Source: a virus. From it: DNA of 64,000 bases. This document shows, piece after piece, positions 1-64,000 of this stretch. The position numbers and the translations under genes are program-made. Under the pieces are notes generated by a model. It did no database searches. It saw nothing but the letters and a program-made list of their open reading frames with translations, and had not been told where the DNA came from. The stretch covers positions 1 through 64,000 of the IMG/VR virus record IMGVR_UViG_3300037484_000731, one strand, 5' to 3'. The first letter of the stretch is position 1; each line of letters begins with the position of its first letter.

Positions 1-592
1 TCTTTGGCCAGCTAAAGAAAGCTACTGAATCCTGCTCCGCATATGAAGCATTATACGGCCAATCTGGATTTGTTGTCAGAGGATTTTCATCCTTCTGTGC
101 CGTTCCCTTAAACGGGGCTGATGTGTAATTATCCCCGCCGAAGGTAAGTTCCAAATCTTCAGCCGTAATCTGCAATCTCCTGATCCATAGCCTCATTTCA
201 CGCCCACTCTTATTCTTCCCGATAAGAACACAGGAAGGATATACTGCTGCTGGGGCTTCGTGACCCATTATTACTCTGTCCCAATTCGCATCACTGTCGT
301 CAAATCTCCTCTGGGAAATCAGAGCAATCGTCTCAGCCTGAAGCTGTTTCAGTTTGGCTTCAATAGTAAACTCCTGATCAACAATGTCCCTTGCAATTTC
401 AGTCTTCGGAATACCAGTTTTGAAGATAGCATATGTCAGCTTCTGCCTCCATATCTTCTCCGCTTCCAAATATCCAAGACTCTTGAGGCCGTTCCCATCA
501 TGTAAATCGATATACATCGCCGGATCATGCAGGAACATATAGTTAACGTTGTTGCCAAAGTTGACTGTGTTGATATTAAGATTGTTTGCCAT
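1..592 (-). CDS. hypothetical protein, N-terminal 197 aa only (gene continues past window start)
   Basis: Minus-strand frame opens at ATG 592 (GGAGG 8 nt upstream) and stays open to position 1 (MANNLNINTVNFGNN...FFSWPK). Missing from the ORF track because it is truncated. Sits after the glycan island in the late region, so it may be a structural protein. Confidence 0.5.
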   Translation of the reverse strand, partial: MANNLNINTVNFGNNVNYMFLHDPAMYIDLHDGNGLKSLGYLEAEKIWRQKLTYAIFKTGIPKTEIARDIVDQEFTIEAKLKQLQAETIALISQRRFDDSDANWDRVIMGHEAPAAVYPSCVLIGKNKSGREMRLWIRRLQITAEDLELTFGGDNYTSAPFKGTAQKDENPLTTNPDWPYNASYAEQDSVAFFSWPK

Positions 593-908
593 CGTCTTTT
601 CCTCCATTATAGTTTTTAAAGAGCTTCACAAACTCATCCGGTCTTAAAGCTCTATCATCAATGTAAAAATCGGCAACAGGCTTACCCATTACCAATGAAT
701 CATAATTGATGCCAATTTGACCGACTTGACTCATGGTATTAGCCAACTTATCCCAGTGTCTCGCCGTAAAAATAATGATGGTGTGGCCTTCCTTATGTAA
801 TTTATTGACCATAGCTACAACATCTTCATTAATCTTTAAAATATTATAGACTCCGTCCTTGAACTCGGTCTCGCAAATAGTCCCATCAAAATCAAAACAA
901 AGTGTCAT
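576..908 (-). CDS. HAD-superfamily phosphatase (small sugar-phosphate phosphatase type)
   Basis: Motif I CFDFDGT, motif II FTAR, motif III/IV GKPVADFYIDDR. Start trimmed to internal Met (MTLCFDFDG), which gives an ATGA overlap with the upstream gene and an AAGGAG RBS. Confidence 0.6.
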   Translation of the reverse strand: MTLCFDFDGTICETEFKDGVYNILKINEDVVAMVNKLHKEGHTIIIFTARHWDKLANTMSQVGQIGINYDSLVMGKPVADFYIDDRALRPDEFVKLFKNYNGGKDDGKQS

Positions 909-1726
909 CCTCTTAACTCCTTTCTCTTTTGCATTTCGCATTCAAATACCTTTCTGCCTTCTTCCACTCCCAGAGCAGATTCAATATCCCTGATTCCACG
1001 TACCAATTTAAATATTCCTGCTGGTTCAATACTTGATAATTGATCTGATCCCCACATCATTCGATCAAGAGTTACATGACGTTCAATCCACGTTGCACCA
1101 AGAGCTACTGCAGCAAATGTCGTTACAAGACCAAATTCATGTCCGGAATAACCTATATCTTTATTGACGTACATATTCTGTAGCCATTTTATATAATAAA
1201 GATTAAGGTCTTTGATATTTGCTGGATAAGCAGAATTACAGTGCATAACCACGTCCGGATTGCCAACTTTAACTGCATTTATTATTTCATCTTCTGTAGA
1301 CATTCCAGTTGAGATGATCATTTTTTTAAAGTTTCCTCTACACCATTGTAATAAAGATAAATCTGTTAATTTCGCAGAAGGAACTTTTACAATAGAATCT
1401 CCAAACTGTTGTAAAAAGACCACTGAATCCATATCCCACGCAGAAGCAAACCACTTGATCCCCTTCTCCTTACAATATTGATCTATCTGTTCATATTGGT
1501 TGCCATCAAGCTCCAGTTTATATTTATATTCAATATATGAAATAGTCCCCCACGGCGTCACTCTCGGTATATTTTTTTGATGATCCGGTACGCAGACGTC
1601 CGGATTTCTTTTTTGAAATTTTACATAATCTATACCGGCTGCAGCACATACGTCAATCAGCCTCTTCACGATGTTCATATCACCATTATGATTGATTCCT
1701 ATGTCTGCAACAAGTTTAATACTCAT
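905..1726 (-). CDS. NeuB-family nonulosonic-acid (sialic-acid-like) synthase
   Basis: N-terminal IADIGINHNGDMNIVKRLIDVCAAAGIDYVKFQ matches the NeuB/PseI/LegI signature (IAEIGxNHNGs...A.aGAdavKFQ). Start trimmed to MSIKLVADIGINHNG (ATGA overlap with the HNH gene). Confidence 0.7.
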   Translation of the reverse strand: MSIKLVADIGINHNGDMNIVKRLIDVCAAAGIDYVKFQKRNPDVCVPDHQKNIPRVTPWGTISYIEYKYKLELDGNQYEQIDQYCKEKGIKWFASAWDMDSVVFLQQFGDSIVKVPSAKLTDLSLLQWCRGNFKKMIISTGMSTEDEIINAVKVGNPDVVMHCNSAYPANIKDLNLYYIKWLQNMYVNKDIGYSGHEFGLVTTFAAVALGATWIERHVTLDRMMWGSDQLSSIEPAGIFKLVRGIRDIESALGVEEGRKVFECEMQKRKELRG

Positions 1727-2148
1727 AATATTTCTCCCTGATGAATACAATAACCAAAAGCACCAATATGACAATTACAATTAAAACAAAGAACTCGAAA
1801 TCCTTCAGGATAGCCATTTTTCTTAAGCCATTCATAAAACTTCCAACCACCTTGTATATTAATTTCTTTTCTGTGTTTTCGGCCACCACCGTTCACGTGG
1901 TCAATAGTAAGAAAATTAATGTAGTTTTCTCCACAACATTCACATTTACCGCCGTAATATTGTATTACCTCTTGTTTTAATTTAATTCTGTATTTCTTTT
2001 GTGAACTCTTTTTAATATAGGCCATTGATTGTTTACCTTTGTCTGTCTGTGCATATTTCTTACGTGCACGAATACGTACTTGCTTACCATTTTTCGTCTT
2101 CCGATAAATTTTATCGTATTCTTTCTTGGCCTCTTTCCGGTTAGTCAT
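1723..2148 (-). CDS. HNH homing endonuclease, zinc-finger subfamily (paralog 1 of 8)
   Basis: GGKCECCGE...FLTIDHVNGGGRKHR...GFRVLCFNCN...GYCIH; Lys-rich N-terminus. Confidence 0.75.
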   Translation of the reverse strand: MTNRKEAKKEYDKIYRKTKNGKQVRIRARKKYAQTDKGKQSMAYIKKSSQKKYRIKLKQEVIQYYGGKCECCGENYINFLTIDHVNGGGRKHRKEINIQGGWKFYEWLKKNGYPEGFRVLCFNCNCHIGAFGYCIHQGEIL

Positions 2149-2809
2149 TATTACATGCCGTCCTTACGTGAGATTTTTCCAGCAGTACATGTACCCACTG
2201 CCGGTAATCAACAAAGAAATTTATAGTCATGTTATATTTGAGACAGTTTGTATCAAAGAATTGTTTCCATTCAGAAGCAGTTTTGAGATTAATATGCACT
2301 GCACCAAGTCCCCTTTCTTCCCAATTTTTGTCTCGTGCTACTGCATGAGTCGCAATCTGATGATATACGAACCTCTTGGCCACCCTACATTCCTCGGCAA
2401 AGGTCTTTTCTTCAATTTCAACCGGAATATGTTCCATTCCATCTAAATGAGTAATTAGATCAAACTGATTGTCCTTAAACATATTCAAGTTATCAGCACT
2501 GGCCTCAACAATATTGAGGTCTGGTCTATACTTTCGGATCGTCTTAGCTGCGATATCAACACACGTAATTTGCAGCCACGGATATTCTCTCCTGAAGAAA
2601 TCCACCCAAAATCCACGACCGCAGCCAATGTCGAGCAGCGTCACAGATTCTTTAATTGCGGATTTAATGGACTGATGAATTACATCATTTCCTCTGAGGA
2701 AAGTCTTTGGCCTTCCAGACCTCCAGCCATACGTCTTATCCTCCGTATAAAGAAGGTTGTATTTCATCTTTTCCCGCTTTATTAAGATATTCCGTTTGTC
2801 GTCGTCCAT
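2141..2809 (-). CDS. class I SAM-dependent methyltransferase
   Basis: Motif I LLDIGCGRGFW followed by an acidic motif II region. Confidence 0.55.
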   Translation of the reverse strand: MDDDKRNILIKREKMKYNLLYTEDKTYGWRSGRPKTFLRGNDVIHQSIKSAIKESVTLLDIGCGRGFWVDFFRREYPWLQITCVDIAAKTIRKYRPDLNIVEASADNLNMFKDNQFDLITHLDGMEHIPVEIEEKTFAEECRVAKRFVYHQIATHAVARDKNWEERGLGAVHINLKTASEWKQFFDTNCLKYNMTINFFVDYRQWVHVLLEKSHVRTACNND

Positions 2810-3504
2810 TTGACATCCCCTTGTTTTATTCTTCCTTCAACGATCCCAGACAATAAATCCATAATAAAATCATCAGTCTTGAAATTCGGATGCGACATAA
2901 ACAGATTATAGAAGAACTTGGCATTACCATTGAAATCGTGTCCATCTTCCTTCTTGCCAACATTAATGATATTCCCCTGCGATCTGATCTTCTGGGGCAG
3001 GTATCCATCCAGATACTCTTGGTAATTATCATGTACGAATGCCGGATTTTTACTTGCAAAAAAATCAATCCCAGTCATGTAAAGTAATGCTGGCTGCTGA
3101 TCCAAGATGTCCTGTATGATATAATTACCCATGGATGCGCTTTTTAAAGCCTTATTCACTTTCAAAAATACGTCCCTGATCGTGCGAGCGCATATGTATT
3201 TATTAAATTCATTAAGGTCTTCCTGTGAGCTTCCCTTCAAACAGAGCCATTTGACTCCCCGTATCTTCATCTCTTTTATTGGGAAAGGCTTCATTTCCCT
3301 GTAATATTGCCTATTTACATAGGCCACATCGCACCGGCGTCCGTAGTCCTTGTAGTACTTATCCTTATTAAAAGCCCACGAATGGCCGGACTTTACAACA
3401 ATATCATATGAGTCAATTAATTTACCCATGTCACGATCAACCAAATTCGGACAAGCTCCGACAAAGACAACTTTCTTTCCTTTTATAAACTCTTTGAAAC
3501 CCAT
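2782..3504 (-). CDS. DUF115/Maf-like (motility-accessory-factor-like) putative glycan transferase
   Basis: GKKVVFVGACPNL...DIVVKSG resembles the DUF115 core (IIGnGPSL...cN). Confidence 0.4.
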   Translation of the reverse strand: MGFKEFIKGKKVVFVGACPNLVDRDMGKLIDSYDIVVKSGHSWAFNKDKYYKDYGRRCDVAYVNRQYYREMKPFPIKEMKIRGVKWLCLKGSSQEDLNEFNKYICARTIRDVFLKVNKALKSASMGNYIIQDILDQQPALLYMTGIDFFASKNPAFVHDNYQEYLDGYLPQKIRSQGNIINVGKKEDGHDFNGNAKFFYNLFMSHPNFKTDDFIMDLLSGIVEGRIKQGDVKWTTTNGIS

Positions 3505-4139
3505 TATATTTTACTAACCTCCCAAATACCCATCACTGAATAAATATGATCTGGTTTAATTAAATCGTGCTCCCGTATTACCTCTAATGGTGTTCCTAAG
3601 TTAAAAGGTGGTTTTGATAAATCTCTCTTTTCAAGCATTAAGCAAGTGGTGTCCCCATTTATTGGAACATTAAAAGAAGTTGTTACCATGAGATATTTAG
3701 ACCCACTCTTCTTAATATTATCAAGAGCCATTAAGATTTCTTTATTTGTTAAATGAATAAATACACTTCTAATGAACAACATATCTGATTGCGGAGGAAT
3801 TTCATCAACAATATTCATATATTTAAACTCAAAATTTGGATACTTCTTTTTATTACTTTCTATAAGTCTTTCAACTATATCAATACCAAGATATTTAATA
3901 CCAACCCAGTCAATGGTATTTAACCAATAAAAATTACCACACCCACAATCAGTAAATGTTTTAATATTATATCTTTTAAATATGTCTGGCATTTGTTGTT
4001 TAAGCTTAACATACTTAGACAAACTTTTCATTTTCCCCCAGAGACCAATATTATTAAGTTTTACATGTCTATTATAAAGCCTGTTCCATTGTTCCCGCAA
4101 AGACAACCCCTTTACTTCCTGTTCCCATTGTTTATCCAT
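3504..4139 (-). CDS. class I SAM-dependent methyltransferase
   Basis: FTDCGCGNFYW glycine-rich motif I; about 210 aa. Confidence 0.5.
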   Translation of the reverse strand: MDKQWEQEVKGLSLREQWNRLYNRHVKLNNIGLWGKMKSLSKYVKLKQQMPDIFKRYNIKTFTDCGCGNFYWLNTIDWVGIKYLGIDIVERLIESNKKKYPNFEFKYMNIVDEIPPQSDMLFIRSVFIHLTNKEILMALDNIKKSGSKYLMVTTSFNVPINGDTTCLMLEKRDLSKPPFNLGTPLEVIREHDLIKPDHIYSVMGIWEVSKI

Positions 4140-4158
4140 TTTAATTTCTCCTATTTAA

Positions 4159-5628
4159 TTATAACTTTTCTATACTCGTCTTTCTTTCCATAGGATCAAG
4201 TTTGTAAACCTCAGTATCCTTATAATATGAATCCCCAACTACGTGTGTAGTTGATATTTCCTCAAAGATCGCTCCTTTGTCATCAGTCCAAAACTCGTGC
4301 GCCCTATACCGGTCAACAAGGATATCATCACCTTTCTTTAATTCATGTATGTCATCTTCCAGTTTAACAGTTAGGTTGCCAAATAAAACCCTGAAAGTCT
4401 CTTCCTTGCTATGATGAACATGATTGAGATATTTCTGATTTGGCAACATAATTATATATTTCTTACAATACTGCCTATTTATCACGTCCACAATTACTGC
4501 ACCATATTCCTTGAACTTATCAAATCCGTAATGATGGCAAAGCTCTGCAGTACACTTACTATTTAGAACGATACCAGCTTCGGCCATCATTCCTTTTGCC
4601 TGATGAAAGTACAATCTGACAAGTCTTATTTTATCCTTACTGTCATCATGATCGAGGATTGGATCATTTTTCTTATAATCTACACTGGCACTCACATGAC
4701 TTCTATATGCGCCATATTCTTCCGCAAGGAGTTGGTTTCTATGATTCGGGAATGCGAAGAATATATCTCCATGCTTGATGTCCGAACCCTTTGATACGTC
4801 CTTGGACGCCCAAACACCCCGTTTTAAAGCCCTGAGGCTCTCCCGTTCCTCTTCCGGAATGTTTTTAAGGTCGTCCCCACAATATTGCATGGCCATATCA
4901 ATAAATTCAACATAAATTTTAGCTTCATCCGGTATGATTGAATAACTATTCCCCTGATCAAGTTTGATGTGCCGTTCTATGATCCCAGCCCCTTTGCCTA
5001 CCGCTATTCGGGCAGCATCCATCGTTCCGGCTGATGAATGATCCGAGAACCCAATAGGTACATCATATCGCCTCTTCATCTTGCTTATAACGTCGAGGTT
5101 CATATATCTTGGCGGAGCGGGATAAATACCACAGCAGTGCAACAACGAAAAATTACTCCCCTTATGCTTGAGGAAATTATACAAGTTGTCGATTTCATCC
5201 CAGTTGAGCCCACCCGTGGATGCTATGATTAACTTATCCCAATCCGATATCCTATCCAAGAGTCCCCACTCATTGGCGCAGCAGCTTGCAACCTTGACAA
5301 AATCAACATTACACTGCTTTATGAAATCGACTGAGTTCTCATCAAAAGGAGTAATCCCCAACATGAAACCCCTTTCCTTAATGTAAGAACAGAGCTTGAG
5401 AAAATCCTCGTTCTGCATTCTGGTATCCATAAACCTCTTGACATTAGCGACGTTGTAATCCGTCTTAAAGTCCGGATGAATAAACGTGTCAATGTCTCTG
5501 CGCTGCAACTTGATCGCAAAGTAAAACTTGTCATACTCCTTCTTTATAGGAGCGAGAGCATCTACTATCCGACATGCCTTCTCAAGGCTGCCGTCATGAT
5601 TATTGGCCATTTCCCATACTATAAGCAT
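4159..5628 (-). CDS. NeuB-family nonulosonic-acid synthase paralog with C-terminal extension
   Basis: N-terminus VWEMANNHDGSLEKACRIVDALAP...AIKLQ resembles the NeuB N-terminal signature; 489 aa, so an extra C-terminal domain. Confidence 0.55.
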   Translation of the reverse strand: MLIVWEMANNHDGSLEKACRIVDALAPIKKEYDKFYFAIKLQRRDIDTFIHPDFKTDYNVANVKRFMDTRMQNEDFLKLCSYIKERGFMLGITPFDENSVDFIKQCNVDFVKVASCCANEWGLLDRISDWDKLIIASTGGLNWDEIDNLYNFLKHKGSNFSLLHCCGIYPAPPRYMNLDVISKMKRRYDVPIGFSDHSSAGTMDAARIAVGKGAGIIERHIKLDQGNSYSIIPDEAKIYVEFIDMAMQYCGDDLKNIPEEERESLRALKRGVWASKDVSKGSDIKHGDIFFAFPNHRNQLLAEEYGAYRSHVSASVDYKKNDPILDHDDSKDKIRLVRLYFHQAKGMMAEAGIVLNSKCTAELCHHYGFDKFKEYGAVIVDVINRQYCKKYIIMLPNQKYLNHVHHSKEETFRVLFGNLTVKLEDDIHELKKGDDILVDRYRAHEFWTDDKGAIFEEISTTHVVGDSYYKDTEVYKLDPMERKTSIEKL

Positions 5629-6704
5629 GATATCACCTCATCAAATTTTTCTTCTGGAACTGTATATCTTACAACCGTAACTGGGCTATTATTATCAAGA
5701 CCCAAGTTGTTATGGTGAATGTAAATGTTAATGACTCCCTTTCTCGGTAGAATACCATACACTGAGTGACAAGTATTCTTCGGTTTTCCGTCCTTGAAAT
5801 GTACAATCTGCTCGTGAAAGTATCTGCCCACAATATCGAAATTTACTCCATCGACTCCACGTACCAGCCTGATGCAGCAGTTCCCATCAATATCAAAGTA
5901 TGGGATTAATCCCACAAAAATCTTTTTATATCTGAAGATTGATGGTGTATAATAGTTGTCTCTGTCTGCCTGATATCCATTAATGTTAATAAGTCTGAAT
6001 TTGTCCCAGTGTATGAGGTCTTTGGATGTTGAGTATTGAATGTATCTGAATCCAACTGCAACGTTCGCCCTCACATATAGAAAATATTGATCAGTATTCT
6101 CATCGTAGACGCAACAGACTTGACCGTCAAATTCCGATCCCTTGCCAAAATTCTTTATAGCATCAATAAAACCCTCATTTTTCGTGGTAACAATAGGTTT
6201 CTTTCCTATCTGCTCCCAGTGCAGACCTGTTTCACTCTTAAAAAGGTAAAGTCCTCTTACATGCTCCAACATCTTCTTATTAGATAAGAGTCTCTTATGT
6301 TCGGACAAGTCAAAAACTTCTCTCGTACAAGGCCACTGAAATTTTTCTTCATATACTTTCTTGAAAACATCATAACTCGTTATTCCATGGAATGCCCTGT
6401 CATGCTTCCAGTTATCTACACCGCCTATACTATACAAAGTTCTGTTCTTTCCATAGAAGGGAGTAAAGTTGTGTGTCGCTCCTGATGCTTTTAGTACAAC
6501 GGTCTTGCTCTGATCGAAGGTCACACCATCTCTGCTATCAGTACAGATAGTATTAAAATGTTTAACCCAGCGATTACTGTATAATCTAACTATTCCGTCC
6601 GGACACTTAATGATGGAATAATAAATCGCCTTTCTTGCATCCGATTCATATATCTGGTTTTCATATTTGAGTTTCAATTCCTTCATATCACCCTCTTTAT
6701 CCAT
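5619..6704 (-). CDS. hypothetical protein (361 aa) inside glycan island
   Basis: Long ORF in the operon frame with no motif I can name; could be a glycosidase- or transferase-like beta-rich protein. Confidence 0.4.
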   Translation of the reverse strand: MDKEGDMKELKLKYENQIYESDARKAIYYSIIKCPDGIVRLYSNRWVKHFNTICTDSRDGVTFDQSKTVVLKASGATHNFTPFYGKNRTLYSIGGVDNWKHDRAFHGITSYDVFKKVYEEKFQWPCTREVFDLSEHKRLLSNKKMLEHVRGLYLFKSETGLHWEQIGKKPIVTTKNEGFIDAIKNFGKGSEFDGQVCCVYDENTDQYFLYVRANVAVGFRYIQYSTSKDLIHWDKFRLININGYQADRDNYYTPSIFRYKKIFVGLIPYFDIDGNCCIRLVRGVDGVNFDIVGRYFHEQIVHFKDGKPKNTCHSVYGILPRKGVINIYIHHNNLGLDNNSPVTVVRYTVPEEKFDEVISCL

Positions 6705-7225
6705 GATGTATCTCTGAATACTGCATCTGGTTTCAGTAGCCGATCAACTACTAACTTTACCCTATTGTAGTCATGACCCCCGATCCATCCATTAATTCTA
6801 ACTTTTGGCAACCATATTCTAACATCATGGTCTACTACATCGGGCTGATGATTTCCATCAATGTACACAAAATCAAATACTTTCTTCTCAACAAAGAGCT
6901 TGACGGCATTGTCACTTGTTTCCCTCAAGTGTTGTACATTTTCAAATTTGTCCAGTATGTCAGTCTTAAACTGCTTATATACGTCCTCCATCGGATATTT
7001 GTATGATGATGTGTCGCTATCATCATATCCATTCTTATATGGATCGACTGAAATTACATGATTAAAATTTTGAGCAAAAACCCTTGTTGAATCACCAACA
7101 TAAGAACCAATTTCTACCATAATCATCCCCTTTGTCGGAGCGGGAGACTTAAGGTTTATATAATCAACCATATCTTTAAGTCCAATGATCGCATATGTAG
7201 CGTTTCTGATTGATATCTTATTCAT
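6683..7225 (-). CDS. SAM-dependent methyltransferase (TylF/Methyltransf_24-like)
   Basis: MVEIGSYVGDSTRVFAQNF motif I. Start trimmed to MNKISIRN (GGTGGAG RBS) to remove a 125-nt overlap with the GT8 gene. Confidence 0.45.
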   Translation of the reverse strand: MNKISIRNATYAIIGLKDMVDYINLKSPAPTKGMIMVEIGSYVGDSTRVFAQNFNHVISVDPYKNGYDDSDTSSYKYPMEDVYKQFKTDILDKFENVQHLRETSDNAVKLFVEKKVFDFVYIDGNHQPDVVDHDVRIWLPKVRINGWIGGHDYNRVKLVVDRLLKPDAVFRDTSWIKRVI

Positions 7226-7946
7226 GATTATATCTCCACCATTCACGCTCAAGCATTGCATATTGTTCCTCTCGAACATTGGTCTTCTTCTGCCACGGCT
7301 TCTCGCCCACATAATGTAAAATCCGCATGGTTTGCAGCACATGCTTGAATTTGTTCGTATAGAGCATTCTCTTTTCTACATTAAAGACCTTGTCGAGGTA
7401 CATCATACGATTTCTGAAGTAATGATTGATTACCGTCTGATCCGGCATCTTATGTCCAGACCTCGCAATCCTGAGCATCTCAACATAAACCTGTTCATTA
7501 AGGAATTGCTGATTGACAACAAACACCCCAGAATTTATATCACGTCTCATCATATCATGTAACGGATCATAACCCTTGACTGCTGCAAATCCCGCAGTCG
7601 TTGCAAAAAGCTGCTTAATATCTCCTAATATGAGAGTATCCGAATCAATAAATACGAGCCGTTCATATCCCTTCATATTGAATATATCAAGCTTGTAGTA
7701 AGTACATCTTAATTTTGGGGCTGTCTTCTCAAAATCAGTCCCCGCATATCTTTTCTTATCAATTGGCTGCCATGTGATGTCTTTATATATTTGAGTCAGT
7801 TTTCCCTTTGTCTCCGGCAGCACCCCGTCATCAAGTATCACAACCGGAAGATCAAACCAAGGATTATTCTTGAGTAATGACCTTATCATTGCTTTAAAGC
7901 CAATTACAAACTCTTCGTTCAGCATCGTTACAAGTGCCGTTTTCAT
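7218..7946 (-). CDS. family GT8 retaining glycosyltransferase
   Basis: DxD motif LVFIDSDTLIL and C-terminal HYVGEKPW (GT8 HYxGxxKPW signature). Confidence 0.7.
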   Translation of the reverse strand: MKTALVTMLNEEFVIGFKAMIRSLLKNNPWFDLPVVILDDGVLPETKGKLTQIYKDITWQPIDKKRYAGTDFEKTAPKLRCTYYKLDIFNMKGYERLVFIDSDTLILGDIKQLFATTAGFAAVKGYDPLHDMMRRDINSGVFVVNQQFLNEQVYVEMLRIARSGHKMPDQTVINHYFRNRMMYLDKVFNVEKRMLYTNKFKHVLQTMRILHYVGEKPWQKKTNVREEQYAMLEREWWRYNHE

Positions 7947-8593
7947 TTTTTTTGCTCCTCTAAATGTTCAAAATCTTTGATGGTATCAACATCAACCATC
8001 TCACCTATTGGATAGAAAACTGTTTTCTTATTCCATAGATTTTTATTTAGTTTTTTTATTTCACCGGCATATGCAATAAAGATAGCATGACTTGCCTTGA
8101 ACATCCGTGGGTAATCCTGTCTTCTGTAAAGATCGTGTTTTATAATTTGTCTCCCAGTACAATCCTTCATACTATCAAAGAACCATCTATACGGATGGAT
8201 TTCATCATTTGTCTGTTCCTCTCTGCAGAGAAGTGACTTCCCTTTCACTCTATCGAAGAATTTATGTGCTGCAATGATTTGCTTCCATGTTCTGGTCGGA
8301 TAAGTAAGATAGAGCATTGTGATTTTATCAGTATCTGGTATATTGTAATGATTAATTACATCCAAAAGAACTGATTTAGTATGCGCCGTATCTGTACAAA
8401 GCTCTGCTCTCCTTATGTGAATATGAAATCCTTTGGTCAAAGCAACATGACAGATCGTCATATCATCCGTCGTCACAATTACTCGACTTACCAGTGACGA
8501 CGGAATCATATTAGCCGTATAAGAAAAAAGTTTTCTGTTCTTAAGCGGTAAACCTTTACTACCCTGACGAGCCGGTATTATTATCCAATTCAT
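7943..8593 (-). CDS. acylneuraminate (nonulosonate) cytidylyltransferase, NeuA/CTP_transf_3 family
   Basis: N-terminus NWIIIPARQGSKGLPLKN matches the CMP-sugar synthetase signature (AIIPARggSKgipgKN). Confidence 0.7.
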   Translation of the reverse strand: MNWIIIPARQGSKGLPLKNRKLFSYTANMIPSSLVSRVIVTTDDMTICHVALTKGFHIHIRRAELCTDTAHTKSVLLDVINHYNIPDTDKITMLYLTYPTRTWKQIIAAHKFFDRVKGKSLLCREEQTNDEIHPYRWFFDSMKDCTGRQIIKHDLYRRQDYPRMFKASHAIFIAYAGEIKKLNKNLWNKKTVFYPIGEMVDVDTIKDFEHLEEQKK

Positions 8594-9024
8594 ATGAGTC
8601 CCTCTTTCTTGAAGAGTTCCTCGATGTTGACGATCGCCCAGTTCACATCAAACATATCAATATGAATATGAGCACCAAAGCTAAATCCAACATCGGCATA
8701 GAAACCAAGCTGGTCTCCTTCCAGTACTTTCTGTCCTTTATAGACCATATTCTCCCTGAGATGACAGTACCTCACGTGGTAAAGTCCATTCTCAAGCCGA
8801 TGATCTATAATCACCACATTACCGAGAGAATGCTTACGATCAGTCCACCTCAACGACTCCTGATAGTTATCCATGTCATACGACACGTTCCCCTCTGCAA
8901 TCGCAAAAATGCTATCACTCTCTCTACTGATTAAATCCAATCCTCCATGGAACTCCTCTTTTCCTTTAAGGATTCGTTTCCCAAAGTGGCTGGTTATTAC
9001 CGCATTGTCAACTGGCAGCCTCAT
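8590..9024 (-). CDS. M23/LytM-family metallopeptidase
   Basis: HFGKR...FHGGLDL (HxxxD) and GAHIHIDMF (HxH). Confidence 0.6.
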   Translation of the reverse strand: MRLPVDNAVITSHFGKRILKGKEEFHGGLDLISRESDSIFAIAEGNVSYDMDNYQESLRWTDRKHSLGNVVIIDHRLENGLYHVRYCHLRENMVYKGQKVLEGDQLGFYADVGFSFGAHIHIDMFDVNWAIVNIEELFKKEGLI

Positions 9025-9844
9025 GTAACACCTCCTCTATTTTTTGTACCCTAAAAAAGGGTATTACAGTATTAGGATTCAGATTAATGATCCGATCCTT
9101 ATAAAAATCAAAATGCTTGAACATCTTGATATTAGTCGCTGCTCGTTCACCTCGGTATCCCTTATCATTGCCATATCTCACTTTACCATCTGAATCATAG
9201 AAGTGAAGATCGACAGCATTTTTATTTAGGTCATATCCGAGTAAATAGATTGGGTTAGCATCCATCGCTATAGCCAGACTGATTGCTGCCATACCAGTTA
9301 GTCTCGCTCCCCAGATTCCCCTATTAAATTTGGCCTGTACTCGGTCATTGTTTACATAAAAGGGGATCGCATTTGGATTATCTTTGTGATACTGCGTCCT
9401 GAAGGAACAAAAAATCATACCTTTATACGATTGAAAAAACTTTCTTGCTTCATTATCATTCTTATCGAGAAAATTTGCATCGAGGAATATGCAAGCGTCG
9501 GCTTTCGGATAATAGATCACCGAGTGATTGATTGCGATAGTAAAATCATTATCCAGACGTGAAAAATCAAACCCTCTCAGACTTGATCCCCCGCCGATAA
9601 TGAAACACCGCTTTCCTTTAAGCATTCCATCTATGTTGTGCTTGTCACGTGTGAGACCACTGAATTTGTCAAATAGTCTCTGGGTATCTTCATCTGGGAT
9701 ATAATCACCTGATTCAATCAGTTCTCTGCACATATTAAGGGGAGCTATAACCCAGTCCCCCTTCTTTATCTTCTGAATACGATCAGGGTAGACCACATCT
9801 TTAATCAAAGCTTTACCCGTGTATTGTACATTACCTACTATCAC
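9008..9844 (-). CDS. DUF115/Maf-like putative nonulosonate/glycan transferase
   Basis: GKRCFIIGGGSSLRGFDFSRL...FTIAINHS matches the DUF115 core. Confidence 0.5.
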   Translation of the reverse strand: MIVGNVQYTGKALIKDVVYPDRIQKIKKGDWVIAPLNMCRELIESGDYIPDEDTQRLFDKFSGLTRDKHNIDGMLKGKRCFIIGGGSSLRGFDFSRLDNDFTIAINHSVIYYPKADACIFLDANFLDKNDNEARKFFQSYKGMIFCSFRTQYHKDNPNAIPFYVNNDRVQAKFNRGIWGARLTGMAAISLAIAMDANPIYLLGYDLNKNAVDLHFYDSDGKVRYGNDKGYRGERAATNIKMFKHFDFYKDRIINLNPNTVIPFFRVQKIEEVLHEAAS

Positions 9845-10323
9845 GATAATAACCCCACATCCCTGTAAAATTCGACTCGTATTTCGGCTCTCGCCACGAA
9901 GAACCGGTCTTCTCTTTCGAGATAATCCATGGGAATTGACGTATTGTCTGGTAATATACCATCAACAATACCCCCCAAAGTCTCGTCAAACTTAATCGCA
10001 GTCCATATGTCATCAGAAAAATCAAGTATCCCAACTCTGTAAGTATCCGAATTATCATCACCCATTATAGCAATATTTAATTCCATTGACGTTGTTGCAA
10101 ACTGGATGAGTACTGGAAATACATGACGTTCAAATTCTTTCCTTGACATATCATCAACAGCCCGCTCTATCCGTGCATCTGAAGGTACGACGTTAAAGAA
10201 CGGAAATTTATCCTTTTCCATCAGTTCATATGGGTCTTCTGCCACATAAGCGGATTGAAAAGCATAACTTAAGTCCGGATGATTCTTTAACTGATTGAGT
10301 AATGCTGTTACTGTCCTTTTCAT
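9841..10323 (-). CDS. hypothetical protein, probable head/neck structural component
   Basis: ORF with a 4-nt overlap to its neighbours, between capsid genes and the glycan island. Confidence 0.4.
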   Translation of the reverse strand: MKRTVTALLNQLKNHPDLSYAFQSAYVAEDPYELMEKDKFPFFNVVPSDARIERAVDDMSRKEFERHVFPVLIQFATTSMELNIAIMGDDNSDTYRVGILDFSDDIWTAIKFDETLGGIVDGILPDNTSIPMDYLEREDRFFVARAEIRVEFYRDVGLLS

Positions 10324-10883
10324 TTGTAACCTGCCTCCAGAGATTTACGTAACCAACTATACGTAAAATTCGCATGCTTAACACCACTATTAAAGGTCTT
10401 AGCATCGAGCTTGAGGAAATTATTGAGCCGAATAGCCGTGTACTTGTAAATTGGCCTTGGCTTCTGCACCCGCTTCCCCTTGCCTTTGGTCTGATTTCGT
10501 GTTCCGAAATGGAAGACCTTGGAGTAGTCATACCGATTGGGATCATTAGCTGCGACAGCATTTGAATTTAACTGCCATGTGAGAGATTTAGATTTATATA
10601 ATTTAATTGCATTCTTACTGGCTGCATCTTTCATCACCCCCGTCTTGTAACCAATACCGGAGACGTGATGTTTTCTTATCTTCCAGATAAGGTAATTGAC
10701 GCTAAGCCTCGGCCAGAGTTTGTGAGTATCTCGTGTCGGATGAAACTCGTAATCAACGAACTCGACGATCTTGGGAGTAACAGCAACCCATAGTGGTGTT
10801 GCGTCCCCCGATCCTCTTCTGATCTCTTCTAACCACTTAATAACCGCATCTTTGTTCTTGATATCAAGTTTAAATCCTTCCAT
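10320..10883 (-). CDS. hypothetical protein, probable structural
   Basis: Tiled ORF in the late operon; basic C-terminus. Confidence 0.4.
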   Translation of the reverse strand: MEGFKLDIKNKDAVIKWLEEIRRGSGDATPLWVAVTPKIVEFVDYEFHPTRDTHKLWPRLSVNYLIWKIRKHHVSGIGYKTGVMKDAASKNAIKLYKSKSLTWQLNSNAVAANDPNRYDYSKVFHFGTRNQTKGKGKRVQKPRPIYKYTAIRLNNFLKLDAKTFNSGVKHANFTYSWLRKSLEAGYK

Positions 10884-10884
10884 A

Positions 10885-11373
10885 TCAATTCTTCACGCTG
10901 TCATCGACATAAGTCTGACCATAGAACGCCTCGCCCTCATTAATAAATCCACTAACTCCCTTCCTGACGTAGAATTTTTTATTTGATCCACCATCAAGCG
11001 AAGGATAATCCTTCGGCGTATAGTCTACTGCTCCTGCAACGAGCTTGAGTGTTCCATCAAGCGTTTTATCTCTAAATTTTTCATACTCCTTTTTGAAGTA
11101 TTGTACATCAGTTAATTCATCAACCTTTCTACTGACGCCATAATACGCAACAAGACAGAGTTCAACTGCCTTGAGTGTAGCGAGTAAATTAAGAAGGTCT
11201 GAGGTTGCACCAATTCCATCCAGCGTCACTCCATCTATAATTGGACTAAGATCGACTTTGATTATCTTCTCTGCTTGAGAGATTCTATCAAGGACGACAT
11301 CCGGAATGACATCTTCTGTTTTGATCAATTTTCTGTCTGAATTTCTGACTTGAGCTTCCGTACAGTATGCCAT
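10885..11373 (-). CDS. hypothetical protein, probable head completion/connector
   Basis: First gene after the major capsid gene; strong AAGGAG RBS. Confidence 0.4.
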   Translation of the reverse strand: MAYCTEAQVRNSDRKLIKTEDVIPDVVLDRISQAEKIIKVDLSPIIDGVTLDGIGATSDLLNLLATLKAVELCLVAYYGVSRKVDELTDVQYFKKEYEKFRDKTLDGTLKLVAGAVDYTPKDYPSLDGGSNKKFYVRKGVSGFINEGEAFYGQTYVDDSVKN

Positions 11374-11398
11374 CTCTTTACTCCTTATTATAAAGGCT

Positions 11399-11419
11399 GG
11401 GGCTGCAGAAGGCAGCCCC
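11399..11419 (-). terminator. GC-rich stem-loop (GGGGCTGC/GCAGCCCC, 5-nt loop) 28 nt past the major capsid stop; partial terminator or RNA-stability element
   Basis: Perfect 8-bp inverted repeat read directly; the downstream T-tract is weak (TTTATAATAA). Confidence 0.35.
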
Positions 11420-11446
11420 TTCCCCTTTAATTTACCAAGGTTGCCC

Positions 11447-12397
11447 TTAGTCTATGACGTTCTGCATTAAATACCAAGTTTTTAACTCGGCCTGTAGAAT
11501 ATCATAATCCCATTCAGCTAAAATCTTCATGCCGTCTGGGTCTGTCTGATTCTCGGTGTATATCTTTAGCGGATCATACTCCATTGTCAGCACGCCGAAC
11601 ATCTCGTCAACACCTGGGTTTGCCGGAACGTAACCTATCAGGACGTCCTTACCCCAAGTATTTCCTACTGATGCGGTTAAACCCTTGTTGTAATTACCTA
11701 CACGGCCATTGGAAACAACAACGTTGAGTCCCTTAATCACTGGCGGGAGACCAACGAGTCTCTGCACTTGACCTTGGAAATCAGCCTGCATTAATTCCAT
11801 ACCGTACTGGTACTTCAACATTTCTCTTACCCAGCTCATTTTGGCAAGGTAAAGGGCTGCTTGGAAAGGAATTATGATCGTATTGGCTATCGCACCGCAA
11901 CCATCATATATTGCTTTAACAGCGTTGAGGATGCTGGTTTCGGGATCAGGGTTGGAATCATCCCATTGAGCATTTGTAATGCTCTCAACATCTTCATACT
12001 GTGTAACGAGTGTCGGGTCTCTCAATACTGCAGCTACCCTTAACTCGTGTTTTAATTTTAATCTGTGAGTCAGCTTATTGGTTTCCCTCTGCTGAAGTTT
12101 GACAGGCTGTTTTGCATTTTGAGCTTCTTTATTTGTAATAACGGAACTCAACGCACGTCTCCTTGTTCTGTAAGAATAAGGAGTTCCAACAGCAAAGTCA
12201 ACTTTATTGGAAGGAACACTTTCGGCGTCATCATTCATCTGCATGATCGCATCATCAGCGTCAACAAACACCTTGTCGCTGAAGTTCTCAACCGGCACTC
12301 TGGGGCAAACTTTGTCTGCAATCAGATTACCAGTGGGATAGCTTAATGCCAGATTAGTTAGATATTGGTCGTATCTTACAATACCCTTAGTACTCAT
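11447..12397 (-). CDS. major capsid protein (candidate)
   Basis: 316 aa; sits after the scaffold-like and decoration-like genes and before the connector-like genes; followed by a stem-loop. No motif-level proof. Confidence 0.5.
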   Translation of the reverse strand: MSTKGIVRYDQYLTNLALSYPTGNLIADKVCPRVPVENFSDKVFVDADDAIMQMNDDAESVPSNKVDFAVGTPYSYRTRRRALSSVITNKEAQNAKQPVKLQQRETNKLTHRLKLKHELRVAAVLRDPTLVTQYEDVESITNAQWDDSNPDPETSILNAVKAIYDGCGAIANTIIIPFQAALYLAKMSWVREMLKYQYGMELMQADFQGQVQRLVGLPPVIKGLNVVVSNGRVGNYNKGLTASVGNTWGKDVLIGYVPANPGVDEMFGVLTMEYDPLKIYTENQTDPDGMKILAEWDYDILQAELKTWYLMQNVID

Positions 12398-12422
12398 ACT
12401 CTATCCTCCTATAGTCTTGGCA

Positions 12423-12842
12423 TTAAGTGGCGTAAGTGCCAATGTAATGCTTGCAAATTTCTACTGGAATGACTTGCCCAGCAACCCAATTCTGAGTAGC
12501 CACACCCAATATCCAAGCCCCAGCTTGCGAAGTATGTTTTGCACCCACACCCGCAGCACCTGCTGTGACTCTATCACCTCTTGATCCCGAACCAGTCATT
12601 TCAACATAAACTATACCGGAATACTTCATTTCGATCGGGTCATGTTCTTCGTAAGTAGCTTTTCCGTTTTCGGAAGCGTCACCACTTACACCCTCGAAGA
12701 AGTAGTTCTGGTTAGTAGCATGAATGACCTCGTCAGGATCAGTACCTGCTTTGAGGATTCTGTACGGACTTACAGCAGCACCCGCTTTCGCTGGAGCAAC
12801 TTTTACATCACGTTCCTCAGTTCTACCTGCATTAAAAGCCAT
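12423..12842 (-). CDS. small Gly/Ala-rich head protein (decoration-like)
   Basis: 139 aa immediately upstream of the capsid gene. Confidence 0.3.
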   Translation of the reverse strand: MAFNAGRTEERDVKVAPAKAGAAVSPYRILKAGTDPDEVIHATNQNYFFEGVSGDASENGKATYEEHDPIEMKYSGIVYVEMTGSGSRGDRVTAGAAGVGAKHTSQAGAWILGVATQNWVAGQVIPVEICKHYIGTYAT

Positions 12843-12853
12843 AATCTTCCTCC

Positions 12854-15091
12854 TTATGACCTGATCTCAATGCCCGCCTGAGTCAAAGCAGCATGTTGTG
12901 TCATGCCCTGCGCTACAAGCTCTCTTGTCCTGTCGGCGATCTTTTTAGTTTCGTCATCGGACTGAGCAGATAGCGAAGTCCTTGTCTGTTCGGTCATCTT
13001 GATTTTGTTAGGATAGTTCTTGAACAAGTCTGTAATGAAAGAAGAGATCGGTTTCTTGATCTCAATTTCCTTGTCATCGACTTTTTCAGAGAACATCACG
13101 ACTTGATCTCCCTGTTCGGACATCAAGACTGGCTTGAACAACTTGATGACATAGGGCGGAACTCCATCGAGTCCAGCCTCTTTACAAATTGCATCAGCCG
13201 TTGATTTCTTAGATTCAAGCCTTGTGTCTTTAAAGCTCTCACTCAGCTTGGCCACAGCCTTGTCCTTCTCTACAAGTTGCAACCTAACAATGTTAAGTTG
13301 ATCTTCGTATTTCTGGACTGCTGTACCCACTGCGTTATCCACAATGGATTGTACATCTGAAAGAGCAATCATATCACCGTCAGCTCTCTTGGAAACTATA
13401 GGAGTTTCTTCTTTCTTCTTCCCGATTGATTTGATCATCTCAGAGAATTTTGTCAGAAGACCCTCATTGTTCTTTTCAAGCTTTTGCTCAATGATCTGCT
13501 CAACATTTATGGTTTTATCATTATCGCCCATAAACTTTCCTCCGTCTTCTAATGATAAATTCCCCCTATAGCCAAGTCCCTGACTCATCGGCACGTCTAC
13601 CACGTGCTTCATAGAAGGAATGTTGCTCAGAGCTACTGCTCTGATTATATTCTTTCCTGTCTCCCGCCAGTTTCTAACAAGCTCCGGTGAAAGACTGGTG
13701 AATAGCCTACCGCCAAATACCAAATCCTTGAGTTTGGATGGAATCTGTTTGATGTCAGCCACAACCCTACGCCCCTTTCTCCTGAAGTTGGAGAGTAGAC
13801 CCAAATTTGGTAATTCTTCCCAAATGTCAACGTCTGCCATCTTGTACAGCTCTCTTAATATGAGCTGCTGATCTGAATGGCTAAGCTTAACATTTGGCTT
13901 GACCAATCCTTTATTAATTACTTCATTAGTCCATTTTGCGTAGTCCTCTAAGTCCTGCTCCGAGAACTGTAGTCCATAAGAGTTAGGATAATTGTTTAAT
14001 ACTTCAACCTCTTTTATCTCTGTGTAATCGCCAGAGAAGAGATCACTTATTAACTCTGACATCTTCATATCCTTATTCCCCTTATCTTCTTTTTTCCCAG
14101 TAAGAGGCTCATCAAATAACTCGTTCATCATCTCACTGGTCATATCTTCAAATTCGTCGCTATCAGTCATCTTTATTTCGTCATCCTTCACGAGCTGCCA
14201 GTCTCCCTGAGCGACTTTCTTATATTTCTTCCCATCCTTACGAGTTGAAATGTGTCCGATTGGATACCCCTTCACTGCTTTTTCGCTCTTTTCCTGCCCG
14301 ATCTCCTCAAGGTAGATTGCACTTACATGCTTAGCATGAGAAACAATATCATTATCAAAGTAATCATCTTCTTTCTTTACTATTCTATATCTCACGTCTC
14401 TGGAAACAACAACTTCTTTTTCTTTGGGAAAACGTGAAAAACCCTGAATATCCACAGCCTGAGTGTTCTTCTCTATAATAATCTTTAAGTTGTATCCATC
14501 AGGCTCATATTCTCCATTCTTCTTAGAAAAAGAAGACATTGCACTAAGCTGAAATTCCTCCCCAACTATGGCCTTAGCATACAAGCCATTTTTATCCTCA
14601 ACTCGTCTGCTAATCTCTCCTTTGTATTTGGGAGCAGTATCAATATATTCCTTCATTGTATGATATACATTACCAATTCTCGTACCTTCATATGTACTAA
14701 TATCAAATCCTTTGTCAATCCCTCTAACTTGCTTCACTAAATCAGAATCACGAGTCCACTCATCTATATCCTTGAACTGCCTTTCATCTACTTTAACAGT
14801 ATAATCACTCTCACTATCACCGCCACGAACTAAGACCTCATATGTAGAACCCATATTTATACCAAGAGGAGTAGCAATATATTCTTTATCTCCTTGGGCA
14901 AGCGGATTGTCAGCCTGTAATTCATCAAATTTATATCTTTCAGAGGATTGCAGTCCTCCCCCGCCCTTGGGAGCAAATTTCCCATTATCCCCTCTTGGAT
15001 GTTCTTCCTCTTCCCAATCAGAAAATTTCTTCGGATTAAGTTCCTCGGCAAAAATCTGATTAAAGAGTTCCTGTAAACTAATTTCTACCAT
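12854..15091 (-). CDS. large acidic head-morphogenesis protein (scaffold-like C-terminal half)
   Basis: 745 aa, Glu/Lys-rich with coiled-coil-like C-terminal 250 aa; position between portal and capsid. Confidence 0.35.
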   Translation of the reverse strand: MVEISLQELFNQIFAEELNPKKFSDWEEEEHPRGDNGKFAPKGGGGLQSSERYKFDELQADNPLAQGDKEYIATPLGINMGSTYEVLVRGGDSESDYTVKVDERQFKDIDEWTRDSDLVKQVRGIDKGFDISTYEGTRIGNVYHTMKEYIDTAPKYKGEISRRVEDKNGLYAKAIVGEEFQLSAMSSFSKKNGEYEPDGYNLKIIIEKNTQAVDIQGFSRFPKEKEVVVSRDVRYRIVKKEDDYFDNDIVSHAKHVSAIYLEEIGQEKSEKAVKGYPIGHISTRKDGKKYKKVAQGDWQLVKDDEIKMTDSDEFEDMTSEMMNELFDEPLTGKKEDKGNKDMKMSELISDLFSGDYTEIKEVEVLNNYPNSYGLQFSEQDLEDYAKWTNEVINKGLVKPNVKLSHSDQQLILRELYKMADVDIWEELPNLGLLSNFRRKGRRVVADIKQIPSKLKDLVFGGRLFTSLSPELVRNWRETGKNIIRAVALSNIPSMKHVVDVPMSQGLGYRGNLSLEDGGKFMGDNDKTINVEQIIEQKLEKNNEGLLTKFSEMIKSIGKKKEETPIVSKRADGDMIALSDVQSIVDNAVGTAVQKYEDQLNIVRLQLVEKDKAVAKLSESFKDTRLESKKSTADAICKEAGLDGVPPYVIKLFKPVLMSEQGDQVVMFSEKVDDKEIEIKKPISSFITDLFKNYPNKIKMTEQTRTSLSAQSDDETKKIADRTRELVAQGMTQHAALTQAGIEIRS

Positions 15092-15470
15092 TATTTTTCC
15101 TATTTAAATAATAAATGGCTTTCTTTAATATCTTTATATCATCTTTTAAAAATCCAATCCCACTATTACATAATTGACAAAGTAATCCTCTAATTCTTCC
15201 ATTTTTATGGTCATGATCAGTTATTAAAAATTCTTCCTGTTTTCCACAAATTGCACATTTACCATGCTGTTGCTGATATAATTTTAAATATTCATCCCAT
15301 GATATATTATATTTCCACCTTAAATTCATTTTTCTATTAAAAATAGGATCTTCTTTAATCCTTCTACGATATGTAGCCTTTTCATTAAATTTCTTACGGC
15401 ATTGAATACTACAATAGATTTGAGTATTATTTTTTTCTTTAAATTCTTTATTACAATTTTTACATATCAT
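15078..15470 (-). CDS. endonuclease-VII-type HNH nuclease
   Basis: CAICGKQEEFLITDHDHKNGRIRGLLCQLCNSGIGFL (Endonuclease_7 signature); N-terminal CNKEF...C..C zinc ribbon. Confidence 0.7.
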   Translation of the reverse strand: MICKNCNKEFKEKNNTQIYCSIQCRKKFNEKATYRRRIKEDPIFNRKMNLRWKYNISWDEYLKLYQQQHGKCAICGKQEEFLITDHDHKNGRIRGLLCQLCNSGIGFLKDDIKILKKAIYYLNRKNNGRN

Positions 15471-15473
15471 AAA

Positions 15474-15812
15474 TTACTTCTTAACTTTATACGGAAGTTT
15501 CTTTCCTTTAGGAGTTTTCTCCTCAAATTCCTTTGCAAGCTCAGGTTCATTAATATGTAAGAAAGCTCTCTGGGCTTGACTTTTCATGGCCATCTTCTGA
15601 ACATCATCTTCCTTACAATCACTCATGCACTGACCTTTCTTATGATCATCATTAAATTGATTTACCATTTTGTTATGGTCTTCCCTATCAGCTTGGAATC
15701 GCTGATTTCTCATGTCGTGGGGCGACATATTAATCTTTTCTTCCTTTTCGGGTTTCTTAGGCTTCCCAATCTTAGCAAATCCCTGTTGTCTTGTTTCACC
15801 TGATGTGCTCAT
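15474..15812 (-). CDS. hypothetical highly charged protein
   Basis: 112 aa, K/E/D-rich; good RBS. Confidence 0.4.
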   Translation of the reverse strand: MSTSGETRQQGFAKIGKPKKPEKEEKINMSPHDMRNQRFQADREDHNKMVNQFNDDHKKGQCMSDCKEDDVQKMAMKSQAQRAFLHINEPELAKEFEEKTPKGKKLPYKVKK

Positions 15813-15857
15813 ATTGTTTCTCCTATTCTTACTAAATAAATAAATATCGATTTATTC

Positions 15858-16418
15858 TCAAATAAGTATTGCTACTGCTACAACTGTAGTCCATCCATCC
15901 TGCACCTCGGCAGACTTGGATATACTCATCGATTTAAAATTGTTGCTGCCCTTAATAGTGGACAGCATAATCTTGGCTATTTCTTCGGCTTCCTTGCCCG
16001 TTTCCTTTTCATTTTGACCGAAGCTATGATGTTCAGAGATGTAACCATAACCATTTCTATTATAAGCCGGTACGGAAATCTCTGCTCCATTCATAAGTCT
16101 ACCAGTGACATTCTCCTTTTTCGCATGAAAGGCCACCCCTATAGCCGAAGAGATAAGCCTATTCTTTTCATTACTTTCACATCTCGACAGGACACAATGA
16201 ACAATTGAACCTGTTGGAATCTGATCAAACTCCAATTTATCAAAATTCGGTATGACATTCGGCGGTAAAATACTGGATACCTGTACCAGATTAAACCCCG
16301 CAATCCCAGCATCCCTAAGAGCCATCTCAAATGATACGAGCTGTTTCTTTGCGCTGCCAACACCACAGGTTAATACGACTTTCTTCGGTTGATATATCAT
16401 GTTAAGTTGATCCCCCAA
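15858..16418 (-). CDS. pyruvoyl-dependent arginine decarboxylase (PdaD/AaxB family) homolog
   Basis: LRDAGIAGFNLVQVSSILPP aligns with archaeal PdaD LLNAGIGNVNLIRISSIMPP, including the Ser-Ser self-cleavage site; about 180 aa. True start probably MIYQPKK (16400, ATGA overlap). Confidence 0.7.
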   Translation of the reverse strand: MGDQLNMIYQPKKVVLTCGVGSAKKQLVSFEMALRDAGIAGFNLVQVSSILPPNVIPNFDKLEFDQIPTGSIVHCVLSRCESNEKNRLISSAIGVAFHAKKENVTGRLMNGAEISVPAYNRNGYGYISEHHSFGQNEKETGKEAEEIAKIMLSTIKGSNNFKSMSISKSAEVQDGWTTVVAVAILI

Positions 16419-17677
16419 TCCTTTAGTCTATTTATCTCCTTCTGGGCTTCCTCGATAACATCGGGGAACATACCCAGATCATAACTTTTTACTTGTTCAA
16501 CTATATCCTTAAGTTTGTCAACTGTCTCCTCAAGTGTATTGCCAAGAGCAACAACAGAACCAATCTCAGGAACATGATTACCCTGAGGTATAACATAATA
16601 ATTGTTGTTGATCATCGTAAGATCACGGAGTTTAACGTTATCCCGTATACTTTCAGGAAACTGTATTGCTTGCCAATTATCATCCGCAAACCTTGAATGG
16701 ATGAGCAGCTCCACACCAAATTTATAGTCTGTCTCAAAATCAATACACCTACCCTCTGCTCCAAACCAAAGTATGTCAGGTAAGTTCTTAAACATATCAA
16801 TGTAAATCTCACTCGGCGGGCTACCCGCTCTTGTACAAGGGTCTATGCAATATGCTGTCTTGTCTTTCACGATCCGGAGTTCTGTGCTGAAGAAATTCCT
16901 GTAGTGATACCTACTGAGTGTATCTGCAATGACATCATTAAAGCCTCTGATCTCCTCCGGAAATCGATTATAGTCCTGTACGATAGCAATATAACCTTTA
17001 TCCTTAATTTCAACGCCATATATACCCTTAGTGGGAAACTGGCCATCAATCGTATAACCATCATACCCTGTCTCCACCGCATCTCTTATGTTCTCCTCTA
17101 CAATAAATTTCTTGCTATATTTCATTGCTCCGAGGCTATGTTCAAGTTGATCGAGTTTAGGTTCTATAAGCTTGTAATTCTCTGCATAGAAGGTCTCAGT
17201 ATCTCCCCGTGTGACATTGATCTTGACAAATTGGTCTGCATGCTGCTTGAGATATTTCCTCAAAGATTCCATCCCGATCACAACTTCATATTTACCAACC
17301 GGTAATCCAAGTGATTTGAGATGTTCCTTGGATTTGTCACGATAAATCTCCAGTTCCTCTCCCTTTCTGCTGCCCCAGACCCTCTTCCCCAATTCTTCGA
17401 GATGCACCTGTATACCCCCACAGTAGACATCCGGAAAGACGAACAAATCCACATCATGAATTATATCAAAGAAATCATATATTTTCTGTATCCCCGCAAG
17501 CCCGCTTCCGATAAGTAGTTCATTTGAAGTGGGAAAGGAGTTCTGCCATGGGTTGTAATAGTAGACCTTTCCAAAGTACTTAGCCAGAGTTACAGCCATC
17601 TCAACAAATAAACCATTATCATAAATACAAACTGATTTCGTGTTATAATTCTGGATCATCATCATCCTCCTCGTCAC
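16397..17677 (-). CDS. hypothetical 426-aa protein paired with PdaD homolog
   Basis: Track start is a GTG. The likely start is the third Met at 17659 (AGGAGG RBS). No confident motif; vague resemblance to ATP-grasp-type ligases only. Confidence 0.45.
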   Translation of the reverse strand: MTRRMMMIQNYNTKSVCIYDNGLFVEMAVTLAKYFGKVYYYNPWQNSFPTSNELLIGSGLAGIQKIYDFFDIIHDVDLFVFPDVYCGGIQVHLEELGKRVWGSRKGEELEIYRDKSKEHLKSLGLPVGKYEVVIGMESLRKYLKQHADQFVKINVTRGDTETFYAENYKLIEPKLDQLEHSLGAMKYSKKFIVEENIRDAVETGYDGYTIDGQFPTKGIYGVEIKDKGYIAIVQDYNRFPEEIRGFNDVIADTLSRYHYRNFFSTELRIVKDKTAYCIDPCTRAGSPPSEIYIDMFKNLPDILWFGAEGRCIDFETDYKFGVELLIHSRFADDNWQAIQFPESIRDNVKLRDLTMINNNYYVIPQGNHVPEIGSVVALGNTLEETVDKLKDIVEQVKSYDLGMFPDVIEEAQKEINRLKDWGINLT

Positions 17678-17773
17678 CTTCTAAGTCTTCATTTTCTATA
17701 AAAAAATTACCCATGGCATCCTCGTCCTCATCTCTTTCATCCACATATCCGAGTAATTCCATATCTGGCATCA
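17642..17773 (-). CDS. small highly acidic peptide (43 aa, MMPDMELLGYVDERDEDEDAMGNFFIENEDLEGDEEDDDDPEL)
   Basis: Hand-translated; AAGGAA RBS 6 nt upstream; overlaps the start of the next gene. Below the ORF-track length cut-off. Confidence 0.25.
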
Positions 17774-17785
17774 TATCTTATTCCT

Positions 17786-19372
17786 TTATACCAAATATTC
17801 AATTGTTATTACTCCTCGGTTATAGGAAGTAACATCAAACTCGGTAGAATCAAAATACCCCGAAGTAGTTCTTACAATGTTAATATTGGTATTATCTATA
17901 AAATAACCACCGTAATAAGAACTGCTTGATGATCCAGACCCAAAAATAGAAATACTATACGTATTAGCATCATCAAAAATTAAAATATCTACAGAAAGTA
18001 TTTTTGATCTGGTGAGACCATGTGCAATCGCTACAGCCGTACTACTATCCATATTCCAATCACCAATATTTATTATCTTTGTTTTCTTTAGTTGTCCGGT
18101 AATTGTTTGGGACACATTTTCATCGATTGTTGTACCGTCTGGCTTATAATTATTTATAAATATAGTATTATCTGTATGTGAATTATAATTATGGTTTATT
18201 GTATTTGCATACCCGTTATAAATAAAATTATTTGAAAAACAATTTCTTCCTCCTCCATCAAAATAGTAAGCATCTAAATCTAAAACACATCCACTTACAT
18301 TTATTCCAGTAGAAGTATTAAAATAAATTGAACCTTCAAACATATTACAACCCACAATATTATAACCAATAGTTATCATTTGACACCAAACTGGATAGGT
18401 ATTGTGATTAAGAAGACATCCGACTAAATTACCATGTCCATTATTTGCAATGGTGTTTCCATATAAAAGTACACCGTAATAACAATCATTTATTTTACAA
18501 TTAGAAACAGTGTTGTTTCCAGACTCAATTGTAAGTCCTTCTCTACAACCATATATATCAAGATTATTTAATCTTATATATTCCGCATAATCAGCATCAA
18601 GAAAAACACCTTCATAACAATTATATATTTCACAATTCATTATAGATAAATGTGTTAGTCTATCTCTTGCAGGATCATAAGTATTGATTCCTTTAAGATC
18701 AAATCCTGAAATTATAACATTATCAATTTTAGTTATTTTTTGTGAAGCAACAGTGATACCATTTCTATTCCCTGCAGAAGTCACAGCCTTAAATGAAGTG
18801 GCCACCCCTCCGTACAGTCGTAAATTTGAATATCTGACATTTACAGCAGGAGCAGTCCCATCAAATAATGAAGTTGATGTTTCTCCAGTTTTTAAAGTTA
18901 TTTGAGAAGAATAACCATCTCCAAAAATAACTTGGCCATCAATAGGAACTAATTTTTTTGATATATAATTTCCAGAAGGAAAATAAACAGATAAATGTGC
19001 ATTTAGTGCGTTTTGAATTGCAGTAGTATCATCAGTAGAACCATCTCCTTTTGCACCATAATTCTTTACATTACCAGCTAATCTGGAAGACAACATTAAA
19101 TTTGGAAGAACATTAACAGCATCTGAAACTTCTTCTGCTGTAACATAACTCCCCGTAACAGCTCCATCAAGTGCTCTTGCAATATCTGCTGCAATTACAA
19201 CCCCGTCATCATCAGGATCATATTCTGCCTTATACATGTCACCACCACCGCCAGTTCCACCCATATTATCATAAAGATATTGACAATTTTCAATGAGCTT
19301 ATTAAGGTAAGTATATACCATCCACTTACCCTTAACAATCAGATTAATAGGCGATATGGTATTCCAAGCCAT
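17786..19372 (-). CDS. right-handed beta-helix (pectate-lyase-3 / tailspike-depolymerase-like) protein
   Basis: NVKNYGAKGDGSTDDTTAIQNALNA is the canonical Pectate_lyase_3 N-terminal motif; repetitive N/G/Y/I-rich beta-helix-like body. Confidence 0.7.
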   Translation of the reverse strand: MAWNTISPINLIVKGKWMVYTYLNKLIENCQYLYDNMGGTGGGGDMYKAEYDPDDDGVVIAADIARALDGAVTGSYVTAEEVSDAVNVLPNLMLSSRLAGNVKNYGAKGDGSTDDTTAIQNALNAHLSVYFPSGNYISKKLVPIDGQVIFGDGYSSQITLKTGETSTSLFDGTAPAVNVRYSNLRLYGGVATSFKAVTSAGNRNGITVASQKITKIDNVIISGFDLKGINTYDPARDRLTHLSIMNCEIYNCYEGVFLDADYAEYIRLNNLDIYGCREGLTIESGNNTVSNCKINDCYYGVLLYGNTIANNGHGNLVGCLLNHNTYPVWCQMITIGYNIVGCNMFEGSIYFNTSTGINVSGCVLDLDAYYFDGGGRNCFSNNFIYNGYANTINHNYNSHTDNTIFINNYKPDGTTIDENVSQTITGQLKKTKIINIGDWNMDSSTAVAIAHGLTRSKILSVDILIFDDANTYSISIFGSGSSSSSYYGGYFIDNTNINIVRTTSGYFDSTEFDVTSYNRGVITIEYLV

Positions 19373-19382
19373 GATATTCCCC

Positions 19383-19802
19383 CTAAAATTTCAACCAGCC
19401 GAGCTTATGCATTCCCCAGATTCCACCTACCACTGCAGCAGCTCCGAAGGTAAAGCCCAGTCCTATTTTCCAATTCTGTGATTCAACTGTTATTGGCAAC
19501 CATGCTTCCTGAGAAAAATCTCTCTGAAATAAATTACCCTTAATCCCCACATGTAAAGTATCACCCTTCTGATCTAAGGTCTTCCAGTCAATTTTTACTG
19601 GGTCATGATCATAATGCCAGAGAAAGCCCGTCGCCTGTTCAAAAGTGATGTCCTTTGGCCTCTCTACGGGCTTGGAAACAACCGGAGTAACAACTGGCTG
19701 TACAATGTCCTTGTCCATATAATCATAAACTATATATCCCGTCAAAGCTGCAGCCAGTGTATGGGAAAAGATCAATATAATTATAAGAGTCTTGTTTTTC
19801 AT
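19383..19802 (-). CDS. membrane protein (N-terminal signal/TM plus C-terminal TM)
   Basis: MKNKTLIIILIFSHTLAAALTG... and C-terminal GLGFTFGAAAVVGGIWGM hydrophobic segments. Confidence 0.45.
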   Translation of the reverse strand: MKNKTLIIILIFSHTLAAALTGYIVYDYMDKDIVQPVVTPVVSKPVERPKDITFEQATGFLWHYDHDPVKIDWKTLDQKGDTLHVGIKGNLFQRDFSQEAWLPITVESQNWKIGLGFTFGAAAVVGGIWGMHKLGWLKF

Positions 19803-22246
19803 TTGAGTATTGAAAACCTCCTGATCCCATTTTGATTAACAAAGCCCATGACGGGTAACTGTTCTACTTTGTGTACGTGTGTATGCTCAGAGAAAAGTTT
19901 AAATTTCAGATTATCTCCCAGCAGCGCAGCAACCTCGTCCATGGTAATTGGTTTTCCTTTCGATCCAAGCGTAAGATCAGTACCTATAACATCAGGATCG
20001 TCGATGTCATCCTTTGTCACTGGCAACCAAGCGCACCGGCACATATAATGTAGAGGCGGATCATACTTTGATCGAGTTGCTGAGTCTACATCAACCACTA
20101 TTCCGTCCAGCCTTTCACATAGAGGACATGTCACCTTATCCATAATAGCAGAGAACATTACCCTTGTGACCTCTTTCCCTGCACCGAGTAGTCCGAGTGC
20201 TATGGCCTTGGCATTTTCCCTCAGATAATCCTCAAAAGCCTTGCCCAGAGTAAAGCCTATTTCAGTCTCAGATATATTCTGTAATTTGGTGTCGGAAATG
20301 AACCCTGTGATTGCAGACTTGAGTCTGTCAACTATCTCGTTTAAGGAAAGCCTCGATCCGAGATCAGATGAGAGCTGATACTTGATCATGGACTCATAGT
20401 CAGACGTCAATTTGTCTGCAGTCACGTTAATACGAAACTGGATGAACTGATTGGATGTATCAGTTGAAGCCATTCTCGTCTTACGCTCTACTCCCGCTTT
20501 CACGTTGGAATAGACATTACTGTATATATCTTGCAAAAACTCCTTAAAAAGCCTCTTGATCGTGAAATCCCGTACCTCTATGTCCTTCACAACCTTCACA
20601 AACTTAGCATCAGGAGAATAGCTCGCCTTGATATAATCAATTATTCTATTCTCCTGTGTCACGAGTTCTTCTCTAAGGTCTGCCTGAAATTGAGTACTCC
20701 GAGAGTCAAGGAATGATTCAATAGATGAGAAGTTATATCGCTGCTCAAGCTTATTGAAAGCACGCCACCTTCCCTCAGATAATTTCTCTTCCTTTTCTTT
20801 TTTTTCCTTTTTTCCCTTGTCAGCTCCTTTCTGATCTTGTTTGTTATTTCTATCTACAACAGCATCCTCTTTTTTGCCGTTAGTCTTGGGAGTTTTAGCC
20901 TCTTTCCCATTCTGCTCTTTCATCTGATCTGGCGGGATCGGCTCTCCATTCTCATCAATGGGAACACCGTTTTCATCAACCTGTTCTTCTTCAGGTACTT
21001 CCGGCTCTTCTTCCTCAACCTCTTCAAATGGAATAGATGTCTTATCAATAAGATATTGTGTCGGGACTTTGAGCTTGCCACTGCTAACGAGTGTCTCTAC
21101 CAGTTTATTAGTAATATCCTTACTCGTATCACTGAACTCACCCGATGCAACATGTACCTCAACATCCTCGCCAAAGTTCATCTTAACGAATGGCTGCACC
21201 AAATCCTCATCTATCTTAGTCACTATTGCATCGAGAAGCTGCTCTTTTCTGGAAACAAATATATCCTGATATGCTTCTACTGAAGCCCTCGCACCAACTT
21301 CTCCCTGTGTAAGTGCCTTTTCTGGAATAATGAATGCCCTGAGAATCGCCTCATCAATGTATCTTGCCCTCGTCACGAAAGGATCAGTCCTATCCTCTGC
21401 ATCAAGGTATTCTATGTCCCAGAGCAGATTACCTTTGTCATCTCTCTTTGATGGGATTGATACCACACGACCTTCTATTATCCCCGTCAAAAGTTCAAGT
21501 ATGACGTCCTGATTATCTTTTACTGTCTCCCCAACCTCTGTAGTACCGACTGGGTATAGACCCTTCAAAACACCAACACCTATTCTCTCCAGCCATCTCA
21601 TGTGCCACTGTCTATTAAGTAAAGCATCAAACCAGTAAGAATATGCAGGTTCAAGGGCTGATATCCCATAAAAATTCCCAGATTCCAGCATATGTGTGAA
21701 GAGCAGAGCTTTATGATCTGTATGTAAAATCTTCTGCTCAACTCCATACTGTTCAAATCCACTAAAATTCCCAGTTAATGGCTCTGTTAAAATACGTACT
21801 GTTTCAGGATCAAGACCCTTTGGCGGTCTGAGTAAAAGTCCCTCATATATCTTCTTTTCTTTTTCTCCTGTGTCCGGATCAACTTTGAAGTATGGCAGCT
21901 TCCCATATTCCCACAAGATTTCTGCCGGTTTCCATCCAAATTCAAGCTGTTCCAATGCTTCATTGATGAGCTTCACCCAGAATCGCTTGAATAGAGCTTC
22001 AGTAATAGTCTTCTCATCATTATCATCATCTCCCTCAAACACGGGCGGAACTGTCGGCAATCCGAGCTTTATAAAATTAAGCCCCAGCCAACACATGGGA
22101 TACATTCTCATTCTCTTGTACTGCGCCGGTATTCTTTCAGACGTATACGGCAGTATATTACTGAGGGTTCTATACAGACCAAGGTATGTCAACTCATTGA
22201 GCAATACCTCATTATTAACTTTTGTTATCTTATTTTTATCTGGCAT
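19799..22246 (-). CDS. portal protein fused to MuF-like minor head protein domain
   Basis: 815 aa directly downstream of TerL; acidic linker (EEVEEEEPEVPEEE); C-terminal TCPLCERLDG...HYMCRCAWLP resembles the Phage_Mu_F / SPP1 gp7 conserved HxxCRC region. Confidence 0.6.
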   Translation of the reverse strand: MPDKNKITKVNNEVLLNELTYLGLYRTLSNILPYTSERIPAQYKRMRMYPMCWLGLNFIKLGLPTVPPVFEGDDDNDEKTITEALFKRFWVKLINEALEQLEFGWKPAEILWEYGKLPYFKVDPDTGEKEKKIYEGLLLRPPKGLDPETVRILTEPLTGNFSGFEQYGVEQKILHTDHKALLFTHMLESGNFYGISALEPAYSYWFDALLNRQWHMRWLERIGVGVLKGLYPVGTTEVGETVKDNQDVILELLTGIIEGRVVSIPSKRDDKGNLLWDIEYLDAEDRTDPFVTRARYIDEAILRAFIIPEKALTQGEVGARASVEAYQDIFVSRKEQLLDAIVTKIDEDLVQPFVKMNFGEDVEVHVASGEFSDTSKDITNKLVETLVSSGKLKVPTQYLIDKTSIPFEEVEEEEPEVPEEEQVDENGVPIDENGEPIPPDQMKEQNGKEAKTPKTNGKKEDAVVDRNNKQDQKGADKGKKEKKEKEEKLSEGRWRAFNKLEQRYNFSSIESFLDSRSTQFQADLREELVTQENRIIDYIKASYSPDAKFVKVVKDIEVRDFTIKRLFKEFLQDIYSNVYSNVKAGVERKTRMASTDTSNQFIQFRINVTADKLTSDYESMIKYQLSSDLGSRLSLNEIVDRLKSAITGFISDTKLQNISETEIGFTLGKAFEDYLRENAKAIALGLLGAGKEVTRVMFSAIMDKVTCPLCERLDGIVVDVDSATRSKYDPPLHYMCRCAWLPVTKDDIDDPDVIGTDLTLGSKGKPITMDEVAALLGDNLKFKLFSEHTHVHKVEQLPVMGFVNQNGIRRFSILK

Positions 22247-22247
22247 A

Positions 22248-22565
22248 TTATTTACCTTTCATTTCATCTGGGATATCTGCAACACTACCTGCTGCATCTT
22301 TTAAAGCCTTGATACCACGTTTTTCCTCACCTTCAAAGAAAATATCTTTCTGTCCCCAAGTAGCAACCTTTACAAGTACTATAATCTCTGCAAACAATAT
22401 TTCCATAAGAACATCGGATATATTGACTTTGTTTACATTGCCCAGAGGAGAAAGCAAACGAACCCACATATAAATATATATCATTTTTAGGAACATGAAT
22501 GCATAAACATACGGCATAAACAGTCTACCTTTCCGGTAGAACATCATTTTGAGTAATGACTTCAT
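22248..22565 (-). CDS. small hydrophobic protein
   Basis: 105 aa, TM-like core. Confidence 0.35.
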   Translation of the reverse strand: MKSLLKMMFYRKGRLFMPYVYAFMFLKMIYIYMWVRLLSPLGNVNKVNISDVLMEILFAEIIVLVKVATWGQKDIFFEGEEKRGIKALKDAAGSVADIPDEMKGK

Positions 22566-22755
22566 CCTTCCTCTCTATAAACAATGGACTCTGAATTTGA
22601 GTCGGCTGCAATATCTCATTATAATAATCACTGTTAATGTTGAATGTATTCCGTTCATTAAATTCCTCTCTTTTGCCCTTGTTCCACTGATTTATTGGCC
22701 TAAAATATCCTACTACTCGACTAAATACCTCTACTGGAACTCTTCTTTCTGGCAT
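22525..22755 (-). CDS. hypothetical small protein
   Basis: Start overlaps the TerL stop. Confidence 0.3.
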   Translation of the reverse strand: MPERRVPVEVFSRVVGYFRPINQWNKGKREEFNERNTFNINSDYYNEILQPTQIQSPLFIERKDEVITQNDVLPER

Positions 22756-24155
22756 TATTTTACTCCCATTACTTGTGATTTGAATTGAGGTCTATTATGC
22801 TTGCTCGTATCCGGAGCTGGAGCATATAAATCCTGTCCCGTTAAAAAATTGATACCATGTACCAAAGCATCAAGTCTATTTGGCGATTTTTGACCTTGCT
22901 GCCATTCACAGAGTTCATCCTCAAGTAATCCAAATGTCCCCACATGATGTACTCTTCCCTGCTCATATAATCCCGACACCGGCTCTGCTCTAAGAGTTTT
23001 ACCTCTACTGGCCGTGATTACATGTACTGTATTATTCCTATCAACATTGCGGATAGTGGACTTGACCATCGCTCCGCCGAAGTTTTTCTCTGCAACGTAT
23101 GCATCACATTTAAACTTATTATATCCTGCCTGTGCCTCTCTTGCCCATCCATCGGGTGAAGCTTGCAACGAAAGGTCTTCAAATACGTAATAATGAGTCA
23201 TATCTCTATTTCTCATACCCTCAAGTGCGCGACCCTCTCCCACAACAATTATTCCATTTTCAGTGGCTTCCTTTCCTTCCTCAGGTTCTGTACCTGCAGG
23301 GTCTATTGAAACAACTATTCTATGACACGGAGCTGCAAGTGATATCCTGTAATCATCAAGCCATTTTCTTTTCCAAAGGGCATTGGGATTATCATCCAGT
23401 AGTTTCGCATAAAGTTCCTGCTTGCCAATCCTTGTACCCTCATATTTTCTGATGACTGTATGAATAAACGGAGCAGCGAGATTATCCATGTTTTCGTATG
23501 TATTCCCTGCCGTGACTACTGTTGCGGGATCATTAATTACTGACTTAAGAAATTTGGTTGGTTTTGGAGTAGTAGATACCATGCAGAGTGGATTCTCACC
23601 AAGACGGAGTCCAAGCATGATATTATCATATGTATCCTGAGGATATTTCCACTTAGCTAACTCATCCATCCATACAAGGTCTGACTGTGCACCACGTGAA
23701 GAATCAGGTTCTGTCCCATAATAGATATTGGCTACTGCTCCATTCGGCCAATAAAGAATCATTTTTGAAGGTTCATATGTCGGCATAAACCAAGGCGGGG
23801 AATGTTGAAGTATTCCGCTTTCTCCTTCAATCATTATCTTTCTTACATCAGTTGCATTCGCTCCAACAAGGGTAACATATCTATACCCATGATTCCTTAC
23901 TTTTTCGATGACCCATTCTGCACCTGTTCTTGTCTTACCAAAACCACGACCGGCCAGTACCAGCCAGATAAACTTATCTATCTGCTGCAATTCTACCGGT
24001 TCTAATTGATTTTTCCTCGCCCAGAAAGACCAATCATAATATAGCCCCATGAAATCCTCATCCGTAAGTTTCCGCAGCATCTTCATTCTCTCCACATATG
24101 GAAGAGCTATAAGAACCTGCGCCAGAGAAGCTGTATTTAGATTGAGCTTAGACAT
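22755..24155 (-). CDS. terL: terminase large subunit
   Basis: Walker A VLAGRGFGKTRTG; 466 aa; followed by a nuclease-like C-terminal half; upstream TerS. Confidence 0.85.
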   Translation of the reverse strand: MSKLNLNTASLAQVLIALPYVERMKMLRKLTDEDFMGLYYDWSFWARKNQLEPVELQQIDKFIWLVLAGRGFGKTRTGAEWVIEKVRNHGYRYVTLVGANATDVRKIMIEGESGILQHSPPWFMPTYEPSKMILYWPNGAVANIYYGTEPDSSRGAQSDLVWMDELAKWKYPQDTYDNIMLGLRLGENPLCMVSTTPKPTKFLKSVINDPATVVTAGNTYENMDNLAAPFIHTVIRKYEGTRIGKQELYAKLLDDNPNALWKRKWLDDYRISLAAPCHRIVVSIDPAGTEPEEGKEATENGIIVVGEGRALEGMRNRDMTHYYVFEDLSLQASPDGWAREAQAGYNKFKCDAYVAEKNFGGAMVKSTIRNVDRNNTVHVITASRGKTLRAEPVSGLYEQGRVHHVGTFGLLEDELCEWQQGQKSPNRLDALVHGINFLTGQDLYAPAPDTSKHNRPQFKSQVMGVK

Positions 24156-24771
24156 TATTATCTTTTTCCTGTTTTTGTTCCTCTTCCGTGAGTTTCATGA
24201 AACGATCAAGAATTTTTTGCTTTAAGGCATCTATATTATTAAACTCTATGGGCTTACCATTGATCCCAGACAACTCATGCCTCTTAGCCAAAGACAGGTG
24301 AAGACCAAGTATATCATGTGCTCGGTTCTTGTCCCATAATTTTAGTTTGATTTTCTGCTGTGTAGTTCCGTCCGGTAGTAAGTTAGACGTTATCTCTATT
24401 GCGGAGATAGGTTTGGTGTCTATGTCCGTTGAGTTAAGGATTCTGTCTTTAAGCTTAACATTCCCATCTCTATCATAATCCAAATACTCCCGAAGGTCTG
24501 AGAATGCCAGTGATTCTATTTCCTTCCTTGCCCTGAGGGTTAGCCCTGTCTTATCCCTTAATAATTCATCAGCCTTGGCCTCGATTTCCTTCCTAACATT
24601 AACCTTTCTTAATAATTTACTACAAGAGACTGCTGCTACATTGGCCTTTTTAACCTTGTATATCTTCTGATAGGCTCTTGTTCCATTAAAATCAATAAGG
24701 TATTCGAGGACGAATCGCTTCTCTAACTGGGTAAGGGGCTTCTCTTCTGTTTTTCCCTGATCCGTCGCCAT
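24148..24771 (-). CDS. terS: terminase small subunit
   Basis: LTQLEKRFVLEYLIDFNGTRAYQKIY resembles the Terminase_2 N-terminal HTH; overlaps terL by 8 nt. Confidence 0.6.
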   Translation of the reverse strand: MATDQGKTEEKPLTQLEKRFVLEYLIDFNGTRAYQKIYKVKKANVAAVSCSKLLRKVNVRKEIEAKADELLRDKTGLTLRARKEIESLAFSDLREYLDYDRDGNVKLKDRILNSTDIDTKPISAIEITSNLLPDGTTQQKIKLKLWDKNRAHDILGLHLSLAKRHELSGINGKPIEFNNIDALKQKILDRFMKLTEEEQKQEKDNNV

Positions 24772-24829
24772 GAAAACACTCCTTTTTACTATTTACTGTA
24801 TAAATAAATAGTGGAATGTTTTCTGGCAA

Positions 24830-25021
24830 CTACTGTTCTATTCCATTTTGGTTTAAGAGGTCTTGGATATAACCTGCTTCATCATACACATTATCTATTA
24901 CTGCATCTTTCATTTTTTCGGCATTCTTATTATATTCTACCTTGGGATGACGAATATTCTCCAGATGCTCCTTGATTTCCTGTATCACATGTACTGGTAT
25001 TCTAACCATCACATCACTCAT
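24830..25021 (-). CDS. hypothetical small protein
   Basis: 63 aa ORF in the operon tiling. Confidence 0.3.
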   Translation of the reverse strand: MSDVMVRIPVHVIQEIKEHLENIRHPKVEYNKNAEKMKDAVIDNVYDEAGYIQDLLNQNGIEQ

Positions 25022-25293
25022 AGTCCCCCCCTTATATTGGTCTCTATTATCTTAATACAATCACCATATGCCTCTGCTTTGGCTTTATCACTATCAAATC
25101 TACCCATAAAATCAGTGAATAAATTTATCCTCTTTTCGCAAATCTCTTCCTTAGCCTTAGCCCAGTTCAAAATTTTTCTCTCTCTAAGTGGCTGTACTTC
25201 ATCCTTATAAAATATATACGATCTGCCATTAGACGTAAACATGTACTTATTAGAACCTACCATTATTTCCTTGACTTCTATTATTACCTTCAT
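25018..25293 (-). CDS. hypothetical small protein
   Basis: 91 aa; 4-nt overlaps on both sides. Confidence 0.4.
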   Translation of the reverse strand: MKVIIEVKEIMVGSNKYMFTSNGRSYIFYKDEVQPLRERKILNWAKAKEEICEKRINLFTDFMGRFDSDKAKAEAYGDCIKIIETNIRGGL

Positions 25294-25586
25294 ACTACTA
25301 CCTTGGATTTATTCTCCCTAATCCGATTAAGGCATCTTTCTAAGATTTCCCTAACTATACCTGTATCAATCCCATGATCACGCATATATCCCTTTGTCGC
25401 CTCAATTAATTGATCGAGTGCCTTAATATCACTCTCCCTCGCTATCACGGGATATCTCACCATAAGTCCACAGTGAGGACACCTACACTCATCCAGATCA
25501 TCTTCTAAGTCCCTAAACGTCGGCACTACATTAACAATCAGGAACTCAGTTTCCCTCTCTATTTTTATTTCTACCGTTTCTCGCAT
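25290..25586 (-). CDS. hypothetical small protein
   Basis: 98 aa; contains a CRCPHCG zinc-knuckle-like pair. Confidence 0.4.
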   Translation of the reverse strand: MRETVEIKIERETEFLIVNVVPTFRDLEDDLDECRCPHCGLMVRYPVIARESDIKALDQLIEATKGYMRDHGIDTGIVREILERCLNRIRENKSKVVV

Positions 25587-25764
25587 TTTTCAATCTCTTA
25601 TATATGTAATTAATTTCTTTATGATCCGGATCAACGCAAGTTTCCTTCTTAGGATGAAGCCCACATCCGTAATCCTGCGCAAGGAAACATCCTTCACATG
25701 CTCCATTTTTTATATCGGTCTCCACGAGTTTTAGAGTAATATTAATATACTTGCTTGGTTTCAT
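25546..25764 (-). CDS. small Cys-rich protein
   Basis: 72 aa, CEGC...CGLH...C pattern. Confidence 0.35.
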   Translation of the reverse strand: MKPSKYINITLKLVETDIKNGACEGCFLAQDYGCGLHPKKETCVDPDHKEINYIYKRLKNARNGRNKNREGN

Positions 25765-25772
25765 GTACCCTC

Positions 25773-26030
25773 TTAATGTATATATACTGCAAAACGCTCA
25801 AAATGTTTATCAACTGGAGTTACCCTAAATTTACCCCACTGTGAAGTAGTATGAGAAGCATAATGTCCTATTTCAGAAAATGCCTGACTTTTTCTTAAAT
25901 ATTTATTAACTGCACCTTCAGGACTATATGCACAAACTTTAATCTTTTTTGAATCAAAAAACCAACCACCAAACATAGAGTCTGAAGGTATTACATAATA
26001 GAAACAATATTTACATTTAGGAATTTTCAT
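25773..26030 (-). CDS. hypothetical small protein
   Basis: 85 aa. Confidence 0.35.
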   Translation of the reverse strand: MKIPKCKYCFYYVIPSDSMFGGWFFDSKKIKVCAYSPEGAVNKYLRKSQAFSEIGHYASHTTSQWGKFRVTPVDKHFERFAVYIH

Positions 26031-26160
26031 ATACCTCTCCAGCCTCCCCGTACCTTTCCCTATTGTTTCCCTTGGCCTCTGGACACCCTCAAGCTATTTT
26101 CGGCTGCCTTTCCGCAACCTGCCCAAAGGAAGTACCAAGGAAACAGAGGGCGGGGCTGCT

Positions 26161-26409
26161 TTACATCATACTCCGGATGTCTCGGACATTCGAGGATATG
26201 TCTCGAAGCTCCCCAGTTACACTTACAAGGCATCTGGCTATTGTCATAATACTACACCCTGCCTCTCCATCTATAGAATGATCTCTATCCAGATACCACG
26301 CACATTCTTTATGACACTCTCTGGTCGGATTATCATTAAAAGACATCGGACATACCATATTATCCCCCCATAATTTCAATATCAGTCTTGAAAGGAATTT
26401 GACAACCAT
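26161..26409 (-). CDS. hypothetical small Cys-containing protein
   Basis: 82 aa. Confidence 0.3.
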   Translation of the reverse strand: MVVKFLSRLILKLWGDNMVCPMSFNDNPTRECHKECAWYLDRDHSIDGEAGCSIMTIARCLVSVTGELRDISSNVRDIRSMM

Positions 26410-26590
26410 TATGCATGCTGCCTCCCCATATTTCCATAACGACCCAGAGCTGCCACTTACTCCAGCCGTCTTTATCTTCCTTGTCCTTGAGGGTACGATG
26501 CAAATAAGGGGAATATTCTTTCAAAATTTCCCGTCCCCGATCCGTCAACTGTATCTTGACATAATGGTTTACATTAAACATGATTCCCAT
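26360..26590 (-). CDS. hypothetical small protein
   Basis: 76 aa. Confidence 0.35.
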   Translation of the reverse strand: MGIMFNVNHYVKIQLTDRGREILKEYSPYLHRTLKDKEDKDGWSKWQLWVVMEIWGGSMHNGCQIPFKTDIEIMGG

Positions 26591-26859
26591 TAATTCTGCT
26601 TCAGCTCCTCTGTAGTTACCAGTTTAATAAGTTTTCCCCCACTCCTAATCGCCCATTCCGGATGTTCACATTTACATCGAGTATAGTAACAGTCACATTT
26701 CATACACCACTTGGCTGCGAAAAATTCACTGTCCGAAGCGTCCCTCATCCTATCATTGAGGTCTGTACATGTACACTCAGTTAATTCTTTCTGACATTGT
26801 CCACAAAACATTCCTTTATCCTCCATTATTGGGCTAAGATCACACCTGCACGAAGGCAT
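26590..26859 (-). CDS. small Cys-rich (zinc-binding-like) protein
   Basis: 89 aa with CGQCQ...CTC...CMKCDCYYTRCKC. Confidence 0.4.
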   Translation of the reverse strand: MPSCRCDLSPIMEDKGMFCGQCQKELTECTCTDLNDRMRDASDSEFFAAKWCMKCDCYYTRCKCEHPEWAIRSGGKLIKLVTTEELKQN

Positions 26860-27092
26860 TACTTACTTTTCTCCGTGAGAAATTCGACTATCTTGACCTT
26901 GAGGTTGTATAACTCACTGGTCAATCGTTCATAATTATTTTGAAACTCTACGATACCGGCAGCGATCATTGGTTTAGTTATATGACCATCCTCAAGCATT
27001 CTATTAAAATCATTTTGTATCACTCCCCTGAGAAAACCAATTGAATCACACGTATTCTTCCACTGATGAAACATTTCTTCTTGTTGATTCAT
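26859..27092 (-). CDS. hypothetical small protein
   Basis: 77 aa. Confidence 0.4.
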   Translation of the reverse strand: MNQQEEMFHQWKNTCDSIGFLRGVIQNDFNRMLEDGHITKPMIAAGIVEFQNNYERLTSELYNLKVKIVEFLTEKSK

Positions 27093-27253
27093 TTTTTGAA
27101 CATCCTCTTCCCTTTATTTACATGTTCCCGATTCCGGTCTTTATCAGGTTTGTTCGGAAATTCATAATCAAGAACACATTTAAGTAATACACATGTAAAC
27201 ATCTTTTTCTTATCCTGATATTTACAATATGTATTGCGACATTGAACTGCCAT
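27089..27253 (-). CDS. small Cys-rich protein (54 aa, MAVQCRNTYCKYQDKKKMFTCVLLKCVLDY...)
   Basis: Hand-translated from a region the track leaves empty; ATGA overlap with the downstream gene. Confidence 0.3.
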   Translation of the reverse strand: MAVQCRNTYCKYQDKKKMFTCVLLKCVLDYEFPNKPDKDRNREHVNKGKRMFKK

Positions 27254-27255
27254 AA

Positions 27256-27462
27256 TTACGCCTTCACATCAATTTTTGTACCCTTAGCAAGGTTTACCCT
27301 TCTTGTTCCATTATTCAGCTTGAGACTAAGACTAATATTTTCCACATCGAATCTCGTTGCTGAAAACTTCACCTCTTCAGTACACTTAACACATTCCAAA
27401 TAACCATTGTGTACTTTCCAGTGCTTAGACCCACACCAACATGTTAATAAATTTTCATCCAT
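27256..27462 (-). CDS. small zinc-ribbon-like protein
   Basis: 68 aa, CWCGSKHW...CVKC. Confidence 0.35.
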   Translation of the reverse strand: MDENLLTCWCGSKHWKVHNGYLECVKCTEEVKFSATRFDVENISLSLKLNNGTRRVNLAKGTKIDVKA

Positions 27463-27573
27463 TTAGTCCCCCTCTTATTGCTTTAATAAGTGCTTTTACA
27501 AGGTCGTATAAAATCTTTACCTTAGCATCAATATTGATCTCTCTGTGGCTCTCAACCCAATCAGCCTGTTCTT

Positions 27574-27813
27574 CTATTTCAGTAAGAGTCTCTTCTGTAA
27601 GCTTCTCCATTTATATCCTATTATCTTCTTTAGCATGACCCAGATAAGCTTGGGATCATTTATATTTTCTATCTTTACTGTTACAAGTGGCTTATCAGAT
27701 AGCATATCCCGCTTAGCAAGCATCTCTATCATTTCCATCCTGCCCGCATTGTGCCCATCATAAAAACCTCTGGCATATTCAGGATGAGGCTGTATTGCTG
27801 ATACTCCCATCAT
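27574..27813 (-). CDS. hypothetical small protein
   Basis: 79 aa. Confidence 0.35.
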   Translation of the reverse strand: MMGVSAIQPHPEYARGFYDGHNAGRMEMIEMLAKRDMLSDKPLVTVKIENINDPKLIWVMLKKIIGYKWRSLQKRLLLK

Positions 27814-28241
27814 TCATTCTCCCTTATACCATCATCAAACTGTGTTGGATCAATGCTGAGATAATGACATATCCTAATGAGATGAGGCTTACCATAGAAA
27901 GTATAAGCCCGCAGCTCTGGCCATATTACATCGTCACCGTCGAGCCATAGCCATGCCCTATAATGTTCCATACTCCGCATAGCAGAAAGACCTCTCTTCT
28001 CATTAGCCTTATCCCATGCAAACTCCATATATTCAATCATAAATTCTTTGGGAGTCTTCTTTGCTCTTGCCTTCTCCCATTCTGCCTCAGTTGATCTATC
28101 CTTCAGAAATTGCTTGGCATGATCAAAGTCCAGATGCTCAAGCATATCATTCCTCTGAAAGCCAAACATGTCATCATTTTCGAGGTCTTTTATCCTTTTT
28201 ACTATCTCGTCTTGCGACCGCATCTTTTTTACTCCTCTCAT
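27810..28241 (-). CDS. hypothetical protein
   Basis: 143 aa, W-rich. Confidence 0.45.
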   Translation of the reverse strand: MRGVKKMRSQDEIVKRIKDLENDDMFGFQRNDMLEHLDFDHAKQFLKDRSTEAEWEKARAKKTPKEFMIEYMEFAWDKANEKRGLSAMRSMEHYRAWLWLDGDDVIWPELRAYTFYGKPHLIRICHYLSIDPTQFDDGIRENE

Positions 28242-28437
28242 CTATTATAGCATTAAGTAATGAAATCAATCTGTCCCGCAATTGATAAGGTACTGTCATA
28301 TAATAGGGACTTTCATCCTCACACCAATGTCCTTTTATTGTCTCCGGATCAGTACCTTCTTCAAAATGAGAAGCACCAGTAATTGGAGCATGATAACTTG
28401 TAAATATTATATCCTTCATCTTGCTCTCCCATCCCAC
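28174..28437 (-). CDS. hypothetical small protein
   Basis: 87 aa, basic C-terminus. Confidence 0.3.
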   Translation of the reverse strand: MGWESKMKDIIFTSYHAPITGASHFEEGTDPETIKGHWCEDESPYYMTVPYQLRDRLISLLNAIIDERSKKDAVARRDSKKDKRPRK

Positions 28438-28604
28438 ATTCCCGCTTTTTCTACTCTCTGTTTATTCCTCTTTGTATTAACCTTCCCAAAGATCGTCCTC
28501 TTTTTTGTCGATGTTTGTACTCTTACACTTGGGGCAACTGGTAAAATTGCGCCTGTCCCTCCACGAGTGCCAGCAGTTCTTACACATATAATCATAGATT
28601 TTCT

Positions 28605-28868
28605 TCATGACAATATATCTTTTGGTAAACACCAAGCATTAATAATCTGTGCATCATACCAATCTCTGGCCTTCATAAGCCTATCATCTTCCGGATAAGG
28701 ATCAATCCACTCTAATTGACCAAAATCCAACAAGTCAAGTCTCGGTTCTGGTTGAGGTATTATTCTATAGATACCATCACTCCACTTATATAATGGCCTT
28801 GGCCTATTTCCATATCTGATATCATCAACAGTTTTAAACATATTACTTAATATCTCTTCCGATGTCAT
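28605..28868 (-). CDS. hypothetical small protein
   Basis: 87 aa. Confidence 0.35.
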   Translation of the reverse strand: MTSEEILSNMFKTVDDIRYGNRPRPLYKWSDGIYRIIPQPEPRLDLLDFGQLEWIDPYPEDDRLMKARDWYDAQIINAWCLPKDILS

Positions 28869-29098
28869 TTCTTCTTTTTTGGTTGTTTGTTTATAGTACC
28901 TGCAATCTTCCTAATTGTCTTTGCCATTCTATCGGCCTCTTTCCCCTCGTCATAAATAAGAGTAAGATTTAGATTTTGGCATACTTTTACACCGTCATGT
29001 GACTCCGCAGTACTGAGATGTCTCCTATGGCATTCAATGCAGAGTCTATCCGGAAACAAAACTTCAATTGCTCGCCTTCTGCACATAAATATCTTCAT
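28865..29098 (-). CDS. small zinc-ribbon-like protein
   Basis: 77 aa, CRRR...CIECHRRH. Confidence 0.35.
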   Translation of the reverse strand: MKIFMCRRRAIEVLFPDRLCIECHRRHLSTAESHDGVKVCQNLNLTLIYDEGKEADRMAKTIRKIAGTINKQPKKKK

Positions 29099-29295
29099 TT
29101 GCTTAACCTCTCATATTCTTCAGGAGTGACACATTTTACATGGTCGGATGTACAGCCACAGGAACTCTTCTCGATGTAAGCCTTAAATCCTCTCTTTGTA
29201 CATTCATCCTGAGCATCCATCATCGCCTTTCTATCTGCTTGACCCGAACAACCAATCACAAAACACATCATTATTACAACTAATAGTCCTCTCAT
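29095..29295 (-). CDS. small lipoprotein
   Basis: Signal peptide with lipobox VIGC at residues 13-16 (MRGLLVVIMMCFVIGCSGQ); 66 aa with 5 further Cys. Confidence 0.45.
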   Translation of the reverse strand: MRGLLVVIMMCFVIGCSGQADRKAMMDAQDECTKRGFKAYIEKSSCGCTSDHVKCVTPEEYERLSK

Positions 29296-29642
29296 GACAA
29301 AACCTCCTTCCAGACTTCATAAATAGCTAATGCTATCTGCACGGTTGTATTAGGATTGACATCATGACTCTTATAAAGATCATTCCCAAATTTACCAATC
29401 TCAGGATATTTAAGTCCTTCTTCTTTGATTTTTTTAGCTACACTTCTTATATCCCATTTATTAAGCCGATTTGGAACTTTGAATGTTGATTCACAAGGCA
29501 TAATCAAAAAATCATCATGATATTCCATCACAAAAAAATCATACCGAGTCATATCATTCGGTTCACATACGATATGAATTAATCTTACATCCTGTTTCTC
29601 TGCATGCAACATTAGTTTCTTCTCCTTAAAGTTGGATACCAC
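29292..29642 (-). CDS. hypothetical protein
   Basis: 116 aa. Confidence 0.4.
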   Translation of the reverse strand: MVSNFKEKKLMLHAEKQDVRLIHIVCEPNDMTRYDFFVMEYHDDFLIMPCESTFKVPNRLNKWDIRSVAKKIKEEGLKYPEIGKFGNDLYKSHDVNPNTTVQIALAIYEVWKEVLS

Positions 29643-29956
29643 AAAGTGATCCTATACCCGCCCCCTCTGTCAAAAGGCAAAGTACAATTTTCCTTCATGA
29701 TATCTTTTTTTATCTCATCGAGAATACTCTGTATGAGTTCCTGAGTGATTCTATATTTAAGAAAATCATAATCTGCGGGTTTGAGATGTGATACTTCCAC
29801 CGGTGAAATGATTTTTTCTCTCTTCATCTCCACAACATCAAAAGTCATCTCATAAATAATATATTTCTCCTCAATCGGAATAGTTCTGGTCTGTCTCCAC
29901 TCATCAGGCCAGAACTTCTTGAATATCCACTCCTTTATACGATACCTGAGTTTCAT
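29612..29956 (-). CDS. hypothetical protein
   Basis: 114 aa. Confidence 0.4.
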   Translation of the reverse strand: MKLRYRIKEWIFKKFWPDEWRQTRTIPIEEKYIIYEMTFDVVEMKREKIISPVEVSHLKPADYDFLKYRITQELIQSILDEIKKDIMKENCTLPFDRGGGYRITLWYPTLRRRN

Positions 29957-30657
29957 TTTACTTTCCTGAGATATTTTTCCTTCTCGGCTTGCTGCCTACG
30001 ATATTCAGCAGTTTTTACTTTCTGTTCCTCAAGCTGCTTTTCTTCAACAACCTTGTTAAACTCCTTCGAAAAATCGATGTCCGTTATCTGAAAATCCTGA
30101 AGCTCTAAGTAGAATCTGGATAATTTTTCCTTCAGTGCATCCTCAATAACTTTCTTAAGCTTCGCTCTCTCGACAACGATCTGCTCAACTTTAAACAAGG
30201 CTGTTGATGCTTTAACTGCATCCTTTATAGCCGGTTCAATTATTTTGGTTGAATAATCTTCACCAACTTTGGAATACAAGTCTTTAATCTTCGTATAGTC
30301 GATTCTATACTGAACAGTACAGTCAACTATAATGAGCTGCAAGTCCTGAGATGTACCCTCAGTTTTATTGTGATCCTCTTTCTGCGTCTTTACATCAAAC
30401 TTAACGACCGACGCAAAGGGATTCTTCGCATGTATCCCATTTTCTGCCTGATCCACGATCTCACCAAATATGACCTCAATGCCTATCTCGCCTGGGTCTA
30501 TGATGTAGAAAGTTGACATGATGAAAAAGAATACTGCAACTATAGCACTACCAATACCAATGCCATTACTTAATGTTGAATCTTTCGGATCTCCTCTTCT
30601 TGCATATATAAACGCAAGGATCGCAGCTATAGCGAAGATGATAAACAATACTATCAT
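29953..30657 (-). CDS. SPFH/band-7 (stomatin/prohibitin-like) membrane protein
   Basis: N-terminal TM, then IIDPGEIGIEVIFGEIV...LQLIIVDCTVQYRI...KVEQIVVERAKL, a pattern typical of SPFH domains; C-terminal coiled coil. Confidence 0.7.
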   Translation of the reverse strand: MIVLFIIFAIAAILAFIYARRGDPKDSTLSNGIGIGSAIVAVFFFIMSTFYIIDPGEIGIEVIFGEIVDQAENGIHAKNPFASVVKFDVKTQKEDHNKTEGTSQDLQLIIVDCTVQYRIDYTKIKDLYSKVGEDYSTKIIEPAIKDAVKASTALFKVEQIVVERAKLKKVIEDALKEKLSRFYLELQDFQITDIDFSKEFNKVVEEKQLEEQKVKTAEYRRQQAEKEKYLRKVK

Positions 30658-30697
30658 ATGCTCCTCCTTTTTTATATTTAAACTCCTACTGGAGTTG

Positions 30698-30973
30698 TTA
30701 ACAAACTAAGATGACATGTCGCCGGTTCGAATGATCATTACACCTCACGGGACGGAAAGTTTTTTCCTGTTCCTCATCATCCTGATAAATCCTCGACCAG
30801 CCAAGCTGCGTACCAGCCGGATTGAGGCGATTACATTCACTCAAAATCTCCTCATCCGATACACCGTCCTCAACGCATGCCTGCATCCAGCAAATTCCTA
30901 TTATCGGTCTTGTAATGATCACTTTATCCATCGGTCTTTTCCTTATAGTAGTCGCCCATTTCAATACTTTCAT
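30698..30973 (-). CDS. hypothetical small protein
   Basis: 91 aa, Cys-containing. Confidence 0.3.
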   Translation of the reverse strand: MKVLKWATTIRKRPMDKVIITRPIIGICWMQACVEDGVSDEEILSECNRLNPAGTQLGWSRIYQDDEEQEKTFRPVRCNDHSNRRHVILVC

Positions 30974-31259
30974 ACTCTTCTACCGTCTTTACATCCATAT
31001 CAAATAGCTTACCTTTTTTATCCTTCAATCGAAACAAGAATTGATCGGGTGTATGAAGTACCATGGGAGTAAATGTTGTAGTTGTAACTTTCCCAGTCTT
31101 ATGTGTACGAGGGATGAGCGTCGTGCTGCTATGAGCAGGAATAAACTCCTTACTAATTAAATATCCCTCTCTGGGAACATCTTTTTCACAACACAAACAG
31201 CATATCATTGTTATCCATATTGCCCCCAACAACGACATTATTGATTTTTGGATTTTCAT
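30924..31259 (-). CDS. membrane-anchored small protein (possible NfeD-like partner of SPFH protein)
   Basis: N-terminal hydrophobic MKIQKSIMSLLGAIWITMICCLCC, then a soluble beta-rich domain; sits directly upstream of the SPFH gene. Confidence 0.35.
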   Translation of the reverse strand: MKIQKSIMSLLGAIWITMICCLCCEKDVPREGYLISKEFIPAHSSTTLIPRTHKTGKVTTTTFTPMVLHTPDQFLFRLKDKKGKLFDMDVKTVEEYESIEMGDYYKEKTDG

Positions 31260-31744
31260 AATAACCTCTTTTTATTCGTATGAGGACAATACCCATATAA
31301 ACCAATTGATCCATTACAATTTAAACATAATACCCTAAATCCTTTGGGATATCCATTTTTCTTTAACCAACGATAAGTAACAACTCCAGTACTCAATTTG
31401 TTATCCCTTCTGTGTTTGTTTCCGCCACCATTTATATGATCAATACAAAGAAATTCAAGTCTGTCCTCTCCACAACATTTACATTTTCCACCATATATAG
31501 TTATAGCATCATATTTTTGTCTTCTTTCATACAAAATACGTGATTTGTATCCTTTTTCTGATTGTCTATATCGTTCTTGTACTTTTTTACCTTTTTCAGA
31601 ACATTGATATTTATGTTTAATATTTTTTCCCTTCTCCGTTTTAAACCATTCTTTATTATATTCTTTCTGATCAAAAACCATGTTCTCTCCTATATAGCTG
31701 TCGAGCATAGTCCGCCAGTAACAGTGCTTCAGCTTGACCGTCAA
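31256..31744 (-). CDS. HNH homing endonuclease, zinc-finger subfamily (paralog 2)
   Basis: GGKCKCCGEDRLEFLCIDHINGGGNKHR...GFRVLCLNCN...GYCPH. Confidence 0.75.
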   Translation of the reverse strand: MTVKLKHCYWRTMLDSYIGENMVFDQKEYNKEWFKTEKGKNIKHKYQCSEKGKKVQERYRQSEKGYKSRILYERRQKYDAITIYGGKCKCCGEDRLEFLCIDHINGGGNKHRRDNKLSTGVVTYRWLKKNGYPKGFRVLCLNCNGSIGLYGYCPHTNKKRLL

Positions 31745-32135
31745 GTAATTTCTTTCTTGGTGTTACAAATGTTCGATCTGGATACATAAGTTGAGCTATT
31801 CTGACTGATTCAGCTTTGGGTTTACCCATAAGCCCATATGATGTCTTCCATGTAATCGGGAAGACCTCTTGATACCGCACCGGCAAAAGCTCCAGTGTAG
31901 CTAAGATTTTCCCATAATTAATTAAAAATGATGTTACTCCCTCTCCTGCTCTTTGCATCCGGATGGCCTCAACAACACCATATATATTTCCGACGTATGT
32001 TCGTCTAATGATGTCTGATAACATCACAACATCAACCCATCTGTCCTTATATGGCATAGGAAATACAAAATTCTCTTTATCAATTAAAAAAGCTACTGCA
32101 CCATCTCGACCAGTATCAATACCAATAAAAGTCAC
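31671..32135 (-). CDS. RuvC-like Holliday junction resolvase
   Basis: N-terminus MTFIGIDTGRDGAVAFL resembles the RuvC/YqgF motif (IGIDPG...GYA). Confidence 0.55.
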   Translation of the reverse strand: MTFIGIDTGRDGAVAFLIDKENFVFPMPYKDRWVDVVMLSDIIRRTYVGNIYGVVEAIRMQRAGEGVTSFLINYGKILATLELLPVRYQEVFPITWKTSYGLMGKPKAESVRIAQLMYPDRTFVTPRKKLLDGQAEALLLADYARQLYRREHGF

Positions 32136-32187
32136 TTAATCCTCGCAAATTCACCAAAATATTTAATAGCTGCTTCTTTATAAGATT

Positions 32188-32535
32188 TTATTGCAACTTG
32201 TCATCATTTTTCTCAGGCGGAGGAGCTGACACTCCAGTTGATTTTTGCTTCTCCAAGTCCTTAACAACTTCTTTCATAAAAACTCTAAAACGATAAATCA
32301 TATCATTCTTAGCAAACTCCAGTCTGATCCTGAAATCAGCCATTCTACCACTCAGGTGAACCAGATGAATGATTATCCAAGTTAGGGCTACTCGTAGTAT
32401 TATATCATACCACTCATATGATAATATCTTAGTATACCAGACACTAAATATCATCGCCAGAACTATCAACACGCTCCCTATCAACATCAATATTCTTAAT
32501 AACTTTTTCATCTTGCATATCTCCTGCATAAACAA
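32188..32535 (-). CDS. small membrane protein
   Basis: Two hydrophobic helices (LILIGSVLIVLAMIF..., IILRVALTWIIIHLV). Confidence 0.35.
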   Translation of the reverse strand: MFMQEICKMKKLLRILMLIGSVLIVLAMIFSVWYTKILSYEWYDIILRVALTWIIIHLVHLSGRMADFRIRLEFAKNDMIYRFRVFMKEVVKDLEKQKSTGVSAPPPEKNDDKLQ

Positions 32536-32797
32536 TTTTCATCACATATTCCATAGTCTCCGGATCGTCATACCACACGATCGCAGTAATAAAATATGGA
32601 GGACTTTCTTTTTTTGTATCAATCACAAATTTACGAATATTTTCTTTTATCCGTTCCCATTTCTCCTTAGGCATGAGTCCCACAGCAGATTGAGGTATTC
32701 TAATCTCCTCAAGCTTGACCATTTCCTCAGGAGTGATATTTAGTGTATAATTACCGACAACGATTATCGCTTGCTTTTTAATTCCCTCTTCACCCAT
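32444..32797 (-). CDS. hypothetical protein
   Basis: 117 aa. Confidence 0.35.
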   Translation of the reverse strand: MGEEGIKKQAIIVVGNYTLNITPEEMVKLEEIRIPQSAVGLMPKEKWERIKENIRKFVIDTKKESPPYFITAIVWYDDPETMEYVMKIVYAGDMQDEKVIKNIDVDRERVDSSGDDI

Positions 32798-32997
32798 ATC
32801 TTATATTCCTCCCCACCATCTTTTATTTTACATACTATCTCTGATCCAAGTTTAACGTCCTGATTCACAGCATCCTCAAGTATAATCCGCTTGAAACCAC
32901 TATAACAATAATTCAATGGTAAGCCGGTCGTCAAATGCTTACTCATGGCCAGATTCAATAATTCAATCTTACCTGACAATCTAATCTTACACTTCAT
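32764..32997 (-). CDS. hypothetical small protein
   Basis: 77 aa. Confidence 0.3.
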   Translation of the reverse strand: MKCKIRLSGKIELLNLAMSKHLTTGLPLNYCYSGFKRIILEDAVNQDVKLGSEIVCKIKDGGEEYKIWVKRELKSKR

Positions 32998-33409
32998 ATT
33001 GTTCCCCTATGATCTTAATGAGCTTTTCACATTCTTCAACAGTAAGCTCTCCGACATGGAGAGGAATCTTACCCATCTGTATCCCAAGCTCACTGTACAG
33101 CTCCCCTCGGTCATAATCTCCTTCTTGCCAGAGCGGATCAAGTGCTGCATGTGCCCTATTCCGTGCCTTTCTAATCTTCCAATTAGCCAGCGTCCCAAGA
33201 GGCGTTGTCGTTCCCTTATGACATCCAACATATGTATCGCAATAAGGAAATCTCTCACACACCCATGATAGACCATAACTGCCACTACTATATATTTTTT
33301 TGCTATCGACAAGTTTGGCCTTACCCCCACACTCCGGACATATTAAGTCCTTACCTTCCAGCGCAAACTTACCCATTTTCAAGCTCCTTTTGATGAGGAC
33401 AATACCCAT
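32987..33409 (-). CDS. zinc-ribbon protein
   Basis: LICPECGGKAKL...WVCERFPYCDTYVGCH. Confidence 0.4.
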   Translation of the reverse strand: MGIVLIKRSLKMGKFALEGKDLICPECGGKAKLVDSKKIYSSGSYGLSWVCERFPYCDTYVGCHKGTTTPLGTLANWKIRKARNRAHAALDPLWQEGDYDRGELYSELGIQMGKIPLHVGELTVEECEKLIKIIGEQYEV

Positions 33410-33797
33410 ACATCCCCAAACTAAAATTACAACCTACACATAAAACTCTAAATCCTTTTGGATAATTATTCTTACGCAGCCAATAATATATTTTATTACC
33501 CCCACCAATCTTTCTTCTATGTTCCGCTCCGCCACCACCAACATGATCTATCGTTAAAAATTCCCAGTGGTCTTCTCCACAACATTTACATTTTCCACCA
33601 TAATGAGAGATAACTTCTTGTTTTAATTTATGATTTATTTTCTTAGCTATTTTAGACCTTAATGTTTTACTTTTTTCTGTTTGTAAATAATCTCTATATT
33701 TCTTAGTACGCCGATATTTTTTACCCCATTCTTTTTGAGCTTTTTTGTATTTTTTAGTTTTCCTATATTCCTTCATATAAGATTTTTTATCAAACAT
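33369..33797 (-). CDS. HNH homing endonuclease, zinc-finger subfamily (paralog 3)
   Basis: GGKCKCCGEDHWEFLTIDHVGGGGAEHR...GFRVLCVGCN...GYCPH. Confidence 0.75.
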   Translation of the reverse strand: MFDKKSYMKEYRKTKKYKKAQKEWGKKYRRTKKYRDYLQTEKSKTLRSKIAKKINHKLKQEVISHYGGKCKCCGEDHWEFLTIDHVGGGGAEHRRKIGGGNKIYYWLRKNNYPKGFRVLCVGCNFSLGMYGYCPHQKELENG

Positions 33798-34176
33798 TCT
33801 CTTGCAACCTTTTTAATTCGTCCTGTAATTGTTTTTTAATTTGACGTAAATTACAGTATGGCTGATTCTTGAGAGCTTTTAATTCCTCGATGACCTGTTT
33901 CCCCTCACGAGCTATTAGTCTCTCCTCAGCCTTCTTGTTGTATTTATTAGCTATCTTAGGATCAGTCGAATGCATCTTGAACTCATGTATTGTAAATGTC
34001 AAACATATCCCACCCCTAAGATCATATCTCAAAGCCGGTGTACTCTTACCAAATACATGATGAGACTCAAGATGAAAATTGGTTGCTACTCCACCCGATA
34101 TTTCACACTTATTGTGCGCCCTAATCTTTACACACCTACTCCACAGAATATCACAATCATTCATTAATTTGCTCAA
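33790..34176 (-). CDS. hypothetical protein (possible NinG/HNH-like nuclease)
   Basis: NKCEISGG...ESHHVFGKS pattern; weak. Confidence 0.35.
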   Translation of the reverse strand: MSKLMNDCDILWSRCVKIRAHNKCEISGGVATNFHLESHHVFGKSTPALRYDLRGGICLTFTIHEFKMHSTDPKIANKYNKKAEERLIAREGKQVIEELKALKNQPYCNLRQIKKQLQDELKRLQENV

Positions 34177-34727
34177 TCTTTTCTCTCCTTGAGTGCTTCC
34201 AATATCTTCACATTCGATTTTAGATATTTCCTATTATAACTGTCTATCTCCGTATGTACAGCAGTCTCAATAGACTGAACTCCCTTAGTGATCAATTTAT
34301 TTCCAGCATTAAACTTAATAGCTATAGTCTTCGTGAGTGCATCCAGTTCGGCCTCTCGTTCTCTAAGGGAATAATAGAGTCCTTCATTGTCATTAATTCG
34401 TTGCTGGAGTTTTTGGATTTGAGTATCTCTTTCCCCAACCACGGGAAGCCATTTTGATTTTTCCTGATCTCGGACGATATCAAATTCCTTTTTATAGAAG
34501 ATATGTAAGTTATCGATTTCCGTTTTAAAAGTTGCAGACATGTTATCGCACCGAGATTCATAATTTCTCCTATTATCTTCCATCTGAGTACGCAGACGCT
34601 CGATATCACGCTCAAATCCTGATATTGCCGTTGTTATCTTTATTTCATAATGACGACGATAGTATATATGTATCTTGGCTTTCATTTGTTGAGTTCTTTT
34701 TTTTCTAAAACTTTTTAAAATTTTCAC
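34173..34727 (-). CDS. hypothetical coiled-coil protein
   Basis: 184 aa, heptad-like charged repeats. Confidence 0.4.
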   Translation of the reverse strand: MKILKSFRKKRTQQMKAKIHIYYRRHYEIKITTAISGFERDIERLRTQMEDNRRNYESRCDNMSATFKTEIDNLHIFYKKEFDIVRDQEKSKWLPVVGERDTQIQKLQQRINDNEGLYYSLREREAELDALTKTIAIKFNAGNKLITKGVQSIETAVHTEIDSYNRKYLKSNVKILEALKERKD

Positions 34728-35181
34728 TATCTTCCTCGTGTGGACAAATTCCGTAAATTCCTATCGCACAATTACATTGAAAACATAAAACTCTGAATCC
34801 TTTGGGATACTCATTTTTTATTAACCAAGAATAAAAAGAACTTCCCGCCACACCCAACTGTTTCCGGTGTTTATTACCCCCACCCTTCACATGATCTATA
34901 GTAAGAAATTTTATATTAAATTCTCCGCAACACTCACACTTCCCGCCATAATATTGAATTACTTCTAACTTTCGTTTATCTCTATATCTTTTACTAACAG
35001 AGGCTACAATTCTTTTACCGTGCTCAGACTGCTTATATAATTTTCTACCATCCTTATATTTTTTAGATTGTTTATAATTTTTGTTGTATTCCTTCTTATC
35101 AAACATTATCGGAAACCCACTTTGTAAAGTATAATACACCCCACTATTCCTATTATCCCCATACCAGCCACAATATACCAA
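34705..35181 (-). CDS. HNH homing endonuclease, zinc-finger subfamily (paralog 4)
   Basis: GGKCECCGEFNIKFLTIDHVKGGGNKHR...GFRVLCFQCN...GICPH. Confidence 0.75.
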   Translation of the reverse strand: MVYCGWYGDNRNSGVYYTLQSGFPIMFDKKEYNKNYKQSKKYKDGRKLYKQSEHGKRIVASVSKRYRDKRKLEVIQYYGGKCECCGEFNIKFLTIDHVKGGGNKHRKQLGVAGSSFYSWLIKNEYPKGFRVLCFQCNCAIGIYGICPHEEDSENFKKF

Positions 35182-35260
35182 AACACCATTTTACAATCTC
35201 CTCAAAAGAAATAGGATATCCTCATCCCCAGTCAAAGCAAAGTTGAGAAGAAGCTGTCTT

Positions 35261-35629
35261 CTAATTCTGTCCTTTATCACCTCTAAGCATTTTAAGCATC
35301 TTGTCTTTGGACATTTTTTCATCATCAATACGTCTCCTTTTGTCAAAGTACAAAAGAAATAGAGCATTTGCTGCCACATGAGCCATGTGATTAAGACGTG
35401 AATCCAAATCTTCAAGAGCGAACTGATTACCTACCGCAATATTCCACGCAGTAATATGTCGCATTATCGCAGCAAAAAACTCAAACGGATCTTGTGATTG
35501 CTTCCATCCGTCCGGTTGATAGGTGTCTGCACCAAATTGGATGGCCTTCATAACCTCTTCCAATTCTTCAAAGGGCATGAGATTCCAGTTGAGTTTGCCC
35601 GTGGTCTTTTTATGTAGATCACCCATCAA
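35261..35629 (-). CDS. hypothetical protein (weak MazG-like all-alpha NTP-pyrophosphatase resemblance)
   Basis: FEELEEVMKA and ALEDLD acidic motifs in a predicted helical, 122-aa protein; not conclusive. Confidence 0.35.
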   Translation of the reverse strand: MMGDLHKKTTGKLNWNLMPFEELEEVMKAIQFGADTYQPDGWKQSQDPFEFFAAIMRHITAWNIAVGNQFALEDLDSRLNHMAHVAANALFLLYFDKRRRIDDEKMSKDKMLKMLRGDKGQN

Positions 35630-35795
35630 TCAATCTCCCCATCATCCTCATCTAATATGATCATCTTATTATCTTTATTATTTTCACACATTTTCTCATC
35701 CTTATCAGTACAGGGTTTTCCATCCCCACTTATTTCTGATCCCATATGACAAAGACCAAAAAATTCATCATCTGTTGGCCAATATTTACATTTTT

Positions 35796-36407
35796 TCATT
35801 TCGACCTCGGTATTGGCATCTTGACGAATTTTTTAGTCTTGGGGCTGATAAGTCCTCCTTCGGCAAATATCTTATCCAGCAGCATTGTTTCCAGCTTCAC
35901 ATCGTGGATACAGTAGTCGATAACTTCCTTATGCTTGCCATCCTGCCACATGAACGGGGCATCCTTGCCCTCCATAGATTTCCCCTCATCCGGAAAATTG
36001 ACAGACAATACCTTGCTAAGACTAAACCCACTATGTGTCGTCTTGTCAAAATTCTTGGTCAGTCCACTCGCAAACCATAGTTGTTCCAATATATCATAAC
36101 TGGACTCGTCACCAATCGGAATCCCATGCGCCCTGAGCATGTTGTTATCATATTTCTTTATATTAAACCCCGCAATCAAGTCTGCTGTAGTAAATAGTGT
36201 AATCAAATATTCCATATGGATCGAACTCTGAAAGTCCAACTCAGTAAACATCAAGACTTTATTCTTCTTATCTGACATATAATCATATATTGCCAGTACT
36301 GCAATTCCCATACCTTTATAGTCTTCCCATCCTGATGCATATTCATATTTAGGTTTTTTAACTTTTGCTACTGGAGGACGTACACATTCTATGTCGTACA
36401 CTAACAT
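35796..36407 (-). CDS. DnaQ-like (DEDD) 3'-5' exonuclease
   Basis: Exo I-like VYDIEC and Exo III-like YCIHDVKLE motifs; 203 aa. Confidence 0.5.
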   Translation of the reverse strand: MLVYDIECVRPPVAKVKKPKYEYASGWEDYKGMGIAVLAIYDYMSDKKNKVLMFTELDFQSSIHMEYLITLFTTADLIAGFNIKKYDNNMLRAHGIPIGDESSYDILEQLWFASGLTKNFDKTTHSGFSLSKVLSVNFPDEGKSMEGKDAPFMWQDGKHKEVIDYCIHDVKLETMLLDKIFAEGGLISPKTKKFVKMPIPRSK

Positions 36408-36408
36408 A

Positions 36409-36852
36409 TTATTTCTCCTTATAACTTTTTAAATATCTTATTGCTCTATCTAATATTGTAATATCATCCTGTAATAACCCTAAACATCTATTACATCGAT
36501 GACATAATAACATCCTAATTTCTCCTGTCACGTGATCATGATCTACACAAGCTTTACTCATTACTGGTATTTCATCCATACATATCGCACAACGCCCATA
36601 CTGTGAATCATACATCTTTCTTTTATCATCTAAAGTAATACCATATATTATTTTTAATTTAGTATTAGCTTGACTTTCCTTTGCCTTTATGGGATTATTT
36701 TTTATCCACTTTAAATGATGTTTTCTACCGGCTTCCTTTCCCTTTTTAGTCTTATTATATCTCTTTCTGGCATCAGAATTTGCACATTTGTCCGAACAAT
36801 ATTTTTCTTGTTTTCCTCTGAGTTTTTTACTACAAGCAATACAATTTTTCAT
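36409..36852 (-). CDS. endonuclease-VII-type HNH nuclease
   Basis: CAICMDEIPVMSKACVDHDHVTGEIRMLLCHRCNRCLG (Endonuclease_7 signature). Confidence 0.7.
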   Translation of the reverse strand: MKNCIACSKKLRGKQEKYCSDKCANSDARKRYNKTKKGKEAGRKHHLKWIKNNPIKAKESQANTKLKIIYGITLDDKRKMYDSQYGRCAICMDEIPVMSKACVDHDHVTGEIRMLLCHRCNRCLGLLQDDITILDRAIRYLKSYKEK

Positions 36853-37256
36853 ATTTTATCTGCTATTCTTCGATATAATTTTTCTAAATCGATGTTCCAA
36901 TTATCTTTTATCACTCCAGTCTTGAGATTATTAAGTATGGTCTCTTTATTGAAATAGAGTCTGATATTGTTCTGCAATGCAGTGGCTATTTCCCTTCTCG
37001 TGCCAATTGATTTTTCCCATTCTGGCATTACAAATACCACGTCACATATCTTAAGTATTCTCAGATTCGCATCCATCACAAATTTATCGTATTTTGGATG
37101 ATTGAGCCAGCCCGAATTAAGATGAGGGCTGTAAACTATAAAGCCAGCTTCCCAGAAGAGCTTAGCATATTGCCTTGCTTTCCTTCTATTTAATATCACT
37201 CTCAGCCAGTTCCCTCTCAGACGACCAGCCAGATATAAGATGTACGCCGTTTCCAT
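36849..37256 (-). CDS. hypothetical protein (nucleoside 2-deoxyribosyltransferase-like / DUF4406-like)
   Basis: YILYLAGRLRGNW resembles the YIAGP motif of that fold. Start trimmed to METAYIL (AAGGAG RBS) to remove a 128-nt overlap with the HNH gene. Confidence 0.35.
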   Translation of the reverse strand: METAYILYLAGRLRGNWLRVILNRRKARQYAKLFWEAGFIVYSPHLNSGWLNHPKYDKFVMDANLRILKICDVVFVMPEWEKSIGTRREIATALQNNIRLYFNKETILNNLKTGVIKDNWNIDLEKLYRRIADKI

Positions 37257-37257
37257 A

Positions 37258-37671
37258 CTATTTTCTCCTTTCATGCGGGCAATACCCATAAGCACCCATC
37301 GAACAATTACAATCCCAACAGAGAATCCTATATCCTTTAGGAAAATTATTTCGCTTAAGCCAACGATAAAAAGCAGTACCAGCATAAACTCCTATATTTT
37401 GCCTATGTTTATTACCCCCACCACCAATATGATCTATAGTAAGAAATTCTATTGCTTTCTTTTTATTACAGCAAGCACAGCGATCCCCATAATGAGAAAA
37501 AATTTCCTTCTTTAACTCCTGTCTATGTCTCTTCATATATTCTTTACGAGTCTTTTTACCCTTAGTAGAACTATTATATTTCTTTACAGATTTCCTTATA
37601 GCTATTTTACCTCTTTCTGTCTTGCGCCATTCTTTTTGATGTTCCTTACAATATTTTCCATTGTCGAACAT
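37258..37671 (-). CDS. HNH homing endonuclease, zinc-finger subfamily (paralog 5)
   Basis: GDRCACCNKKKAIEFLTIDHIGGGGNKHR...GYRILCWDCN...GYCPH. Confidence 0.75.
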   Translation of the reverse strand: MFDNGKYCKEHQKEWRKTERGKIAIRKSVKKYNSSTKGKKTRKEYMKRHRQELKKEIFSHYGDRCACCNKKKAIEFLTIDHIGGGGNKHRQNIGVYAGTAFYRWLKRNNFPKGYRILCWDCNCSMGAYGYCPHERRK

Positions 37672-37673
37672 TT

Positions 37674-38204
37674 TTACTCACCCAACACCTTATATAATTT
37701 ATCAATCGATGATCCCTGTACAGTGCTTAAAATCATCTCTCCATTAAAGAAGCTCCCACGATGAGCAAGCACCACACAAGTTATACTGTTATACTTCATT
37801 TTCTCTTTAACCCCGAAATACCAATCTTTCTCTTCAAACCTATCAAGTCCTTCATTCACCAGCCCCGTGTCATGCAGCACCGAAGCAAAAAGACTATGGT
37901 CGATTATTTTTCTTTTATCGAGCACTCCGGTGAATGTATATAGAAAAAGAATCCTCTCCAGATGACCAATAAGGGGCTGTGATAGCTTTAAATATCCAAG
38001 CTCTCCCATAATCATAACATATTTTTTATCTATCATCGACAACAGTACTATATCCATGGCCGATCTGTATTCATTCTTGAGCTTAGTCTGCCTATATGGA
38101 GTCAGTTTTCTCAACGCTGCCTTTAAGATTCCCTCGAAGGGGATAGTCACATATATCCCCCTCAAGGTTAAATCACTATGAACCACACCACTCGATATAA
38201 TCAA
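37674..38204 (-). CDS. hypothetical protein (weak HD-phosphohydrolase-like H...HD spacing)
   Basis: IGHLERI followed 28 aa later by SVLHDTG; 176 aa. Suggestive only. Confidence 0.3.
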   Translation of the reverse strand: MIISSGVVHSDLTLRGIYVTIPFEGILKAALRKLTPYRQTKLKNEYRSAMDIVLLSMIDKKYVMIMGELGYLKLSQPLIGHLERILFLYTFTGVLDKRKIIDHSLFASVLHDTGLVNEGLDRFEEKDWYFGVKEKMKYNSITCVVLAHRGSFFNGEMILSTVQGSSIDKLYKVLGE

Positions 38205-39148
38205 GCTTGTTCACCCATCCATTTTGTTCTACGTATACGCCCAGTCTCACACTTATCCGCCACGGAACAGTACTGTTCACATTTCCGGCCATCCCATGAC
38301 TCCTCATCAGTACACGGTTGTAGACACTTCACATCATCAAGAGCCTTAAGCAAAGCTGTCCTCTTACTAACGAAATATGAACGGACAGCGACATCATCAA
38401 GTACTGGGATTGGTATCATATAAATCTTTTCATCCAATCCCCGCTGCTGGGCTATTTGCAACCCGCCGTCACGGACAAGAGCCTGTACTCTCATCTCATC
38501 CACGTCGAAGCCCATTTCATTAATACCCAGCCGGTAATAATTTGTCTGCCTAATCCAATCAAGACAGTCCTGTCTGCGAATGTCACGCTTCCAGACTTTA
38601 ACTAACTTATTATCTCCCTTCAGTCTGGTAATCTGCTCGCCATTCTCAGGATTTGTGATATTAGTCCTTTGTTTGTATTGATTTTTGGTGTCTTCTTCTA
38701 AGACTGCGTATAGACCGATAGCCTTTGCTATTTTATATGACCCCGACACCTTATAATCTGTTAGAATATTCCAGCCATCTTCAGTCTCCAGAAGGTCGGG
38801 GCGCATTGATATGCCGTCCTTGGTTGTGTATTGGAGATCACCTTCAGCAAGACTATTTCCAAACTCGTTCTCTTCCAGATTCTTATGAACAGTCGTACCG
38901 AGTAATTTAAACGTACTTTCCTGCGGACTTTCAGCATAATCCTCAGTAATAAGTAGAAATGCTTCCATTGTCCCCCTGATAAGTTGAGTGACTGATGGTA
39001 TCCCTGCCCACTTGCGCTGTTTTCCCAGAGATGTTAATGTTGATTTTGTTAGACATCTCTTTTTGAGACGACAGCCCCCATCCGCTAAACAAGTAGCTAT
39101 CTCTGATTGTTGCCCGTCTGGGCAAATGAAGTACTTAAGCATTGACAT
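38201..39148 (-). CDS. PD-(D/E)XK nuclease with Cys cluster (Cas4/RecB-nuclease-domain-like)
   Basis: RPDLLE...ILTDYK (motif II/III), N-terminal CLADGGCRLKKRC and C-terminal CLQPC...CEQYCSVADKC cysteines, as in Fe-S Cas4-type nucleases. Confidence 0.5.
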   Translation of the reverse strand: MSMLKYFICPDGQQSEIATCLADGGCRLKKRCLTKSTLTSLGKQRKWAGIPSVTQLIRGTMEAFLLITEDYAESPQESTFKLLGTTVHKNLEENEFGNSLAEGDLQYTTKDGISMRPDLLETEDGWNILTDYKVSGSYKIAKAIGLYAVLEEDTKNQYKQRTNITNPENGEQITRLKGDNKLVKVWKRDIRRQDCLDWIRQTNYYRLGINEMGFDVDEMRVQALVRDGGLQIAQQRGLDEKIYMIPIPVLDDVAVRSYFVSKRTALLKALDDVKCLQPCTDEESWDGRKCEQYCSVADKCETGRIRRTKWMGEQA

Positions 39149-39298
39149 ATCTCCTTTATTTTATTTTTATAGCAACAGTCCTGTTGCCTACTTTCCTACG
39201 CTTCCCTTTTTTAGTATACAGAATACGGTCAGCGAACTCCATCACACGACCGTATTTGTCATACGTGTTACCATACCTATCAATGAAATACTTTTGTT

Positions 39299-40129
39299 TC
39301 ATTTTCTTTTTGTGTACTGAAGCATCAAACTCCATAGAGCAACATTCATTGCCGTGCTTTGCCTGATATTAGCTAATGGTCTTGTCGGCTGTACATATCG
39401 ATCCGTCCCATTAGTGGCTACATAGTCAATGCCTCCCTTAATAACATTTTCCTGCACTCTATTAAATACGCTCCATAGTGTGTCATTATCATCCGCCGGT
39501 CTGCGTACCTTTAAGAGATCATTAGGATTAGTATTCTTCTTGCCCTCAAATCTGATCTGATGTGCCTTTTTTGCAAAAGCAGCGATTTCACGCTTTGTCA
39601 ACCGGATAGATTCTGCAGTTTTGATCTGCTGATTAGCTACTTCAATTTTTTCGTACATGACTTGCAGCTTCTGCAATATATCATGCTTGAGTACATATTT
39701 ATAGTGTATTTCCCTGATCTGAGTCTCTATCTCACCCATGACAAGCCCATTCTCGCATACCTTAATAAAATACCCAAGGAAGGCTCGAAAAGCGTTCCTG
39801 CCGTCATGTGCATTAATGGTCAAAAGCTCCGGCACATATTTCAGTCTGTTATCCAAATTGTCCTTGTGCCGGAAAGTGACCATATGCTTGCCCCAAGTTG
39901 AGAGGTCAAGTACTCGCTGTTTTCCTTTTTGTACTGACTTATCCTGCACAGCCTTAACCGGTACAAAGTTATGCTTCTCAAGTTCACCTACTATGTCGAT
40001 CGTCGGCACAAAAAGATACTTATCGCTTACTCTCGAATGCGGACGAGTAGCGAATACTGCTGGAGTGTTGGCAAATATTGACTTATTCATAATATCACTC
40101 CTGACCGTTATCATCGAAAGTGGAGTCAT
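39299..40129 (-). CDS. hypothetical protein (possible DUF932-like)
   Basis: TINAHDGRNAF resembles the NSHDGS core of DUF932 phage/plasmid proteins; weak. Confidence 0.35.
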   Translation of the reverse strand: MTPLSMITVRSDIMNKSIFANTPAVFATRPHSRVSDKYLFVPTIDIVGELEKHNFVPVKAVQDKSVQKGKQRVLDLSTWGKHMVTFRHKDNLDNRLKYVPELLTINAHDGRNAFRAFLGYFIKVCENGLVMGEIETQIREIHYKYVLKHDILQKLQVMYEKIEVANQQIKTAESIRLTKREIAAFAKKAHQIRFEGKKNTNPNDLLKVRRPADDNDTLWSVFNRVQENVIKGGIDYVATNGTDRYVQPTRPLANIRQSTAMNVALWSLMLQYTKRK

Positions 40130-40505
40130 AGTCTGCTTTAATCTCTCTGATTCTTGTCCGGATTAATTTACCAAAAAAATCAGTGACTTCTTTATCCCGA
40201 CCGAGGATAGTCTTGAGTTCAGTAAAATAATCATCAAGTTTAATCCCCCTGATACCAGCCTCGACTATATATCGACCGAAATTGGCATTAAAGAAGTCAA
40301 TAAAATTTGTAGCAGAATCTGTAGCATCCTCATTAGATGAATACATTGCCTTATCGAATGCACTCCATTTATTCTCAAGTACATCTTTGGCAAGTTGTAA
40401 CTTACGTAACCACAATTTTATTGTATTCTGTAAGTGACTATTCTCCATCGAATGGATAGGCATCTGTACACCCTCTTTGGTGATGTGAATGTATTGTTTG
40501 TTCAT
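40095..40505 (-). CDS. hypothetical protein
   Basis: 136 aa. Confidence 0.4.
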   Translation of the reverse strand: MNKQYIHITKEGVQMPIHSMENSHLQNTIKLWLRKLQLAKDVLENKWSAFDKAMYSSNEDATDSATNFIDFFNANFGRYIVEAGIRGIKLDDYFTELKTILGRDKEVTDFFGKLIRTRIREIKADYDSTFDDNGQE

Positions 40506-40541
40506 GGCATCCTCCTTTTGGCTTGAACTTTGACTTCCTTT

Positions 40542-41159
40542 TCAAATTCCATTAGATTCGACAGGTATATTTTCAACCTGATTTTTCTTCTTTCTGCCAC
40601 CTCTCGCCCCGTAATATCTCGCTGAATAACAGGTAAGAATTTTCATAATATCCTCTGCTAATTCTTCTTCGTATTTCTTTTCTTTGGTTTCCATTATCTC
40701 TACTTCGATTTCAAGATTCGTAAAGATTGCATCAAGATATTCATAGCCAAATCGGGCAAGTCTGTCTTTATATTCAATCAGCACCCGTTCAACTTTACCT
40801 TCAAAACACATCTTGATTAACTTATGTATGCCGTTCCGCTTTTCGTTTATTCCACTGGCAATCTCGTCAATCAAAACATACTTGTAGCCTTTGGCTTCTG
40901 CGTGTTTCCGTAACCTGTCTTTCTGCCGTTCAAGATTCTCTTTCTGTTTTGCCGTTGAGCATCTTGCATAAATCACAGTCAACTTTTCTTGCTTCTCTTT
41001 CTCGACTCCCATATAAGCGTCTAAGTCTTCCTGACGAAAACGCCTATGCTCACCAGTAGTCTTGAAAGATTTTATCTTTCCGTTGTTGGCAAGCGTCTTG
41101 AGTGTGTTGATAGACACCCCAAGATAATCGCTTGCTTTTGTGATTTTATAGATTTTCAT
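40542..41159 (-). CDS. small serine recombinase with N-terminal MerR-type HTH (IS607 TnpA-like architecture)
   Basis: HTH YLGVSINTLKTLANNGKI first, then the catalytic TVIYARCSTAKQ (YARVSxxxQ) resolvase motif; 205 aa. Confidence 0.7.
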   Translation of the reverse strand: MKIYKITKASDYLGVSINTLKTLANNGKIKSFKTTGEHRRFRQEDLDAYMGVEKEKQEKLTVIYARCSTAKQKENLERQKDRLRKHAEAKGYKYVLIDEIASGINEKRNGIHKLIKMCFEGKVERVLIEYKDRLARFGYEYLDAIFTNLEIEVEIMETKEKKYEEELAEDIMKILTCYSARYYGARGGRKKKNQVENIPVESNGI

Positions 41160-41698
41160 ACTTCATTGCCCCAAACGTCCCATCCTTCGGTCTTTTGCCG
41201 AGCAAAAAGCTCTATTCTGGGTAAATCACCAACCAACTCAATAATTCTTTTTTTTGCTTCATCCGGTTTTTTACTATGTCCCTCAATTGGTGTGTCTATA
41301 ACGGAATGGACGCCAGCATTAATTCTTTTTGGGTTTCCTTTAGTGGCAAGCAGGCACAGTTCAGCATTCGCTCGTGTCCAGCGACCCATACCCCAAAACC
41401 AGCTCCCGCTTTTTTTGTTTCTTTTCACCCAAGTGAAAGAAACTGTTTTATACGAAAAGCCCCATTTTTCTATAAGATCCCAGCACTCGTTTAGTTTTGG
41501 CATAGTTACCCACAAAAAAAGAACGCAGTCTTTATCTGCTATATCTGAAACAGGCAAGTTATCTATCCAATCTTTTTCTTGCACTTGATACTTGCAACCT
41601 GCTCCTCGATTACCAGCCAACGCTTTATCTTTGTAACTCCACGGTGGGTCAGCGTAAATAATCTGATACTTCTTGTTTGGAAATGGTATTTGTTCCAT
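41156..41698 (-). CDS. MT-A70/Dam-like DNA N6-adenine methyltransferase
   Basis: IIYADPPWSY (DPPW catalytic motif) near the N-terminus; 180 aa. Confidence 0.8.
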   Translation of the reverse strand: MEQIPFPNKKYQIIYADPPWSYKDKALAGNRGAGCKYQVQEKDWIDNLPVSDIADKDCVLFLWVTMPKLNECWDLIEKWGFSYKTVSFTWVKRNKKSGSWFWGMGRWTRANAELCLLATKGNPKRINAGVHSVIDTPIEGHSKKPDEAKKRIIELVGDLPRIELFARQKTEGWDVWGNEV

Positions 41699-41843
41699 CT
41701 TTTAACTCCTTAACTAATTTCTCGTTTGCATCCACAATCTTCTGCATATCCTCAACAGATATTTCTTTTTCCAAAGGCTCGAAGAAATAAACCTTCTCGT
41801 CCTCGGTCTGAAAATACTCTTTCGTTACTTTGATGACTTTCAT
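41649..41843 (-). CDS. hypothetical small acidic protein
   Basis: 64 aa; AAGGAG RBS. Confidence 0.45.
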   Translation of the reverse strand: MKVIKVTKEYFQTEDEKVYFFEPLEKEISVEDMQKIVDANEKLVKELKDGTNTISKQEVSDYLR

Positions 41844-41856
41844 ATTTCACTCCTTA

Positions 41857-41885
41857 AATATACACTATTTCTGGTTAAAAAGCAA
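41857..41885 (-). promoter_or_regulatory. sigma70-like promoter candidate (TTGCTT-17nt-TATATT) upstream of the 41843 gene
   Basis: Read on the minus strand within the 180-bp gap below dnaE; hexamer match only. Confidence 0.25.
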
Positions 41886-42023
41886 GTGATTTTAACCGAT
41901 TTCTTTTGATTTTGTTGGATTTTCATAAGCAGTTATAACCTCCTATCGGACAAGACATATTCCGCTTGTACCAGTCAGCATCCATACGATCCCCCGCATA
42001 ATTATAATATTCAAGTCTATTAC

Positions 42024-44984
42024 TCATGGCTTTTCCCTCTTAAGCTTAGTCTTATCGACCTCTTTTACACGGTTGGCCAGTAGACCACGTCCATATGACA
42101 GGCAGAAATCATACATCTTACCAACAGTCACGTTCCCTATTTGCTGCCAGACACTCGGAAATACCGTAATCTCATAAACCCCAGTCATGTCCTCTATATT
42201 AAGGAAGGCCATTTTATCTCCCTTCTTTGTGTATATCTCCTTCTTCTTCACGACGTACGCCAGAACATCAACATACTGAAGTGAGTTAAGGTCTTTGATT
42301 TGATGATAACCCTCGACATATTTAGTCAGATCGTGGATGATCCGACCGCACACGGCATATTGATCAAACATCAGATCAAAAGTGTCGTCCACATCAATTG
42401 ACGCAAGTAATTCGTCTTTATCAAACTCCTTACCATCAAAAGCACCGGCAATAAATAGACTTTTAACGGCGGTTTTATTAATGAGCTTCTTTGGTACTCG
42501 CTTCTCAAAATCCTTCCAATTTTCAAATCCATCTCCCCGTATTCCGAGTAATTGCTTGGCTGTAGCCTCACTAATATACTTGACCCCCGCAAGTCCGGCA
42601 ATAAGGTGACCATTTCTCACAATATATTCATATTTACTACTATTAATGTTGACATTATCAATCTTTATTCCTCTACGCTTCAGAGCATTGATATATAATG
42701 ACAAAGTCGCACTATCGCCCGTGTTATTAATACAGGCAGCATAAAACTCCATAGGATATTTACATGCGAGATATGCTGTCTCATAACAAATTCTCGTATA
42801 AGCCACAGCATGACCAAGATTCCATGTATACTTACTAAACTTATCAATAATTTCCCATGTCTCCTGCGCCTGAGCTACATCGATTCCCTTCTTGGTACAT
42901 CGATCAATGAACGTATGTTTCTGTTTCTCCATAAGTTCCGGTATTTTCTTACCAATAGCCTTTCTTACGTCATCTGCTTCCGATTGTGTATAATCCGCAA
43001 GAGCAACAAATACCTGCATGATCTGCTCCTGATAAAGTGGCAGCTCCATCGTATGACTCATAATTCCCTTAAGCAAAGGATGCAACGGTTCAATCTGCTC
43101 AATCCCGCCCTTCCTTCTTATGTATCTGTCCGTGAGTCCGGAAAGCAGCGCAGCAGACCTACCAAGCGTATTGAGATCAACCAATTCTTTAAAATTATGA
43201 GGTTGTATTCCCTCTATGACTACACGATAATTATGTGTGTCCCACTGAAAGACGCCCTCAATATGTAACTGATTGATGAAATAATAAACTTCTTTTTCAT
43301 CGATTGGAATAGCATCAAGCCATTTTATATAGTCCGACGTTTTCTTATTTGGCATTATAAAGCCCAGAGCATCCAGCATGATCTGCAGCGTATTTAACCC
43401 CAAGATATCAAATTTAGCAATACCGAGATATTCGAGATAATCCTGAGTATACTGAGTTGATGTAACCTCTCCAAATTTACAGAACGGGACAAGTCCCTGC
43501 ATGTCACTCGCTGAAATCGCAATACCGCTCGCATGAATACCATACGACTTTGATAATCCCTCAAGCTTATATGCGACATCAAACATATTCTTAAATAAGT
43601 TGTCCTGCTCATTCTTCGCATAAATTTCTGAATCCTTAATCAGATCGAGAGTCAAATGCTGATCCATAGGAAAGCTCTTTATAATACTATCCATGTCCTG
43701 AGTTAGATTACCCGAAATTCGACAGGCCGAACGCATAGCCATCCTCGCTCCCATAGTCGTTACTGTCAGAATGTTGCTGCACATGTCCTCGCCATATTTC
43801 TTCTTTAAGTATTCAATGATCGGCTGTCTATCCTTGGGACTGAAGTCAAGGTCAATATCCGGCAGCGTCTTTCTTCCTTTATTCAAAAACCGATCAAACG
43901 GGATGCCTATATCAAGATCATATGGGTGTACTGGGTCGACCCTCGTTATTCCAAGTAGATATGCAATAAGACAGCCCCCAACACTACCACGGCCAGCCGA
44001 TATGTACCCAGTCAATTTATCATTACAGTGGTCGATGATATCCTTCACCATCATGAAATAATCAACATAACCAAAGTCTATAATTGTTTGTATTTCATAA
44101 TCAAGTCTATCCCTATACTCCTTCCGATTGAGCTTCTTGCTCTTGAGTTTTGTGTAAAGAGTTGATATGAACTCGTCATCAGTAATTCCCATTCTTGGGA
44201 GCTGTACTTCAAACTTGTCTATATGATAATCCTCAATCTGATCAAGTAATCCCCATAAATTATCCAGCTCCTTATCAAATCCGTCCCAGTCGTTGATGTT
44301 CGGATAATAAAACATGTTTGGATACTTCCGTTCCCATACAACCTTGAGGATCGTGTTTTCATTTATGGCCAAGTAATACTGCCAGAGATCAAATTCGGCA
44401 GCAGTCATATATCGTGCCTCTCCGGTAACTATGTGCGGGATATCTTCAAATTCATATAAGTTCTTGTCCTTCCTGTGCATAAAAATTTCACCATATAAGT
44501 CCTTCTTGAAGATGCCCCGCAGCTTGACAAAATCCTCAGTCGCCTCCTTCATACTCTTATTATCGAGGTGTAGAGCGATGCTGCTATCCACCGAATTAAT
44601 GAGACATATTAGTCCTTTACTATACTTCTTAAGAGTCTTAAAATCAACCCTTGGTACTTGATAAAATCCACTTAGGTGTGCAAATGTCGAAAGCCTGATC
44701 AGATTCTTGTATCCAGTCTCATTCTTAGCAATAAGCGTCAACTTGCTCGATATTCTATTATATCGCTGCATCAGCATATCTACGTCGCCCCAAGCGAGAT
44801 TGGTGTCCAGTCCAATGACCGGCTTCTTGTTATTCTCCTTACAGGCTTTATAAAATTCTATAGCATCAATCATGTTTGGATTAGTGATACATATCACCGG
44901 ACTCTTATGAGTCACAAGCTGATCAACCGTAATAATAGATTCCAACGATGCATTAGTTGTAAAAGTATGAAGATTTGGTATCAT
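42024..44984 (-). CDS. dnaE: DNA polymerase III alpha-type (DnaE family) replicative polymerase
   Basis: 986 aa; GRGSVGGCLIAYLLGITRVDPV...FDRFLNKGRKTLPDIDLDF matches the DnaE palm/active-site region. Confidence 0.9.
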   Translation of the reverse strand: MIPNLHTFTTNASLESIITVDQLVTHKSPVICITNPNMIDAIEFYKACKENNKKPVIGLDTNLAWGDVDMLMQRYNRISSKLTLIAKNETGYKNLIRLSTFAHLSGFYQVPRVDFKTLKKYSKGLICLINSVDSSIALHLDNKSMKEATEDFVKLRGIFKKDLYGEIFMHRKDKNLYEFEDIPHIVTGEARYMTAAEFDLWQYYLAINENTILKVVWERKYPNMFYYPNINDWDGFDKELDNLWGLLDQIEDYHIDKFEVQLPRMGITDDEFISTLYTKLKSKKLNRKEYRDRLDYEIQTIIDFGYVDYFMMVKDIIDHCNDKLTGYISAGRGSVGGCLIAYLLGITRVDPVHPYDLDIGIPFDRFLNKGRKTLPDIDLDFSPKDRQPIIEYLKKKYGEDMCSNILTVTTMGARMAMRSACRISGNLTQDMDSIIKSFPMDQHLTLDLIKDSEIYAKNEQDNLFKNMFDVAYKLEGLSKSYGIHASGIAISASDMQGLVPFCKFGEVTSTQYTQDYLEYLGIAKFDILGLNTLQIMLDALGFIMPNKKTSDYIKWLDAIPIDEKEVYYFINQLHIEGVFQWDTHNYRVVIEGIQPHNFKELVDLNTLGRSAALLSGLTDRYIRRKGGIEQIEPLHPLLKGIMSHTMELPLYQEQIMQVFVALADYTQSEADDVRKAIGKKIPELMEKQKHTFIDRCTKKGIDVAQAQETWEIIDKFSKYTWNLGHAVAYTRICYETAYLACKYPMEFYAACINNTGDSATLSLYINALKRRGIKIDNVNINSSKYEYIVRNGHLIAGLAGVKYISEATAKQLLGIRGDGFENWKDFEKRVPKKLINKTAVKSLFIAGAFDGKEFDKDELLASIDVDDTFDLMFDQYAVCGRIIHDLTKYVEGYHQIKDLNSLQYVDVLAYVVKKKEIYTKKGDKMAFLNIEDMTGVYEITVFPSVWQQIGNVTVGKMYDFCLSYGRGLLANRVKEVDKTKLKREKP

Positions 44985-44987
44985 TTT

Positions 44988-45434
44988 TTATTCCTCTTCA
45001 TTTATATCGACCCCGTAATAGTCAACAAACAAAATTGTCCGACTGTTTTTCTTCGCCATAATCTTGACATATGTATTCAGCCATTTTGCCAGATACCCCT
45101 TAACGTACGAGGAAAAGGGAGCTACTGGCGGAAACTTGTAATATAAGACTCTCCGGAAAAATTCACCCCTCAACATCTGACTTAATTCTAAATAATCCTC
45201 TTTATATAGCGATCCTCGATACTTATTATATGCTACATTTAGTATCTTATCCAGTAAGAACTTATGCAGAGTAAGTAGTAATTCAAATACATGCTGATTC
45301 CAAGTGATCCGGAAGAGTAAAATTAATGTATCGACCTGCACTGTCGAAGTTTTTTTGTTAGCCTCAAAATATGCCTTCACCAGAGAGACATAAGCCTCAA
45401 CTTGAGATGGCAATATTTCGAATTGAACTTTCAT
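44988..45434 (-). CDS. hypothetical protein
   Basis: 148 aa. Confidence 0.4.
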   Translation of the reverse strand: MKVQFEILPSQVEAYVSLVKAYFEANKKTSTVQVDTLILLFRITWNQHVFELLLTLHKFLLDKILNVAYNKYRGSLYKEDYLELSQMLRGEFFRRVLYYKFPPVAPFSSYVKGYLAKWLNTYVKIMAKKNSRTILFVDYYGVDINEEE

Positions 45435-45937
45435 AGGCCAGATGATCCAAACCCTTGATTATTCCGTACTGTATGATCAAATTTAGAAAATACCTCACAC
45501 TCAAACTCACGTTCATCTTTAGTTTCAAAACTTACACTCGTGTGAGGTAGTACTATGAGTTGAGCAATCCTAATTGATGGTGGAAGATGTATTTGCTCAG
45601 CAGTCGTATTATAGACCTTTATAAATAATTCCCCCGTATAATCGGCATCAATGACAGCACTATCAACTAACAACCCGTGTTTGATCATCGTACTTGACCG
45701 GCCAACCAAGAGCATCCACATTGGACGCTTGCTTTTAAGATATACGTTAGTATGGATGTTCGCTCTGCTGTTCGGTTTAATATTAACTGATTCCGACGTA
45801 TAAAGATCATATCCTGCATCATTGTGGAAGACCTTCATTGGAACTTTACCACCCTTACCAAGTCCAATTACACAATTATATGAAAAAAGCCAACTACTTA
45901 CCCACTTTTTAAGCTTATTGTTGATTTGATTTAACAT
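45431..45937 (-). CDS. dut: dUTP pyrophosphatase
   Basis: AGYDL, GRSS and VIDADYTGEL motifs. The real start may be the internal MKVFHNDAGYDL. Confidence 0.85.
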   Translation of the reverse strand: MLNQINNKLKKWVSSWLFSYNCVIGLGKGGKVPMKVFHNDAGYDLYTSESVNIKPNSRANIHTNVYLKSKRPMWMLLVGRSSTMIKHGLLVDSAVIDADYTGELFIKVYNTTAEQIHLPPSIRIAQLIVLPHTSVSFETKDEREFECEVFSKFDHTVRNNQGFGSSGL

Positions 45938-48408
45938 TAAAATACTCCTATTTCTGAAATCTTCAGATTTACATCATCCATTACTAACTTAAGTACTTTC
46001 TTGCCCTTATTATACCGAACCTTATCTATATGATAAACAATATCACCAACCGGCTCAAGAGTCTTTTCCTTTTCATTCTTCTGTTTAATAGCTATAGTAA
46101 CATCAGCGTCCCCCAAGATAAGCTTAGATTCACTGGAACGTCTTCCCTGAGGAGTTGCATCATCCAGCGCATCATCGCCCAATTGACCAAGTATTATAGC
46201 TGGAAGTCCAAGTCCATCGCATACGTCAACTTTCATTCTCCTTGTAACTTCCTTAAGCTGCTGCGTCCTCGTCATACCTTTCATATAGAAAGCAGGAGAT
46301 ACCAATTGTAAATGATCAAGAACTACATAATCGATACCAAATTTAAGCTTTGCATATCTAATAAGATTAAAGATGTGATCAACTTCCATAGTTGTATGAA
46401 TCTGAATATTACCCATATTTAACTTTTGCTGCACCTCAACCAGCTTTGCTATATCGGCATCCGTAAGGTTTCTAATGATGATATTGGTTGCACTAATCCC
46501 CGATGAAATGGCCGTTATTCTTTCTGTCACCTCAGTCCCATCCATCTCTCCTGAAATAATAAGACCTTTGTATGACTGTTCTATAGATAATTGTACCACC
46601 CAATTAAGAGCAAGAGTGGTCTTGCCATGTCCCGTATTGCCCATAATATAAATGAGTTTTTTAGGTACGACACCATGCAGTAATGTATCCGTCTGCTTCC
46701 ATCCTGCTCCAAGCTTCATACTCTTAATCGGCTGCTTGTTACGACATTCAGTTATTATCTGTCCCAAAATATTATCCACCGACATAGCTTGAGCCTGATA
46801 AATACCATACAATTTAAGTAGCGATTCATTAAGATAGCCTACTCCATCCTCAAACGATCGATTATTATATAGCAAATTTCTACCGATCCCACAGACCGAC
46901 CTGCGCTGATAGAGGTCTCTCACATTCTTCATTACGTCATCAATTAGAGTTTCATCCACAATTGGTAACTGACTTATATGGGGCAATACCCATTGTGGAG
47001 CGAGTGAATTGACTGATACAATATTTGCTTTCTTTTCTATTATTAGACTGAAGACCATCTTAAAAGCTTTAAAGTTGAACCAGTCATTTGTAATGGCATT
47101 ATTTATAATAGCATCAGAATGCTGCAGCAGATAGGTAATGAGATATTGTTCAGACTTATAATCCGACAGGTTATCATTAATGAATCTGGCAAGTTCATCA
47201 TCTATGGCCTCAGGAGCAAAACCAGTTTTCATATGAAGGTGTCTAATTACATAATCAACCGTCAACCTATCAAAATCTTTCGATATCTTGGCCACGCTGC
47301 GAATTAGAGCATAATATTTTTGTTCGTCCGGAGTAGTTGACAGAGCAGCAAGATATTGATCTATATAATAAATCGGCATGATATCCGCATGATCGAGGGC
47401 ATTCTGAACATTAAACCCCGACAACACCAATTCATCAGGATCGCTCCCCTCAATAAATATAGCCTTTGCCGATAGATTCCTACTACAGAAAATCTTCCCG
47501 TACTGCTTGGCCAGATCGTTAAGAAATTGCCAGCCCGCCTGATCTCCATCAACCCAATAATATACATCTACAACATCATATAAATTGAGCTTATCAAGTA
47601 TATCTGTATTAATTTTCAATCCGCCCATTCCAAGAGCGTTATATCCAGCCATCTTAAGGGCAAGCCAATCTGAATCTCCCTCAACAAAGATTACATAGCT
47701 CTTAGACTGGAGACTGTGAATACCGAGCATGAGATTAGAATCATATAAGATCGATTTTCCAGTACTAAACTTGACTTCACCAAACGACCGACATTTAAAA
47801 TGATTGATGTTGCCCGCAGCATTATATATCGTAAATACGACGCTTTGATTAAACATCTGATTCATGAGGTCATATGTCCATATCTCCTTATCAGTGAAAC
47901 CCTCCTTTAAAAGAAAGGCCACAAGATTGTCCACTGAATCACAATACCCAACACCTTCCTGTATAATGAGTGCCGTACTTGTATATCCTTTTTTTGTAAA
48001 ATATTCCTTATAAGTCTGACTTGTTATAGCACATTTAAGAAAATAAGATTGAGCAACTTTGAGAATGTTGTATCCTCCGAGGTCTTCTGGCGTCATATCA
48101 TCAAGGAACTGGCTTGTATTAACTCCCATATTCTGAAGTATTATATTAATAGCCTGAACTCGATTAATCCCGTGCTTCAACTCTACAAATTTTACTAAGT
48201 TTCCTCCTTGACGACATCCAAAGCAATGCCAGACCGGTTTATCTTCACTTATAGTTAGTGAAGGATCGGTGTCTGCATGGAAGCAGCAGAGGGACTTATA
48301 TCGTCCGCCTTTCTTTTTAAATTCCATGCCCTCGTGTGTAGTTAGATATTCAACTATATTTATTTCGTTAGTGATGTAGTTGATTGCGTCACGTATGTTC
48401 ATTTGCAC
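45937..48408 (-). CDS. DnaG-type primase fused to DnaB-type helicase
   Basis: N-terminal CHC2 zinc finger CCFHADTDPS...WHCFGCRQGGN, TOPRIM-like middle, C-terminal Walker A GNTGHGKTTLAL. Confidence 0.85.
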   Translation of the reverse strand: MQMNIRDAINYITNEINIVEYLTTHEGMEFKKKGGRYKSLCCFHADTDPSLTISEDKPVWHCFGCRQGGNLVKFVELKHGINRVQAINIILQNMGVNTSQFLDDMTPEDLGGYNILKVAQSYFLKCAITSQTYKEYFTKKGYTSTALIIQEGVGYCDSVDNLVAFLLKEGFTDKEIWTYDLMNQMFNQSVVFTIYNAAGNINHFKCRSFGEVKFSTGKSILYDSNLMLGIHSLQSKSYVIFVEGDSDWLALKMAGYNALGMGGLKINTDILDKLNLYDVVDVYYWVDGDQAGWQFLNDLAKQYGKIFCSRNLSAKAIFIEGSDPDELVLSGFNVQNALDHADIMPIYYIDQYLAALSTTPDEQKYYALIRSVAKISKDFDRLTVDYVIRHLHMKTGFAPEAIDDELARFINDNLSDYKSEQYLITYLLQHSDAIINNAITNDWFNFKAFKMVFSLIIEKKANIVSVNSLAPQWVLPHISQLPIVDETLIDDVMKNVRDLYQRRSVCGIGRNLLYNNRSFEDGVGYLNESLLKLYGIYQAQAMSVDNILGQIITECRNKQPIKSMKLGAGWKQTDTLLHGVVPKKLIYIMGNTGHGKTTLALNWVVQLSIEQSYKGLIISGEMDGTEVTERITAISSGISATNIIIRNLTDADIAKLVEVQQKLNMGNIQIHTTMEVDHIFNLIRYAKLKFGIDYVVLDHLQLVSPAFYMKGMTRTQQLKEVTRRMKVDVCDGLGLPAIILGQLGDDALDDATPQGRRSSESKLILGDADVTIAIKQKNEKEKTLEPVGDIVYHIDKVRYNKGKKVLKLVMDDVNLKISEIGVF

Positions 48409-48638
48409 ATCCTTAGACTTTGCATGTCAGATATAGATTTTGTAAAATGATACTCGAAGAGATCGATCATTGAAACCTTTACATTAAGATCGTACACGAA
48501 AGATAAGCCAGCCCAGACATATTCGCCATTTTCGTTCTTCTTTAAGAATACGAAATTAGCCTTATTGTCGTCCATAATTTCGATCTTCGCAGATAGACCA
48601 TGTTCCCTAAGTTTTTCAAACACCGATGTTATATTCAT
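48399..48638 (-). CDS. hypothetical small protein
   Basis: 79 aa. Confidence 0.35.
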   Translation of the reverse strand: MNITSVFEKLREHGLSAKIEIMDDNKANFVFLKKNENGEYVWAGLSFVYDLNVKVSMIDLFEYHFTKSISDMQSLRMCK

Positions 48639-49061
48639 TTATTTGTCCTTATGAGGACAATACCCCAAAGCAGAATGAGCAAAATTACAATTATGACAAA
48701 GAACTCTGTAGCCCTTAAGCCAGTTATTTAATCTCAACCACGAATAAAAATCTTGTCCCTTTTTATTGAGTTCTCTTCTATGTTTATTGCCCCCACCATT
48801 AATATGATCTATCGTAAGGAAAATTAACTTATCCTCTCCACAACAAGTACATTTTCCGCCATAATGTTGTATTGTCTCTAATTTTAATTTATCTCTCCAT
48901 CTTTTATTAGTAGCTCTCCCCTTAGGAGAACATTTATTTCTTTTTCTGTATTCTTTCCCTTTCTTTGTTGTATTCCTCCATTTTTTTATATATTCTTTTT
49001 TATTAAACATTTTAACCACGACGATCTTGAAACACCGTAATTCGGCGGGAAAGGGATTCAT
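48639..49061 (-). CDS. HNH homing endonuclease, zinc-finger subfamily (paralog 6)
   Basis: GGKCTCCGEDKLIFLTIDHINGGGNKHR...GYRVLCHNCN...GYCPH. Confidence 0.75.
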   Translation of the reverse strand: MNPFPAELRCFKIVVVKMFNKKEYIKKWRNTTKKGKEYRKRNKCSPKGRATNKRWRDKLKLETIQHYGGKCTCCGEDKLIFLTIDHINGGGNKHRRELNKKGQDFYSWLRLNNWLKGYRVLCHNCNFAHSALGYCPHKDK

Positions 49062-49383
49062 ATTGCATACGGATCGTCTTTAAAAGCTCTTCTAATGCAT
49101 CTCTATATATTCGCATTTTAGTCGCTGCGGTCTTATTTTTAGCATTGACTCTTACCTGTTGACAGAAGTATGAATACGTCCGCACAAGCCGTTGATATAA
49201 GTATGGATAAACCGCCAGCAGTGTATCAACCTCATCATAACTCGAAACCTCAAGATCAACATGTACTGGTATAATACTTTCTATCACGATCGTAAGTTCC
49301 AGTACGTCAAATTTATCGGGCTTCGGGTCTATCTTTTCAAAGAACTTGTTTATATTCTCTGTTATCTTACTTCGATTCAGCAT
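49012..49383 (-). CDS. hypothetical protein
   Basis: 123 aa. Confidence 0.4.
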   Translation of the reverse strand: MLNRSKITENINKFFEKIDPKPDKFDVLELTIVIESIIPVHVDLEVSSYDEVDTLLAVYPYLYQRLVRTYSYFCQQVRVNAKNKTAATKMRIYRDALEELLKTIRMQYESLSRRITVFQDRRG

Positions 49384-50392
49384 TCTCTGCCTCCTTTAAC
49401 GCTTTCATGAAATCCTTTCTTAGGTTGGCATTCTCAAGCAGAGCTTGCCCCGCCTTAGCTTTTCCATTTCCGACACTATGACTGCCAAACTTGACAAATG
49501 AGCCGTTTAACGTTAATACTCCCATCCGCAGCCCATATTCAATCATATCAAGTCCCCTATTAAATCCTTGACCAAGTACAAGCTCCTCATCAACTTTTCG
49601 GTATGGGACACCCCACTGATTTTTTATAACATTGAGCGTCACATTCCTTCTTGTTATATCCACAGCACCGGCAGCAGTCTTAATTTGCTGTGATGAAACT
49701 TTTATCCTCATTCCACACATATGCTTTAATGCATGTCCGCCTGTCGTCGTCTCTGGATCGCCAAAAAAATTACCTATCTTAGTGCGAGCTTGATTAATAT
49801 AAATAATAAGTATTTTATTCTGCGTCACGAGTGGAGTCATAACCCTAACCATCTTAGACATAAGCCGTGGATGTGCACCCATGTTTGCATCTGTAAATTC
49901 TCCGGTTATATCAACTAATGGAACTAACATCGACACCGAATCAACCACAACTACACGAACAAGTCCTGATGTAAGTACATCCTTCATAATATCAAGTGCC
50001 TGTTCGCCCCAATTTGGCTGAGTAATGAAAAGTCTCTTAATATCAACTCCCAACACTTCAGCATATTCAAGATTAAGTTTGTGTTCAGCATCAACAATAT
50101 ATCCCATCATACCCAGAGACTGACACTGTGCGAGAATTGATAAGGCAAGAGTAGTCTTCCCGTGACCTTCTGCCCCAGATATTTCAATTTGCGATCCTTC
50201 AACCAATCCCCCGCCCAATGCCCAGTCGAGATTAAAAAGTCCAGTAGTAAAGCGGTTCTTACTACATTTTCGAACTCTACTGGGGCTATTTAATAGATCG
50301 ATACTACCTTCACCATACGACTTAGTTATGTTATCAATAAGGTCTTGAAGATCATTCTTGACCTCTTTTTTTTCTTCTTTTTGTGTTGCCAT
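49367..50392 (-). CDS. recA: RecA-family recombinase
   Basis: Walker A GAEGHGKTTLAL and ILIYINQARTKIG (RecA VIFINQIRMKIG region); 341 aa. Confidence 0.85.
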   Translation of the reverse strand: MATQKEEKKEVKNDLQDLIDNITKSYGEGSIDLLNSPSRVRKCSKNRFTTGLFNLDWALGGGLVEGSQIEISGAEGHGKTTLALSILAQCQSLGMMGYIVDAEHKLNLEYAEVLGVDIKRLFITQPNWGEQALDIMKDVLTSGLVRVVVVDSVSMLVPLVDITGEFTDANMGAHPRLMSKMVRVMTPLVTQNKILIIYINQARTKIGNFFGDPETTTGGHALKHMCGMRIKVSSQQIKTAAGAVDITRRNVTLNVIKNQWGVPYRKVDEELVLGQGFNRGLDMIEYGLRMGVLTLNGSFVKFGSHSVGNGKAKAGQALLENANLRKDFMKALKEAENAESK

Positions 50393-50400
50393 ATAATACC

Positions 50401-50436
50401 TTTAGAATAAATTGGGGCGGGAATTACCCGCCCCAA
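50401..50436 (-). terminator. intrinsic terminator/attenuator between SSB-like gene and recA
   Basis: Perfect 10-bp GC-rich inverted repeat TTGGGGCGGG-aatta-CCCGCCCCAA, followed on the minus strand by TTTATTCT. Confidence 0.5.
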
Positions 50437-50440
50437 ATAA

Positions 50441-51574
50441 TTAGAATGGAAGTACTGCGCCGTAAATAACGTCCCAGTTATCAAGGATGATTTTACATGC
50501 ATCCTTTTCCTCTTTACTACCTGACCTCAACAAATATTGAATGTAAGGTTTACCGGTCTGAATGATGACCTGATCAAGAGTGTTACCCTTATAAACTCCA
50601 ACTGTACATTGAACAGCAAGTACTGGCTTAAATTGCTCCGGTAAGGCCACCGGCAGATTTGTACTACCTGCAACATTTGCTGGCTTACCTGCTGGTATTT
50701 GTACTGCTGGTTGTGCTACTGCTTGTCCAGTCTTTGGAGGCTTACCAAATTCAGATTGAGGTACAGTAACTACTTGATCAACCCCCATACCTGTCGGCAT
50801 ATTTACCTGTACGGGTTGTCCTGTAACTGGTTTACTGGTATTTACTGGTACTGGCTGCCCTGTTTCAGCAACCGGTACTGATCCCCACCCCGAAATATCA
50901 ATCTGCGGAAACTGACTATACCTCTGCTGAAAATAAGTCGGAGGGTAAGTCCCCGTTTTAGCTAATACTTCCTGATGAGAAAGAATAAGTTCGTTCTGAG
51001 CTTTCTCCAGAGTCCACATATTCTCTTTAAGATACTTCTGAATTTGAGGAGTCAAGACATTCTGCGATAAGTCAACCCTATACACAGTATTTCTCATTTG
51101 CCCCATACGAGTAATAAATATCGCATTATGAAACTTTTCAGTTTGACGCTGCAATAAGAAATTTACTCCATCCTGTATCTGTTTGCCCGCCATAAGCCAA
51201 GCAAGACAGTTAAACTGAAAATCCCACACCATAAGGACAGCTTTTTTGCTGATTCCCCTCGGCAGTCTGCCGTTGGTTTCCTTATAATTTGGATTCTGAA
51301 GCTTATATATCTCATTATCGAGACACCATGGGCAAGCTTCATTCCATTTGTTGCAGACGACCGTTACATATTGTCCCTGCATATTTTTAAACTCATGTAC
51401 CCATGCACCGACAGGATACTGCCATGTACCAGTCGGATCGAGTTCGCCGGTCAATAGAGCAAGTTCCCTTGACGTATCTGGCAGAACTGTAACGAATGGC
51501 ATGCCGGTTTTGTAATCCCAAAACGGCTCTAATGGTTTGTTCCCGCTCTGTTGGTCTGGTAACCAATTACCCAT
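50441..51574 (-). CDS. putative ssDNA-binding protein (gp32-like zinc site)
   Basis: H-x14-C-x6-C-x2-C (WVHEFKNMQGQYVTVVCNKWNEACPWC) resembles the T4 gp32 Zn site; Pro/Gln/Val-rich low-complexity C-terminal region; adjacent to recA. Confidence 0.4.
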   Translation of the reverse strand: MGNWLPDQQSGNKPLEPFWDYKTGMPFVTVLPDTSRELALLTGELDPTGTWQYPVGAWVHEFKNMQGQYVTVVCNKWNEACPWCLDNEIYKLQNPNYKETNGRLPRGISKKAVLMVWDFQFNCLAWLMAGKQIQDGVNFLLQRQTEKFHNAIFITRMGQMRNTVYRVDLSQNVLTPQIQKYLKENMWTLEKAQNELILSHQEVLAKTGTYPPTYFQQRYSQFPQIDISGWGSVPVAETGQPVPVNTSKPVTGQPVQVNMPTGMGVDQVVTVPQSEFGKPPKTGQAVAQPAVQIPAGKPANVAGSTNLPVALPEQFKPVLAVQCTVGVYKGNTLDQVIIQTGKPYIQYLLRSGSKEEKDACKIILDNWDVIYGAVLPF

Positions 51575-51627
51575 AACCTTCCTCCTTTTTTTTATTTAAA
51601 ATATTTTATCTGATATCGGCCAATGAC

Positions 51628-52668
51628 CTAATCGAGACCTAAATCAATTAACGTACCTTCACGATCTGTTGAAATACCATACCAACCACCAACATGAGTG
51701 GCCGTATTATTAACAAAATCTTTAGTCTTCTGAGATAATTTATCCCAATCATCACAACTCTCATCCTGACGATTGATGTAGTTGGCGAATGTAAGTATTG
51801 CCCTATCTACTCCATTAATGGCAGTAGCTGCTTTTGCAAGTCTGGCATCCCATATACCAACTCTCCGGACTCTCTTAGTTACTGTTGTGATTTCTGAAAG
51901 TTGAGGATAACCTGACTGCTGAGCTACTATCTCCCAGTTAACCTCTTTATACATTTGTCCACTATTACCCCCAACTCTAATTGGATAGGAACGATAAACT
52001 CCATATACGTGTCTGAGAAATCTTGGATTTATTCTTGCATATGAAAGGAAAGCAGCAGTTGTTGTATCTCTTGATGTACAGAACGGATAGAATTTTGAAA
52101 AATTGGAAAGTCCGAAGCCCTGACTCCCTTCTAAAAGGATATTACCTTGAATTTCATCAATAACAAAATGATCACTAACTCTACTGCGTAATATCCGAGG
52201 ATTGAAACTGTAATCTTCAAATACTTTAGCCGACCTAAGTACTCGTCGGCTTAGAGCCATACCAACACCCTCACACGTACTGCCGATTTTTTCCTTAAGT
52301 TCAAGTTCTCCACGCTCGGCCTGAATATCTTCTTCGCTGATGAGTAATGCTTTTTGATGAATATTAAGTCTATCCACGATAGGAATCCGTTTTGATTCTA
52401 AAAGATCAATTTCTGCAAGAAGAACATCTATATTGATAATAGCTCCTGCTCCGATATAAATCCCAGCTTTGTGATTGATGACTGCTGCCGATGGGATTTG
52501 CCTTGTAACAATAGGCTCTCCTTTATAGATGACAGTATGACCTGCCTGAGCAGAATTTACACTAATTAACCAATCGTATGGCTTCCGCTTTGCCAAAATT
52601 CCGGCTACCAATCCCTTACCTTCTGAACCGAATTGACAACCGACCAACACATCTACTTGTTTATTCAT
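51628..52668 (-). CDS. adenylosuccinate-synthetase-family enzyme, short form with altered P-loop (PurZ-like candidate)
   Basis: VLVGCQFGSEGKGLV (PurA: GTQWGDEGKGK), AGHTV, IGSTCEGVGMA (PurA IGTTGRGIGPA), LEGSQGFGLSNFSKFYPFCTSRDTT (PurA [25 protein letters not shown]); 346 aa. Confidence 0.75.
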   Translation of the reverse strand: MNKQVDVLVGCQFGSEGKGLVAGILAKRKPYDWLISVNSAQAGHTVIYKGEPIVTRQIPSAAVINHKAGIYIGAGAIINIDVLLAEIDLLESKRIPIVDRLNIHQKALLISEEDIQAERGELELKEKIGSTCEGVGMALSRRVLRSAKVFEDYSFNPRILRSRVSDHFVIDEIQGNILLEGSQGFGLSNFSKFYPFCTSRDTTTAAFLSYARINPRFLRHVYGVYRSYPIRVGGNSGQMYKEVNWEIVAQQSGYPQLSEITTVTKRVRRVGIWDARLAKAATAINGVDRAILTFANYINRQDESCDDWDKLSQKTKDFVNNTATHVGGWYGISTDREGTLIDLGLD

Positions 52669-52709
52669 AAAATGCTCCTTATTTTAGTATAATCATACCC
52701 TGTTTAGGG

Positions 52710-52738
52710 GAGAAAAAAGCCCTGAAAGCAAGCCCCCC
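52710..52738. repeat. 29-nt direct repeat copy 1 (GAGAAAAAAGCCCTGAAAGCAAGCCCCCC)
   Basis: Matches 52787-52814 at 24 of 29 positions; lies in the roughly 300-bp GC-richer non-coding gap upstream of the PurA-family gene. Confidence 0.5.
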
Positions 52739-52786
52739 TTTCCCCCCAAATACAAAGGAAAGAGAGGTCACACCCTTTATCAGTGC

Positions 52787-52814
52787 GAGAAAAAAGCCCA
52801 CCAAGAAGCCCCCA
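52787..52814. repeat. direct repeat copy 2 (GAGAAAAAAGCCCACCAAGAAGCCCCCA)
   Basis: See copy 1; spacing 77 bp. Confidence 0.5.
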
Positions 52815-52977
52815 GAACAATCTTGGAAAAAACAGACTAAGCGCACACAGTTCTCACCATGTACGCTTTATTATCGGACGGTATTAAATTTAAGCGGGAA
52901 ATATTTTTACTTGATCACAGGGAATGGAACGAACCCTATTATCTTGATCTTGTATGCGGAAGTATTCAATATCTTTT

Positions 52978-53217
52978 TTATTTTTCAGGCGAGCAGTGAT
53001 CTTTCCGACAATTGGCTTGCCTTGGTATCGATCGACAAATTCGCCCTGCTTTCCTATGCTTTCGTCCTGCATGATTTTTCTCCTTTTTTAGAATTTGATG
53101 TATTCTCTGTTTAGTGACTCCAAAAGTCGCCCCAATCACAGAGAGTGAATATCCCTTTTTAGCCATAGCCACTATTCTTTGGTTACGGGTCGATCTTTTC
53201 CTATTATGTACTGGCAT
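52978..53217 (-). CDS. small HTH DNA-binding protein
   Basis: YSLSVIGATFGVTKQRIHQIL helix-turn-helix; basic C-terminal tail. Confidence 0.45.
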   Translation of the reverse strand: MPVHNRKRSTRNQRIVAMAKKGYSLSVIGATFGVTKQRIHQILKKEKNHAGRKHRKAGRICRSIPRQANCRKDHCSPEK

Positions 53218-53218
53218 A

Positions 53219-53875
53219 TTATTCCTCTATCATATACCGTAAAGTAACCAGCCCCCTATTTATTTTCTCCTGTAGTTTTTTGCTAAATTTATGACTCTTG
53301 CCTTTCTCCTTCCGGAGAAATGAATAAATATTTTCTCTCTTATTAATTGCCTCGATGACCAGCTTCTTCTCAAAGGAAGACAGGCTTTCAAGTGCTATAA
53401 CAAAATTAATTATCCGAGTAAAATTATCACTCATAATGATCGCATCGGTAAAGTCCACACCCGAAGCCATGAGATTATCGACCATGGTCTCCTCACGTTC
53501 ATATGAGATGAGTTCTCCCCCACACTTCTTACATATCACATTTCTGCGATCATAGGCAACAGCCGTGTTGCAATCTTCACAGACATAAATTAGTCGTTCG
53601 CTGCTTACTCGCCGGTAGTAATCTATCGTGGCCTTATATCCACGATTGCAAGCAAAAGCAATCGGATCACCGATTGTCAGTTTTGCTCTGTAAAGAGTAT
53701 TCCAACTTGCGATCAGGAACTCCTCTTTAATTTCGTCCTCACTATAAAGATAATTCGTATGTAAGTGAGGTCTATAACGTCTTAAAATCTCGGCCACAAG
53801 TGTACCTTCTTCTAATCGGGTGATTTTACCCCTCTGTAATTTGGCTACTAATTGGCGACATTCTGCCAAATTCAT
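53219..53875 (-). CDS. putative transcription regulator with internal zinc ribbon (sigma-like?)
   Basis: CEDCNTAVAYDRRNVICKKCGG CxxC...CxxC; N-terminal helical region; 218 aa. Confidence 0.4.
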   Translation of the reverse strand: MNLAECRQLVAKLQRGKITRLEEGTLVAEILRRYRPHLHTNYLYSEDEIKEEFLIASWNTLYRAKLTIGDPIAFACNRGYKATIDYYRRVSSERLIYVCEDCNTAVAYDRRNVICKKCGGELISYEREETMVDNLMASGVDFTDAIIMSDNFTRIINFVIALESLSSFEKKLVIEAINKRENIYSFLRKEKGKSHKFSKKLQEKINRGLVTLRYMIEE

Positions 53876-53876
53876 A

Positions 53877-54119
53877 TTATTTCCCCCATTCTAATTGTAG
53901 TGCTTCTTTGGTTAAATTAAATACAATACCCTGATGTACAAACTGATTATGATTAAGCCTCTGACTAACTATATAGTCGAAGTGATGCTCCGTCAACAGA
54001 ACTTCATATTTACCGTTGTTGCTGCTAAATATCGCTTTCCTGTCGGGATTATCACGCAGTATGCGCCACAGGTTCTTAACAAAAACCATTGAGTCGATAT
54101 TGGGATGTTTAGTGGTCAT
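53877..54119 (-). CDS. hypothetical small protein
   Basis: 80 aa. Confidence 0.35.
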   Translation of the reverse strand: MTTKHPNIDSMVFVKNLWRILRDNPDRKAIFSSNNGKYEVLLTEHHFDYIVSQRLNHNQFVHQGIVFNLTKEALQLEWGK

Positions 54120-54291
54120 GGCCTTCGCATCTCCTCATCCCACATTCTATCTAATTTTGCAGACTCCTTCATCCACATAAATACTAATAGAGTTTTAGTC
54201 TGAGTATCATGTACTTCCTGCACCATCTCATCTAATAATTTTACTTCTAATTCCTGAATCTGAATAGCATCCATATGCCCTCCTGAAAATA

Positions 54292-55005
54292 TTATTGTAA
54301 ATACTTTCCCGATTCTTTGCCCTCTGATGTGATTCCCCTTTTAATTTCAATCTTCTTGCCGTCTTCATAACCGGCTGAAAGAGATTCTGAGTAGAGGTCA
54401 GGTCTTCTCTCCTTCTGATTCTTCATCTCCGCAACTCTGGCTTCCAGTTCCGGATCGGGTATGACTACAAGTCCCATTTCAGTCTCAATCCTCGAAGTCT
54501 GGCTGCGCAACTTTTCAGTGAGTCCCTTATAAAGTCCCATATAGTACGATTGTTCCTCACGGGGCGGGGCACTCGTTCTTCTCTTATAATCTTTCCACAA
54601 ATCCTGAAATGTATTTACAAGGTACATCCTCACATAATGAGCTATCTCGACATTGCCCTTAGTTCCAAGAATCACAGTATTGGTATTATACCAACTCGCT
54701 TTATCCCTGTCCATTCCCCATTTTGCGTTCGGAGTTCTGTAATTATATACCTTTACAAAAAAGTAATTAATCAATATACTATCTACATATTTTTCCACAG
54801 CTTTGCGGAATATCTTCTCATCAACTTTTTTCTCTTCATATTCAGATTTGACATGCTCAACTTGCTGCATCGAGAGATTATATCTGATCAAGAGTTCGTG
54901 GGCTTTCTGTGCTGCTCTCTGCGCTTCATTCTCATTTGGGCTTGTTGCTAACGCCAAGCACTTACGTATTTTTTCTATTATTTTATCTAATTCTCGATTT
55001 TCCAT
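54292..55005 (-). CDS. hypothetical protein with DUF2786-like N-terminus
   Basis: KIIEKIRKCLALATSPNENEAQRAAQKAHELLIRYNL. Start trimmed to MENRELDK (GAGGAG RBS) to avoid a 200-nt overlap with the HNH gene. Confidence 0.4.
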   Translation of the reverse strand: MENRELDKIIEKIRKCLALATSPNENEAQRAAQKAHELLIRYNLSMQQVEHVKSEYEEKKVDEKIFRKAVEKYVDSILINYFFVKVYNYRTPNAKWGMDRDKASWYNTNTVILGTKGNVEIAHYVRMYLVNTFQDLWKDYKRRTSAPPREEQSYYMGLYKGLTEKLRSQTSRIETEMGLVVIPDPELEARVAEMKNQKERRPDLYSESLSAGYEDGKKIEIKRGITSEGKESGKYLQ

Positions 55006-55381
55006 TTTTCTTCTCCTCTTGGTGTGGACAATATCCATATGCTCCCAGTGAAAAATTACAATGCAGACATAAAACACGAAATCCATCGGGATAATTATTT
55101 TTAACAATCCAACGATAAAATTTTTCCCCACTACTAATTTTAAGTTCTCTTCTGTGTTTATTCCCTCCTCCATAAATATGATCAATACAAAGAAATTCTA
55201 TATGTTTCTCTCCACAACAGTCACATTGACCGCCATAATGATTAATTATTTCTTGTTTTCTATGGCGTCTATAGTCTTTCTCCCACTCTTTATACTGTTT
55301 GGTTTTACGATGCTGTTTAATATAATTTTTATATTTAAGAGATTGACGATACTCTTTCATATATTTTTTCTTATTAAACAT
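54983..55381 (-). CDS. HNH homing endonuclease, zinc-finger subfamily (paralog 7)
   Basis: GGQCDCCGEKHIEFLCIDHIYGGGNKHR...GFRVLCLHCN...GYCPH. Confidence 0.75.
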   Translation of the reverse strand: MFNKKKYMKEYRQSLKYKNYIKQHRKTKQYKEWEKDYRRHRKQEIINHYGGQCDCCGEKHIEFLCIDHIYGGGNKHRRELKISSGEKFYRWIVKNNYPDGFRVLCLHCNFSLGAYGYCPHQEEKKNGKSRIR

Positions 55382-55383
55382 TC

Positions 55384-55599
55384 TTATTCTCCTAATGTAG
55401 AGTCGAACAGACTATTAAAGTCGTCGTTATTTTTTGTTGCTTTGTTGAATCTTTCCCAGCTATCGGAGTTTCCCAGATCAAGGAATCCACCGTCATTATC
55501 CGGAATCAAAAATTTACCAGCAACTTTGGCCTCCTCCTTATTTTCAGGGATCACCCTGTGCCAGAGGACACCACTAACATTGTCCTGTAAAACTTGCAT
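55384..55599 (-). CDS. hypothetical small protein
   Basis: 71 aa. Confidence 0.35.
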   Translation of the reverse strand: MQVLQDNVSGVLWHRVIPENKEEAKVAGKFLIPDNDGGFLDLGNSDSWERFNKATKNNDDFNSLFDSTLGE

Positions 55600-55616
55600 T
55601 GTTTTCCTCCTTTAAT

Positions 55617-55841
55617 TTATTCGGGAAATCCCATCTCTTCCCATTCATCAAGTGTAACAACTTTTTGATCATCCAAATTAACATCTTCAAATTTAACAGC
55701 TATTGATCTACAAAGATTGATCAATTTCTTCCTGTAACGAGCCTCCGACTCTGACAGGTCTTCAATATCATCAATATTGAAAATACATTCCAACATATCA
55801 TGGAATGTATTTTCAAATCTGCAATAACTCATGTTTGCCAT
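55617..55841 (-). CDS. hypothetical small acidic protein
   Basis: 74 aa. Confidence 0.4.
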   Translation of the reverse strand: MANMSYCRFENTFHDMLECIFNIDDIEDLSESEARYRKKLINLCRSIAVKFEDVNLDDQKVVTLDEWEEMGFPE

Positions 55842-55920
55842 AATATCCTCCTTGAAATTTGCGTAGCCGAGACTTGCGACATCGGCTGTGCATTACAGCC
55901 CCGAAGGGCTGCGCTCTGCA

Positions 55921-56139
55921 TTACGCTGCGATCCTGTGAATCATTTTGCCGTCAACCTTAATCAATCCCTTTTCAATAAGAGTAGTGATAACTGCACCTA
56001 TTTGATAAACGCTCATGACTTTTACTTTGTCGATGACTTCAGAAGTGCTAAAGTGTTTCCCCTTCTTTCCTTTTAAAGAAGTAATCACTGCCCATACCTT
56101 GGACTGGTTGACTGTAAGATTGGTTTTTTGGTTCTTCAT
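55921..56139 (-). CDS. small winged-helix-like DNA-binding protein
   Basis: 72 aa; ...SEVIDKVKVMSVYQIGAVITTLIEKGLI. Confidence 0.35.
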   Translation of the reverse strand: MKNQKTNLTVNQSKVWAVITSLKGKKGKHFSTSEVIDKVKVMSVYQIGAVITTLIEKGLIKVDGKMIHRIAA

Positions 56140-56364
56140 GATATATCTCCTTTTGGTTTTTTGTTTTCTCTATCCTACACTTAAAAAAAACATCTTCGAG
56201 AGCCTCTCGTAAAGTTACTTCAAGCTTGTATATTATAATTTTGTATAAATGTTTCTTGAATACGATCTGTCCCCTTTTGTTTTCCTTGGCCTTTAGAAGC
56301 CTTCAGAATATTTATATAGCTATCCCCCCTCTTAGAACGCAAAAGAAATACCAAGGAAAAAGAA

Positions 56365-56943
56365 TTATATTAAATATTTTATCAGGATACTTTTAATAGC
56401 TTCAACCAATCTATTAAAAGGCATATTTACAAAATATTTTAATTCATTTTGATAATAATACCACTCTCCTTGGAACTTATATTGATCAAAATGCGAATGA
56501 AAAGCTTTTTCTGAAATAGAAAATTCATCTATATGATCCAATAATAATAATATTTCTAATTTAAATGGATTATTACGCCGTATTTCCTTAATACGAGTAT
56601 CAATATTATTAGTTTGACCTATTTTTATATACCGCCCACACTTTACAAAATATATTCCCCATTGCCCCTGATTAAAATTGATACAGCGATAATTTTTACT
56701 ATGTTCTTCTACTGGTTTAATAAATTTATAGTTTTGTCTGTATTGAGAATATAATGATTTTAATATATCTCCTTTATCAGAAGCAGATATGATTTTGTCA
56801 CCCTTTTCCTTAGCATAAGATAATATCTGACTAACTCTTTGTTTACTAATATCACATTTTTCACCAATTTGAGCCATACTATATTTACCAGTATTCCACA
56901 ATTCAACTATTCCTTGTTTATATTTTCCTATATTTGATTTCAT
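56365..56943 (-). CDS. HTH plus T5orf172 (GIY-YIG-superfamily-like) domain protein
   Basis: N-terminal MAQIGEKCDISKQRVSQIL HTH; C-terminal GIYFVKCGRYIKIGQTNNIDTRIKEIRR resembles the T5orf172 core. Confidence 0.55.
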   Translation of the reverse strand: MKSNIGKYKQGIVELWNTGKYSMAQIGEKCDISKQRVSQILSYAKEKGDKIISASDKGDILKSLYSQYRQNYKFIKPVEEHSKNYRCINFNQGQWGIYFVKCGRYIKIGQTNNIDTRIKEIRRNNPFKLEILLLLDHIDEFSISEKAFHSHFDQYKFQGEWYYYQNELKYFVNMPFNRLVEAIKSILIKYLI

Positions 56944-56954
56944 ATTATTTTCCT

Positions 56955-56983
56955 ATATAAAAAAGCCCCCAATAAAGGAGGCT
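56955..56983 (-). terminator. hairpin (AGCCCCC/GGAGGCT, one mismatch) with flanking T-runs on both strands
   Basis: Between an HNH gene and the T5orf172 gene. Confidence 0.35.
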
Positions 56984-57005
56984 TTTAAATTTTAAAATTA
57001 AGAGA

Positions 57006-57761
57006 TTATTCCTCAGTTTCTTTGGATGCCTCGATAGCCTCATCATGAGTATACCCCTTTTTGGCACGGGCTTTTTTCTTGGCAGTCTCTTTTGGAGCTT
57101 CTTCCTTTACCTGTATGTCGCCGAAACTAACAGCGATTGAGACATCCTTGGTCATGTTCAGCTCTCCTTTTGGAGTCTTCCCAGTTGCTTCTACTGCGAG
57201 CATGATGTTGTAATAGTCACCTTGTGCGACATGATTGATGCCCATGTACTCAACCTTTACTTTGACGTTTTTCTCGTGCTTACTTAATTCAGCCATTACA
57301 GAACGTCCCATAGATTTTTTCTCTTTGATATTCATAAGAGTTGCTCCTTTTATTTTATTATTTTTGTCCTGCTTATGAGGACAATACCCCAAAAATCCAT
57401 ATGCTGCATTGCAATTCCAACACAAAACACGGAATCCCTTGGGATAATTATTTTTCTTTAACCAAACATAAAAAGAATTACCACCTATTTGTATTTCTCT
57501 TCTATGTTTTAATCCTCCACCATGAATATGATCAATACAAAGAAAAATTAACTCATTCTCTCCACAACACTCACATTCACCACCATAATGAGAAATAACT
57601 TCTTGTTTTAATTTACTTCGCCAAGTTTTACAATATAACCTTTGATAAATTTTATAAGACTCTTTTTTCTTATATTTTTTATTTAACGATCGTCGATAAC
57701 CACGATTTTTCTCTTTGTTTTGTTTATAATAATCCTTATTATATTTATTCTGATCAAACAT
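57006..57761 (-). CDS. HNH homing endonuclease, zinc-finger subfamily (paralog 8) with 120-aa C-terminal extension
   Basis: GGECECCGENELIFLCIDHIHGGGLKHR...GFRVLCWNCN...GYCPH, then an extra Lys-rich domain. Confidence 0.7.
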   Translation of the reverse strand: MFDQNKYNKDYYKQNKEKNRGYRRSLNKKYKKKESYKIYQRLYCKTWRSKLKQEVISHYGGECECCGENELIFLCIDHIHGGGLKHRREIQIGGNSFYVWLKKNNYPKGFRVLCWNCNAAYGFLGYCPHKQDKNNKIKGATLMNIKEKKSMGRSVMAELSKHEKNVKVKVEYMGINHVAQGDYYNIMLAVEATGKTPKGELNMTKDVSIAVSFGDIQVKEEAPKETAKKKARAKKGYTHDEAIEASKETEE

Positions 57762-57806
57762 ATTCTTTTATCGGACACCATCCTCTTCCTTTGTTCCTAT
57801 CCGGAC

Positions 57807-57837
57807 AAAAAAAAGCCTCCCTTGTTTAAGGGGAGGC
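57807..57837 (-). terminator. strong rho-independent terminator (GCCTCCC-9nt-GGGAGGC then T8 on minus strand)
   Basis: Perfect 7-bp GC stem immediately followed by eight T on the coding strand; about 45 nt past the stop of the 57881..58186 gene. Confidence 0.6.
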
Positions 57838-57880
57838 AAAATAAGGAGCATATGTGTCAAATGTAACGTATGAACGATAC

Positions 57881-58186
57881 CTATCCCCGCCTGTCGCTGC
57901 CATCCCACGGCGGGAAGCTGTGACGAATATTACAGATTCGCTCCTGTCCGTCAATCTTCCCTTTTATCTCGCCAAGGGTTTGATTCATCTTATCCATCAC
58001 ATCAAAAATCTTGCCTATGTCCTCGCTGCTACCTTCTACTGCCTCTTTTCTATCTACCCGCTCTTCTTCAATTGACTTTCTGAGAGTTTTTACATCAGTA
58101 CGATACAGAAAGACAATGACACCCACAAAAGCAGTAATGATAGGATAAAGGATGTATTGTACAACAAACTTAACTTCTTCTGACAT
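57881..58186 (-). CDS. small single-pass membrane protein (holin-like?) ending the upstream operon
   Basis: N-terminal TM YILYPIITAFVGVIVFLY, then a charged coiled C-terminus. Confidence 0.4.
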   Translation of the reverse strand: MSEEVKFVVQYILYPIITAFVGVIVFLYRTDVKTLRKSIEEERVDRKEAVEGSSEDIGKIFDVMDKMNQTLGEIKGKIDGQERICNIRHSFPPWDGSDRRG

Positions 58187-58208
58187 AACATTGATGTCTC
58201 CTTCCTTT

Positions 58209-61200
58209 TTAAGGTGTGAAGCCCTTAGCCAGAGCTTTTTGTAGTGTTTTGTCGCTCGTTCTCAAAGTACCAAACTTAAAGTGACCGGCGACAGCATTCT
58301 CAACATCCTCAGAATCGACTTTGACCATATCATTCCAAGAGTTATAGTAAAGGTAGATAGTATCATACTGCTTTACCACGAGATCACTGTACACAATTTT
58401 AATACCAATCATCTTGGCAATAAGTTCACATACGTCCTCTTCGGAAATTCCTGGCCATATCAATACTGGAGGTCTTGTCACACCCCCATGAGCATAGAAA
58501 GCCTGACAAGTGATGAGACCAGTATTCTTTTCATATCCGAACTCTTCAAGTAGACCTATGCTACCATATGCCCACTCATAATGTTGCAATGATGAAGGCT
58601 TATTCACAAGCCCAGTATCATTAAGAGTTCCATTTGTTATGGCTTCCAAATAACTCATTGGTTTATTATAATCTACAGCTCCCTCTGCAAGGAAGGTACT
58701 GCCTATATCTGCACCTATTATATCCTCAACTCCGGCAATTCTACCACCTAAAATTTCTCTATTACTAATATTAGTTTTAGTCGATCCGTCTGATTGTTGA
58801 GTTTCCTGATCTTCTACAGCAGAATATACAATTATTCCTCCACCCGCACCAGATTGGTTTATTCCTCTCGGTAAATTAACTTTTAATGTTCGAAGTGTGT
58901 TGTCTTTAGAAATAATTCGGCCATTAAATATTACATTTCTATCATCGTCCGTCTTAATTGTTATAAGTTTGTATGTGTTTGGCTGTTCATGAATTTCAAT
59001 ATCACTTCCAACTAAATAACCAAGATTAACATTCTTTTCTGTGATACGAAATGCTCCAGCTCCGTACTGAGAACATGTTAATATCTGTTTGATTATAATT
59101 GTATTATTATAGCTAAAATAAATATAATATCCATTATATGGAGTCATGTCGATATTAGCTACAAGCACATAATAGAATGTAAATATGCTACCACCGAAAA
59201 ATTTAAATCCAATAGCCCCAGTAATTGTACCGGCAGCAAGTGGAACACCTACTGAAATACTGGTTATATCAAAATTAACTGCTATGTCCACTGTATTATC
59301 AATATTCTTAGTAATACCGAGTATTTGACCTTCGAGAGGAGCTGGAGCAAGTCTCACATAGGGGACTGCACCACCCTCAGGATTAAAAGTCTTGGATAAT
59401 GGCATTACTTTTTGAAGTTGTTCATTCCACGTATCAAATACTATAAATTTACCCCAGTCTACCGTACCGCTTCCAAACTCCGGATGTTCTGAGAAGAAAT
59501 ACGTTCCATATGCACCGCCAAGAGCATCAGCAATCCATCCAGCATCAGTAATATAAAGGTCTGTTCTCCATTCAACTAAACAGAGATCGACTGCTGATAT
59601 ATAATTACCCGAATATCCTTTAAATTGTGGATCAGTTGAATTAAACGACGATTTATAATCATCTACCTGACTCTCTAATAGAAAGAGCTGCTTACTTAAA
59701 ATATATGCTTCTGCAGCGACAGTCGACTTAAGCAATAATCCCGCCCTATATTTACCAACATCTGAAAGGAGAGTTGGCGCATCAAGGAAAGAACACTGCA
59801 CATAAGAACCATTCCGACCATAATAGGCAAAATATGCTGGAGTAGGCCATGGAGTCTCAGGATGCGGAGTTGCATTGAAATAATCATAACTATGGAAAAT
59901 GCAAATCGGCTCTCTTCTAAAAGGTATCCGATAGAGTGGTAACTCATCATATTTATAAAATTCATCTTCAGTTAAGTAGAGCAAATTCATCCATCTAAGA
60001 TAGAGAGCAGACATCTCACTAATAATCTTAGTACCAAAAAATGTTCTTCCTTTTTGTGTCTTTGGTATGTAACTGATCCATGATCCACCGTTTTCCCAGA
60101 TATTATATCGTGGATGAGTAAGCGGATCGGACTCCGTAAATTCATAATGCTGAGTAGCTGCAATCTTGCGCCCTACCCTGAAATCAGTCAGCATCGTACT
60201 ATTATACTTTGAATATATGTCGTTTTCAGATTTGGTATAGATACTACAATTAGCATCGTACAGGTCTTCAACTGAAATACCACCATAAGTGAAACACCCC
60301 GCAACATCCGTAAGGTCAGTGTAATAGAGAGTACTACCGCCTAATAGAGCACTTCCTTTATTAAGTAATTCATTTTGTATAGGCTCAACTCCCCCAAACC
60401 AAACAAATGCCGGTAATCCAGCCCTTCTATCGATGAGCATCGTATCTCTGTTATATGTAATACCCCTCTTTTTGAAATTTTTGATCAGGAGATAATCGTT
60501 ACCTTTCATCCAACTTGACCATTGAGTACAACCCGAAGGAGACCCCGCACCATATTCAATGAATGTATCATTTATTATAATGACATCAAAATAATCTGCT
60601 ATATCCTGCCATGTTGCAAGACCAGTAATACCATCACCCAAGATACCTTCAATCGAACCATACGCCCCAAGATTAGAACCAATTTCAACCACGCCATCCC
60701 AGTCACCGGTAACCCAGACCTCATCATAATAAATCCCTTCCATCTTTTTGATCTGATTTTCGAATAACCACTGGTCATATTCTCTGCTTGCCGGAGGAAT
60801 AACATTAAGACTGCCGTCCCTGATCGTACGAGTAAAGCCATATATAAGGACTTTTGGTTTGGTTACTAATTTACTTGTATATGTCGCTTTTTTACCATTT
60901 ACTCCGTAATCGGAATCACCCTGCGATGCATTAATGAGTATGGCATTTTCAGGATCAACACTTCCCCAATGAATAGCTTTAATTTCTCTATCACCGCCGA
61001 TCGCATACAAAGAGTTTAGTGAAATTGTAGCTTGTACAATCGTCTGGTCTTCAAGGAAAGTACCAAACGGCTGTACTCTATAATCCCACTTATGTCTTAT
61101 TATTTCGGGCAATATGTAATAATCTACTCCCTCTGTCATCTCGGTAACAGCATCAACCTGATTAATTGCACCAGTCATGAGCTTAAATCCGGAGTTTTTA

Positions 61201-64000
61201 CGATAAAGAACTCCAAACTCAACCTGTTCCCCTGCCACAATCATTCTCGGCCATCCACCGTCTAATCCATACTCAAAATACGAAACAGTAAGAGCAACTG
61301 CAGTCTGATCTGTTAAGAAATGAACGTAAGTTTTCCATTTACCCTTACCACTTGTAGTAATATCCCACTCCTTGTGCTCTATAAGATAGTCTGTACCGGC
61401 TACAAGCACCGTATCTTCTACTATATCAGTATGACCAATCTCATAATTAACATTACCTTCGGGCGCATAAGGAAAATCAAACCAAAGCTGATTAGCATCA
61501 TTATCTATAATTAGAATTGGGTCTCCACCTTCTATTCTGACATATTTTCCCGCCCATTCACTCGGTGTCCATGTTTTCGAGTAGTCTTCTAACCAATCCT
61601 CACCTGCATATCCGTCAACATCTGTTCCACTATCTTCTACGACCCACTCAGTTCCCCCACCACTTTCAAGCTTTACTACACTATGAATAGTGAGACTTGT
61701 TAATAGTACTGCAACATCAACTCCCACGCCGATTATGGCTTCAGTTAAAGCAGTATATCCTATCGCTGCAGTATCAATTCCATTACCGGAATGAAATAAA
61801 TCCCATAAATTCCCAACTGGAATAATTGGATTACCATCCAACGTCAACTTTTTGAGTCCTGTATATCCAGATTGAATCCAAACCGAATTGACTCCAATCT
61901 TAGTAACACCTGTCGGTGTGAATACAATCCAAGACATATTACAATCCACATACGTGAACGGCTTATAGGCATTAAGAAAATTATAGGCATCCTCTCCAAC
62001 ATCACTATTCGCATAAAAGAACAAAGCCGATCTTGGGGCTAATATTAAGGTATAAGAAGTGTTAGCAACAAAACTTTCCCCAGTAAAAAAATTAATTACA
62101 GCCTCATCGAATGTATAACTCAAGCTGCGTACTTGTCGTGATGGGTTGTAAAAAACATAACAACCCTCAAATTTTCTCGACATGATACCATATCTATCAT
62201 ACGTGTCCTGTACATAATAGTCTTCGTATCCGGTTCTCGGAATACCAATAGTTTTTAAATTATCCTTATTTCCAGCCATAATCATATCGTAAAAGAGCTG
62301 ATCAAGTACAATATTACCAACTGCTGTAATATCTTCAATCTTATCACTATATCTCGTCAGCATAAGACTACCTGCAATATGAGATAACATCATTTGCCCG
62401 TGACAAGGATAACCAAGAATAGCAAGTCTTGCATAACCGACTCCAGCACTAATCTTCATTAAATCCCAACGCAACTTAGCTTCATACCAATCAAGGACAA
62501 TATATTGCTTAGTTACTTCATTCGCCATATTCCAAGTTGATTGTAAAGCTTCAAACATTATAAAATGCCTAAATCTCTTATTAATTGCAGCAACATAGTA
62601 CGGGTAAGCATCCCAATTCTCCGGCCATGTATTAATCATACAGAGACCTTTCTCTGCTTTAATCCAATTATCATAAAGTCCAAAAGAATTATTTTCTACA
62701 TGAGCTACTATAGCCTCAAGAAATGCAGCAACTGTCTGCCAGTAATAGATACCATGATCATAGTAATATTGCTCATTTATTATATATGGGAGTCCGCTGC
62801 CGGTCTGAATATTGCCCACAAAATTCAACGTATGAGCATCATTACTGGTAATTTGTACCATTGCCCCGCTATTAACACTAACATAATATCCTGCCCATTC
62901 GTCCACTATCCATGATTTACTATTATCTACAAGTTGAATAGCCGAAGCACTATTGGAAGTCGTATTGCTGTCATGATTCGACATGATCCGTCCTTCCCTG
63001 TAAATGGAAGTCCAGATATCATCCATAAAAAGACCATGAAATCCGATATAGGGTTCGTTATTAATAACATACTTCTGATAATCAACAGCATCATCGCCAT
63101 AATTAAAAGTCAAAGCAGTAACTGTATTTGCAGTAATTTTATACCAATCAATATCAAGAGTAGCTGCCTCTTTAACTATTCCTATGTAGTAATCCACCCA
63201 CTGGCCAGCAACAAAACTCTTGGTACTATCAATAAGAGTGGCAACTTTTGTATCATCATTTACAGTTAATGCACCTGCACCATAAGCAAAAAGTCCCATG
63301 GCCTGATTAACTTTAAATACTTTATACCATTCAAGACAATCGGGATTACCAAGATCAAGCATATATCCAGTCTGAAACCAATAAGTACAATATTCATCAA
63401 GTAGCGAATCTTTAATAAACCAATCAGCAGAGTTTGGAATATCTGCACCGGCTTCTACCACCGTCACACCAAGAGATGGAAAATTAAAAGTCACTTTTTT
63501 TGATAAAGGATTCTTGAGTTTCATTCCATCAATGGTATCTGATACAAACTCCGGCAAATAATCTGATGTACCAGCACCATCAATATAGCCAAGTCTTCTA
63601 AAAGTCTCGCCCCACTTCTGAATAGCTGCACTGTCGGAAAAAATCTGAGTAATTTCTTGTACTGATGTCCTCTGTGATTTATCTAAGATGACCAAGCTAC
63701 CCTTTAATAAGTAGCCTATATCAGCATTTGCGATGTTTTTATATGTCAATGCATAATAATACTCTTCCAGACGCCCCCAATCCTTATATTTTTCTACAAG
63801 ATAGCCACTTGTACCATCAATATATCCACTTTGCTGTAATAGCTTATCAAGAAAGAGCGGTTCGGATCGCTCTCCTTCCACCCCGTAAAAATTAACTGCA
63901 GCAACCCAAAAGTTATAGCCGAGCCATCTCTCAAGATGAGCTGATATTAAAACACCGGCATAATTGGGACTTGCTGATGCATAAGACGGAGCATCAATTC
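58209..64000 (-). CDS. giant virion-type protein (tail fibre/receptor-binding or depolymerase-like), more than 1,930 aa, N-terminus outside window
   Basis: The track starts it at a GTG (63881), but the frame is still open at the window edge. W/Y/G/N/T/D-rich composition typical of beta-structured fibre or carbohydrate-binding proteins. Confidence 0.55.
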   Translation of the reverse strand, partial: IDAPSYASASPNYAGVLISAHLERWLGYNFWVAAVNFYGVEGERSEPLFLDKLLQQSGYIDGTSGYLVEKYKDWGRLEEYYYALTYKNIANADIGYLLKGSLVILDKSQRTSVQEITQIFSDSAAIQKWGETFRRLGYIDGAGTSDYLPEFVSDTIDGMKLKNPLSKKVTFNFPSLGVTVVEAGADIPNSADWFIKDSLLDEYCTYWFQTGYMLDLGNPDCLEWYKVFKVNQAMGLFAYGAGALTVNDDTKVATLIDSTKSFVAGQWVDYYIGIVKEAATLDIDWYKITANTVTALTFNYGDDAVDYQKYVINNEPYIGFHGLFMDDIWTSIYREGRIMSNHDSNTTSNSASAIQLVDNSKSWIVDEWAGYYVSVNSGAMVQITSNDAHTLNFVGNIQTGSGLPYIINEQYYYDHGIYYWQTVAAFLEAIVAHVENNSFGLYDNWIKAEKGLCMINTWPENWDAYPYYVAAINKRFRHFIMFEALQSTWNMANEVTKQYIVLDWYEAKLRWDLMKISAGVGYARLAILGYPCHGQMMLSHIAGSLMLTRYSDKIEDITAVGNIVLDQLFYDMIMAGNKDNLKTIGIPRTGYEDYYVQDTYDRYGIMSRKFEGCYVFYNPSRQVRSLSYTFDEAVINFFTGESFVANTSYTLILAPRSALFFYANSDVGEDAYNFLNAYKPFTYVDCNMSWIVFTPTGVTKIGVNSVWIQSGYTGLKKLTLDGNPIIPVGNLWDLFHSGNGIDTAAIGYTALTEAIIGVGVDVAVLLTSLTIHSVVKLESGGGTEWVVEDSGTDVDGYAGEDWLEDYSKTWTPSEWAGKYVRIEGGDPILIIDNDANQLWFDFPYAPEGNVNYEIGHTDIVEDTVLVAGTDYLIEHKEWDITTSGKGKWKTYVHFLTDQTAVALTVSYFEYGLDGGWPRMIVAGEQVEFGVLYRKNSGFKLMTGAINQVDAVTEMTEGVDYYILPEIIRHKWDYRVQPFGTFLEDQTIVQATISLNSLYAIGGDREIKAIHWGSVDPENAILINASQGDSDYGVNGKKATYTSKLVTKPKVLIYGFTRTIRDGSLNVIPPASREYDQWLFENQIKKMEGIYYDEVWVTGDWDGVVEIGSNLGAYGSIEGILGDGITGLATWQDIADYFDVIIINDTFIEYGAGSPSGCTQWSSWMKGNDYLLIKNFKKRGITYNRDTMLIDRRAGLPAFVWFGGVEPIQNELLNKGSALLGGSTLYYTDLTDVAGCFTYGGISVEDLYDANCSIYTKSENDIYSKYNSTMLTDFRVGRKIAATQHYEFTESDPLTHPRYNIWENGGSWISYIPKTQKGRTFFGTKIISEMSALYLRWMNLLYLTEDEFYKYDELPLYRIPFRREPICIFHSYDYFNATPHPETPWPTPAYFAYYGRNGSYVQCSFLDAPTLLSDVGKYRAGLLLKSTVAAEAYILSKQLFLLESQVDDYKSSFNSTDPQFKGYSGNYISAVDLCLVEWRTDLYITDAGWIADALGGAYGTYFFSEHPEFGSGTVDWGKFIVFDTWNEQLQKVMPLSKTFNPEGGAVPYVRLAPAPLEGQILGITKNIDNTVDIAVNFDITSISVGVPLAAGTITGAIGFKFFGGSIFTFYYVLVANIDMTPYNGYYIYFSYNNTIIIKQILTCSQYGAGAFRITEKNVNLGYLVGSDIEIHEQPNTYKLITIKTDDDRNVIFNGRIISKDNTLRTLKVNLPRGINQSGAGGGIIVYSAVEDQETQQSDGSTKTNISNREILGGRIAGVEDIIGADIGSTFLAEGAVDYNKPMSYLEAITNGTLNDTGLVNKPSSLQHYEWAYGSIGLLEEFGYEKNTGLITCQAFYAHGGVTRPPVLIWPGISEEDVCELIAKMIGIKIVYSDLVVKQYDTIYLYYNSWNDMVKVDSEDVENAVAGHFKFGTLRTSDKTLQKALAKGFTP

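Follow-up and report, generated by a model that had tools for sequence, protein, structure and literature searches.

An apparently intact pyruvoyl-type arginine decarboxylase gene coupled to a PurD-like ATP-grasp ligase gene in the head module of uncultivated tailed phages

Introduction

Decarboxylation of an amino acid, followed by ATP-grasp-dependent joining of the amine to a carboxylate, is the logic of MfnA and MfnD (the tyramine-glutamate ligase of methanofuran), and Cj1436 and Cj1438 of Campylobacter jejuni follow the same logic for the capsule glucuronamide. Decarboxylases of the MfnA and Cj1436 types are PLP-dependent rather than pyruvoyl enzymes, and their substrates are known. Among pyruvoyl-dependent arginine decarboxylases (PvlArgDC), the chlamydial family member AaxB, part of the AaxABC arginine-agmatine exchange system, has an arginine/agmatine antiporter and a porin as its working partners.

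Phages depend on polyamines to package and replicate their DNA, and a systematic survey of viral polyamine genes appeared in 2023 (PMC9992855). The main text of that survey describes phage SpeD homologues that were experimentally shown to have turned into arginine or ornithine decarboxylases (ADC or ODC), as well as Achromobacter phage Motura, in which hss (homospermidine synthase) is clustered with gss (a glutathionylspermidine-synthetase homologue) (PMC9992855). It also describes a chlorovirus ADC, which is a PLP-dependent ODC homologue and not a PvlArgDC; an earlier note on the locus studied here had placed the PvlArgDC class in giant viruses, a statement that finds no support in this literature (PMC9992855). 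No virus enzyme of the PvlArgDC fold is reported in the survey’s main text, where the term ‘ATP-grasp’ is not used either (PMC9992855).

Here we describe a locus from an uncultivated tailed phage in which a PvlArgDC gene (pdaD) overlaps the gene for an ATP-grasp ligase. The stretch analyzed, referred to as the window, comprises 64,000 nucleotides (positions 1 to 64,000 of IMG/VR record IMGVR_UViG_3300037484_000731). As judged from the main text of the survey, the phage SpeD-fold ADC/ODC enzymes resemble the window protein in being phage-encoded, self-processing pyruvoyl enzymes, and they share their fold with the SpeD-like proteins that precede homologues of the ligase in other phages; the window PvlArgDC, however, has a wholly different fold, and the two would be non-homologous isofunctional enzymes (PMC9992855). 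The Motura hss-gss cluster, as presented there, likewise places an ATP-dependent carboxylate-amine ligase beside an enzyme that forms a polyamine, and was interpreted as making a polyamine amide (PMC9992855). It differs in having other enzymes on both sides, in using homospermidine rather than agmatine and in lying outside the head module, and the window ligase is PurD-like, not GSS-like. To the MfnD and Cj1438 side of the cellular pairs, the phage ligase is related at the superfamily level only. A literature search for a phage cassette of an ATP-grasp enzyme and a decarboxylase found none.

Results

The phage gene belongs to the PvlArgDC family

Profile searches placed the 180-residue product of pdaD in Pfam family PF01862 (PvlArgDC) with an E value of 4.9e-45 and 153.7 bits (cut-off 22.7), the match covering profile positions 2–161 of 161. 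The NCBIfam model TIGR00286 was also passed (115.9, cut-off 106.95), and the score against the narrower equivalog NF009064 was 158.8, under its cut-off of 207. The assignment made in the earlier note thus holds under the Pfam check that it had proposed. Its alignment with archaeal PdaD was reproduced by phmmer against the PDB chains 1n2m and 2qqd of the Methanocaldococcus jannaschii enzyme, in which ...AGIAGFNLVQVSSILPP of the phage protein is matched with ...AGIGNVNLIRIS(S/A)IMPP. An AlphaFold2 (AF2) monomer model was obtained with a pLDDT of 91.5, and the sole Foldseek matches of this model in the PDB were structures of M. jannaschii PvlArgDC (1n2m, 2qqd, and 1mt1; E 1e-14, target-normalized TM 0.81–0.87). 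Together, the profile matches and the model confirm that the gene is genuine and that the pyruvoyl-type arginine decarboxylase it encodes is apparently intact.

The first reading of the sequence had described an intact Ser-Ser self-cleavage site, and the alignments bear this out: S42-S43 corresponds to M. jannaschii S52-S53 and is invariant in 56 sequences. N37, S42, S43, and E123 are invariant in both alignments, of 24 and 56 sequences (Table 1). Cleavage is predicted to yield a beta chain of residues 1–42 (4.5 kDa) and an alpha chain of residues 43–180 (15.1 kDa), and Ser43 would become the pyruvoyl group. The phage protein shares with M. jannaschii PvlArgDC/PdaD (MJ0316; PDB 1mt1, 1n2m, 2qqd) the Pfam family, the fold (RMSD 2.2–3.1 Å), the Ser-Ser site, and the equivalents of Asn47 and Glu109, and, like that enzyme, it lacks a stretch of ~20 residues that is present in the 181-aa long form. 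The two proteins are only ~25% identical, however. M. jannaschii D35 is replaced by Glu in the phage protein (E25), a residue found at this position in most bacterial and archaeal members, and an insert of ~20 residues before the Glu motif is present in the phage only. The insert was modeled as a beta-hairpin with lower confidence (pLDDT 66–73); it is found only in the window protein and, in shorter form, in P0002, and is missing from four of the six members of the phage clade.

The open frame that holds pdaD extends over 15858..16418 on the minus strand, and its listed start is a TTG at 16418. The true start is almost certainly the ATG at 16400, which opens a product beginning MIYQPKK; the TTG lies inside a GGGGGA Shine-Dalgarno-like run, and the close homologues all begin at the position of this ATG. 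The 180-aa product is identical to JGI gene product P0001.

Table 1. Coordinates of the pdaD-ligase locus and its flanking head genes in the window.
Feature	Position	Strand	Basis
Major capsid protein	11447-12397	(-)	Head block 11447..15091
Cement/decoration protein	12423-12842	(-)	Head block 11447..15091
Scaffold-like protein, 745 aa, N-terminal ADP-ribosyltransferase domain	12854-15091	(-)	PF03496 8.9e-6
Highly charged 112-aa protein	15474..15812	(-)	Directly downstream of pdaD
pdaD-like PvlArgDC proenzyme, 180 aa	15858..16400	(-)	PF01862, TIGR00286, AF2 and Foldseek
Glu123 codon GAA in GYGYISEHH motif	16032..16034	(-)	Equivalent to M. jannaschii Glu109; invariant
Lineage-specific insert, ~20 residues (ENVTGRLMNGAEISVPAYNR)	16047..16118	(-)	Directly precedes catalytic Glu motif
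Ser42-Ser43 codons TCC AGT, predicted serinolysis site	16272..16277	(-)	Aligned to M. jannaschii S52-S53
Asn37 codon AAT	16290..16292	(-)	Corresponds to M. jannaschii Asn47 (mutated in PDB 2qqd); invariant
ATGA overlap: ligase stop TGA 16399-16397, pdaD start ATG 16400-16398	16397..16400	(-)	Read from DNA
PurD-like ATP-grasp carboxylate-amine ligase, longest ORF 426 aa from GTG	16397..17677	(-)	AF2, Foldseek, profile search
Shine-Dalgarno-like run GGGGGA	16411..16416	(-)	10-15 nt upstream of ATG 16400, within 3' end of upstream gene; read from DNA
Portal protein (Mu-like) with C-terminal MuF domain	19799..22246	(-)	PF06074 1.5e-23, PF04233 1.1e-7, phrog_113 1e-27

pdaD lies in an insertion zone of the head module

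The position of pdaD between the portal and scaffold genes, as given in the earlier note, was verified. The portal gene forms the upstream border of the insertion zone, and the scaffold, cement, and capsid genes form the downstream border. This downstream block matches phrog_673 (5.2e-12) and phrog_1005 (1.8e-32) and is 65–85% identical to the syntenic genes of the closest relative, L002. L002, whose major capsid protein is 85% identical, carries pdaD at the same place. The highly charged 112-aa protein next to pdaD had no Pfam, NCBIfam, or PHROG match; it shares 39% identity over 62 aa with a 113-aa protein of L002 that is likewise encoded downstream of pdaD. Unlike the M. jannaschii gene, which is found beside cellular polyamine genes, the phage pdaD is part of a late operon, with an ATGA overlap linking it to the ATP-grasp gene. 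Promoters and terminators were scanned for in positions 14800–20000, and none scored above chance.

No agmatinase, AIH, NCPAH, or spermidine/homospermidine synthase was detected by Pfam among ~60 larger ORFs of the window, beyond which the contig runs on for ~6 kb, and a complete phage polyamine pathway was likewise not found among the ORFs scanned. An acid-resistance system of the AaxABC type would include a co-encoded antiporter, and no transporter family was matched by the window ORFs of at least 400 aa, all of which were scanned with Pfam.

Elsewhere in the window, nonulosonic-acid glycan genes and a PurZ-like gene are present. DatZ and MazZ, partners of the PurZ-like gene, were not found among the ORFs scanned. 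A general link between the two-gene cassette and nonulosonic-acid genes was considered and rejected, as no NeuB occurred within 6 kb of the ligase in 80 other loci.

The overlapping upstream gene encodes a PurD-like ATP-grasp ligase

Translation of the upstream gene probably starts at one of the ATGs at residues 5–7 of the longest ORF. Its product has no Pfam or PHROG family. An AF2 model (pLDDT 93.8) gave 545 Foldseek matches in the PDB at E ≤ 0.001, the best 50 of which were all ATP-grasp enzymes; PurD glycinamide ribonucleotide (GAR) synthetases came first (E 1e-21, TM 0.71, identity 12–17%). PurD was also the sole family found at a significant E value (5e-8) when a profile of the ligase was searched against PDB sequences. 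In a fold search of BFVD, only distant ATP-grasp proteins were recovered (TM ≤ 0.52).

The three-domain ATP-grasp fold is present together with the conserved Lys and acidic residues that bind ATP and Mg (K152, E194, E266, and D279), and these residues as well as R157, R283, and N298 are invariant among 121 members of the family. The full four-domain ATP-grasp architecture is common to the phage ligase and PurD (PDB 2yw2, 1gso), and the ligase motif viDPCaRaGsPPsE aligns with vlEFNvRlGDPE of PurD. The likeness is one of fold only, and the two are not orthologues: a true PurD gene for purine synthesis was rejected, with 14.8 bits against a TIGR00877 cut-off of 288. In the ligase family, Cys, Met, or Thr stands in place of the Asn of the Mg-binding E-x-N motif, which counts against the cassette model.

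More than 1100 homologues of the ligase were found at 50–59% identity. Members were found close to portal and terminase genes in at least 182 IMG/VR contigs, and the family is essentially restricted to phage contigs: a search of 185,579 species genomes gave 10 matches, all on MAG contigs. It is widespread and was previously undescribed.

PvlArgDC and the ligase recur as neighbors

Short-form pdaD was found in six metagenomic phage lineages, and it lies just downstream of the portal gene in all three that have enough flanking sequence. The six phage PvlArgDCs form an exclusive, monophyletic clade with 46–67% identity and 51 invariant columns. A ligase homologue is encoded directly upstream of pdaD in five of the six lineages (the window; L111/L112/L109; L108; L110; and ERZ1426851/L003/L004), and the 4-base overlap seen in the window was also present in L108, L109, and L110. 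For L002, no ATP-grasp gene was found within the 15 kb available, and a 444-aa gene upstream of its pdaD was rejected as a diverged ATP-grasp gene (hhalign probability 0.1%). Adjacency and a 4-base overlap are proof of co-expression, not of a common pathway, and this limit counts against the cassette model.

The earlier note had described PvlArgDC as not being a component of tailed-phage head operons. This is borne out for cultured phages, since a tblastn search of 50,697 INPHARED records with PdaD gave no match and no PHROG family exists, but it fails for metagenomic phages, in which the six lineages are found. Homologues of PvlArgDC were present in ~20 IMG/VR contigs. In ~19 other IMG/VR contigs the protein is of the long form, carrying the ~20-residue segment that the phage clade is without, and occurs in unrelated contexts that have no ligase. 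A metagenome scan with a profile of the phage-clade PdaD returned, among the matches listed, the known relative and one unrelated contig.

The PvlArgDC family is bacterial as well as archaeal, with 1563 matches that include Elusimicrobia, Deltaproteobacteria, and Nitrospiraceae. The closest cellular or short-form homologues (P0006, P0035, and P0052) have ordinary archaeal or cellular neighborhoods that lack the ligase, so that the cassette could not be traced to a cellular source.

Most ligase genes are preceded by a decarboxylase of another fold

The neighborhoods of the ligase were compared in the 76 IMG/VR loci that have upstream sequence. In 61 of these, a gene for a SpeD-fold pyruvoyl proenzyme precedes the ligase, either directly upstream (57 loci) or within 2 kb (4 loci). 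Pfam PF02675 was matched by 23 of 30 members of this SpeD-like family (best E 4.7e-17), and a profile of the family retrieved from the PDB only AdoMetDC proenzymes (2iii, E 7e-5), to which the Glu-Ser processing site and the active-site Cys align. Within the family, S67 and C87 do not vary, and the AdoMetDC/SpeD class 1b fold can be assigned. A tblastn search for these partners in cultured phages gave no match.

The two decarboxylase types are mutually exclusive at the ligase loci examined. No PvlArgDC occurs near the ligase in 80 IMG/VR loci, and HMM searches of the window, of L111, and of the Thermocrinis virus turned up neither SpeD-like nor ‘family X’ ORFs; family X itself had no match in the PDB. 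Ligases linked to PvlArgDC and those linked to SpeD-like proteins are interleaved, with 50–59% identity between them. The order of the genes differs, the ligase coming first in the PvlArgDC-type cassette and the decarboxylase first in the SpeD type. The cassette lies next to portal or terminase genes in phages whose portals are Mu-like, PF04860, P22-like, or SU10-like, and also in an Aquificae virus. About 20% of the ligase loci have no recognizable decarboxylase nearby, and the ligase can therefore act without a phage-encoded partner, a further point against the cassette model.

Discussion

The translationally coupled PurD-like ligase gene directly upstream, which the earlier note had passed over, is the most informative feature of this locus. 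pdaD is probably the decarboxylase half of a cassette consisting of a pyruvoyl decarboxylase and an amide ligase, in which it replaces a non-homologous analogue. With moderate confidence, we favor a two-gene phage cassette in which a functional arginine decarboxylase and the coupled ATP-grasp ligase make an agmatine amide. [quoted passage not shown] The ligase would activate a carboxylate as an acyl-phosphate, which the primary amine of agmatine would attack to give the amide, which could be a cationic conjugate of small size or a macromolecule tagged with agmatine. Both genes would be expressed late, together with those for the head and for packaging. Most ligase-bearing phages have a SpeD-fold pyruvoyl decarboxylase in the slot that the non-homologous PvlArgDC would fill in the window lineage. 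Two unrelated folds that are interchangeable in one slot point to a shared product, and an amine such as agmatine is thereby suggested as the substrate of the ligase; the SpeD-fold partners would accordingly make the same amine.

A different explanation, which takes up the main idea of the earlier note, is that pdaD is a stand-alone auxiliary metabolic gene whose neighboring ligase gene does something unrelated. Agmatine would then be converted to putrescine by host agmatinase or by AIH/NCPAH, and putrescine would support replication, translation, and the neutralization of DNA charge in packaging. Phages are known to encode ADC and ODC activities along with other enzymes of polyamine metabolism, and the main text of the 2023 survey reads them in this way (PMC9992855). 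L002, with a pdaD and no ligase nearby, and the ~19 other contigs in which a long-form PvlArgDC stands without a ligase would also fit, as would the location of pdaD in the late head/packaging block, expressed at the time of counter-ion need. Such a gene would not, however, be expected to have the ligase immediately upstream in five of six lineages, with a stop/start overlap in all four lineages checked. In 61 of 76 loci the ligase is paired with another pyruvoyl decarboxylase, which would be difficult to account for were the two activities unrelated, and the window ORFs scanned yielded no agmatinase, AIH, NCPAH, or spermidine synthase. We regard a stand-alone role as rather unlikely. The purposes that the earlier note had proposed for PdaD, to supply polycations that help package DNA or to provide agmatine to a modification reaction, are plausible; the recurrence of the pairing favors agmatine as a ligation substrate over simple polyamine supply.

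The two enzymes could also act in the reverse order, the ligase first building a compound with a free alpha-amino acid end, for example by placing an acyl group on a side-chain amine, and PdaD decarboxylating this compound instead of free arginine. The ligase gene does precede pdaD in the PvlArgDC-type cassette, but the decarboxylase comes first in the SpeD type, and with opposite orders in the two cassette types gene order carries no signal. A changed pocket could result from the ~20-residue insert by the Glu motif or from the missing long-form segment; the insert, however, is missing in four of six phage-clade members, and the residues that are invariant in cellular ADCs of the family are all kept, including the Glu that corresponds to M. 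jannaschii D35. This order of events is very unlikely in our view.

Arginine-specific ADP-ribosyltransferases classically use agmatine as an acceptor in vitro, and the 745-aa scaffold-like protein, encoded three genes downstream of pdaD, has an ADP-ribosyltransferase domain; in IMG/VR locus L008, two PARP-domain genes flank a PvlArgDC gene. These neighbors would suit a function in host manipulation or counter-defence, by arginine depletion, by agmatine acting as an effector or decoy (such as an ADP-ribosyltransferase acceptor), or by AaxB-like control of pH. The two associations are unrelated observations, however, a late-operon position is poorly suited to early takeover, and no transporter or antiporter family was found among the Pfam-scanned window ORFs of at least 400 aa, so that this function seems even more improbable than a reversed order. 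That pdaD is an inactive remnant or pseudo-enzyme, carried passively, is the least probable reading: the NF009064 score under its cut-off, the unusual insert, and the lower model confidence there are outweighed by a full-length family match with all catalytic residues conserved, a confident fold, and 51 invariant columns retained in a monophyletic phage clade at 46–67% identity.

The favored cassette, in which agmatine made by PdaD would be joined to a carboxylate by the ligase, leaves several candidate roles for the product, as a DNA counter-ion, in virion modification, or in DNA modification. It is possible, at odds somewhat short of even, that many uncultivated tailed phages have, among their head and packaging genes, an undescribed two-enzyme pathway in which a pyruvoyl decarboxylase of either fold produces agmatine or a related amine and the phage-specific ligase couples it to a carboxylate. 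The product could be a new cationic amide metabolite, a ‘pseudo-polyamine’ packaged along with the DNA; alternatively, a protein of the virion, a glycan, or a nucleotide could be agmatinylated. In the window phage, candidate targets are the nonulosonic-acid glycan system and possibly a PurZ-modified genome.

This locus extends the phage arginine decarboxylases to a third structural type, and it newly exposes a ligase that is habitually paired with a pyruvoyl decarboxylase beside portal and terminase genes. The swap of decarboxylases at the ligase locus is a natural experiment that points to a shared product. If the proposal is true, phages would produce an amine conjugate at head assembly, which would bear on capsid counter-ions, on the chemical modification of virions, and on auxiliary metabolism.

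PdaD is a pyruvoyl-dependent arginine decarboxylase homologue

The ORF listing gives a TTG-initiated minus-strand ORF of 186 aa at 15858..16418, and the run GATTGGGGGATCAACTTAAC, read from the DNA, contains this TTG and is followed by an ATG at 16400. The MIYQP... encoded from this ATG is also the N-terminus of every close homologue and of the 100% identical JGI gene product P0001 (180 aa); pdaD is therefore 16400..15858, 180 aa.

An earlier note had called the product an arginine decarboxylase homologue with an intact Ser-Ser site and had proposed an HMM check. PdaD matched the entire PF01862 (PvlArgDC) profile of Pfam (2-161 of 161, E 4.9e-45). It passed the NCBIfam equivalog TIGR00286 (115.9 vs 106.95 bits) and fell below the cut-off of the narrower NCBIfam model NF009064. 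The M. jannaschii PvlArgDC (1n2m, 2qqd) was its sole phmmer match among PDB sequences, reproducing the alignment quoted in that note. N37, S42, S43 and E123, which align with M. jannaschii N47, S52-S53 and E109, did not vary in either of two family alignments (24 and 56 members). At the position of M. jannaschii D35, PdaD has E25, like almost every other family member. The AlphaFold2 model (mean pLDDT 91.5) matched PvlArgDC chains alone in the PDB (E ~1e-14, target-normalised TM 0.81-0.87, RMSD 2.2-3.1 Å). Both the phage PdaDs and the M. jannaschii enzyme lack a ~20-residue segment of the common 181-aa long form, and the window PdaD carries a lineage-specific insert of ~20 residues immediately N-terminal to GYGYISEHH, where the confidence of the model drops (pLDDT 66-73). 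Every feature that could be tested places PdaD in PvlArgDC; the profile, residue and fold matches therefore establish the original observation far beyond chance. Regarding the class as archaeal, chlamydial and giant-viral only was too narrow, and the available portion of PMC9992855 lends no support to the inclusion of giant viruses.

A putative ATP-grasp ligase gene overlaps pdaD

The gene before pdaD, for a 426-aa protein, has a stop codon that shares bases with the PdaD start (ATGA at 16400-16397) and contains the Shine-Dalgarno-like run of pdaD. No Pfam or PHROG family was found for the 426-aa protein; more than 1100 homologues (50-59% identity) occur on phage-sized contigs. Its AlphaFold2 model, built on a 36-sequence alignment (pLDDT 93.8), matched ATP-grasp enzymes in a Foldseek search of the PDB, PurD (GAR synthetase) being best over the full length (E 1e-21, TM ~0.7), followed by biotin carboxylases, PurT, PurK and L-amino-acid ligases. 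PurD (2yw2, E 5e-8) was also the sole PDB family found at significant E with the sequence profile, the motif viDPCaRaGsPPsE aligning with PurD vlEFNvRlGDPE. Orthology with PurD was ruled out, as the score with the purD model was 14.8 bits, far under the cut-off (288). Across 121 sequences the invariant charged-residue set includes K152, R157, E194, E266, D279, R283 and N298, and Cys, Met or Thr replaces the Asn of the usual ATP-grasp E-x-N Mg motif. We read the protein, from its sequence and model, as a putative active carboxylate-amine ligase. The JGI gene call P0121 (400 aa) starts ~26 residues too late: it leaves out K14, D20 and G22, which are conserved in the family.

The family was found on at least 182 IMG/VR contigs and in only 10 of 185,579 species genomes, all on MAG contigs; two distant Aquificae-virus homologues were the sole matches among cultured phages. 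It is thus an uncharacterised, essentially phage-restricted family.

The surrounding head-gene block

The window genes all lie on the minus strand with uniform GC (0.35-0.41). No tRNA genes were found in the window, and a scan of 14800-20000 revealed no promoter or terminator signals above chance between head-block genes. The gene order, based on Pfam and PHROG assignments, confirms the placement of pdaD between portal and scaffold genes. L002/L007 (JGI 3300033489), the closest relative, shares this head module, with a major capsid protein 85% identical and a PdaD homologue (P0005) 54% identical in syntenic position; the 528-aa and 426-aa genes are absent from its available sequence.

Window features, with the head block in coding-strand order from TerS to the major capsid protein
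Feature	Coordinates	Strand	Remarks
TerS	24148-24771	-	
TerL	22755-24155	-	
105-aa ORF		-	between TerL and portal
Mu-like portal with MuF domain	19799-22246	-	
139-aa protein		-	between portal and 528-aa gene
528-aa pectate-lyase-fold protein	17786-19372	-	tailspike- or depolymerase-like
426-aa ATP-grasp ligase	16397-17677	-	
PdaD	15858-16400	-	directly after 426-aa gene
112-aa charged protein	15474-15812	-	
HNH endonuclease VII	15078-15470	-	PF02945
745-aa protein	12854-15091	-	ADP-ribosyltransferase domain, scaffold-like C-terminus
Cement/decoration protein	12423-12842	-	
Major capsid protein	11447-12397	-	
Second HNH/endonuclease VII	36409-36852	-	PF02945
NeuB homologue	905-1774	-	
NeuB homologue with cupin domain	4159-5628	-	
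Cytidylyltransferase	7943-8593	-	
MptE/sialyltransferase-like protein	9008-9844	-	phrog_4603 E 1.5e-16
GT8 glycosyltransferase	7218-7946	-	
Three methyltransferases	2141-2809, 3504-4139, 6683-7342	-	
SPFH/band-7 protein	29953-30657		
Serine recombinase with HTH domain	40542-41159	-	
MT-A70 adenine methyltransferase	41156-41698	-	
Replicase	42024-44984		DnaE-type Pol III alpha
RecA	49367-50392		
Adenylosuccinate-synthetase homologue, 346 aa	51628-52668	-	phrog_1211 E 2.6e-68; PF00709 E 4e-44
1890-aa ORF	58209-63881	-	no Pfam or PHROG match

The 528-aa gene lies within the head module, flanked by portal and ligase, and has a counterpart near TerS in the phage locus L005. Two genes downstream of pdaD, an HNH endonuclease VII gene is inserted in the module (PF02945 E 5e-23 and 2e-22 for the two such genes of the window), which fits the idea of the portal-scaffold interval as a hotspot for mobile and accessory genes. 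The 745-aa protein has its ADP-ribosyltransferase exoenzyme domain (PF03496, E 8.9e-6, residues 116-241) before the scaffold-like C-terminus, which makes it a likely toxin-like enzyme, either packaged or ejected.

The ligase recurs with either of two decarboxylases

A neighbour-joining tree of 121 sequences grouped the six short-form PdaDs of phages (window, P0002-P0005, P0008) to the exclusion of all others. An ATP-grasp homologue lies directly upstream of PdaD in five of the six lineages, as counted on short metagenomic contigs with at most 80 loci per query: those of the window, L111/L112/L109 (P0124 then P0003, just downstream of a PF04860 portal), L108 (P0004), L110 (P0002) and ERZ1426851/L003/L004 (P0138 then P0008). 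The 4-base stop/start overlap was present in every further lineage where the sequence permitted a check. The sole exception is the L002 lineage, where no ligase was found near pdaD in the sequence at hand; this closest relative speaks against an obligatory coupling.

PvlArgDC was found within 6 kb of the ligase in none of the 80 IMG/VR loci fetched. Instead, a ~120-aa gene lies directly upstream in 57 of the 76 loci with upstream sequence, and within 2 kb in 4 more. Its product is a proenzyme of the AdoMetDC/SpeD class-1b fold: 23 of 30 members match PF02675 (best E 4.7e-17), and the family profile found AdoMetDC proenzymes alone in the PDB, with the Glu-Ser processing site and active-site Cys aligned and invariant. 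No such ORF was found in the window or L111. Ligases linked to the two partners interleave, at 50-59% identity, so one ligase family is paired with either of two unrelated, mutually exclusive self-processing pyruvoyl decarboxylases. That both deliver the same amine is a reasonable inference, because the available text of Li et al. (PMC9992855) shows by experiment that phage SpeD homologues have repeatedly turned into arginine or ornithine decarboxylases. A recognisable decarboxylase is missing at ~20% of ligase loci, so the ligase presumably can use host-made substrate.

The SpeD-like genes (L027-L106, directly upstream of the ATP-grasp gene, e.g. L031:5652-6011, L005:9652-10011) form a divergent family with the motif QPITESFIAxDxWPD...GAYLxICSC and Phe in place of His after the processing Ser; no relatives were found in cultured phages. 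In 14 of 80 loci, the gene for a ~115-aa protein, 'Family X' (invariant H, E, FD, EPG, PY, H, E; e.g. L005:9312-9659, L028:929-1288, L125:3333-3989), precedes the SpeD-like gene or immediately precedes that of the ligase; in L102 Family X and the SpeD-like domain form a fusion. Family X matched nothing in Pfam or the PDB and may be a third cassette component. In high-GC phages, small (~100-120 aa), very basic proteins repeatedly adjoin the ATP-grasp gene (L093:6289-6597, L059:5369-5686, L075:5538-5900) and end in ...RGMISEKAM...GGDY, ...GRDY or ...GKQE; that these acidic C-termini are ligase substrates is conceivable, as speculation.

What is new is where PvlArgDC occurs and with which partner, the enzyme itself being a known family. 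No PdaD representative was found among cultured phages or PHROG families, and no description of a phage ligase-decarboxylase cassette was found in the literature; the available part of a systematic survey of viral polyamine enzymes leaves the PvlArgDC fold unmentioned (PMC9992855).

Other genes of the window

The phage may replace adenine with 2-aminoadenine (Z-genome), because its adenylosuccinate-synthetase homologue best matches the phage PurZ family. None of the window ORFs scanned encodes an HD (DatZ) or MazG (MazZ) partner, and the replicase is not a PolA-type DpoZ. A nonulosonic (sialic-like) acid gene set (905-9844, minus strand) lies within the structural region; several of its genes also occur in L002, and the virion may be glycosylated with an acidic sugar. 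The serine recombinase gene adjoins the MT-A70 gene; together with the SPFH/band-7 and RecA genes they hint at a temperate or plasmid-like lifestyle and DNA methylation.

A proposed two-step pathway

In the proposed first step, the PdaD proenzyme would self-cleave at S42/S43, with predicted products of 4.5 kDa (residues 1-42) and 15.1 kDa (residues 43-180), and decarboxylate L-arginine to agmatine. Given its family, fold and residues, this activity is probable. In the second, the ATP-grasp enzyme would form an acyl-phosphate from a carboxylate, and attack by the primary amine of agmatine would yield an agmatine amide. Provided the first step holds, we lean towards the second, on the grounds of gene coupling, the analogue-displacement pattern and PurD-type chemistry (amine attack on an activated carboxylate). 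Cellular precedents for this logic are MfnA/MfnD and C. jejuni Cj1436/Cj1438. A viral one, described in the available text of PMC9992855, is the hss-gss cluster of phage Motura, which joins a polyamine-forming enzyme to an amide ligase.

The earlier note had suggested that the phage either supplies polycations for DNA packaging or charge neutralisation or makes agmatine for a modification reaction; both are plausible, and the second gains support from the ligase pairing. The strongest rival is polyamine supply by PdaD alone, as would suit L002, which keeps pdaD without the ligase, and the long-form PvlArgDC genes of ~19 other IMG/VR contigs, whose unrelated contexts include PARP-domain genes, PAPS-reductase with ParB, and amidase with exonuclease. 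However, it leaves unexplained both the conserved stop/start overlap and the ligase's habitual decarboxylase partner. In one long-form contig, L008, the gene lies between two PARP-catalytic-domain genes (L008:7094-7912 and L008:9203-10453). The reverse order, with the ligase acting first, is not favoured, and host manipulation by PdaD or a pseudo-enzyme role for it seems unlikely.

For the two-step pathway, an amino acid as the carboxylate would give a di- or tri-cationic 'pseudo-polyamine' suited to DNA neutralisation; other candidates are a capsid-interior protein carboxylate, a sugar acid or a nucleotide. If virions carry an acidic sugar, this would in principle offer the ligase a carboxylate target. 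With or without a partner, the ligase gene adjoins packaging or head genes across phages of differing portal types: Mu-like (window), PF04860 (L111), P22-like (22 loci) and SU10-like (L005, L046); in the Thermocrinis Great Boiling Spring virus it has the portal on one side and TerS/TerL/major capsid protein on the other. This location argues for late expression and a role linked with head assembly or DNA packaging.

What the first reader, a model, noticed from the sequence alone, without database searches (positions are those of the whole stretch)
16397..17677. Uncharacterised 426-aa protein translationally coupled to the PdaD homolog
Its stop overlaps the likely PdaD start (MIYQPKK, ATGA), implying a stoichiometric partner. 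I cannot place it in a known family. There is only a vague resemblance to ATP-grasp or amide-ligase-type enzymes (FVKINVTRGDTE, CIDPCTRAGSP). If it is a ligase, an agmatine-conjugating activity is a testable idea, for example agmatinylation of a protein, nucleic acid or glycan. The annotated GTG start is probably wrong, because an AGGAGG sits 6 nt before the third Met.
Basis: inference. Interest (0 to 1): 0.6.

Follow-up and report, generated by a model that had tools for sequence, protein, structure and literature searches.

The report
Phage ATP-grasp ligase paired with decarboxylase
This phage gene encodes a PurD-like ATP-grasp ligase from a large, uncharacterised, almost virus-only family that nearly always sits next to a small amine-making decarboxylase, which suggests that phages make an unknown agmatine or polyamine conjugate late in infection.

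Summary
The ORF (best start ATG 17659, 420 aa) ends in an ATGA overlap with a genuine pyruvoyl arginine decarboxylase (PdaD). It has no Pfam or PHROG hit.

It belongs to a family of about 950 clusters at 50% identity. The family is essentially confined to uncultured phage contigs and usually lies between the portal and terminase genes.

- In 66 of 81 informative loci, a divergent AdoMetDC-fold pyruvoyl decarboxylase lies immediately upstream, usually overlapping.
- In the window's clade that gene is replaced by the unrelated-fold PdaD immediately downstream. This holds in four of four contigs carrying the closest PdaD relatives.
- Other members carry N-terminal HAD-phosphatase or acylphosphatase fusions, or inteins inside the catalytic motifs.

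Best reading: an ATP-dependent amide ligase that consumes the decarboxylase's amine (agmatine here) through an acyl-phosphate intermediate. The carboxylate partner and the biological role are unknown. This is a new enzyme family and module within a known superfamily.

The parts
16397..17659 (-). CDS of the PurD-like ATP-grasp enzyme (420 aa from the third ATG; the mechanical ORF extends to the GTG at 17677)
17666..17671 (-). AGGAGG Shine-Dalgarno sequence, 6 nt upstream of the third ATG (17659)
   Evidence: Sequence read directly.
17189..17230 (-). Motif FVKINVTRGDTETF (K146, R151, G152, D153, E155, F157). It contains the ATP-binding Lys strand and the B-domain loop.
   Evidence: Invariant or near-invariant columns. 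Aligns to PurD 'vVKADGLAAGKG'. An intein is inserted at TRGD| in homologue P0363.
16808..16846 (-). Motif IDPCTRAGSPPSE (D273, R277, G279, S280, P281, P282, E284), the catalytic loop equivalent to PurD LEFNVRLGDPE
   Evidence: Profile alignment to PurD 2yw2. Invariant columns. An intein is inserted at IDP|C in homologue P0241.
16397..16400 (-). ATGA stop/start overlap between the ATP-grasp gene and the PdaD gene
   Evidence: Sequence. The same 4-nt overlap occurs in L097 and L098 (ATGA) and in L099 (TTGA).
15858..16400 (-). CDS of the pyruvoyl-dependent arginine decarboxylase (PdaD) homologue, 180 aa. It is the predicted supplier of agmatine.
   Evidence: PF01862 153.9 bits; TIGR00286 116 bits, above the 106.95 cutoff. 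The VSSILPP cleavage motif is present in the translation.
17643..17774 (-). 43-aa, very acidic small ORF (MMPDMELLGYVDERDEDEDAMGNFFIENEDLEGDEEDDDDPEL). It fills the gap between the tail-fibre gene and the ATP-grasp gene and overlaps the ATP-grasp start. Its status and relevance are uncertain.
   Evidence: AAGGA lies about 8 nt before its ATG. No Pfam hit. It is not part of the conserved module, because the upstream slot in other loci is occupied by the AdoMetDC-like gene.

Best explanation
The gene encodes an ATP-dependent carboxylate-amine ligase of the ATP-grasp superfamily. Its whole three-domain architecture is closest to PurD (glycine + phosphoribosylamine ligase).

It is the core of a virus-specific two-gene module, sometimes three genes, whose usual partner is a small self-processing pyruvoyl decarboxylase.

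Proposed mechanism in this phage:
1. PdaD converts L-arginine to agmatine.
2. The ATP-grasp enzyme phosphorylates a carboxylate with ATP to form an acyl-phosphate.
3. The primary amine of agmatine attacks the acyl-phosphate, giving an N-acyl- or aminoacyl-agmatine amide plus ADP and Pi.

The carboxylate is most likely a small metabolite, possibly a phosphorylated one. The pathway is expressed with the head-assembly and packaging genes, so the product is probably needed late in infection, for example as a polycation or polyamine analogue, or as another virion- or packaging-associated compound.

Shown: the fold, the conserved catalytic motifs, the family's distribution, and the gene linkage and fusions.
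Inferred: that the ligase uses the decarboxylase product, that the amine is agmatine, that the acceptor is a small molecule, and the physiological role.
For: Fold.
- The AF2 model has pLDDT 95.2.

Catalytic motifs.
- K146 in 'VKI' aligns to PurD 'VVK', 'IVEE' to 'VIEE', and 'IDPCxRxGSPP' to 'LEFNVRLGDPE'. D273 and R277 are invariant.
- Three independent intein insertion sites fall exactly in these motifs in homologues. This is typical of active sites of proteins that matter to the phage.

Linkage to decarboxylases.
- An AdoMet_dc-fold gene lies immediately upstream on the same strand in 66 of 84 loci (81 have upstream sequence), mostly with overlaps of -1, -4 or -11 nt.
- These proteins keep the invariant Ser that forms the pyruvoyl group and the catalytic Cys. 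Both align to Aquifex AdoMetDC. Pfam PF02675 scores range from 19.8 to 62.7 bits.
- In the window's clade, the unrelated-fold PdaD takes the adjacent position in four of four contigs.
- The window protein keeps all 46 invariant family positions and is 55-59% identical to AdoMetDC-linked members.

Why arginine.
- Phage AdoMetDC homologues are known to have become arginine or ornithine decarboxylases, and PdaD is described as the non-homologous isofunctional ADC (PMC9992855, PMC10407285).
- Arginine is therefore the only known substrate shared by the two folds.

Hints of a phosphorylated small-molecule intermediate.
- Some members have N-terminal HAD-phosphatase fusions (P0256, P0260, P0315, P0317, P0329), and one has an acylphosphatase fusion (P0273).

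Late expression.
- The gene lies in the portal-to-capsid gene block on the same strand, with no '-' strand terminator-like site between the portal and PdaD.
- Its GC content (0.40-0.42) equals that of the core genes.
- In other phages it sits between the terminase and the portal.
Against: - There is no biochemical evidence, and the carboxylate partner is unknown.
- About 15 of 81 loci have no decarboxylase within 6 kb. Distant members (28-38% identity) also lack one. The ligase therefore does not strictly need a phage-encoded decarboxylase.
- A related phage (L096) keeps PdaD without an ATP-grasp gene in the 13 kb available.
- The substrate of the divergent AdoMetDC-like partners is untested. 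It could be AdoMet, ornithine or something new, so the 'common product = agmatine' argument is indirect.
- The Asn of the PurD E-x-N Mg site is Cys or variable here. From my own knowledge, PurK and PurT also lack that Asn.
- The HAD and acylphosphatase fusions would equally fit a carboxylase-type or other phosphoryl chemistry.
- A third partner, family 'X', has no known function and is not explained.
Confidence: 0.5

Rival explanations
1. It is a macromolecule-modifying ATP-grasp enzyme. It amidates Asp/Glu side chains or C-terminal carboxylates of a virion or host protein, or a carboxylated glycan or nucleobase, with agmatine. Candidate protein targets include the adjacent 43-aa acidic peptide or small proteins encoded nearby.
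For: - The gene lies inside the morphogenesis block.
- A 43-aa, extremely acidic ORF overlaps its start.
- The window phage encodes NeuB x2, a CMP-sugar cytidylyltransferase and a GT8, that is, genes for carboxylate-bearing nonulosonic acids.
- There is precedent for ATP-grasp amidation of a glycan carboxylate: Cj1438C with the Cj1435 phosphatase (PMC11800379).
- The small partner protein X could be a carrier or substrate.
Against: - Neither the acidic ORF nor the sugar cluster is conserved in other module-bearing phages. The only widely conserved partner is the decarboxylase.
- The HAD and acylphosphatase fusions point to phosphorylated small molecules.
Confidence: 0.15
2. It is a carboxylase-type ATP-grasp enzyme, like PurK or biotin carboxylase. 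It uses bicarbonate to form carboxyphosphate and N-carboxylates the amine to a carbamate or ureido product, rather than ligating an organic acid.
For: - The D-P-C-x-R loop resembles the E-x-(A/S)-P-R loop of PurK and PurT rather than E-x-N (plus my own knowledge).
- One family member is fused to an acylphosphatase domain. From my own knowledge, that domain handles carbamoyl phosphate in HypF.
- A distant member is annotated 'phosphoribosylaminoimidazole carboxylase'.
Against: - It is also the only PDB family detected by sequence.
- From my own knowledge, carbamates of simple amines are unstable, and no follow-up enzyme is conserved nearby.
Confidence: 0.12
3. The order of reactions is reversed. 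The ATP-grasp enzyme first builds an alpha-amino-acid conjugate, for example through a side-chain carboxylate or amine. The pyruvoyl decarboxylase then decarboxylates that conjugate.
For: - In most loci the gene order is decarboxylase then ligase, tightly coupled, which says nothing about reaction order.
- The AdoMetDC-like partners are very divergent, with Pfam scores near or below the cutoff, and might have a novel, bulkier substrate.
Against: - The window's PdaD scores above the NCBIfam equivalog cutoff for arginine decarboxylase.
- From my own knowledge, characterised PdaD enzymes are arginine-specific.
- A related phage keeps PdaD alone, which suggests it works on a free host metabolite.
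Confidence: 0.08
4. It is an ordinary auxiliary purine-biosynthesis gene (a true PurD/GAR synthetase), and the adjacency to the decarboxylase is coincidental.
For: - PurD is the best structural and sequence match.
- The phage also encodes an adenylosuccinate-synthetase homologue.
Against: - TIGR00877 purD scores 14.8 bits against a cutoff of 288, and there are no Pfam GARS domains.
- Identity to PurD is only 13-18%, and the PurD GDPE motif is GSPP here.
- The family is virtually absent from 185,579 species genomes (9 loci, mostly MAG contigs).
- Adjacency to a decarboxylase occurs in about 80% of loci, with overlapping codons and two unrelated decarboxylase folds.
Confidence: 0.03

Closest known systems
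PurD, phosphoribosylamine-glycine ligase (GAR synthetase), e.g. Aquifex aeolicus 2yw2
   Different: Identity is 13-18%. It fails the purD equivalog model (14.8 bits against 288). GDPE is GSPP and the E-x-N Asn is missing. It is encoded almost only by phages, in late operons, and is coupled to pyruvoyl decarboxylases instead of purine genes. The substrates are therefore almost certainly different.
Phage AdoMetDC/SpeD homologues neofunctionalised to arginine or ornithine decarboxylases (Li et al. 2023, PMC9992855; PMC10407285)
   Same: These are phage-encoded pyruvoyl decarboxylases of the AdoMet_dc fold, about 120 aa, that make agmatine or putrescine rather than dcAdoMet. PdaD is named there as the non-homologous isofunctional enzyme.
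   Different: Those papers do not mention an ATP-grasp partner (0 occurrences). The partners found here have no BLAST match in 50,697 GenBank phage records, and neither does PdaD. The ATP-grasp enzyme adds a consuming step that the 'polyamine supply' model does not include.
Campylobacter jejuni Cj1438C ATP-grasp amidoligase with the Cj1435 phosphatase (capsule glucuronamide pathway; PMC11800379)
   Same: The pathway logic is the same. An ATP-grasp enzyme joins a small primary amine, supplied as an amine-phosphate, to a carboxylate. A separate phosphatase then removes the phosphate. This parallels the HAD-phosphatase fusions seen in this family.
   Different: [quoted passage not shown] The phage enzyme is PurD-like, stand-alone in this window, and has no conserved glycan context.
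Glutathionylspermidine synthetase-type polyamine-amide ligases (GspS/TryS) and MfnD tyramine-glutamate ligase (from my own knowledge)
   Same: These are ATP-dependent ligases that form an amide between a metabolite carboxylate and a (poly)amine produced by a decarboxylase.
   Different: There is no Pfam GSP_synth hit, and the ATP-grasp subfamily differs. None of these enzymes is known from phage morphogenesis operons. The GspS-like ATP-grasp linked to AdoMetDC in bacterial PspA/DUF350 operons (PMC11237479) is a separate system.

Membership tests
ATP-grasp superfamily | Three-domain fold with a central ATP-grasp (B) lid domain | tested here: met
ATP-grasp superfamily | Conserved nucleotide- and Mg-site residues: the Lys on the B-domain-preceding strand, the acidic hinge, the acidic Mg ligand and the catalytic Arg in the C-domain loop | tested here: met
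   K146, E188, D273 and R277 are invariant in 42 sequences. They align to PurD VVK, IEE and the E and R of LEFNVRLG. The Asn of E-x-N is not conserved.
ATP-grasp superfamily | ATP-dependent carboxylate-nucleophile ligation through an acyl-phosphate | not testable with these tools
   This needs an enzyme assay.
PurD / GAR synthetase (TIGR00877; Pfam GARS_N/A/C) | Score above the curated family cutoff | tested here: not met
   TIGR00877 scores 14.8 bits against a cutoff of 288. No GARS Pfam domain at E<=1.
PurD / GAR synthetase (TIGR00877; Pfam GARS_N/A/C) | Signature R-x-G-D-P-E loop, and a cellular or purine-pathway context | tested here: not met
   The loop is R-x-G-S-P-P. The gene lies in a phage late operon next to PdaD. 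The family occurs in only 9 loci among 185,579 species genomes.
Pyruvoyl-dependent arginine decarboxylase PdaD (the neighbouring gene) | Family model above cutoff, and the Ser-Ser self-cleavage motif | tested here: met
   PF01862 153.9 bits (cutoff 22.7). TIGR00286 116 bits (cutoff 106.95). PRK12398 158.7 bits is below its cutoff of 207. The 'VQVSSILPP' motif is present.
AdoMet_dc-fold pyruvoyl decarboxylases (partners in other loci) | Pfam PF02675 match, the Glu-Ser processing site and the catalytic Cys | tested here: met
   PF02675 scores 62.7, 58.8, 32.5 and 27.3 bits above the cutoff of 25; one member scores 19.8, below it. S70 and C90 are invariant and align to the ES and TCG of 2iii. Substrate specificity was not tested.
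Protein-modifying ATP-grasp ligases (RimK, LysX/ArgX, TTL, RiPP macrocyclases) | Closest structural or sequence similarity to these subfamilies, and a conserved adjacent substrate protein or peptide | tested here: inconclusive
Glutathionylspermidine synthetase family | Pfam GSP_synth domain | tested here: not met
   No such hit at E<=1.

The most novel reading that the evidence does not exclude
Hundreds of uncultured tailed phages carry a dedicated, virus-only pathway. A pyruvoyl decarboxylase of either of two unrelated folds feeds a PurD-derived ATP-grasp ligase, with optional phosphatase domains and an unknown 120-aa partner. The pathway would make a previously unknown amide-linked agmatine or polyamine conjugate, or install it on DNA or virion components, during head assembly and packaging. 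This would be the real reason why phages keep 'speD-like' genes that have lost AdoMetDC activity.
Probability: 0.45. Interest if true: 0.8.

Novelty: new variant of a known kind. Interest (0 to 1): 0.68.

Why it matters
'speD'/AdoMetDC-like genes are among the most commonly reported phage auxiliary metabolic genes. Recent biochemistry showed that some phage copies no longer decarboxylate AdoMet and make agmatine or putrescine instead.

This finding shows that, in a large set of uncultured phages, such decarboxylases are translationally coupled to a conserved ligase. The amine is then probably an intermediate rather than the end product.

The family is large: about 950 clusters at 50% identity. 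It is absent from PHROGs and from all but two GenBank phage records. It is important enough to the phage to host inteins at three catalytic-site positions.

The family offers an experimentally tractable two-gene system for three things:
- discovering a new phage metabolite or modification;
- assigning a function to a large block of viral 'dark matter';
- testing ideas about polycation supply during DNA packaging.

It also documents the first PdaD-fold arginine decarboxylases seen in phages in the collections searched here.

Tried and rejected
Sequence-level annotation of the ORF
- Pfam, PHROGs and NCBIfam gave nothing significant.
- BFVD viral structures gave no close relative; the best TM-score was 0.44.
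- The AFDB50 fold library was unavailable.

Searches of GenBank phages
- The ATP-grasp protein matched only two hot-spring viruses, at 28% identity.
- PdaD gave no match, and the divergent AdoMetDC-like partner gave no match.
- The canonical-type partner matched only three records at about 30% identity, which says nothing about substrate.

Finding PdaD relatives
- A single-sequence pattern scan of viral contigs for PdaD found nothing.
- I replaced it with a protein search plus contig look-ups.

Literature
- No paper links an ATP-grasp enzyme with phage and agmatine or pyruvoyl enzymes.
- The GspS-like ATP-grasp/AdoMetDC/DUF350 system is a different system.

Ideas rejected
- A true PurD, because it fails the family cutoffs.
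- A recent foreign island, because its GC matches the core genes.
- A stand-alone transcription unit: promoter-like hits are at chance level and there is no terminator.

Partner family X
- It has no Pfam, PHROG or PDB sequence relative.
- It could not be modelled because of tool restrictions.

Contexts of HAD-fused members
- One look-up returned only a 1.9-kb contig with no DNA.
Full report
**1. The observation**

The ORF at 16397..17677 on the minus strand is real. Its TGA stop (16399-16397) overlaps the ATG (16400-16398) of the downstream gene, forming ATGA.

The downstream gene is a confident PdaD homologue. Pfam PF01862 scores 153.9 bits (E=4e-45). NCBIfam TIGR00286 scores 116 bits, above its equivalog cutoff of 106.95. 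The VSSILPP self-cleavage motif is present.

AGGAGG (17671-17666) is followed directly by ATGATGATG, so the third ATG (17659) lies 6 nt downstream. Homologues start M-[ILV]-Q-x-Y-x-x-K, which aligns with that third Met. The protein is therefore most likely 420 aa, and the GTG start is an artefact of mechanical ORF calling.

There is no significant Pfam hit and no PHROG hit. The only NCBIfam hit is purD at 14.8 bits, against a cutoff of 288.

**2. What the protein is**

A direct sequence search of the PDB finds only PurD from Aquifex (2yw2), at E=1.5e-4. With the family profile this improves to E=4.8e-8.

An AlphaFold2 model built on 42 homologues has mean pLDDT 95.2 and pTM 0.92.

- Foldseek against the PDB returns PurD structures as the top ten hits (E=7e-21, TM 0.72). 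PurT, PurK, biotin carboxylases and L-amino-acid ligases follow.

Residue-level alignments place the family motifs on PurD as follows:

| Family motif | PurD equivalent |
|---|---|
| VK(I/V) (K146) | ATP-binding VVK |
| IVEE | hinge VIEE |
| IDPCxRxGSPP (D273, R277, G279, S280) | LEFNVRLGDPE |

The protein is thus a full-length, PurD-like ATP-grasp enzyme, but not a PurD orthologue. It fails the curated models, the GDPE motif has become GSPP, and identity to PurD is 13-18%.

**3. The family**

The protein search returned more than 1,118 homologues of about 418 aa. None has Pfam domains, and nearly all are 'hypothetical' proteins from metagenomes. Identity is 50-59% across the top 120.

An exhaustive profile search of 1.84 billion cluster representatives finds 948 clusters at E<=1e-30 and 1,498 at E<=1e-3.

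The family is essentially viral and uncultured:

- Only two of 50,697 GenBank phage records carry even a distant member (28% identity). Both are Aquificae hot-spring viruses, and one is annotated 'phosphoribosylaminoimidazole carboxylase'.
- BFVD has no close structural relative.
- Only 9 loci were found in one genome from each of 185,579 prokaryotic species. Most are MAG contigs. One is a Bradyrhizobium chromosome, where the match is split across two reading frames.

In phage contigs the gene typically lies between the terminase and portal genes, or otherwise inside the morphogenesis block.

In the window it sits in one co-directional block, in this order: portal, a 139-aa protein, the tail fibre, the ATP-grasp gene, PdaD, a 112-aa protein, endonuclease VII, a 745-aa protein with an ADP-ribosyltransferase domain, and then the capsid genes. 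There is no terminator-like site on that strand between the portal and PdaD. The GC content of the two genes (0.40-0.42) matches the core genes.

**4. The conserved partner**

Across 84 fetched loci, an AdoMet_dc-fold ORF of about 120 aa lies immediately upstream on the same strand in 66. Only 81 loci have enough upstream sequence to judge. The junction usually overlaps by 1, 4 or 11 nt.

Pfam PF02675 scores for these partners range from 19.8 to 62.7 bits. The divergent majority share the consensus QPITESFLALDTWxDHxGAYLxICSC. Their invariant Ser and Cys align to the pyruvoyl-forming Ser and the catalytic Cys of Aquifex AdoMetDC.

The window has no such gene. It has PdaD instead, which is a pyruvoyl decarboxylase of an unrelated fold.

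I searched for PdaD relatives and pulled their contigs. The three closest relatives (54-64% identity) all carry the C-terminus of this ATP-grasp family immediately upstream, with a 4-nt stop/start overlap (L097, L098, L099). The next relative (L096) comes from a phage with a syntenic capsid module. It has PdaD but no ATP-grasp gene in the 13 kb available.

The window's ATP-grasp protein keeps all 46 invariant positions. Its nearest relatives (55-59% identity) are AdoMetDC-linked. The PdaD arrangement therefore looks like a non-orthologous displacement of the decarboxylase within one ligase family.

**5. Further variants**

- *Fusions to the ligase.* Five family clusters carry an N-terminal HAD-phosphatase domain with the DxDxT motif (PF00702 33.5 bits for P0260). 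One carries an N-terminal acylphosphatase domain (PF00708 57.2 bits).
- *Inteins.* Nine of the 150 best-scoring family representatives are 758-793 aa long and match the family profile in two separate stretches. I read three of them, and each carries an intein at a different site: TRGD|xETF in P0363, EVKD| in P0267 and IDP|CxRxG in P0241. All three sites fall inside the most conserved motifs. From my own knowledge, inteins home to catalytic motifs of proteins that the phage needs.
- *Partner X.* A third recurrent partner of about 120 aa has invariant His, Glu and Asp residues and no Pfam, PHROG or PDB sequence relative. It occurs in 18 of 84 loci. It flanks the ligase even where no decarboxylase is present, and it lies next to the HAD-fused and acylphosphatase-fused forms. 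In L081 it is fused to an AdoMet_dc domain.
- *Loci without a decarboxylase.* About 15 of 81 loci have none within 6 kb.

**6. Mechanism**

*Shown:* the ATP-grasp fold with intact nucleotide-site and catalytic-loop residues, and tight, repeated, codon-overlapping linkage to pyruvoyl decarboxylases of two unrelated folds.

*Inferred:*

- The ligase uses the decarboxylase's amine as its nucleophile.
- Arginine is the only substrate known to be shared by the PdaD and AdoMetDC folds. Phage AdoMetDC homologues are documented to have become arginine or ornithine decarboxylases, with PdaD as the non-homologous isofunctional enzyme (PMC9992855, PMC10407285). The common intermediate is therefore most simply agmatine, and certainly so for this window, given the PdaD equivalog score.
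- By analogy with PurD, the enzyme would phosphorylate a small carboxylate to an acyl-phosphate. The primary amine of agmatine would then attack it, giving an N-acyl- or aminoacyl-agmatine.
- The phosphatase and acylphosphatase fusions suggest that in some lineages one substrate or the product is phosphorylated. This matches the C. jejuni capsule pathway, where the ATP-grasp amidoligase Cj1438C uses amine-phosphates and Cj1435 removes the phosphate (PMC11800379).
- The constant location in packaging and head operons suggests the product is needed late. A polycation for DNA condensation is attractive but untested.

*Rivals:* macromolecule agmatinylation, PurK-like N-carboxylation, a reversed reaction order, and a true PurD. 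The last is essentially excluded.

**7. Novelty**

No paper in the searchable library links an ATP-grasp enzyme to phage pyruvoyl decarboxylases or agmatine. The virosphere polyamine papers do not mention such a partner.

PdaD itself has no homologue in the GenBank phage set.

The superfamily and the chemistry are known. The family, its virus-restricted distribution and the decarboxylase-ligase module are not. I therefore rate it as a new variant of a known kind, with a substantial chance of new biochemistry.

**8. Verdict**

The specific substrate pair and the biological role remain to be determined experimentally.

Noticed in passing
window 51628-52668 (-): A 346-aa short adenylosuccinate-synthetase homologue (PF00709, E=4e-44, N-terminal half only). 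It resembles phage PurZ in size, which raises the possibility of a 2-aminoadenine (Z) genome. The adjacent 377-aa ORF (50441-51574) has no Pfam hit. RecA lies at 49367-50392.
   Followed up: partly
window 576-9024 (-): A sugar cluster. It has two NeuB-family nonulosonic-acid synthases (905-1774; 4159-5628, the latter with a cupin domain), a CMP-sugar cytidylyltransferase (7943-8593), a GT8 glycosyltransferase (7218-7946), a methyltransferase-like ORF and a small HAD-like phosphatase (576-941). The phage may make or decorate something with a sialic-acid-like sugar.
   Followed up: partly
window 12854-15091 (-): A 745-aa protein in the head-gene block carries an ADP-ribosyltransferase exoenzyme domain (PF03496, 25.6 bits, residues 116-241). 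It may be an injected Alt-like effector. From my own knowledge, agmatine is the classic model acceptor of arginine-specific ARTs. No link was tested.
   Followed up: no
window 17643-17774 (-): A 43-aa ORF with 21 Asp/Glu residues and its own AAGGA site. It overlaps the ATP-grasp start. It is not found in other loci and has no family hit.
   Followed up: partly
proteins P0241, P0267, P0363 (homologues): Nine of the 150 best-scoring family representatives are 758-793 aa long and match in two stretches. The three I read carry inteins inserted at three different sites, each inside a catalytic motif (IDP|C, EVKD|, TRGD|).
   Followed up: partly
proteins P0256, P0260, P0315, P0317, P0329, P0273; loci L100-L103: Some members have N-terminal HAD-phosphatase or acylphosphatase domains fused to the ATP-grasp enzyme. 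In L100 and L103 the neighbour is partner family X rather than a decarboxylase.
   Followed up: partly
L001:7312-7659, L007:5284-5646, L032:5621-5995, L100:7683-8069, L081:5235-5990 and others: Unknown partner family 'X', about 120 aa, with invariant H, E and D residues and an EPGxxPDAPY motif. It recurs next to the module and is fused to an AdoMet_dc domain in L081. It has no Pfam, PHROG or PDB sequence relative.
   Followed up: partly
L096 (JGI 3300033489 contig), 4486-4995: A phage with a capsid module syntenic to the window keeps PdaD (54% identity) but has no ATP-grasp gene in the 13 kb retrieved. PdaD can therefore occur alone.
   Followed up: partly
L094 (Bradyrhizobium oligotrophicum S58 chromosome), 6001-7222: This is the only complete bacterial genome with a family member. 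The match is split across two reading frames (6001-6384 and 6344-7222), so it may be a frameshifted prophage copy.
   Followed up: no
window 15078-15470 (-) and 17786-19372 (-): The endonuclease VII-family gene (PF02945) and the pectate-lyase-like tail-fibre gene flanking the module have clearly lower GC (0.29-0.35) than the core genes (0.40-0.44). This suggests they are the recently exchanged pieces, and the ATP-grasp/PdaD pair is not.
   Followed up: partly
window 42024-48408 (-), 58209-63881 (-): The replication genes are a DnaE-type Pol III alpha (986 aa) and a DnaG-DnaB primase-helicase fusion (823 aa). There is also a giant 1,890-aa ORF of unknown function at the window edge.
   Followed up: no

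Follow-up and report, generated by a model that had tools for sequence, protein, structure and literature searches.

The window analyzed here, a 64-kb stretch of a 69.8-kb source contig, contains a PurA-like gene that is part of the replication module of a genuine, uncultured tailed phage (Table 1). A sequence-only reading of this DNA had marked the gene as a candidate PurZ, and its open reading frame is recovered with exactly the span and length given there, on the minus strand. The frame has an ATG start, a TAG stop, and an AAGGAG Shine-Dalgarno sequence 7 nt upstream of the start. The N terminus of the protein is MNKQVDVLVGCQFGSEGKG, from which the P-loop GCQFGSEGKG is read as previously reported. 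The order of the PurZ-like gene, the gene for a 377-residue protein with no family or PDB match, and recA is kept in all clade relatives.

Table 1. Positions in the window of the PurZ-type gene and of other genes discussed in the text
Feature	Coordinates	Strand	Evidence or context
PurZ-type N6-succino-2-amino-2'-deoxyadenylate synthase candidate, 346 aa	51628..52668	-	ORF and ribosome-binding site, Pfam, PHROG, residues, trees, AlphaFold2 model
Key residues of the PurZ-type protein			F13, S15, H44, W245, T261, F294, N296, Y297
Conserved protein without assigned function, 377 aa	50441..51574	-	Directly downstream of PurZ-type gene
RecA/UvsX-like recombinase	49367-50392		After gene for 377-aa protein
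DutZ-like trimeric dUTPase-fold diphosphatase, 168 aa	45431..45937	-	Pfam, phage matches, tree
Conserved protein without assigned function, 148 aa	44988..45434	-	Always between Dut-like gene and polymerase
DnaE-type DNA polymerase III alpha, 986 aa	42024..44984	-	PHP, pol3 alpha, finger, HhH, OB domains
MT-A70 (N6-adenine methyltransferase)	41156-41698		
NDT-superfamily (DUF4406) protein, 141 aa	36849..37274	-	Pfam DUF4406 3e-9; PHROG 355
Putative exonuclease	35796-36407		
DUF5664 (PF18909) stand-alone dATP/dGTP diphosphohydrolase-like protein, ~121 aa	35261..35626	-	Pfam PF18909 8.1e-22

Homology and fold of the PurZ-type protein

The proposed homology to adenylosuccinate synthetase lies far above chance. 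The protein matches Pfam PF00709 with an E value of 4e-44 and PHROG 1211 with 2.6e-68, and a comparison with PDB chains of PurA and PurZ gives about 1e-41, the PurZ, PurZ0, and PurA chains spanning 1e-28 to 1e-41. An AlphaFold2 model (pLDDT 96.2) has TM scores of 0.84 to 0.91 to PurA, PurZ0, and PurZ structures. The best structural match is the archaeal PurA of Pyrococcus horikoshii (PDB 2D7U/5K7X; TM 0.88/0.91, rmsd 2.3 Å), which is of the same length class and has the same indel pattern. The short PurA fold together with this homology is characteristic of the PurZ group, comprising PurZ and PurZ0. Fold comparison was rejected as a discriminator between the groups, as archaeal PurA, PurZ0, and PurZ match equally well.

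The protein scores below the curated cut-offs of three family models: 234.5 bits against the NCBIfam PurZ model (NF038379; cut-off 300), 225.8 bits against the archaeal PurA model (NF003295; cut-off 368), and 154.7 bits against the PurA equivalog TIGR00184 (cut-off 395.55). PADLOC has no model for PurA-like proteins.

Diagnostic residues

S15 of the window protein aligns with Asp13 of Escherichia coli PurA (GTQWGDEGKG), with the equivalent Asp of P. horikoshii PurA (GGQWGDEGKG), and with S14 of PhiVC8 PurZ. Cellular PurA keeps Asp13 in 99% of cases, while Ser is found in 100% of phage PurZ/PurZ0 (PMC12884076); the window protein thus carries the Ser typical of the PurZ group. At this catalytic position, Asp is missing from all 119 of its nearest database homologues. 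An alignment of the residues around the purine 2-position, the check proposed in the sequence-only reading, reveals the PurZ-discriminating set: at PhiVC8 positions 12/14/262 the protein has F/S/T as opposed to W/D/G in PurA, its pocket residues F13 and T261 standing where PurA has W and G, and W is present at position 252.

The donor site reads TFANY, with F294, N296, and Y297 corresponding to the ATP-type F295/N297/Y298 of classical PurZ, which has Asn or Gln at 297 (NFCNY, NFANY, or NFAQY). In PurA and PurZ0, the place of this Asn is taken by an Asp that specifies guanine. Asn is found in 49/49 members of the window clade, whereas Asp is retained in 72 of the 78 other sequences. The marks of canonical PurA (Asp13, the GTP-specifying Asp of TKLD/TMLD, and equivalog-level scores) are absent from the protein, which has Ser and Asn instead, and so is the guanine-type donor motif T-M-x-D-Q/H/Y of PurZ0, seen as TMLDQ in HunterDalle and Cicada.

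PurZ has a loop insertion near the substrate C2' (S-2L A242-W250; the Y244 region of PhiVC8) that is linked to deoxyribose selection. The window protein has a gap here, as do PurZ0 and PurA, and it deviates at 4 of 12 differentially conserved positions (P144A, Y244 gap, G256A, and S273I). With classical PurZ (Vibrio phage PhiVC8, cyanophage S-2L, and Acinetobacter phage SH-Ab 15497; PDB 6FM1/6FKO and 7ODX), it shares the replacement of the catalytic Asp by Ser, F/Y at 12 with T at 262, which serve dGMP's 2-amino group, the ATP-type donor site, a short (~350 aa) PurA fold, and a gene embedded in a replication module. However, it is just 30 to 33% identical to these enzymes, whose P-loop is D-x-Q-F/Y-G-S-T-G-K-G, and besides lacking the loop insertion it retains a PurA-like C-terminal segment and carries a clade-specific SGYP-QLS insertion.

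Phylogeny and a cellular Ser-type family

To place the protein, neighbor-joining trees were generated with only two true-PurA outgroups, those of E. coli and P. horikoshii. In both of two trees, the window protein falls into a Ser-type clade that excludes these outgroups with a bootstrap of 100 and contains PurZ and PurZ0 together with a cellular Ser-type family. As it lies outside bacterial and archaeal PurA with this support, there is no nesting within cellular PurA, the outcome that the sequence-only reading had named as speaking against PurZ. The window clade is a separate deep branch, not nested within the PurZ of PhiVC8, S-2L, and SH-Ab, and its relation to them has bootstraps of only 17 to 38 in the first tree. 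A weak grouping with PurZ0 in that tree (bootstrap 17) was dropped in favor of a balanced, better-sampled tree, in which the window subclade appears as the sister branch of classical PurZ (PhiVC8, S-2L, and SH-Ab) with a bootstrap of 85.

Ser-type PurA-like genes are also found in cellular genomes, where they number at least 568 and encode proteins with 34 to 41% identity, including examples from Lacibacter sp. MH-610, Rhizobium mesoamericanum, and Granulicella. Like the window protein, they have the P-loop Ser, usually F/Y at 12 and T at 262, and F295/Y298, and they belong to the same 100%-bootstrap clade. In contrast, they form basal branches, retain Asp at 297, and are encoded on bacterial chromosomes with no Dut, DatZ, or polymerase neighbors. 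Instead, they adjoin dNK, dCTP-deaminase-like (DCD-like), AAA(-kinase), or DUF7002 genes, and 79 of the best 80 loci have no Z toolkit nearby. The Lacibacter operon, for example, comprises RNase H/AAA, PurZ-like, DCD-like, and dNK genes. Because this large family carries Ser without the toolkit, Ser alone proves nothing, and the signature is insufficient for predicting Z genomes from metagenomes via PurZ. A Solibacter usitatus protein is named as similar in the PhiVC8 PurZ record. The literature yielded nothing relevant on cellular PurZ-like genes, nor on PurZ combined with either DnaE or Pol III alpha.

Companion genes

The sequence-only reading had pointed to a dUTPase, an MT-A70 methylase, and many nucleases as an investment in DNA-level conflict. 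All are present, the nucleases comprising two HNH endonucleases, an endonuclease VII, an exonuclease, and a T5orf172-type nuclease. The dUTPase-like protein, however, belongs to the DutZ clade rather than to generic conflict equipment. It matches Pfam dUTPase at 3e-24 and is under the NCBIfam dut cut-offs, and its best phage-database matches, at 89 to 99 bits, are DutZ proteins of PurZ0 actinophages, including the characterized Wayne enzyme, as opposed to 45 to 69 bits for canonical phage Duts. In a tree that included five canonical phage Duts, it groups with all PurZ-associated Duts, namely the DutZ of Wayne, HunterDalle, Cicada, and Spocter, with a bootstrap of 94. The DutZ clade of Z-phages clears dATP and supplies dGMP, and hydrolysis of dATP and dGTP has been demonstrated in a published study of DutZ from Wayne and Ghobes. 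The window enzyme is predicted to hydrolyze dATP, as well as dGTP and dUTP, to the monophosphates. Its gene adjoins the polymerase region in all clade relatives. Among 90 PurZ-like loci (84 IMG/VR and metagenome contigs, 5 reference phages, and the window), 60 have a Dut-like gene no more than 10 kb from the PurZ-like gene.

The 148-residue protein has no match in Pfam, PHROG, or NCBIfam and has same-position homologues in all clade relatives (1e-32 to 4e-43). The neighboring Pol III alpha (Pfam PF07733 at 2.3e-64, PF17657, PF02811, and PF14579; PHROG 405) is the sole replicase within the window, which has no PolA, and so it is the enzyme that would have to copy a Z-containing genome. Polymerase, PurZ-like, and Dut-like genes are kept together in related contigs L007 to L009, L011 to L013, L092, and L095, and the whole module is kept in at least eight related metagenomic phage contigs.

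The DUF5664 protein matches HunterDalle gp47 (phmmer, 1.5e-9) and the N-terminal domain of the SH-Ab 15497 MazZ (6.5e-5). It is a weaker part of the gene set, being not conserved in relatives L091 and L092 and belonging to a family that is common in non-Z phages. The NDT-like protein, which matches PHROG 355 ("nucleoside 2-deoxyribosyltransferase") at 8e-19, has a syntenic counterpart in L091 and L092 (~1e-26). Its Tyr8, Asp72, and Glu89 are invariant, and this Tyr/Asp/Glu triad is the only feature in common with DmtZ, to which hhalign (probability 0.3%) and phmmer find no significant similarity. DmtZ is adjacent or fused to DutZ, whereas the NDT-like gene lies 8 kb from the Dut gene. A pattern search of IMG/VR found no relatives of this protein, a large protein database returned only the protein itself, and no PDB sequence matched; a single-sequence AlphaFold model (pLDDT 43.8) was unusable. 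We infer a possible deoxynucleotide N-glycosidase role for this protein, which would make it functionally analogous to DmtZ.

Comparison with known Z-phage toolkits

Searches with three reference protein sets by phmmer and with Pfam found no DatZ, MazZ, DpoZ, or PrimPol in the 64-kb window, to which all gene-absence searches apply, the other ~5.8 kb of the source contig lying outside it. Classical PurZ is partnered by the HD dATPase DatZ, MazZ/DUF550, and usually DpoZ/PrimPol, whereas the partners in the window are DutZ-like, NDT-like, and Pol III alpha proteins. The PurZ0 system of Arthrobacter phage Wayne and Gordonia phage Ghobes (PDB 7VF6) has DutZ, DmtZ, and DUF5664-1. The window resembles it in having a DutZ-clade diphosphatase, a DUF5664 protein, and an NDT-superfamily protein without DatZ/MazZ, and in the similar indel architecture of the synthetase. 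It differs in the donor motif, TFANY as opposed to the guanine-type TMLDQ, and in the placement of the synthetase, which groups elsewhere in the better-sampled tree. Further differences are that the NDT-like protein is of the DUF4406 type, with no detectable DmtZ homology and a gene neither adjacent nor fused to Dut, and that a C-family Pol III alpha is the only polymerase found in the window, where PurZ0 phages have the PolA-type DpoZ-1.

No paper and no cultured phage was found that joins an ATP-type PurZ and DutZ with a C-family polymerase. Streptomyces phage Spocter and Burkholderia phage BCSR129 were considered as isolates with PurZ and Pol III alpha and were rejected, as both use PolA. 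No near-identical DNA was found among GenBank phages. Judging from the trees and gene content, the window lineage is a PurZ branch without earlier description that has a Pol III-alpha-type replicase.

A proposed route to 2-aminoadenine DNA

Residues, phylogeny, DutZ-clade context, and module conservation separate the window protein from PurA and support its standing as a candidate PurZ. Given the observed homology, diagnostic residues, phylogenetic position, and conserved gene set, we put at roughly 0.7 the probability that the PurZ-type enzyme and its helper enzymes replace adenine with 2-aminoadenine (Z) in the phage DNA. In the pathway that we infer, for enzymatic activities, host contribution, polymerase behavior, and extent of substitution alike, the PurZ-type enzyme would join aspartate to dGMP, with ATP, and possibly dATP as well, serving as the phosphate donor. 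The product, N6-succino-2-amino-2'-deoxyadenylate, would be converted to dZTP by host PurB and host kinases. The DutZ-like diphosphatase would turn dATP into dAMP and regenerate dGMP from dGTP, probably assisted by the DUF5664 pyrophosphohydrolase, and dAMP may in turn be broken down by the conserved NDT-superfamily protein. Once dATP has been depleted, the DnaE-type Pol III alpha would insert Z opposite T, leaving genomic adenine largely or wholly replaced by 2-aminoadenine.

Alternative explanations

It is unlikely, in our estimate, that the PurZ pathway works and substitution is only partial, a result that would follow from the lack of DatZ and a Z-selective DpoZ and would leave a mixed A/Z genome with MT-A70 methylating the leftover adenines. 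Neither DatZ nor DpoZ is found in the 64-kb window; yet PurZ0 phages, which are treated in the literature as Z-DNA phages, reach Z genomes with DutZ in place of DatZ. In plasmid experiments, dZ is incorporated only in part where polymerase, helicase, and SSB have not been matched. S-2L, however, is fully substituted although its Z-DNA is replicated by a non-selective PrimPol, the phage depending on dATP removal (PMC8065100). The MT-A70 gene, found in this phage and in relative L091 and compatible with residual adenine, is absent from L092 and L007; as it is not conserved across the lineage, it is probably accessory or mobile.

We consider it rather improbable that the gene encodes a Ser-type PurA-like ligase with other nucleotide chemistry in a phage whose DNA keeps ordinary adenine; examples would be a ribonucleotide or other purine monophosphate as substrate, pool manipulation, or counter-defense. 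The many cellular Ser-type homologues, which lack a Z toolkit and share operons with dNK, dCTP-deaminase-like, AAA-kinase, or DUF7002 genes, are what such an enzyme would resemble, but the window clade stands apart from these families and with classical PurZ in the balanced tree (bootstrap 85), and it has an ATP-type Asn and linkage to a DutZ-clade gene that they lack. Other chemistry would also agree with the score under the PurZ NCBIfam cut-off, with the MT-A70 gene, which suggests adenine targets, and with the missing loop insertion, although PurZ0 enzymes lack this insertion as well and their phages are nonetheless regarded as having Z-DNA.

A merely divergent, otherwise ordinary PurA, serving as an auxiliary enzyme to raise the supply of AMP/dATP (IMP + Asp + GTP -> adenylosuccinate), is very improbable, for despite the overall PurA homology, the best fold match to a short archaeal PurA, and an archaeal PurA model score nearly equal to that of the PurZ model, the changes of Asp13 to Ser, W to F, G to T, and the guanine-binding Asp to Asn (F/S/T and TFAN as opposed to W/D/G and the TMLD GTP site of archaeal PurA) all run in the PurZ direction, the split from PurA has a bootstrap of 100, every PurA equivalog cut-off is far above the score obtained, and Asp is found at the catalytic position in 0/119 nearest homologues.

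Implications of a Z genome in this lineage

Should the replacement of adenine by Z hold, this lineage could be the first with a C-family (DnaE/Pol III alpha) replicase on a 2-aminoadenine genome, with an ATP-type PurZ and DutZ-type dATP clearance, a claim that we advance tentatively and at somewhat less than even odds. If true, the published dichotomy between PurZ with DatZ/MazZ and PurZ0 with DutZ/DmtZ would be broken, and the pairing of PurZ with DutZ would suggest that DutZ either dates back to the ancestral Z toolkit or passes freely from lineage to lineage. The DUF4406 NDT-superfamily protein would then be the second enzyme recruited, independently, to destroy dAMP; more polymerases would be known to copy ZTGC-DNA, and the evolutionary series of archaeal PurA, PurZ0, and PurZ would gain an intermediate. 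To our knowledge, no natural systems other than Z-genome phages replace a canonical base completely at the level of the nucleotide pool. Z-phage enzymes are in use for making dZ-DNA in cells, and the polymerase, Dut-like, and DUF4406 proteins would provide new engineering parts.

The blanket resistance to restriction that the sequence-only reading had attributed to Z-DNA is overstated; dZ blocked or partly blocked only 53% of 147 tested enzymes (PMC12944874). Restriction-site avoidance was tried as a sequence-only test for Z-DNA and rejected as nondiscriminating, because A/T-containing sites are avoided in proven Z genomes as well: PhiVC8 has 4 GATC sites where 152 are expected, and S-2L has 14 CTAG sites where 54 are expected.

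An MT-A70 N6-adenine methyltransferase is odd in a phage whose DNA would have no adenine left; the enzyme might act on Z itself. As for the host, no tRNAs were found, and the polymerase is merely 27 to 31% identical to those of isolates. The sole hint is one related contig that was binned into a Fibrobacter MAG.

The window protein is a PurA homologue with PurZ-type residues

A Z (2-aminoadenine) pathway is predicted to operate in the window's phage, with a probability that we put at about 0.7. The candidate PurZ gene carries AAGGAG 7 nt upstream of its ATG, and its product begins with MNKQVDVLVGCQFGSEGKG, exactly as in the sequence-only reading. That reading had also assigned the protein to the PurA (adenylosuccinate synthetase) family, and Pfam, PHROG, phmmer, and AlphaFold2 place this homology beyond doubt. 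The protein is matched by PF00709 (E=4e-44) and by PHROG 1211, "2-aminooxy adenylosuccinate synthetase" (2.6e-68), while phmmer against the PDB returns P. horikoshii PurA and PhiVC8 PurZ, both at ~1e-41, PurZ0 (7VF6) at 1.5e-38, and S-2L PurZ at 4e-28. The AlphaFold2 model (pLDDT 96.2, with 73 homologues as input) superposes equally on short archaeal PurA, PurZ0, and PurZ (TM 0.83 to 0.91), so the fold does not separate these groups. The NCBI curated models do not settle the choice between PurZ and archaeal PurA either, with scores of 234.5 bits (cutoff 300) and 225.8 bits (cutoff 368), respectively.

Diagnostic residues have published criteria. In a set of 767 PurA homologues, 99% of cellular PurA-clade members keep the catalytic Asp13 of E. 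coli PurA, and all 147 phage PurZ/PurZ0 sequences (100%) carry Ser there (PMC12884076). The window protein was aligned with the PhiVC8, S-2L, and SH-Ab 15497 enzymes, two PurZ0 proteins, and E. coli and P. horikoshii PurA. At positions 12, 14, and 262 (PhiVC8 numbering) it has Phe, Ser, and Thr where PurA has Trp, Asp, and Gly, and it has Trp at 252 and Pro at 233. Positions 294 to 298 read TFANY, as opposed to TKLD or TMLD in PurA and TMLDQ in PurZ0; in PurZ, F295 and Y298 stabilize the adenine of ATP (bioRxiv 10.1101/2025.10.22.683976). Family-wide catalytic and phosphate-binding residues are intact (K18, H44, Q183, and others). The protein nevertheless differs from classical PurZ, having Ala in place of P144 and G256 and Ile in place of S273, and it lacks, as does PurZ0, the PurZ-specific loop insertion (Y244 region) that the literature links to deoxyribose selection.

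Phylogenetic placement

The catalytic position is occupied by Ser in 113 of the nearest 119 database homologues, by Gly in 5, by His in 1, and by Asp in none. In a neighbor-joining tree of 127 sequences (100 bootstraps), all Ser-type sequences separate from E. coli and P. horikoshii PurA with a bootstrap of 100, which answers the concern that the protein might nest within cellular PurA, as far as distance trees with few true-PurA outgroups can. The window protein lies in a 49-member clade (bootstrap 98) that has no characterized member; position 297 is Asn in all 49, whereas Asp is kept in 72 of the 78 other sequences.

A second, better balanced tree drew its 69 sequences from viral groups, cellular homologues, and the archaeal/CPR set, and was built on an L-INS-i alignment with 200 bootstraps. 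The window clade is recovered at 100 and joins classical PurZ and two IMG/VR contigs, L014 and L033, at 85. Neither PurZ0 nor a large viral "FxDY" group belongs to this grouping, and cellular Ser-type sequences form basal branches. By these distance trees, with their few true-PurA outgroups, the putative PurZ forms a deep-branching lineage of its own on the side of PurZ, neither cellular PurA nor PurZ0.

A DutZ-like partner in a phage replication module

An identical protein has a single database record, on a 69,811-bp JGI metagenome contig of which the window covers all but ~5.8 kb. The window comes from a true tailed phage, encoding terminase small and large subunits, portal, and major head and tail proteins among ~98 open reading frames, nearly all on the minus strand. 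It has no tRNAs, and no close DNA relative was found among 50,697 GenBank phages. The PurZ-like gene sits inside the replication module, in the order PurZ-like, 377-aa uncharacterized protein, RecA/UvsX-like recombinase, HNH endonuclease, primase-helicase, Dut-like, 148-aa protein, DnaE-type Pol III alpha, MT-A70 with serine recombinase, DUF932, exonuclease, NDT-like, endonuclease VII, exonuclease-like protein, and DUF5664 protein.

Coordinates of features in the window and of cellular Ser-type examples
Feature	Coordinates	Strand	Basis or remark
PurZ-like gene	51628..52668	-	ORF, 346 aa; ATG start, TAG stop
DUF5664 protein	35261-35626		PF18909 8e-22
NDT-like protein	36849-37274		DUF4406: Pfam 3e-9; PHROG 355 8e-19
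Serine recombinase/transposase	40542-41159		adjoins MT-A70 gene
MT-A70 N6-adenine DNA methyltransferase	41156-41698		Pfam 4e-30
148-aa protein	44988-45434		always between Dut and polymerase genes
Dut-like protein	45431-45937		phage Dut matches, tree
218-aa protein	53219-53875		upstream of PurZ; zinc-ribbon hits
1,890-aa ORF	58209-63881
Lacibacter sp. MH-610, Ser-type	L111:5950-10795
Rhizobium mesoamericanum, Ser-type	L144:7434-9741
Granulicella, Ser-type	L099:7968-11583

No HD-domain DatZ, MazG-type MazZ or DUF550, PolA-type DpoZ, or PrimPol was found in the 64-kb window. Its set of accessory genes resembles that of PurZ0 actinophages rather than the classical Z-cluster partners. In those actinophages, DutZ and DUF5664 both convert dATP, dGTP, and dUTP to monophosphates, and DmtZ is an NDT-family dAMP N-hydrolase and deoxyribose-5-phosphate transferase.

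The Dut-like protein is the strongest contextual evidence for the PurZ reading. It scores below the NCBI dUTPase cutoffs, and the top ~140 of its 1,453 matching phage records are PurZ0 actinophages, including the characterized Wayne enzyme, at 89 to 99 bits (E 1e-19 to 1e-22) versus 45 to 69 bits for canonical phage Duts. A tree of 30 sequences sets every one of the 25 PurZ-associated Dut-like proteins, which come from five PurZ subgroups, apart from five canonical phage dUTPases (bootstrap 94). At their N termini, the Dut-like proteins of the window and of relatives L007, L008, and L009 are all extended by ~30 aa that include a conserved "SWLF(S/T)Y" motif, absent in actinophage DutZ and canonical Duts.

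The DUF5664 protein matches HunterDalle gp47 and the N-terminal domain of SH-Ab MazZ; this family is frequent in non-Z phages, and the gene is absent from relatives. The NDT-like protein keeps the invariant Tyr/Asp/Glu set and a conserved syntenic position in relatives, with no detectable homology to DmtZ or any solved structure; dAMP destruction by it would be an analogy. In cultured Vibrio phage 1.094.O (L179, MG592468.1 39150-39844), a DUF4406 gene abuts a canonical-type dUTPase gene with a 4-nt overlap, a pairing that resembles DmtZ-DutZ and may occur outside the known Z-phages.

Conservation across related phages

Homologues with 44 to 67% identity occur on phage-sized contigs (L007 to L009, L011 to L013, L092, and L095) that share the order PurZ-like, 377-aa, RecA, primase-helicase, Dut-like, 148-aa, Pol III alpha. 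We then compared 90 PurZ-like phage or viral-contig loci (84 IMG/VR and metagenome contigs, five reference phages, and the window). The P-loop Ser is present in 89, a Dut-like gene lies within 10 kb in 60, and DatZ occurs in 9. The ATP-type "FxNY" is restricted to classical PurZ, accompanied by DatZ, MazZ/DUF550, and PolA, and to the window's clade, accompanied by Dut and Pol III alpha. Two contigs, L014 and L033 (3300042731_008609 and 3300006467_000028), look like intermediates between this lineage and classical PurZ phages: their PurZ-like proteins join a classical-type P-loop (D-L/M-Q-F/Y-G-S-T-A-K-G) to Asp at 297, and both contigs also encode RecA, Pol III alpha, a Dut-like protein, and an HD protein weakly similar to DatZ.

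Among the cultured phages checked, PurZ is paired with PolA in PhiVC8, SH-Ab, HunterDalle, Cicada, Spocter, and BCSR129, and with PrimPol in S-2L; in the literature searched, no paper connects PurZ to DnaE or Pol III alpha. Two genes are split by inteins that contain LAGLIDADG homing endonucleases: RecA in relative L008 (12150-14189), and the ribonucleotide reductase (L010:6587-9664) of a 140-kb T4-like phage with a PurZ-like gene and a UDG-PolA fusion polymerase.

Cellular Ser-type homologues

At least 568 PurA-like genes with a Ser P-loop, a large uncharacterized cellular family, are present in a species-representative genome collection. Many are carried on megabase-sized chromosomes, in isolates such as those of Lacibacter, Rhizobium, Sinorhizobium, Mesorhizobium, and Microbacterium. 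For 79 of the best 80 of these loci, no Z-toolkit gene lies within 8 kb; the Ser substitution alone is therefore no proof of a Z-genome. The genes (L095 to L174) sit in small operons with nucleotide-related or AAA proteins, such as deoxynucleoside kinase, dCTP-deaminase-like, RNase H/AAA-kinase, DUF7002, and IetA-like AAA ATPase. These operons, which have no PADLOC model, may be defense or nucleotide-modifying systems. The predicted PurZ identity of the window protein rests instead on five features combined: Ser/Phe/Thr, the ATP-type Asn, grouping with classical PurZ, a DutZ-clade partner, and a phage replication context.

Proposed pathway and donor

By homology, the DutZ-like protein, with or without DUF5664, would convert dATP to dAMP and PPi and dGTP to dGMP and PPi. 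The PurZ-like enzyme would then condense dGMP with Asp, using ATP or dATP, to dSMP, which host PurB would convert to dZMP and host kinases to dZTP. The scarcity of dATP would lead Pol III alpha to place Z opposite T, and the DUF4406 protein may hydrolyze dAMP. The window shows no PurB gene; Streptomyces phage Spocter, a PurZ0-type isolate, encodes its own PurB-like adenylosuccinate lyase (L093:16551-17924), so some Z-phages do not depend on host PurB.

As to the donor, PurZ0 reportedly uses GTP. Together with that report, the residues point to a derived state in PurZ in which ATP/dATP is the donor, as does the summary of the preprint (bioRxiv 10.1101/2025.10.22.683976). The statement that PurZ0 and PurZ prefer "ATP and GTP, respectively" (PMC12884076) appears to have the order reversed. 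For Z insertion, S-2L offers a precedent in a nonselective polymerase plus dATP removal (PMC8065100).

PurZ-based prediction of dZ genomes is established, with >2,000 viruses so predicted (PMC13128860), and the gene family and pathway are thus already known. Three things are new: a putative PurZ subclade that stands apart as the sister of classical PurZ and has a distinct indel pattern; its association with pool control of the DutZ type in place of the DatZ/MazZ type, which runs against the published PurZ/PurZ0 toolkit dichotomy; and a C-family polymerase as replicase beside PurZ.

Other features of the genome

The MT-A70 adenine methylase is odd in a putatively adenine-free genome; it also occurs in relative L091, at a different position, and is absent from L092 and L007. 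The adjoining recombinase is unique to the window's contig. The 1,890-aa open reading frame has no match whatever in Pfam or PHROG, and neither the 148-aa nor the 218-aa protein has a significant family match. The latter is also conserved in relatives, and a stretch of the former, FSSYVKGYLAKWLNTYV, resembles sigma-70 region 2 by eye. Plus-strand GC skew is uniformly negative (cumulative -7.17, no turning point), fitting near-exclusive minus-strand coding, and shows no origin or terminus signature in the window.

CTAG is missing from the window (0 observed versus ~75 expected, z -9.8) and CGCG nearly so (1, at 23228, versus ~32, z -6.2), with observed/expected ratios of 0.75 to 1.09 for the remaining 4-mer palindromes; such depletion points to specific host restriction systems. 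CGCG avoidance, often with GCGC or GGCC, is common to related contigs, and the closest relative, L007, alone shares the CTAG loss (3 observed versus 59 expected).
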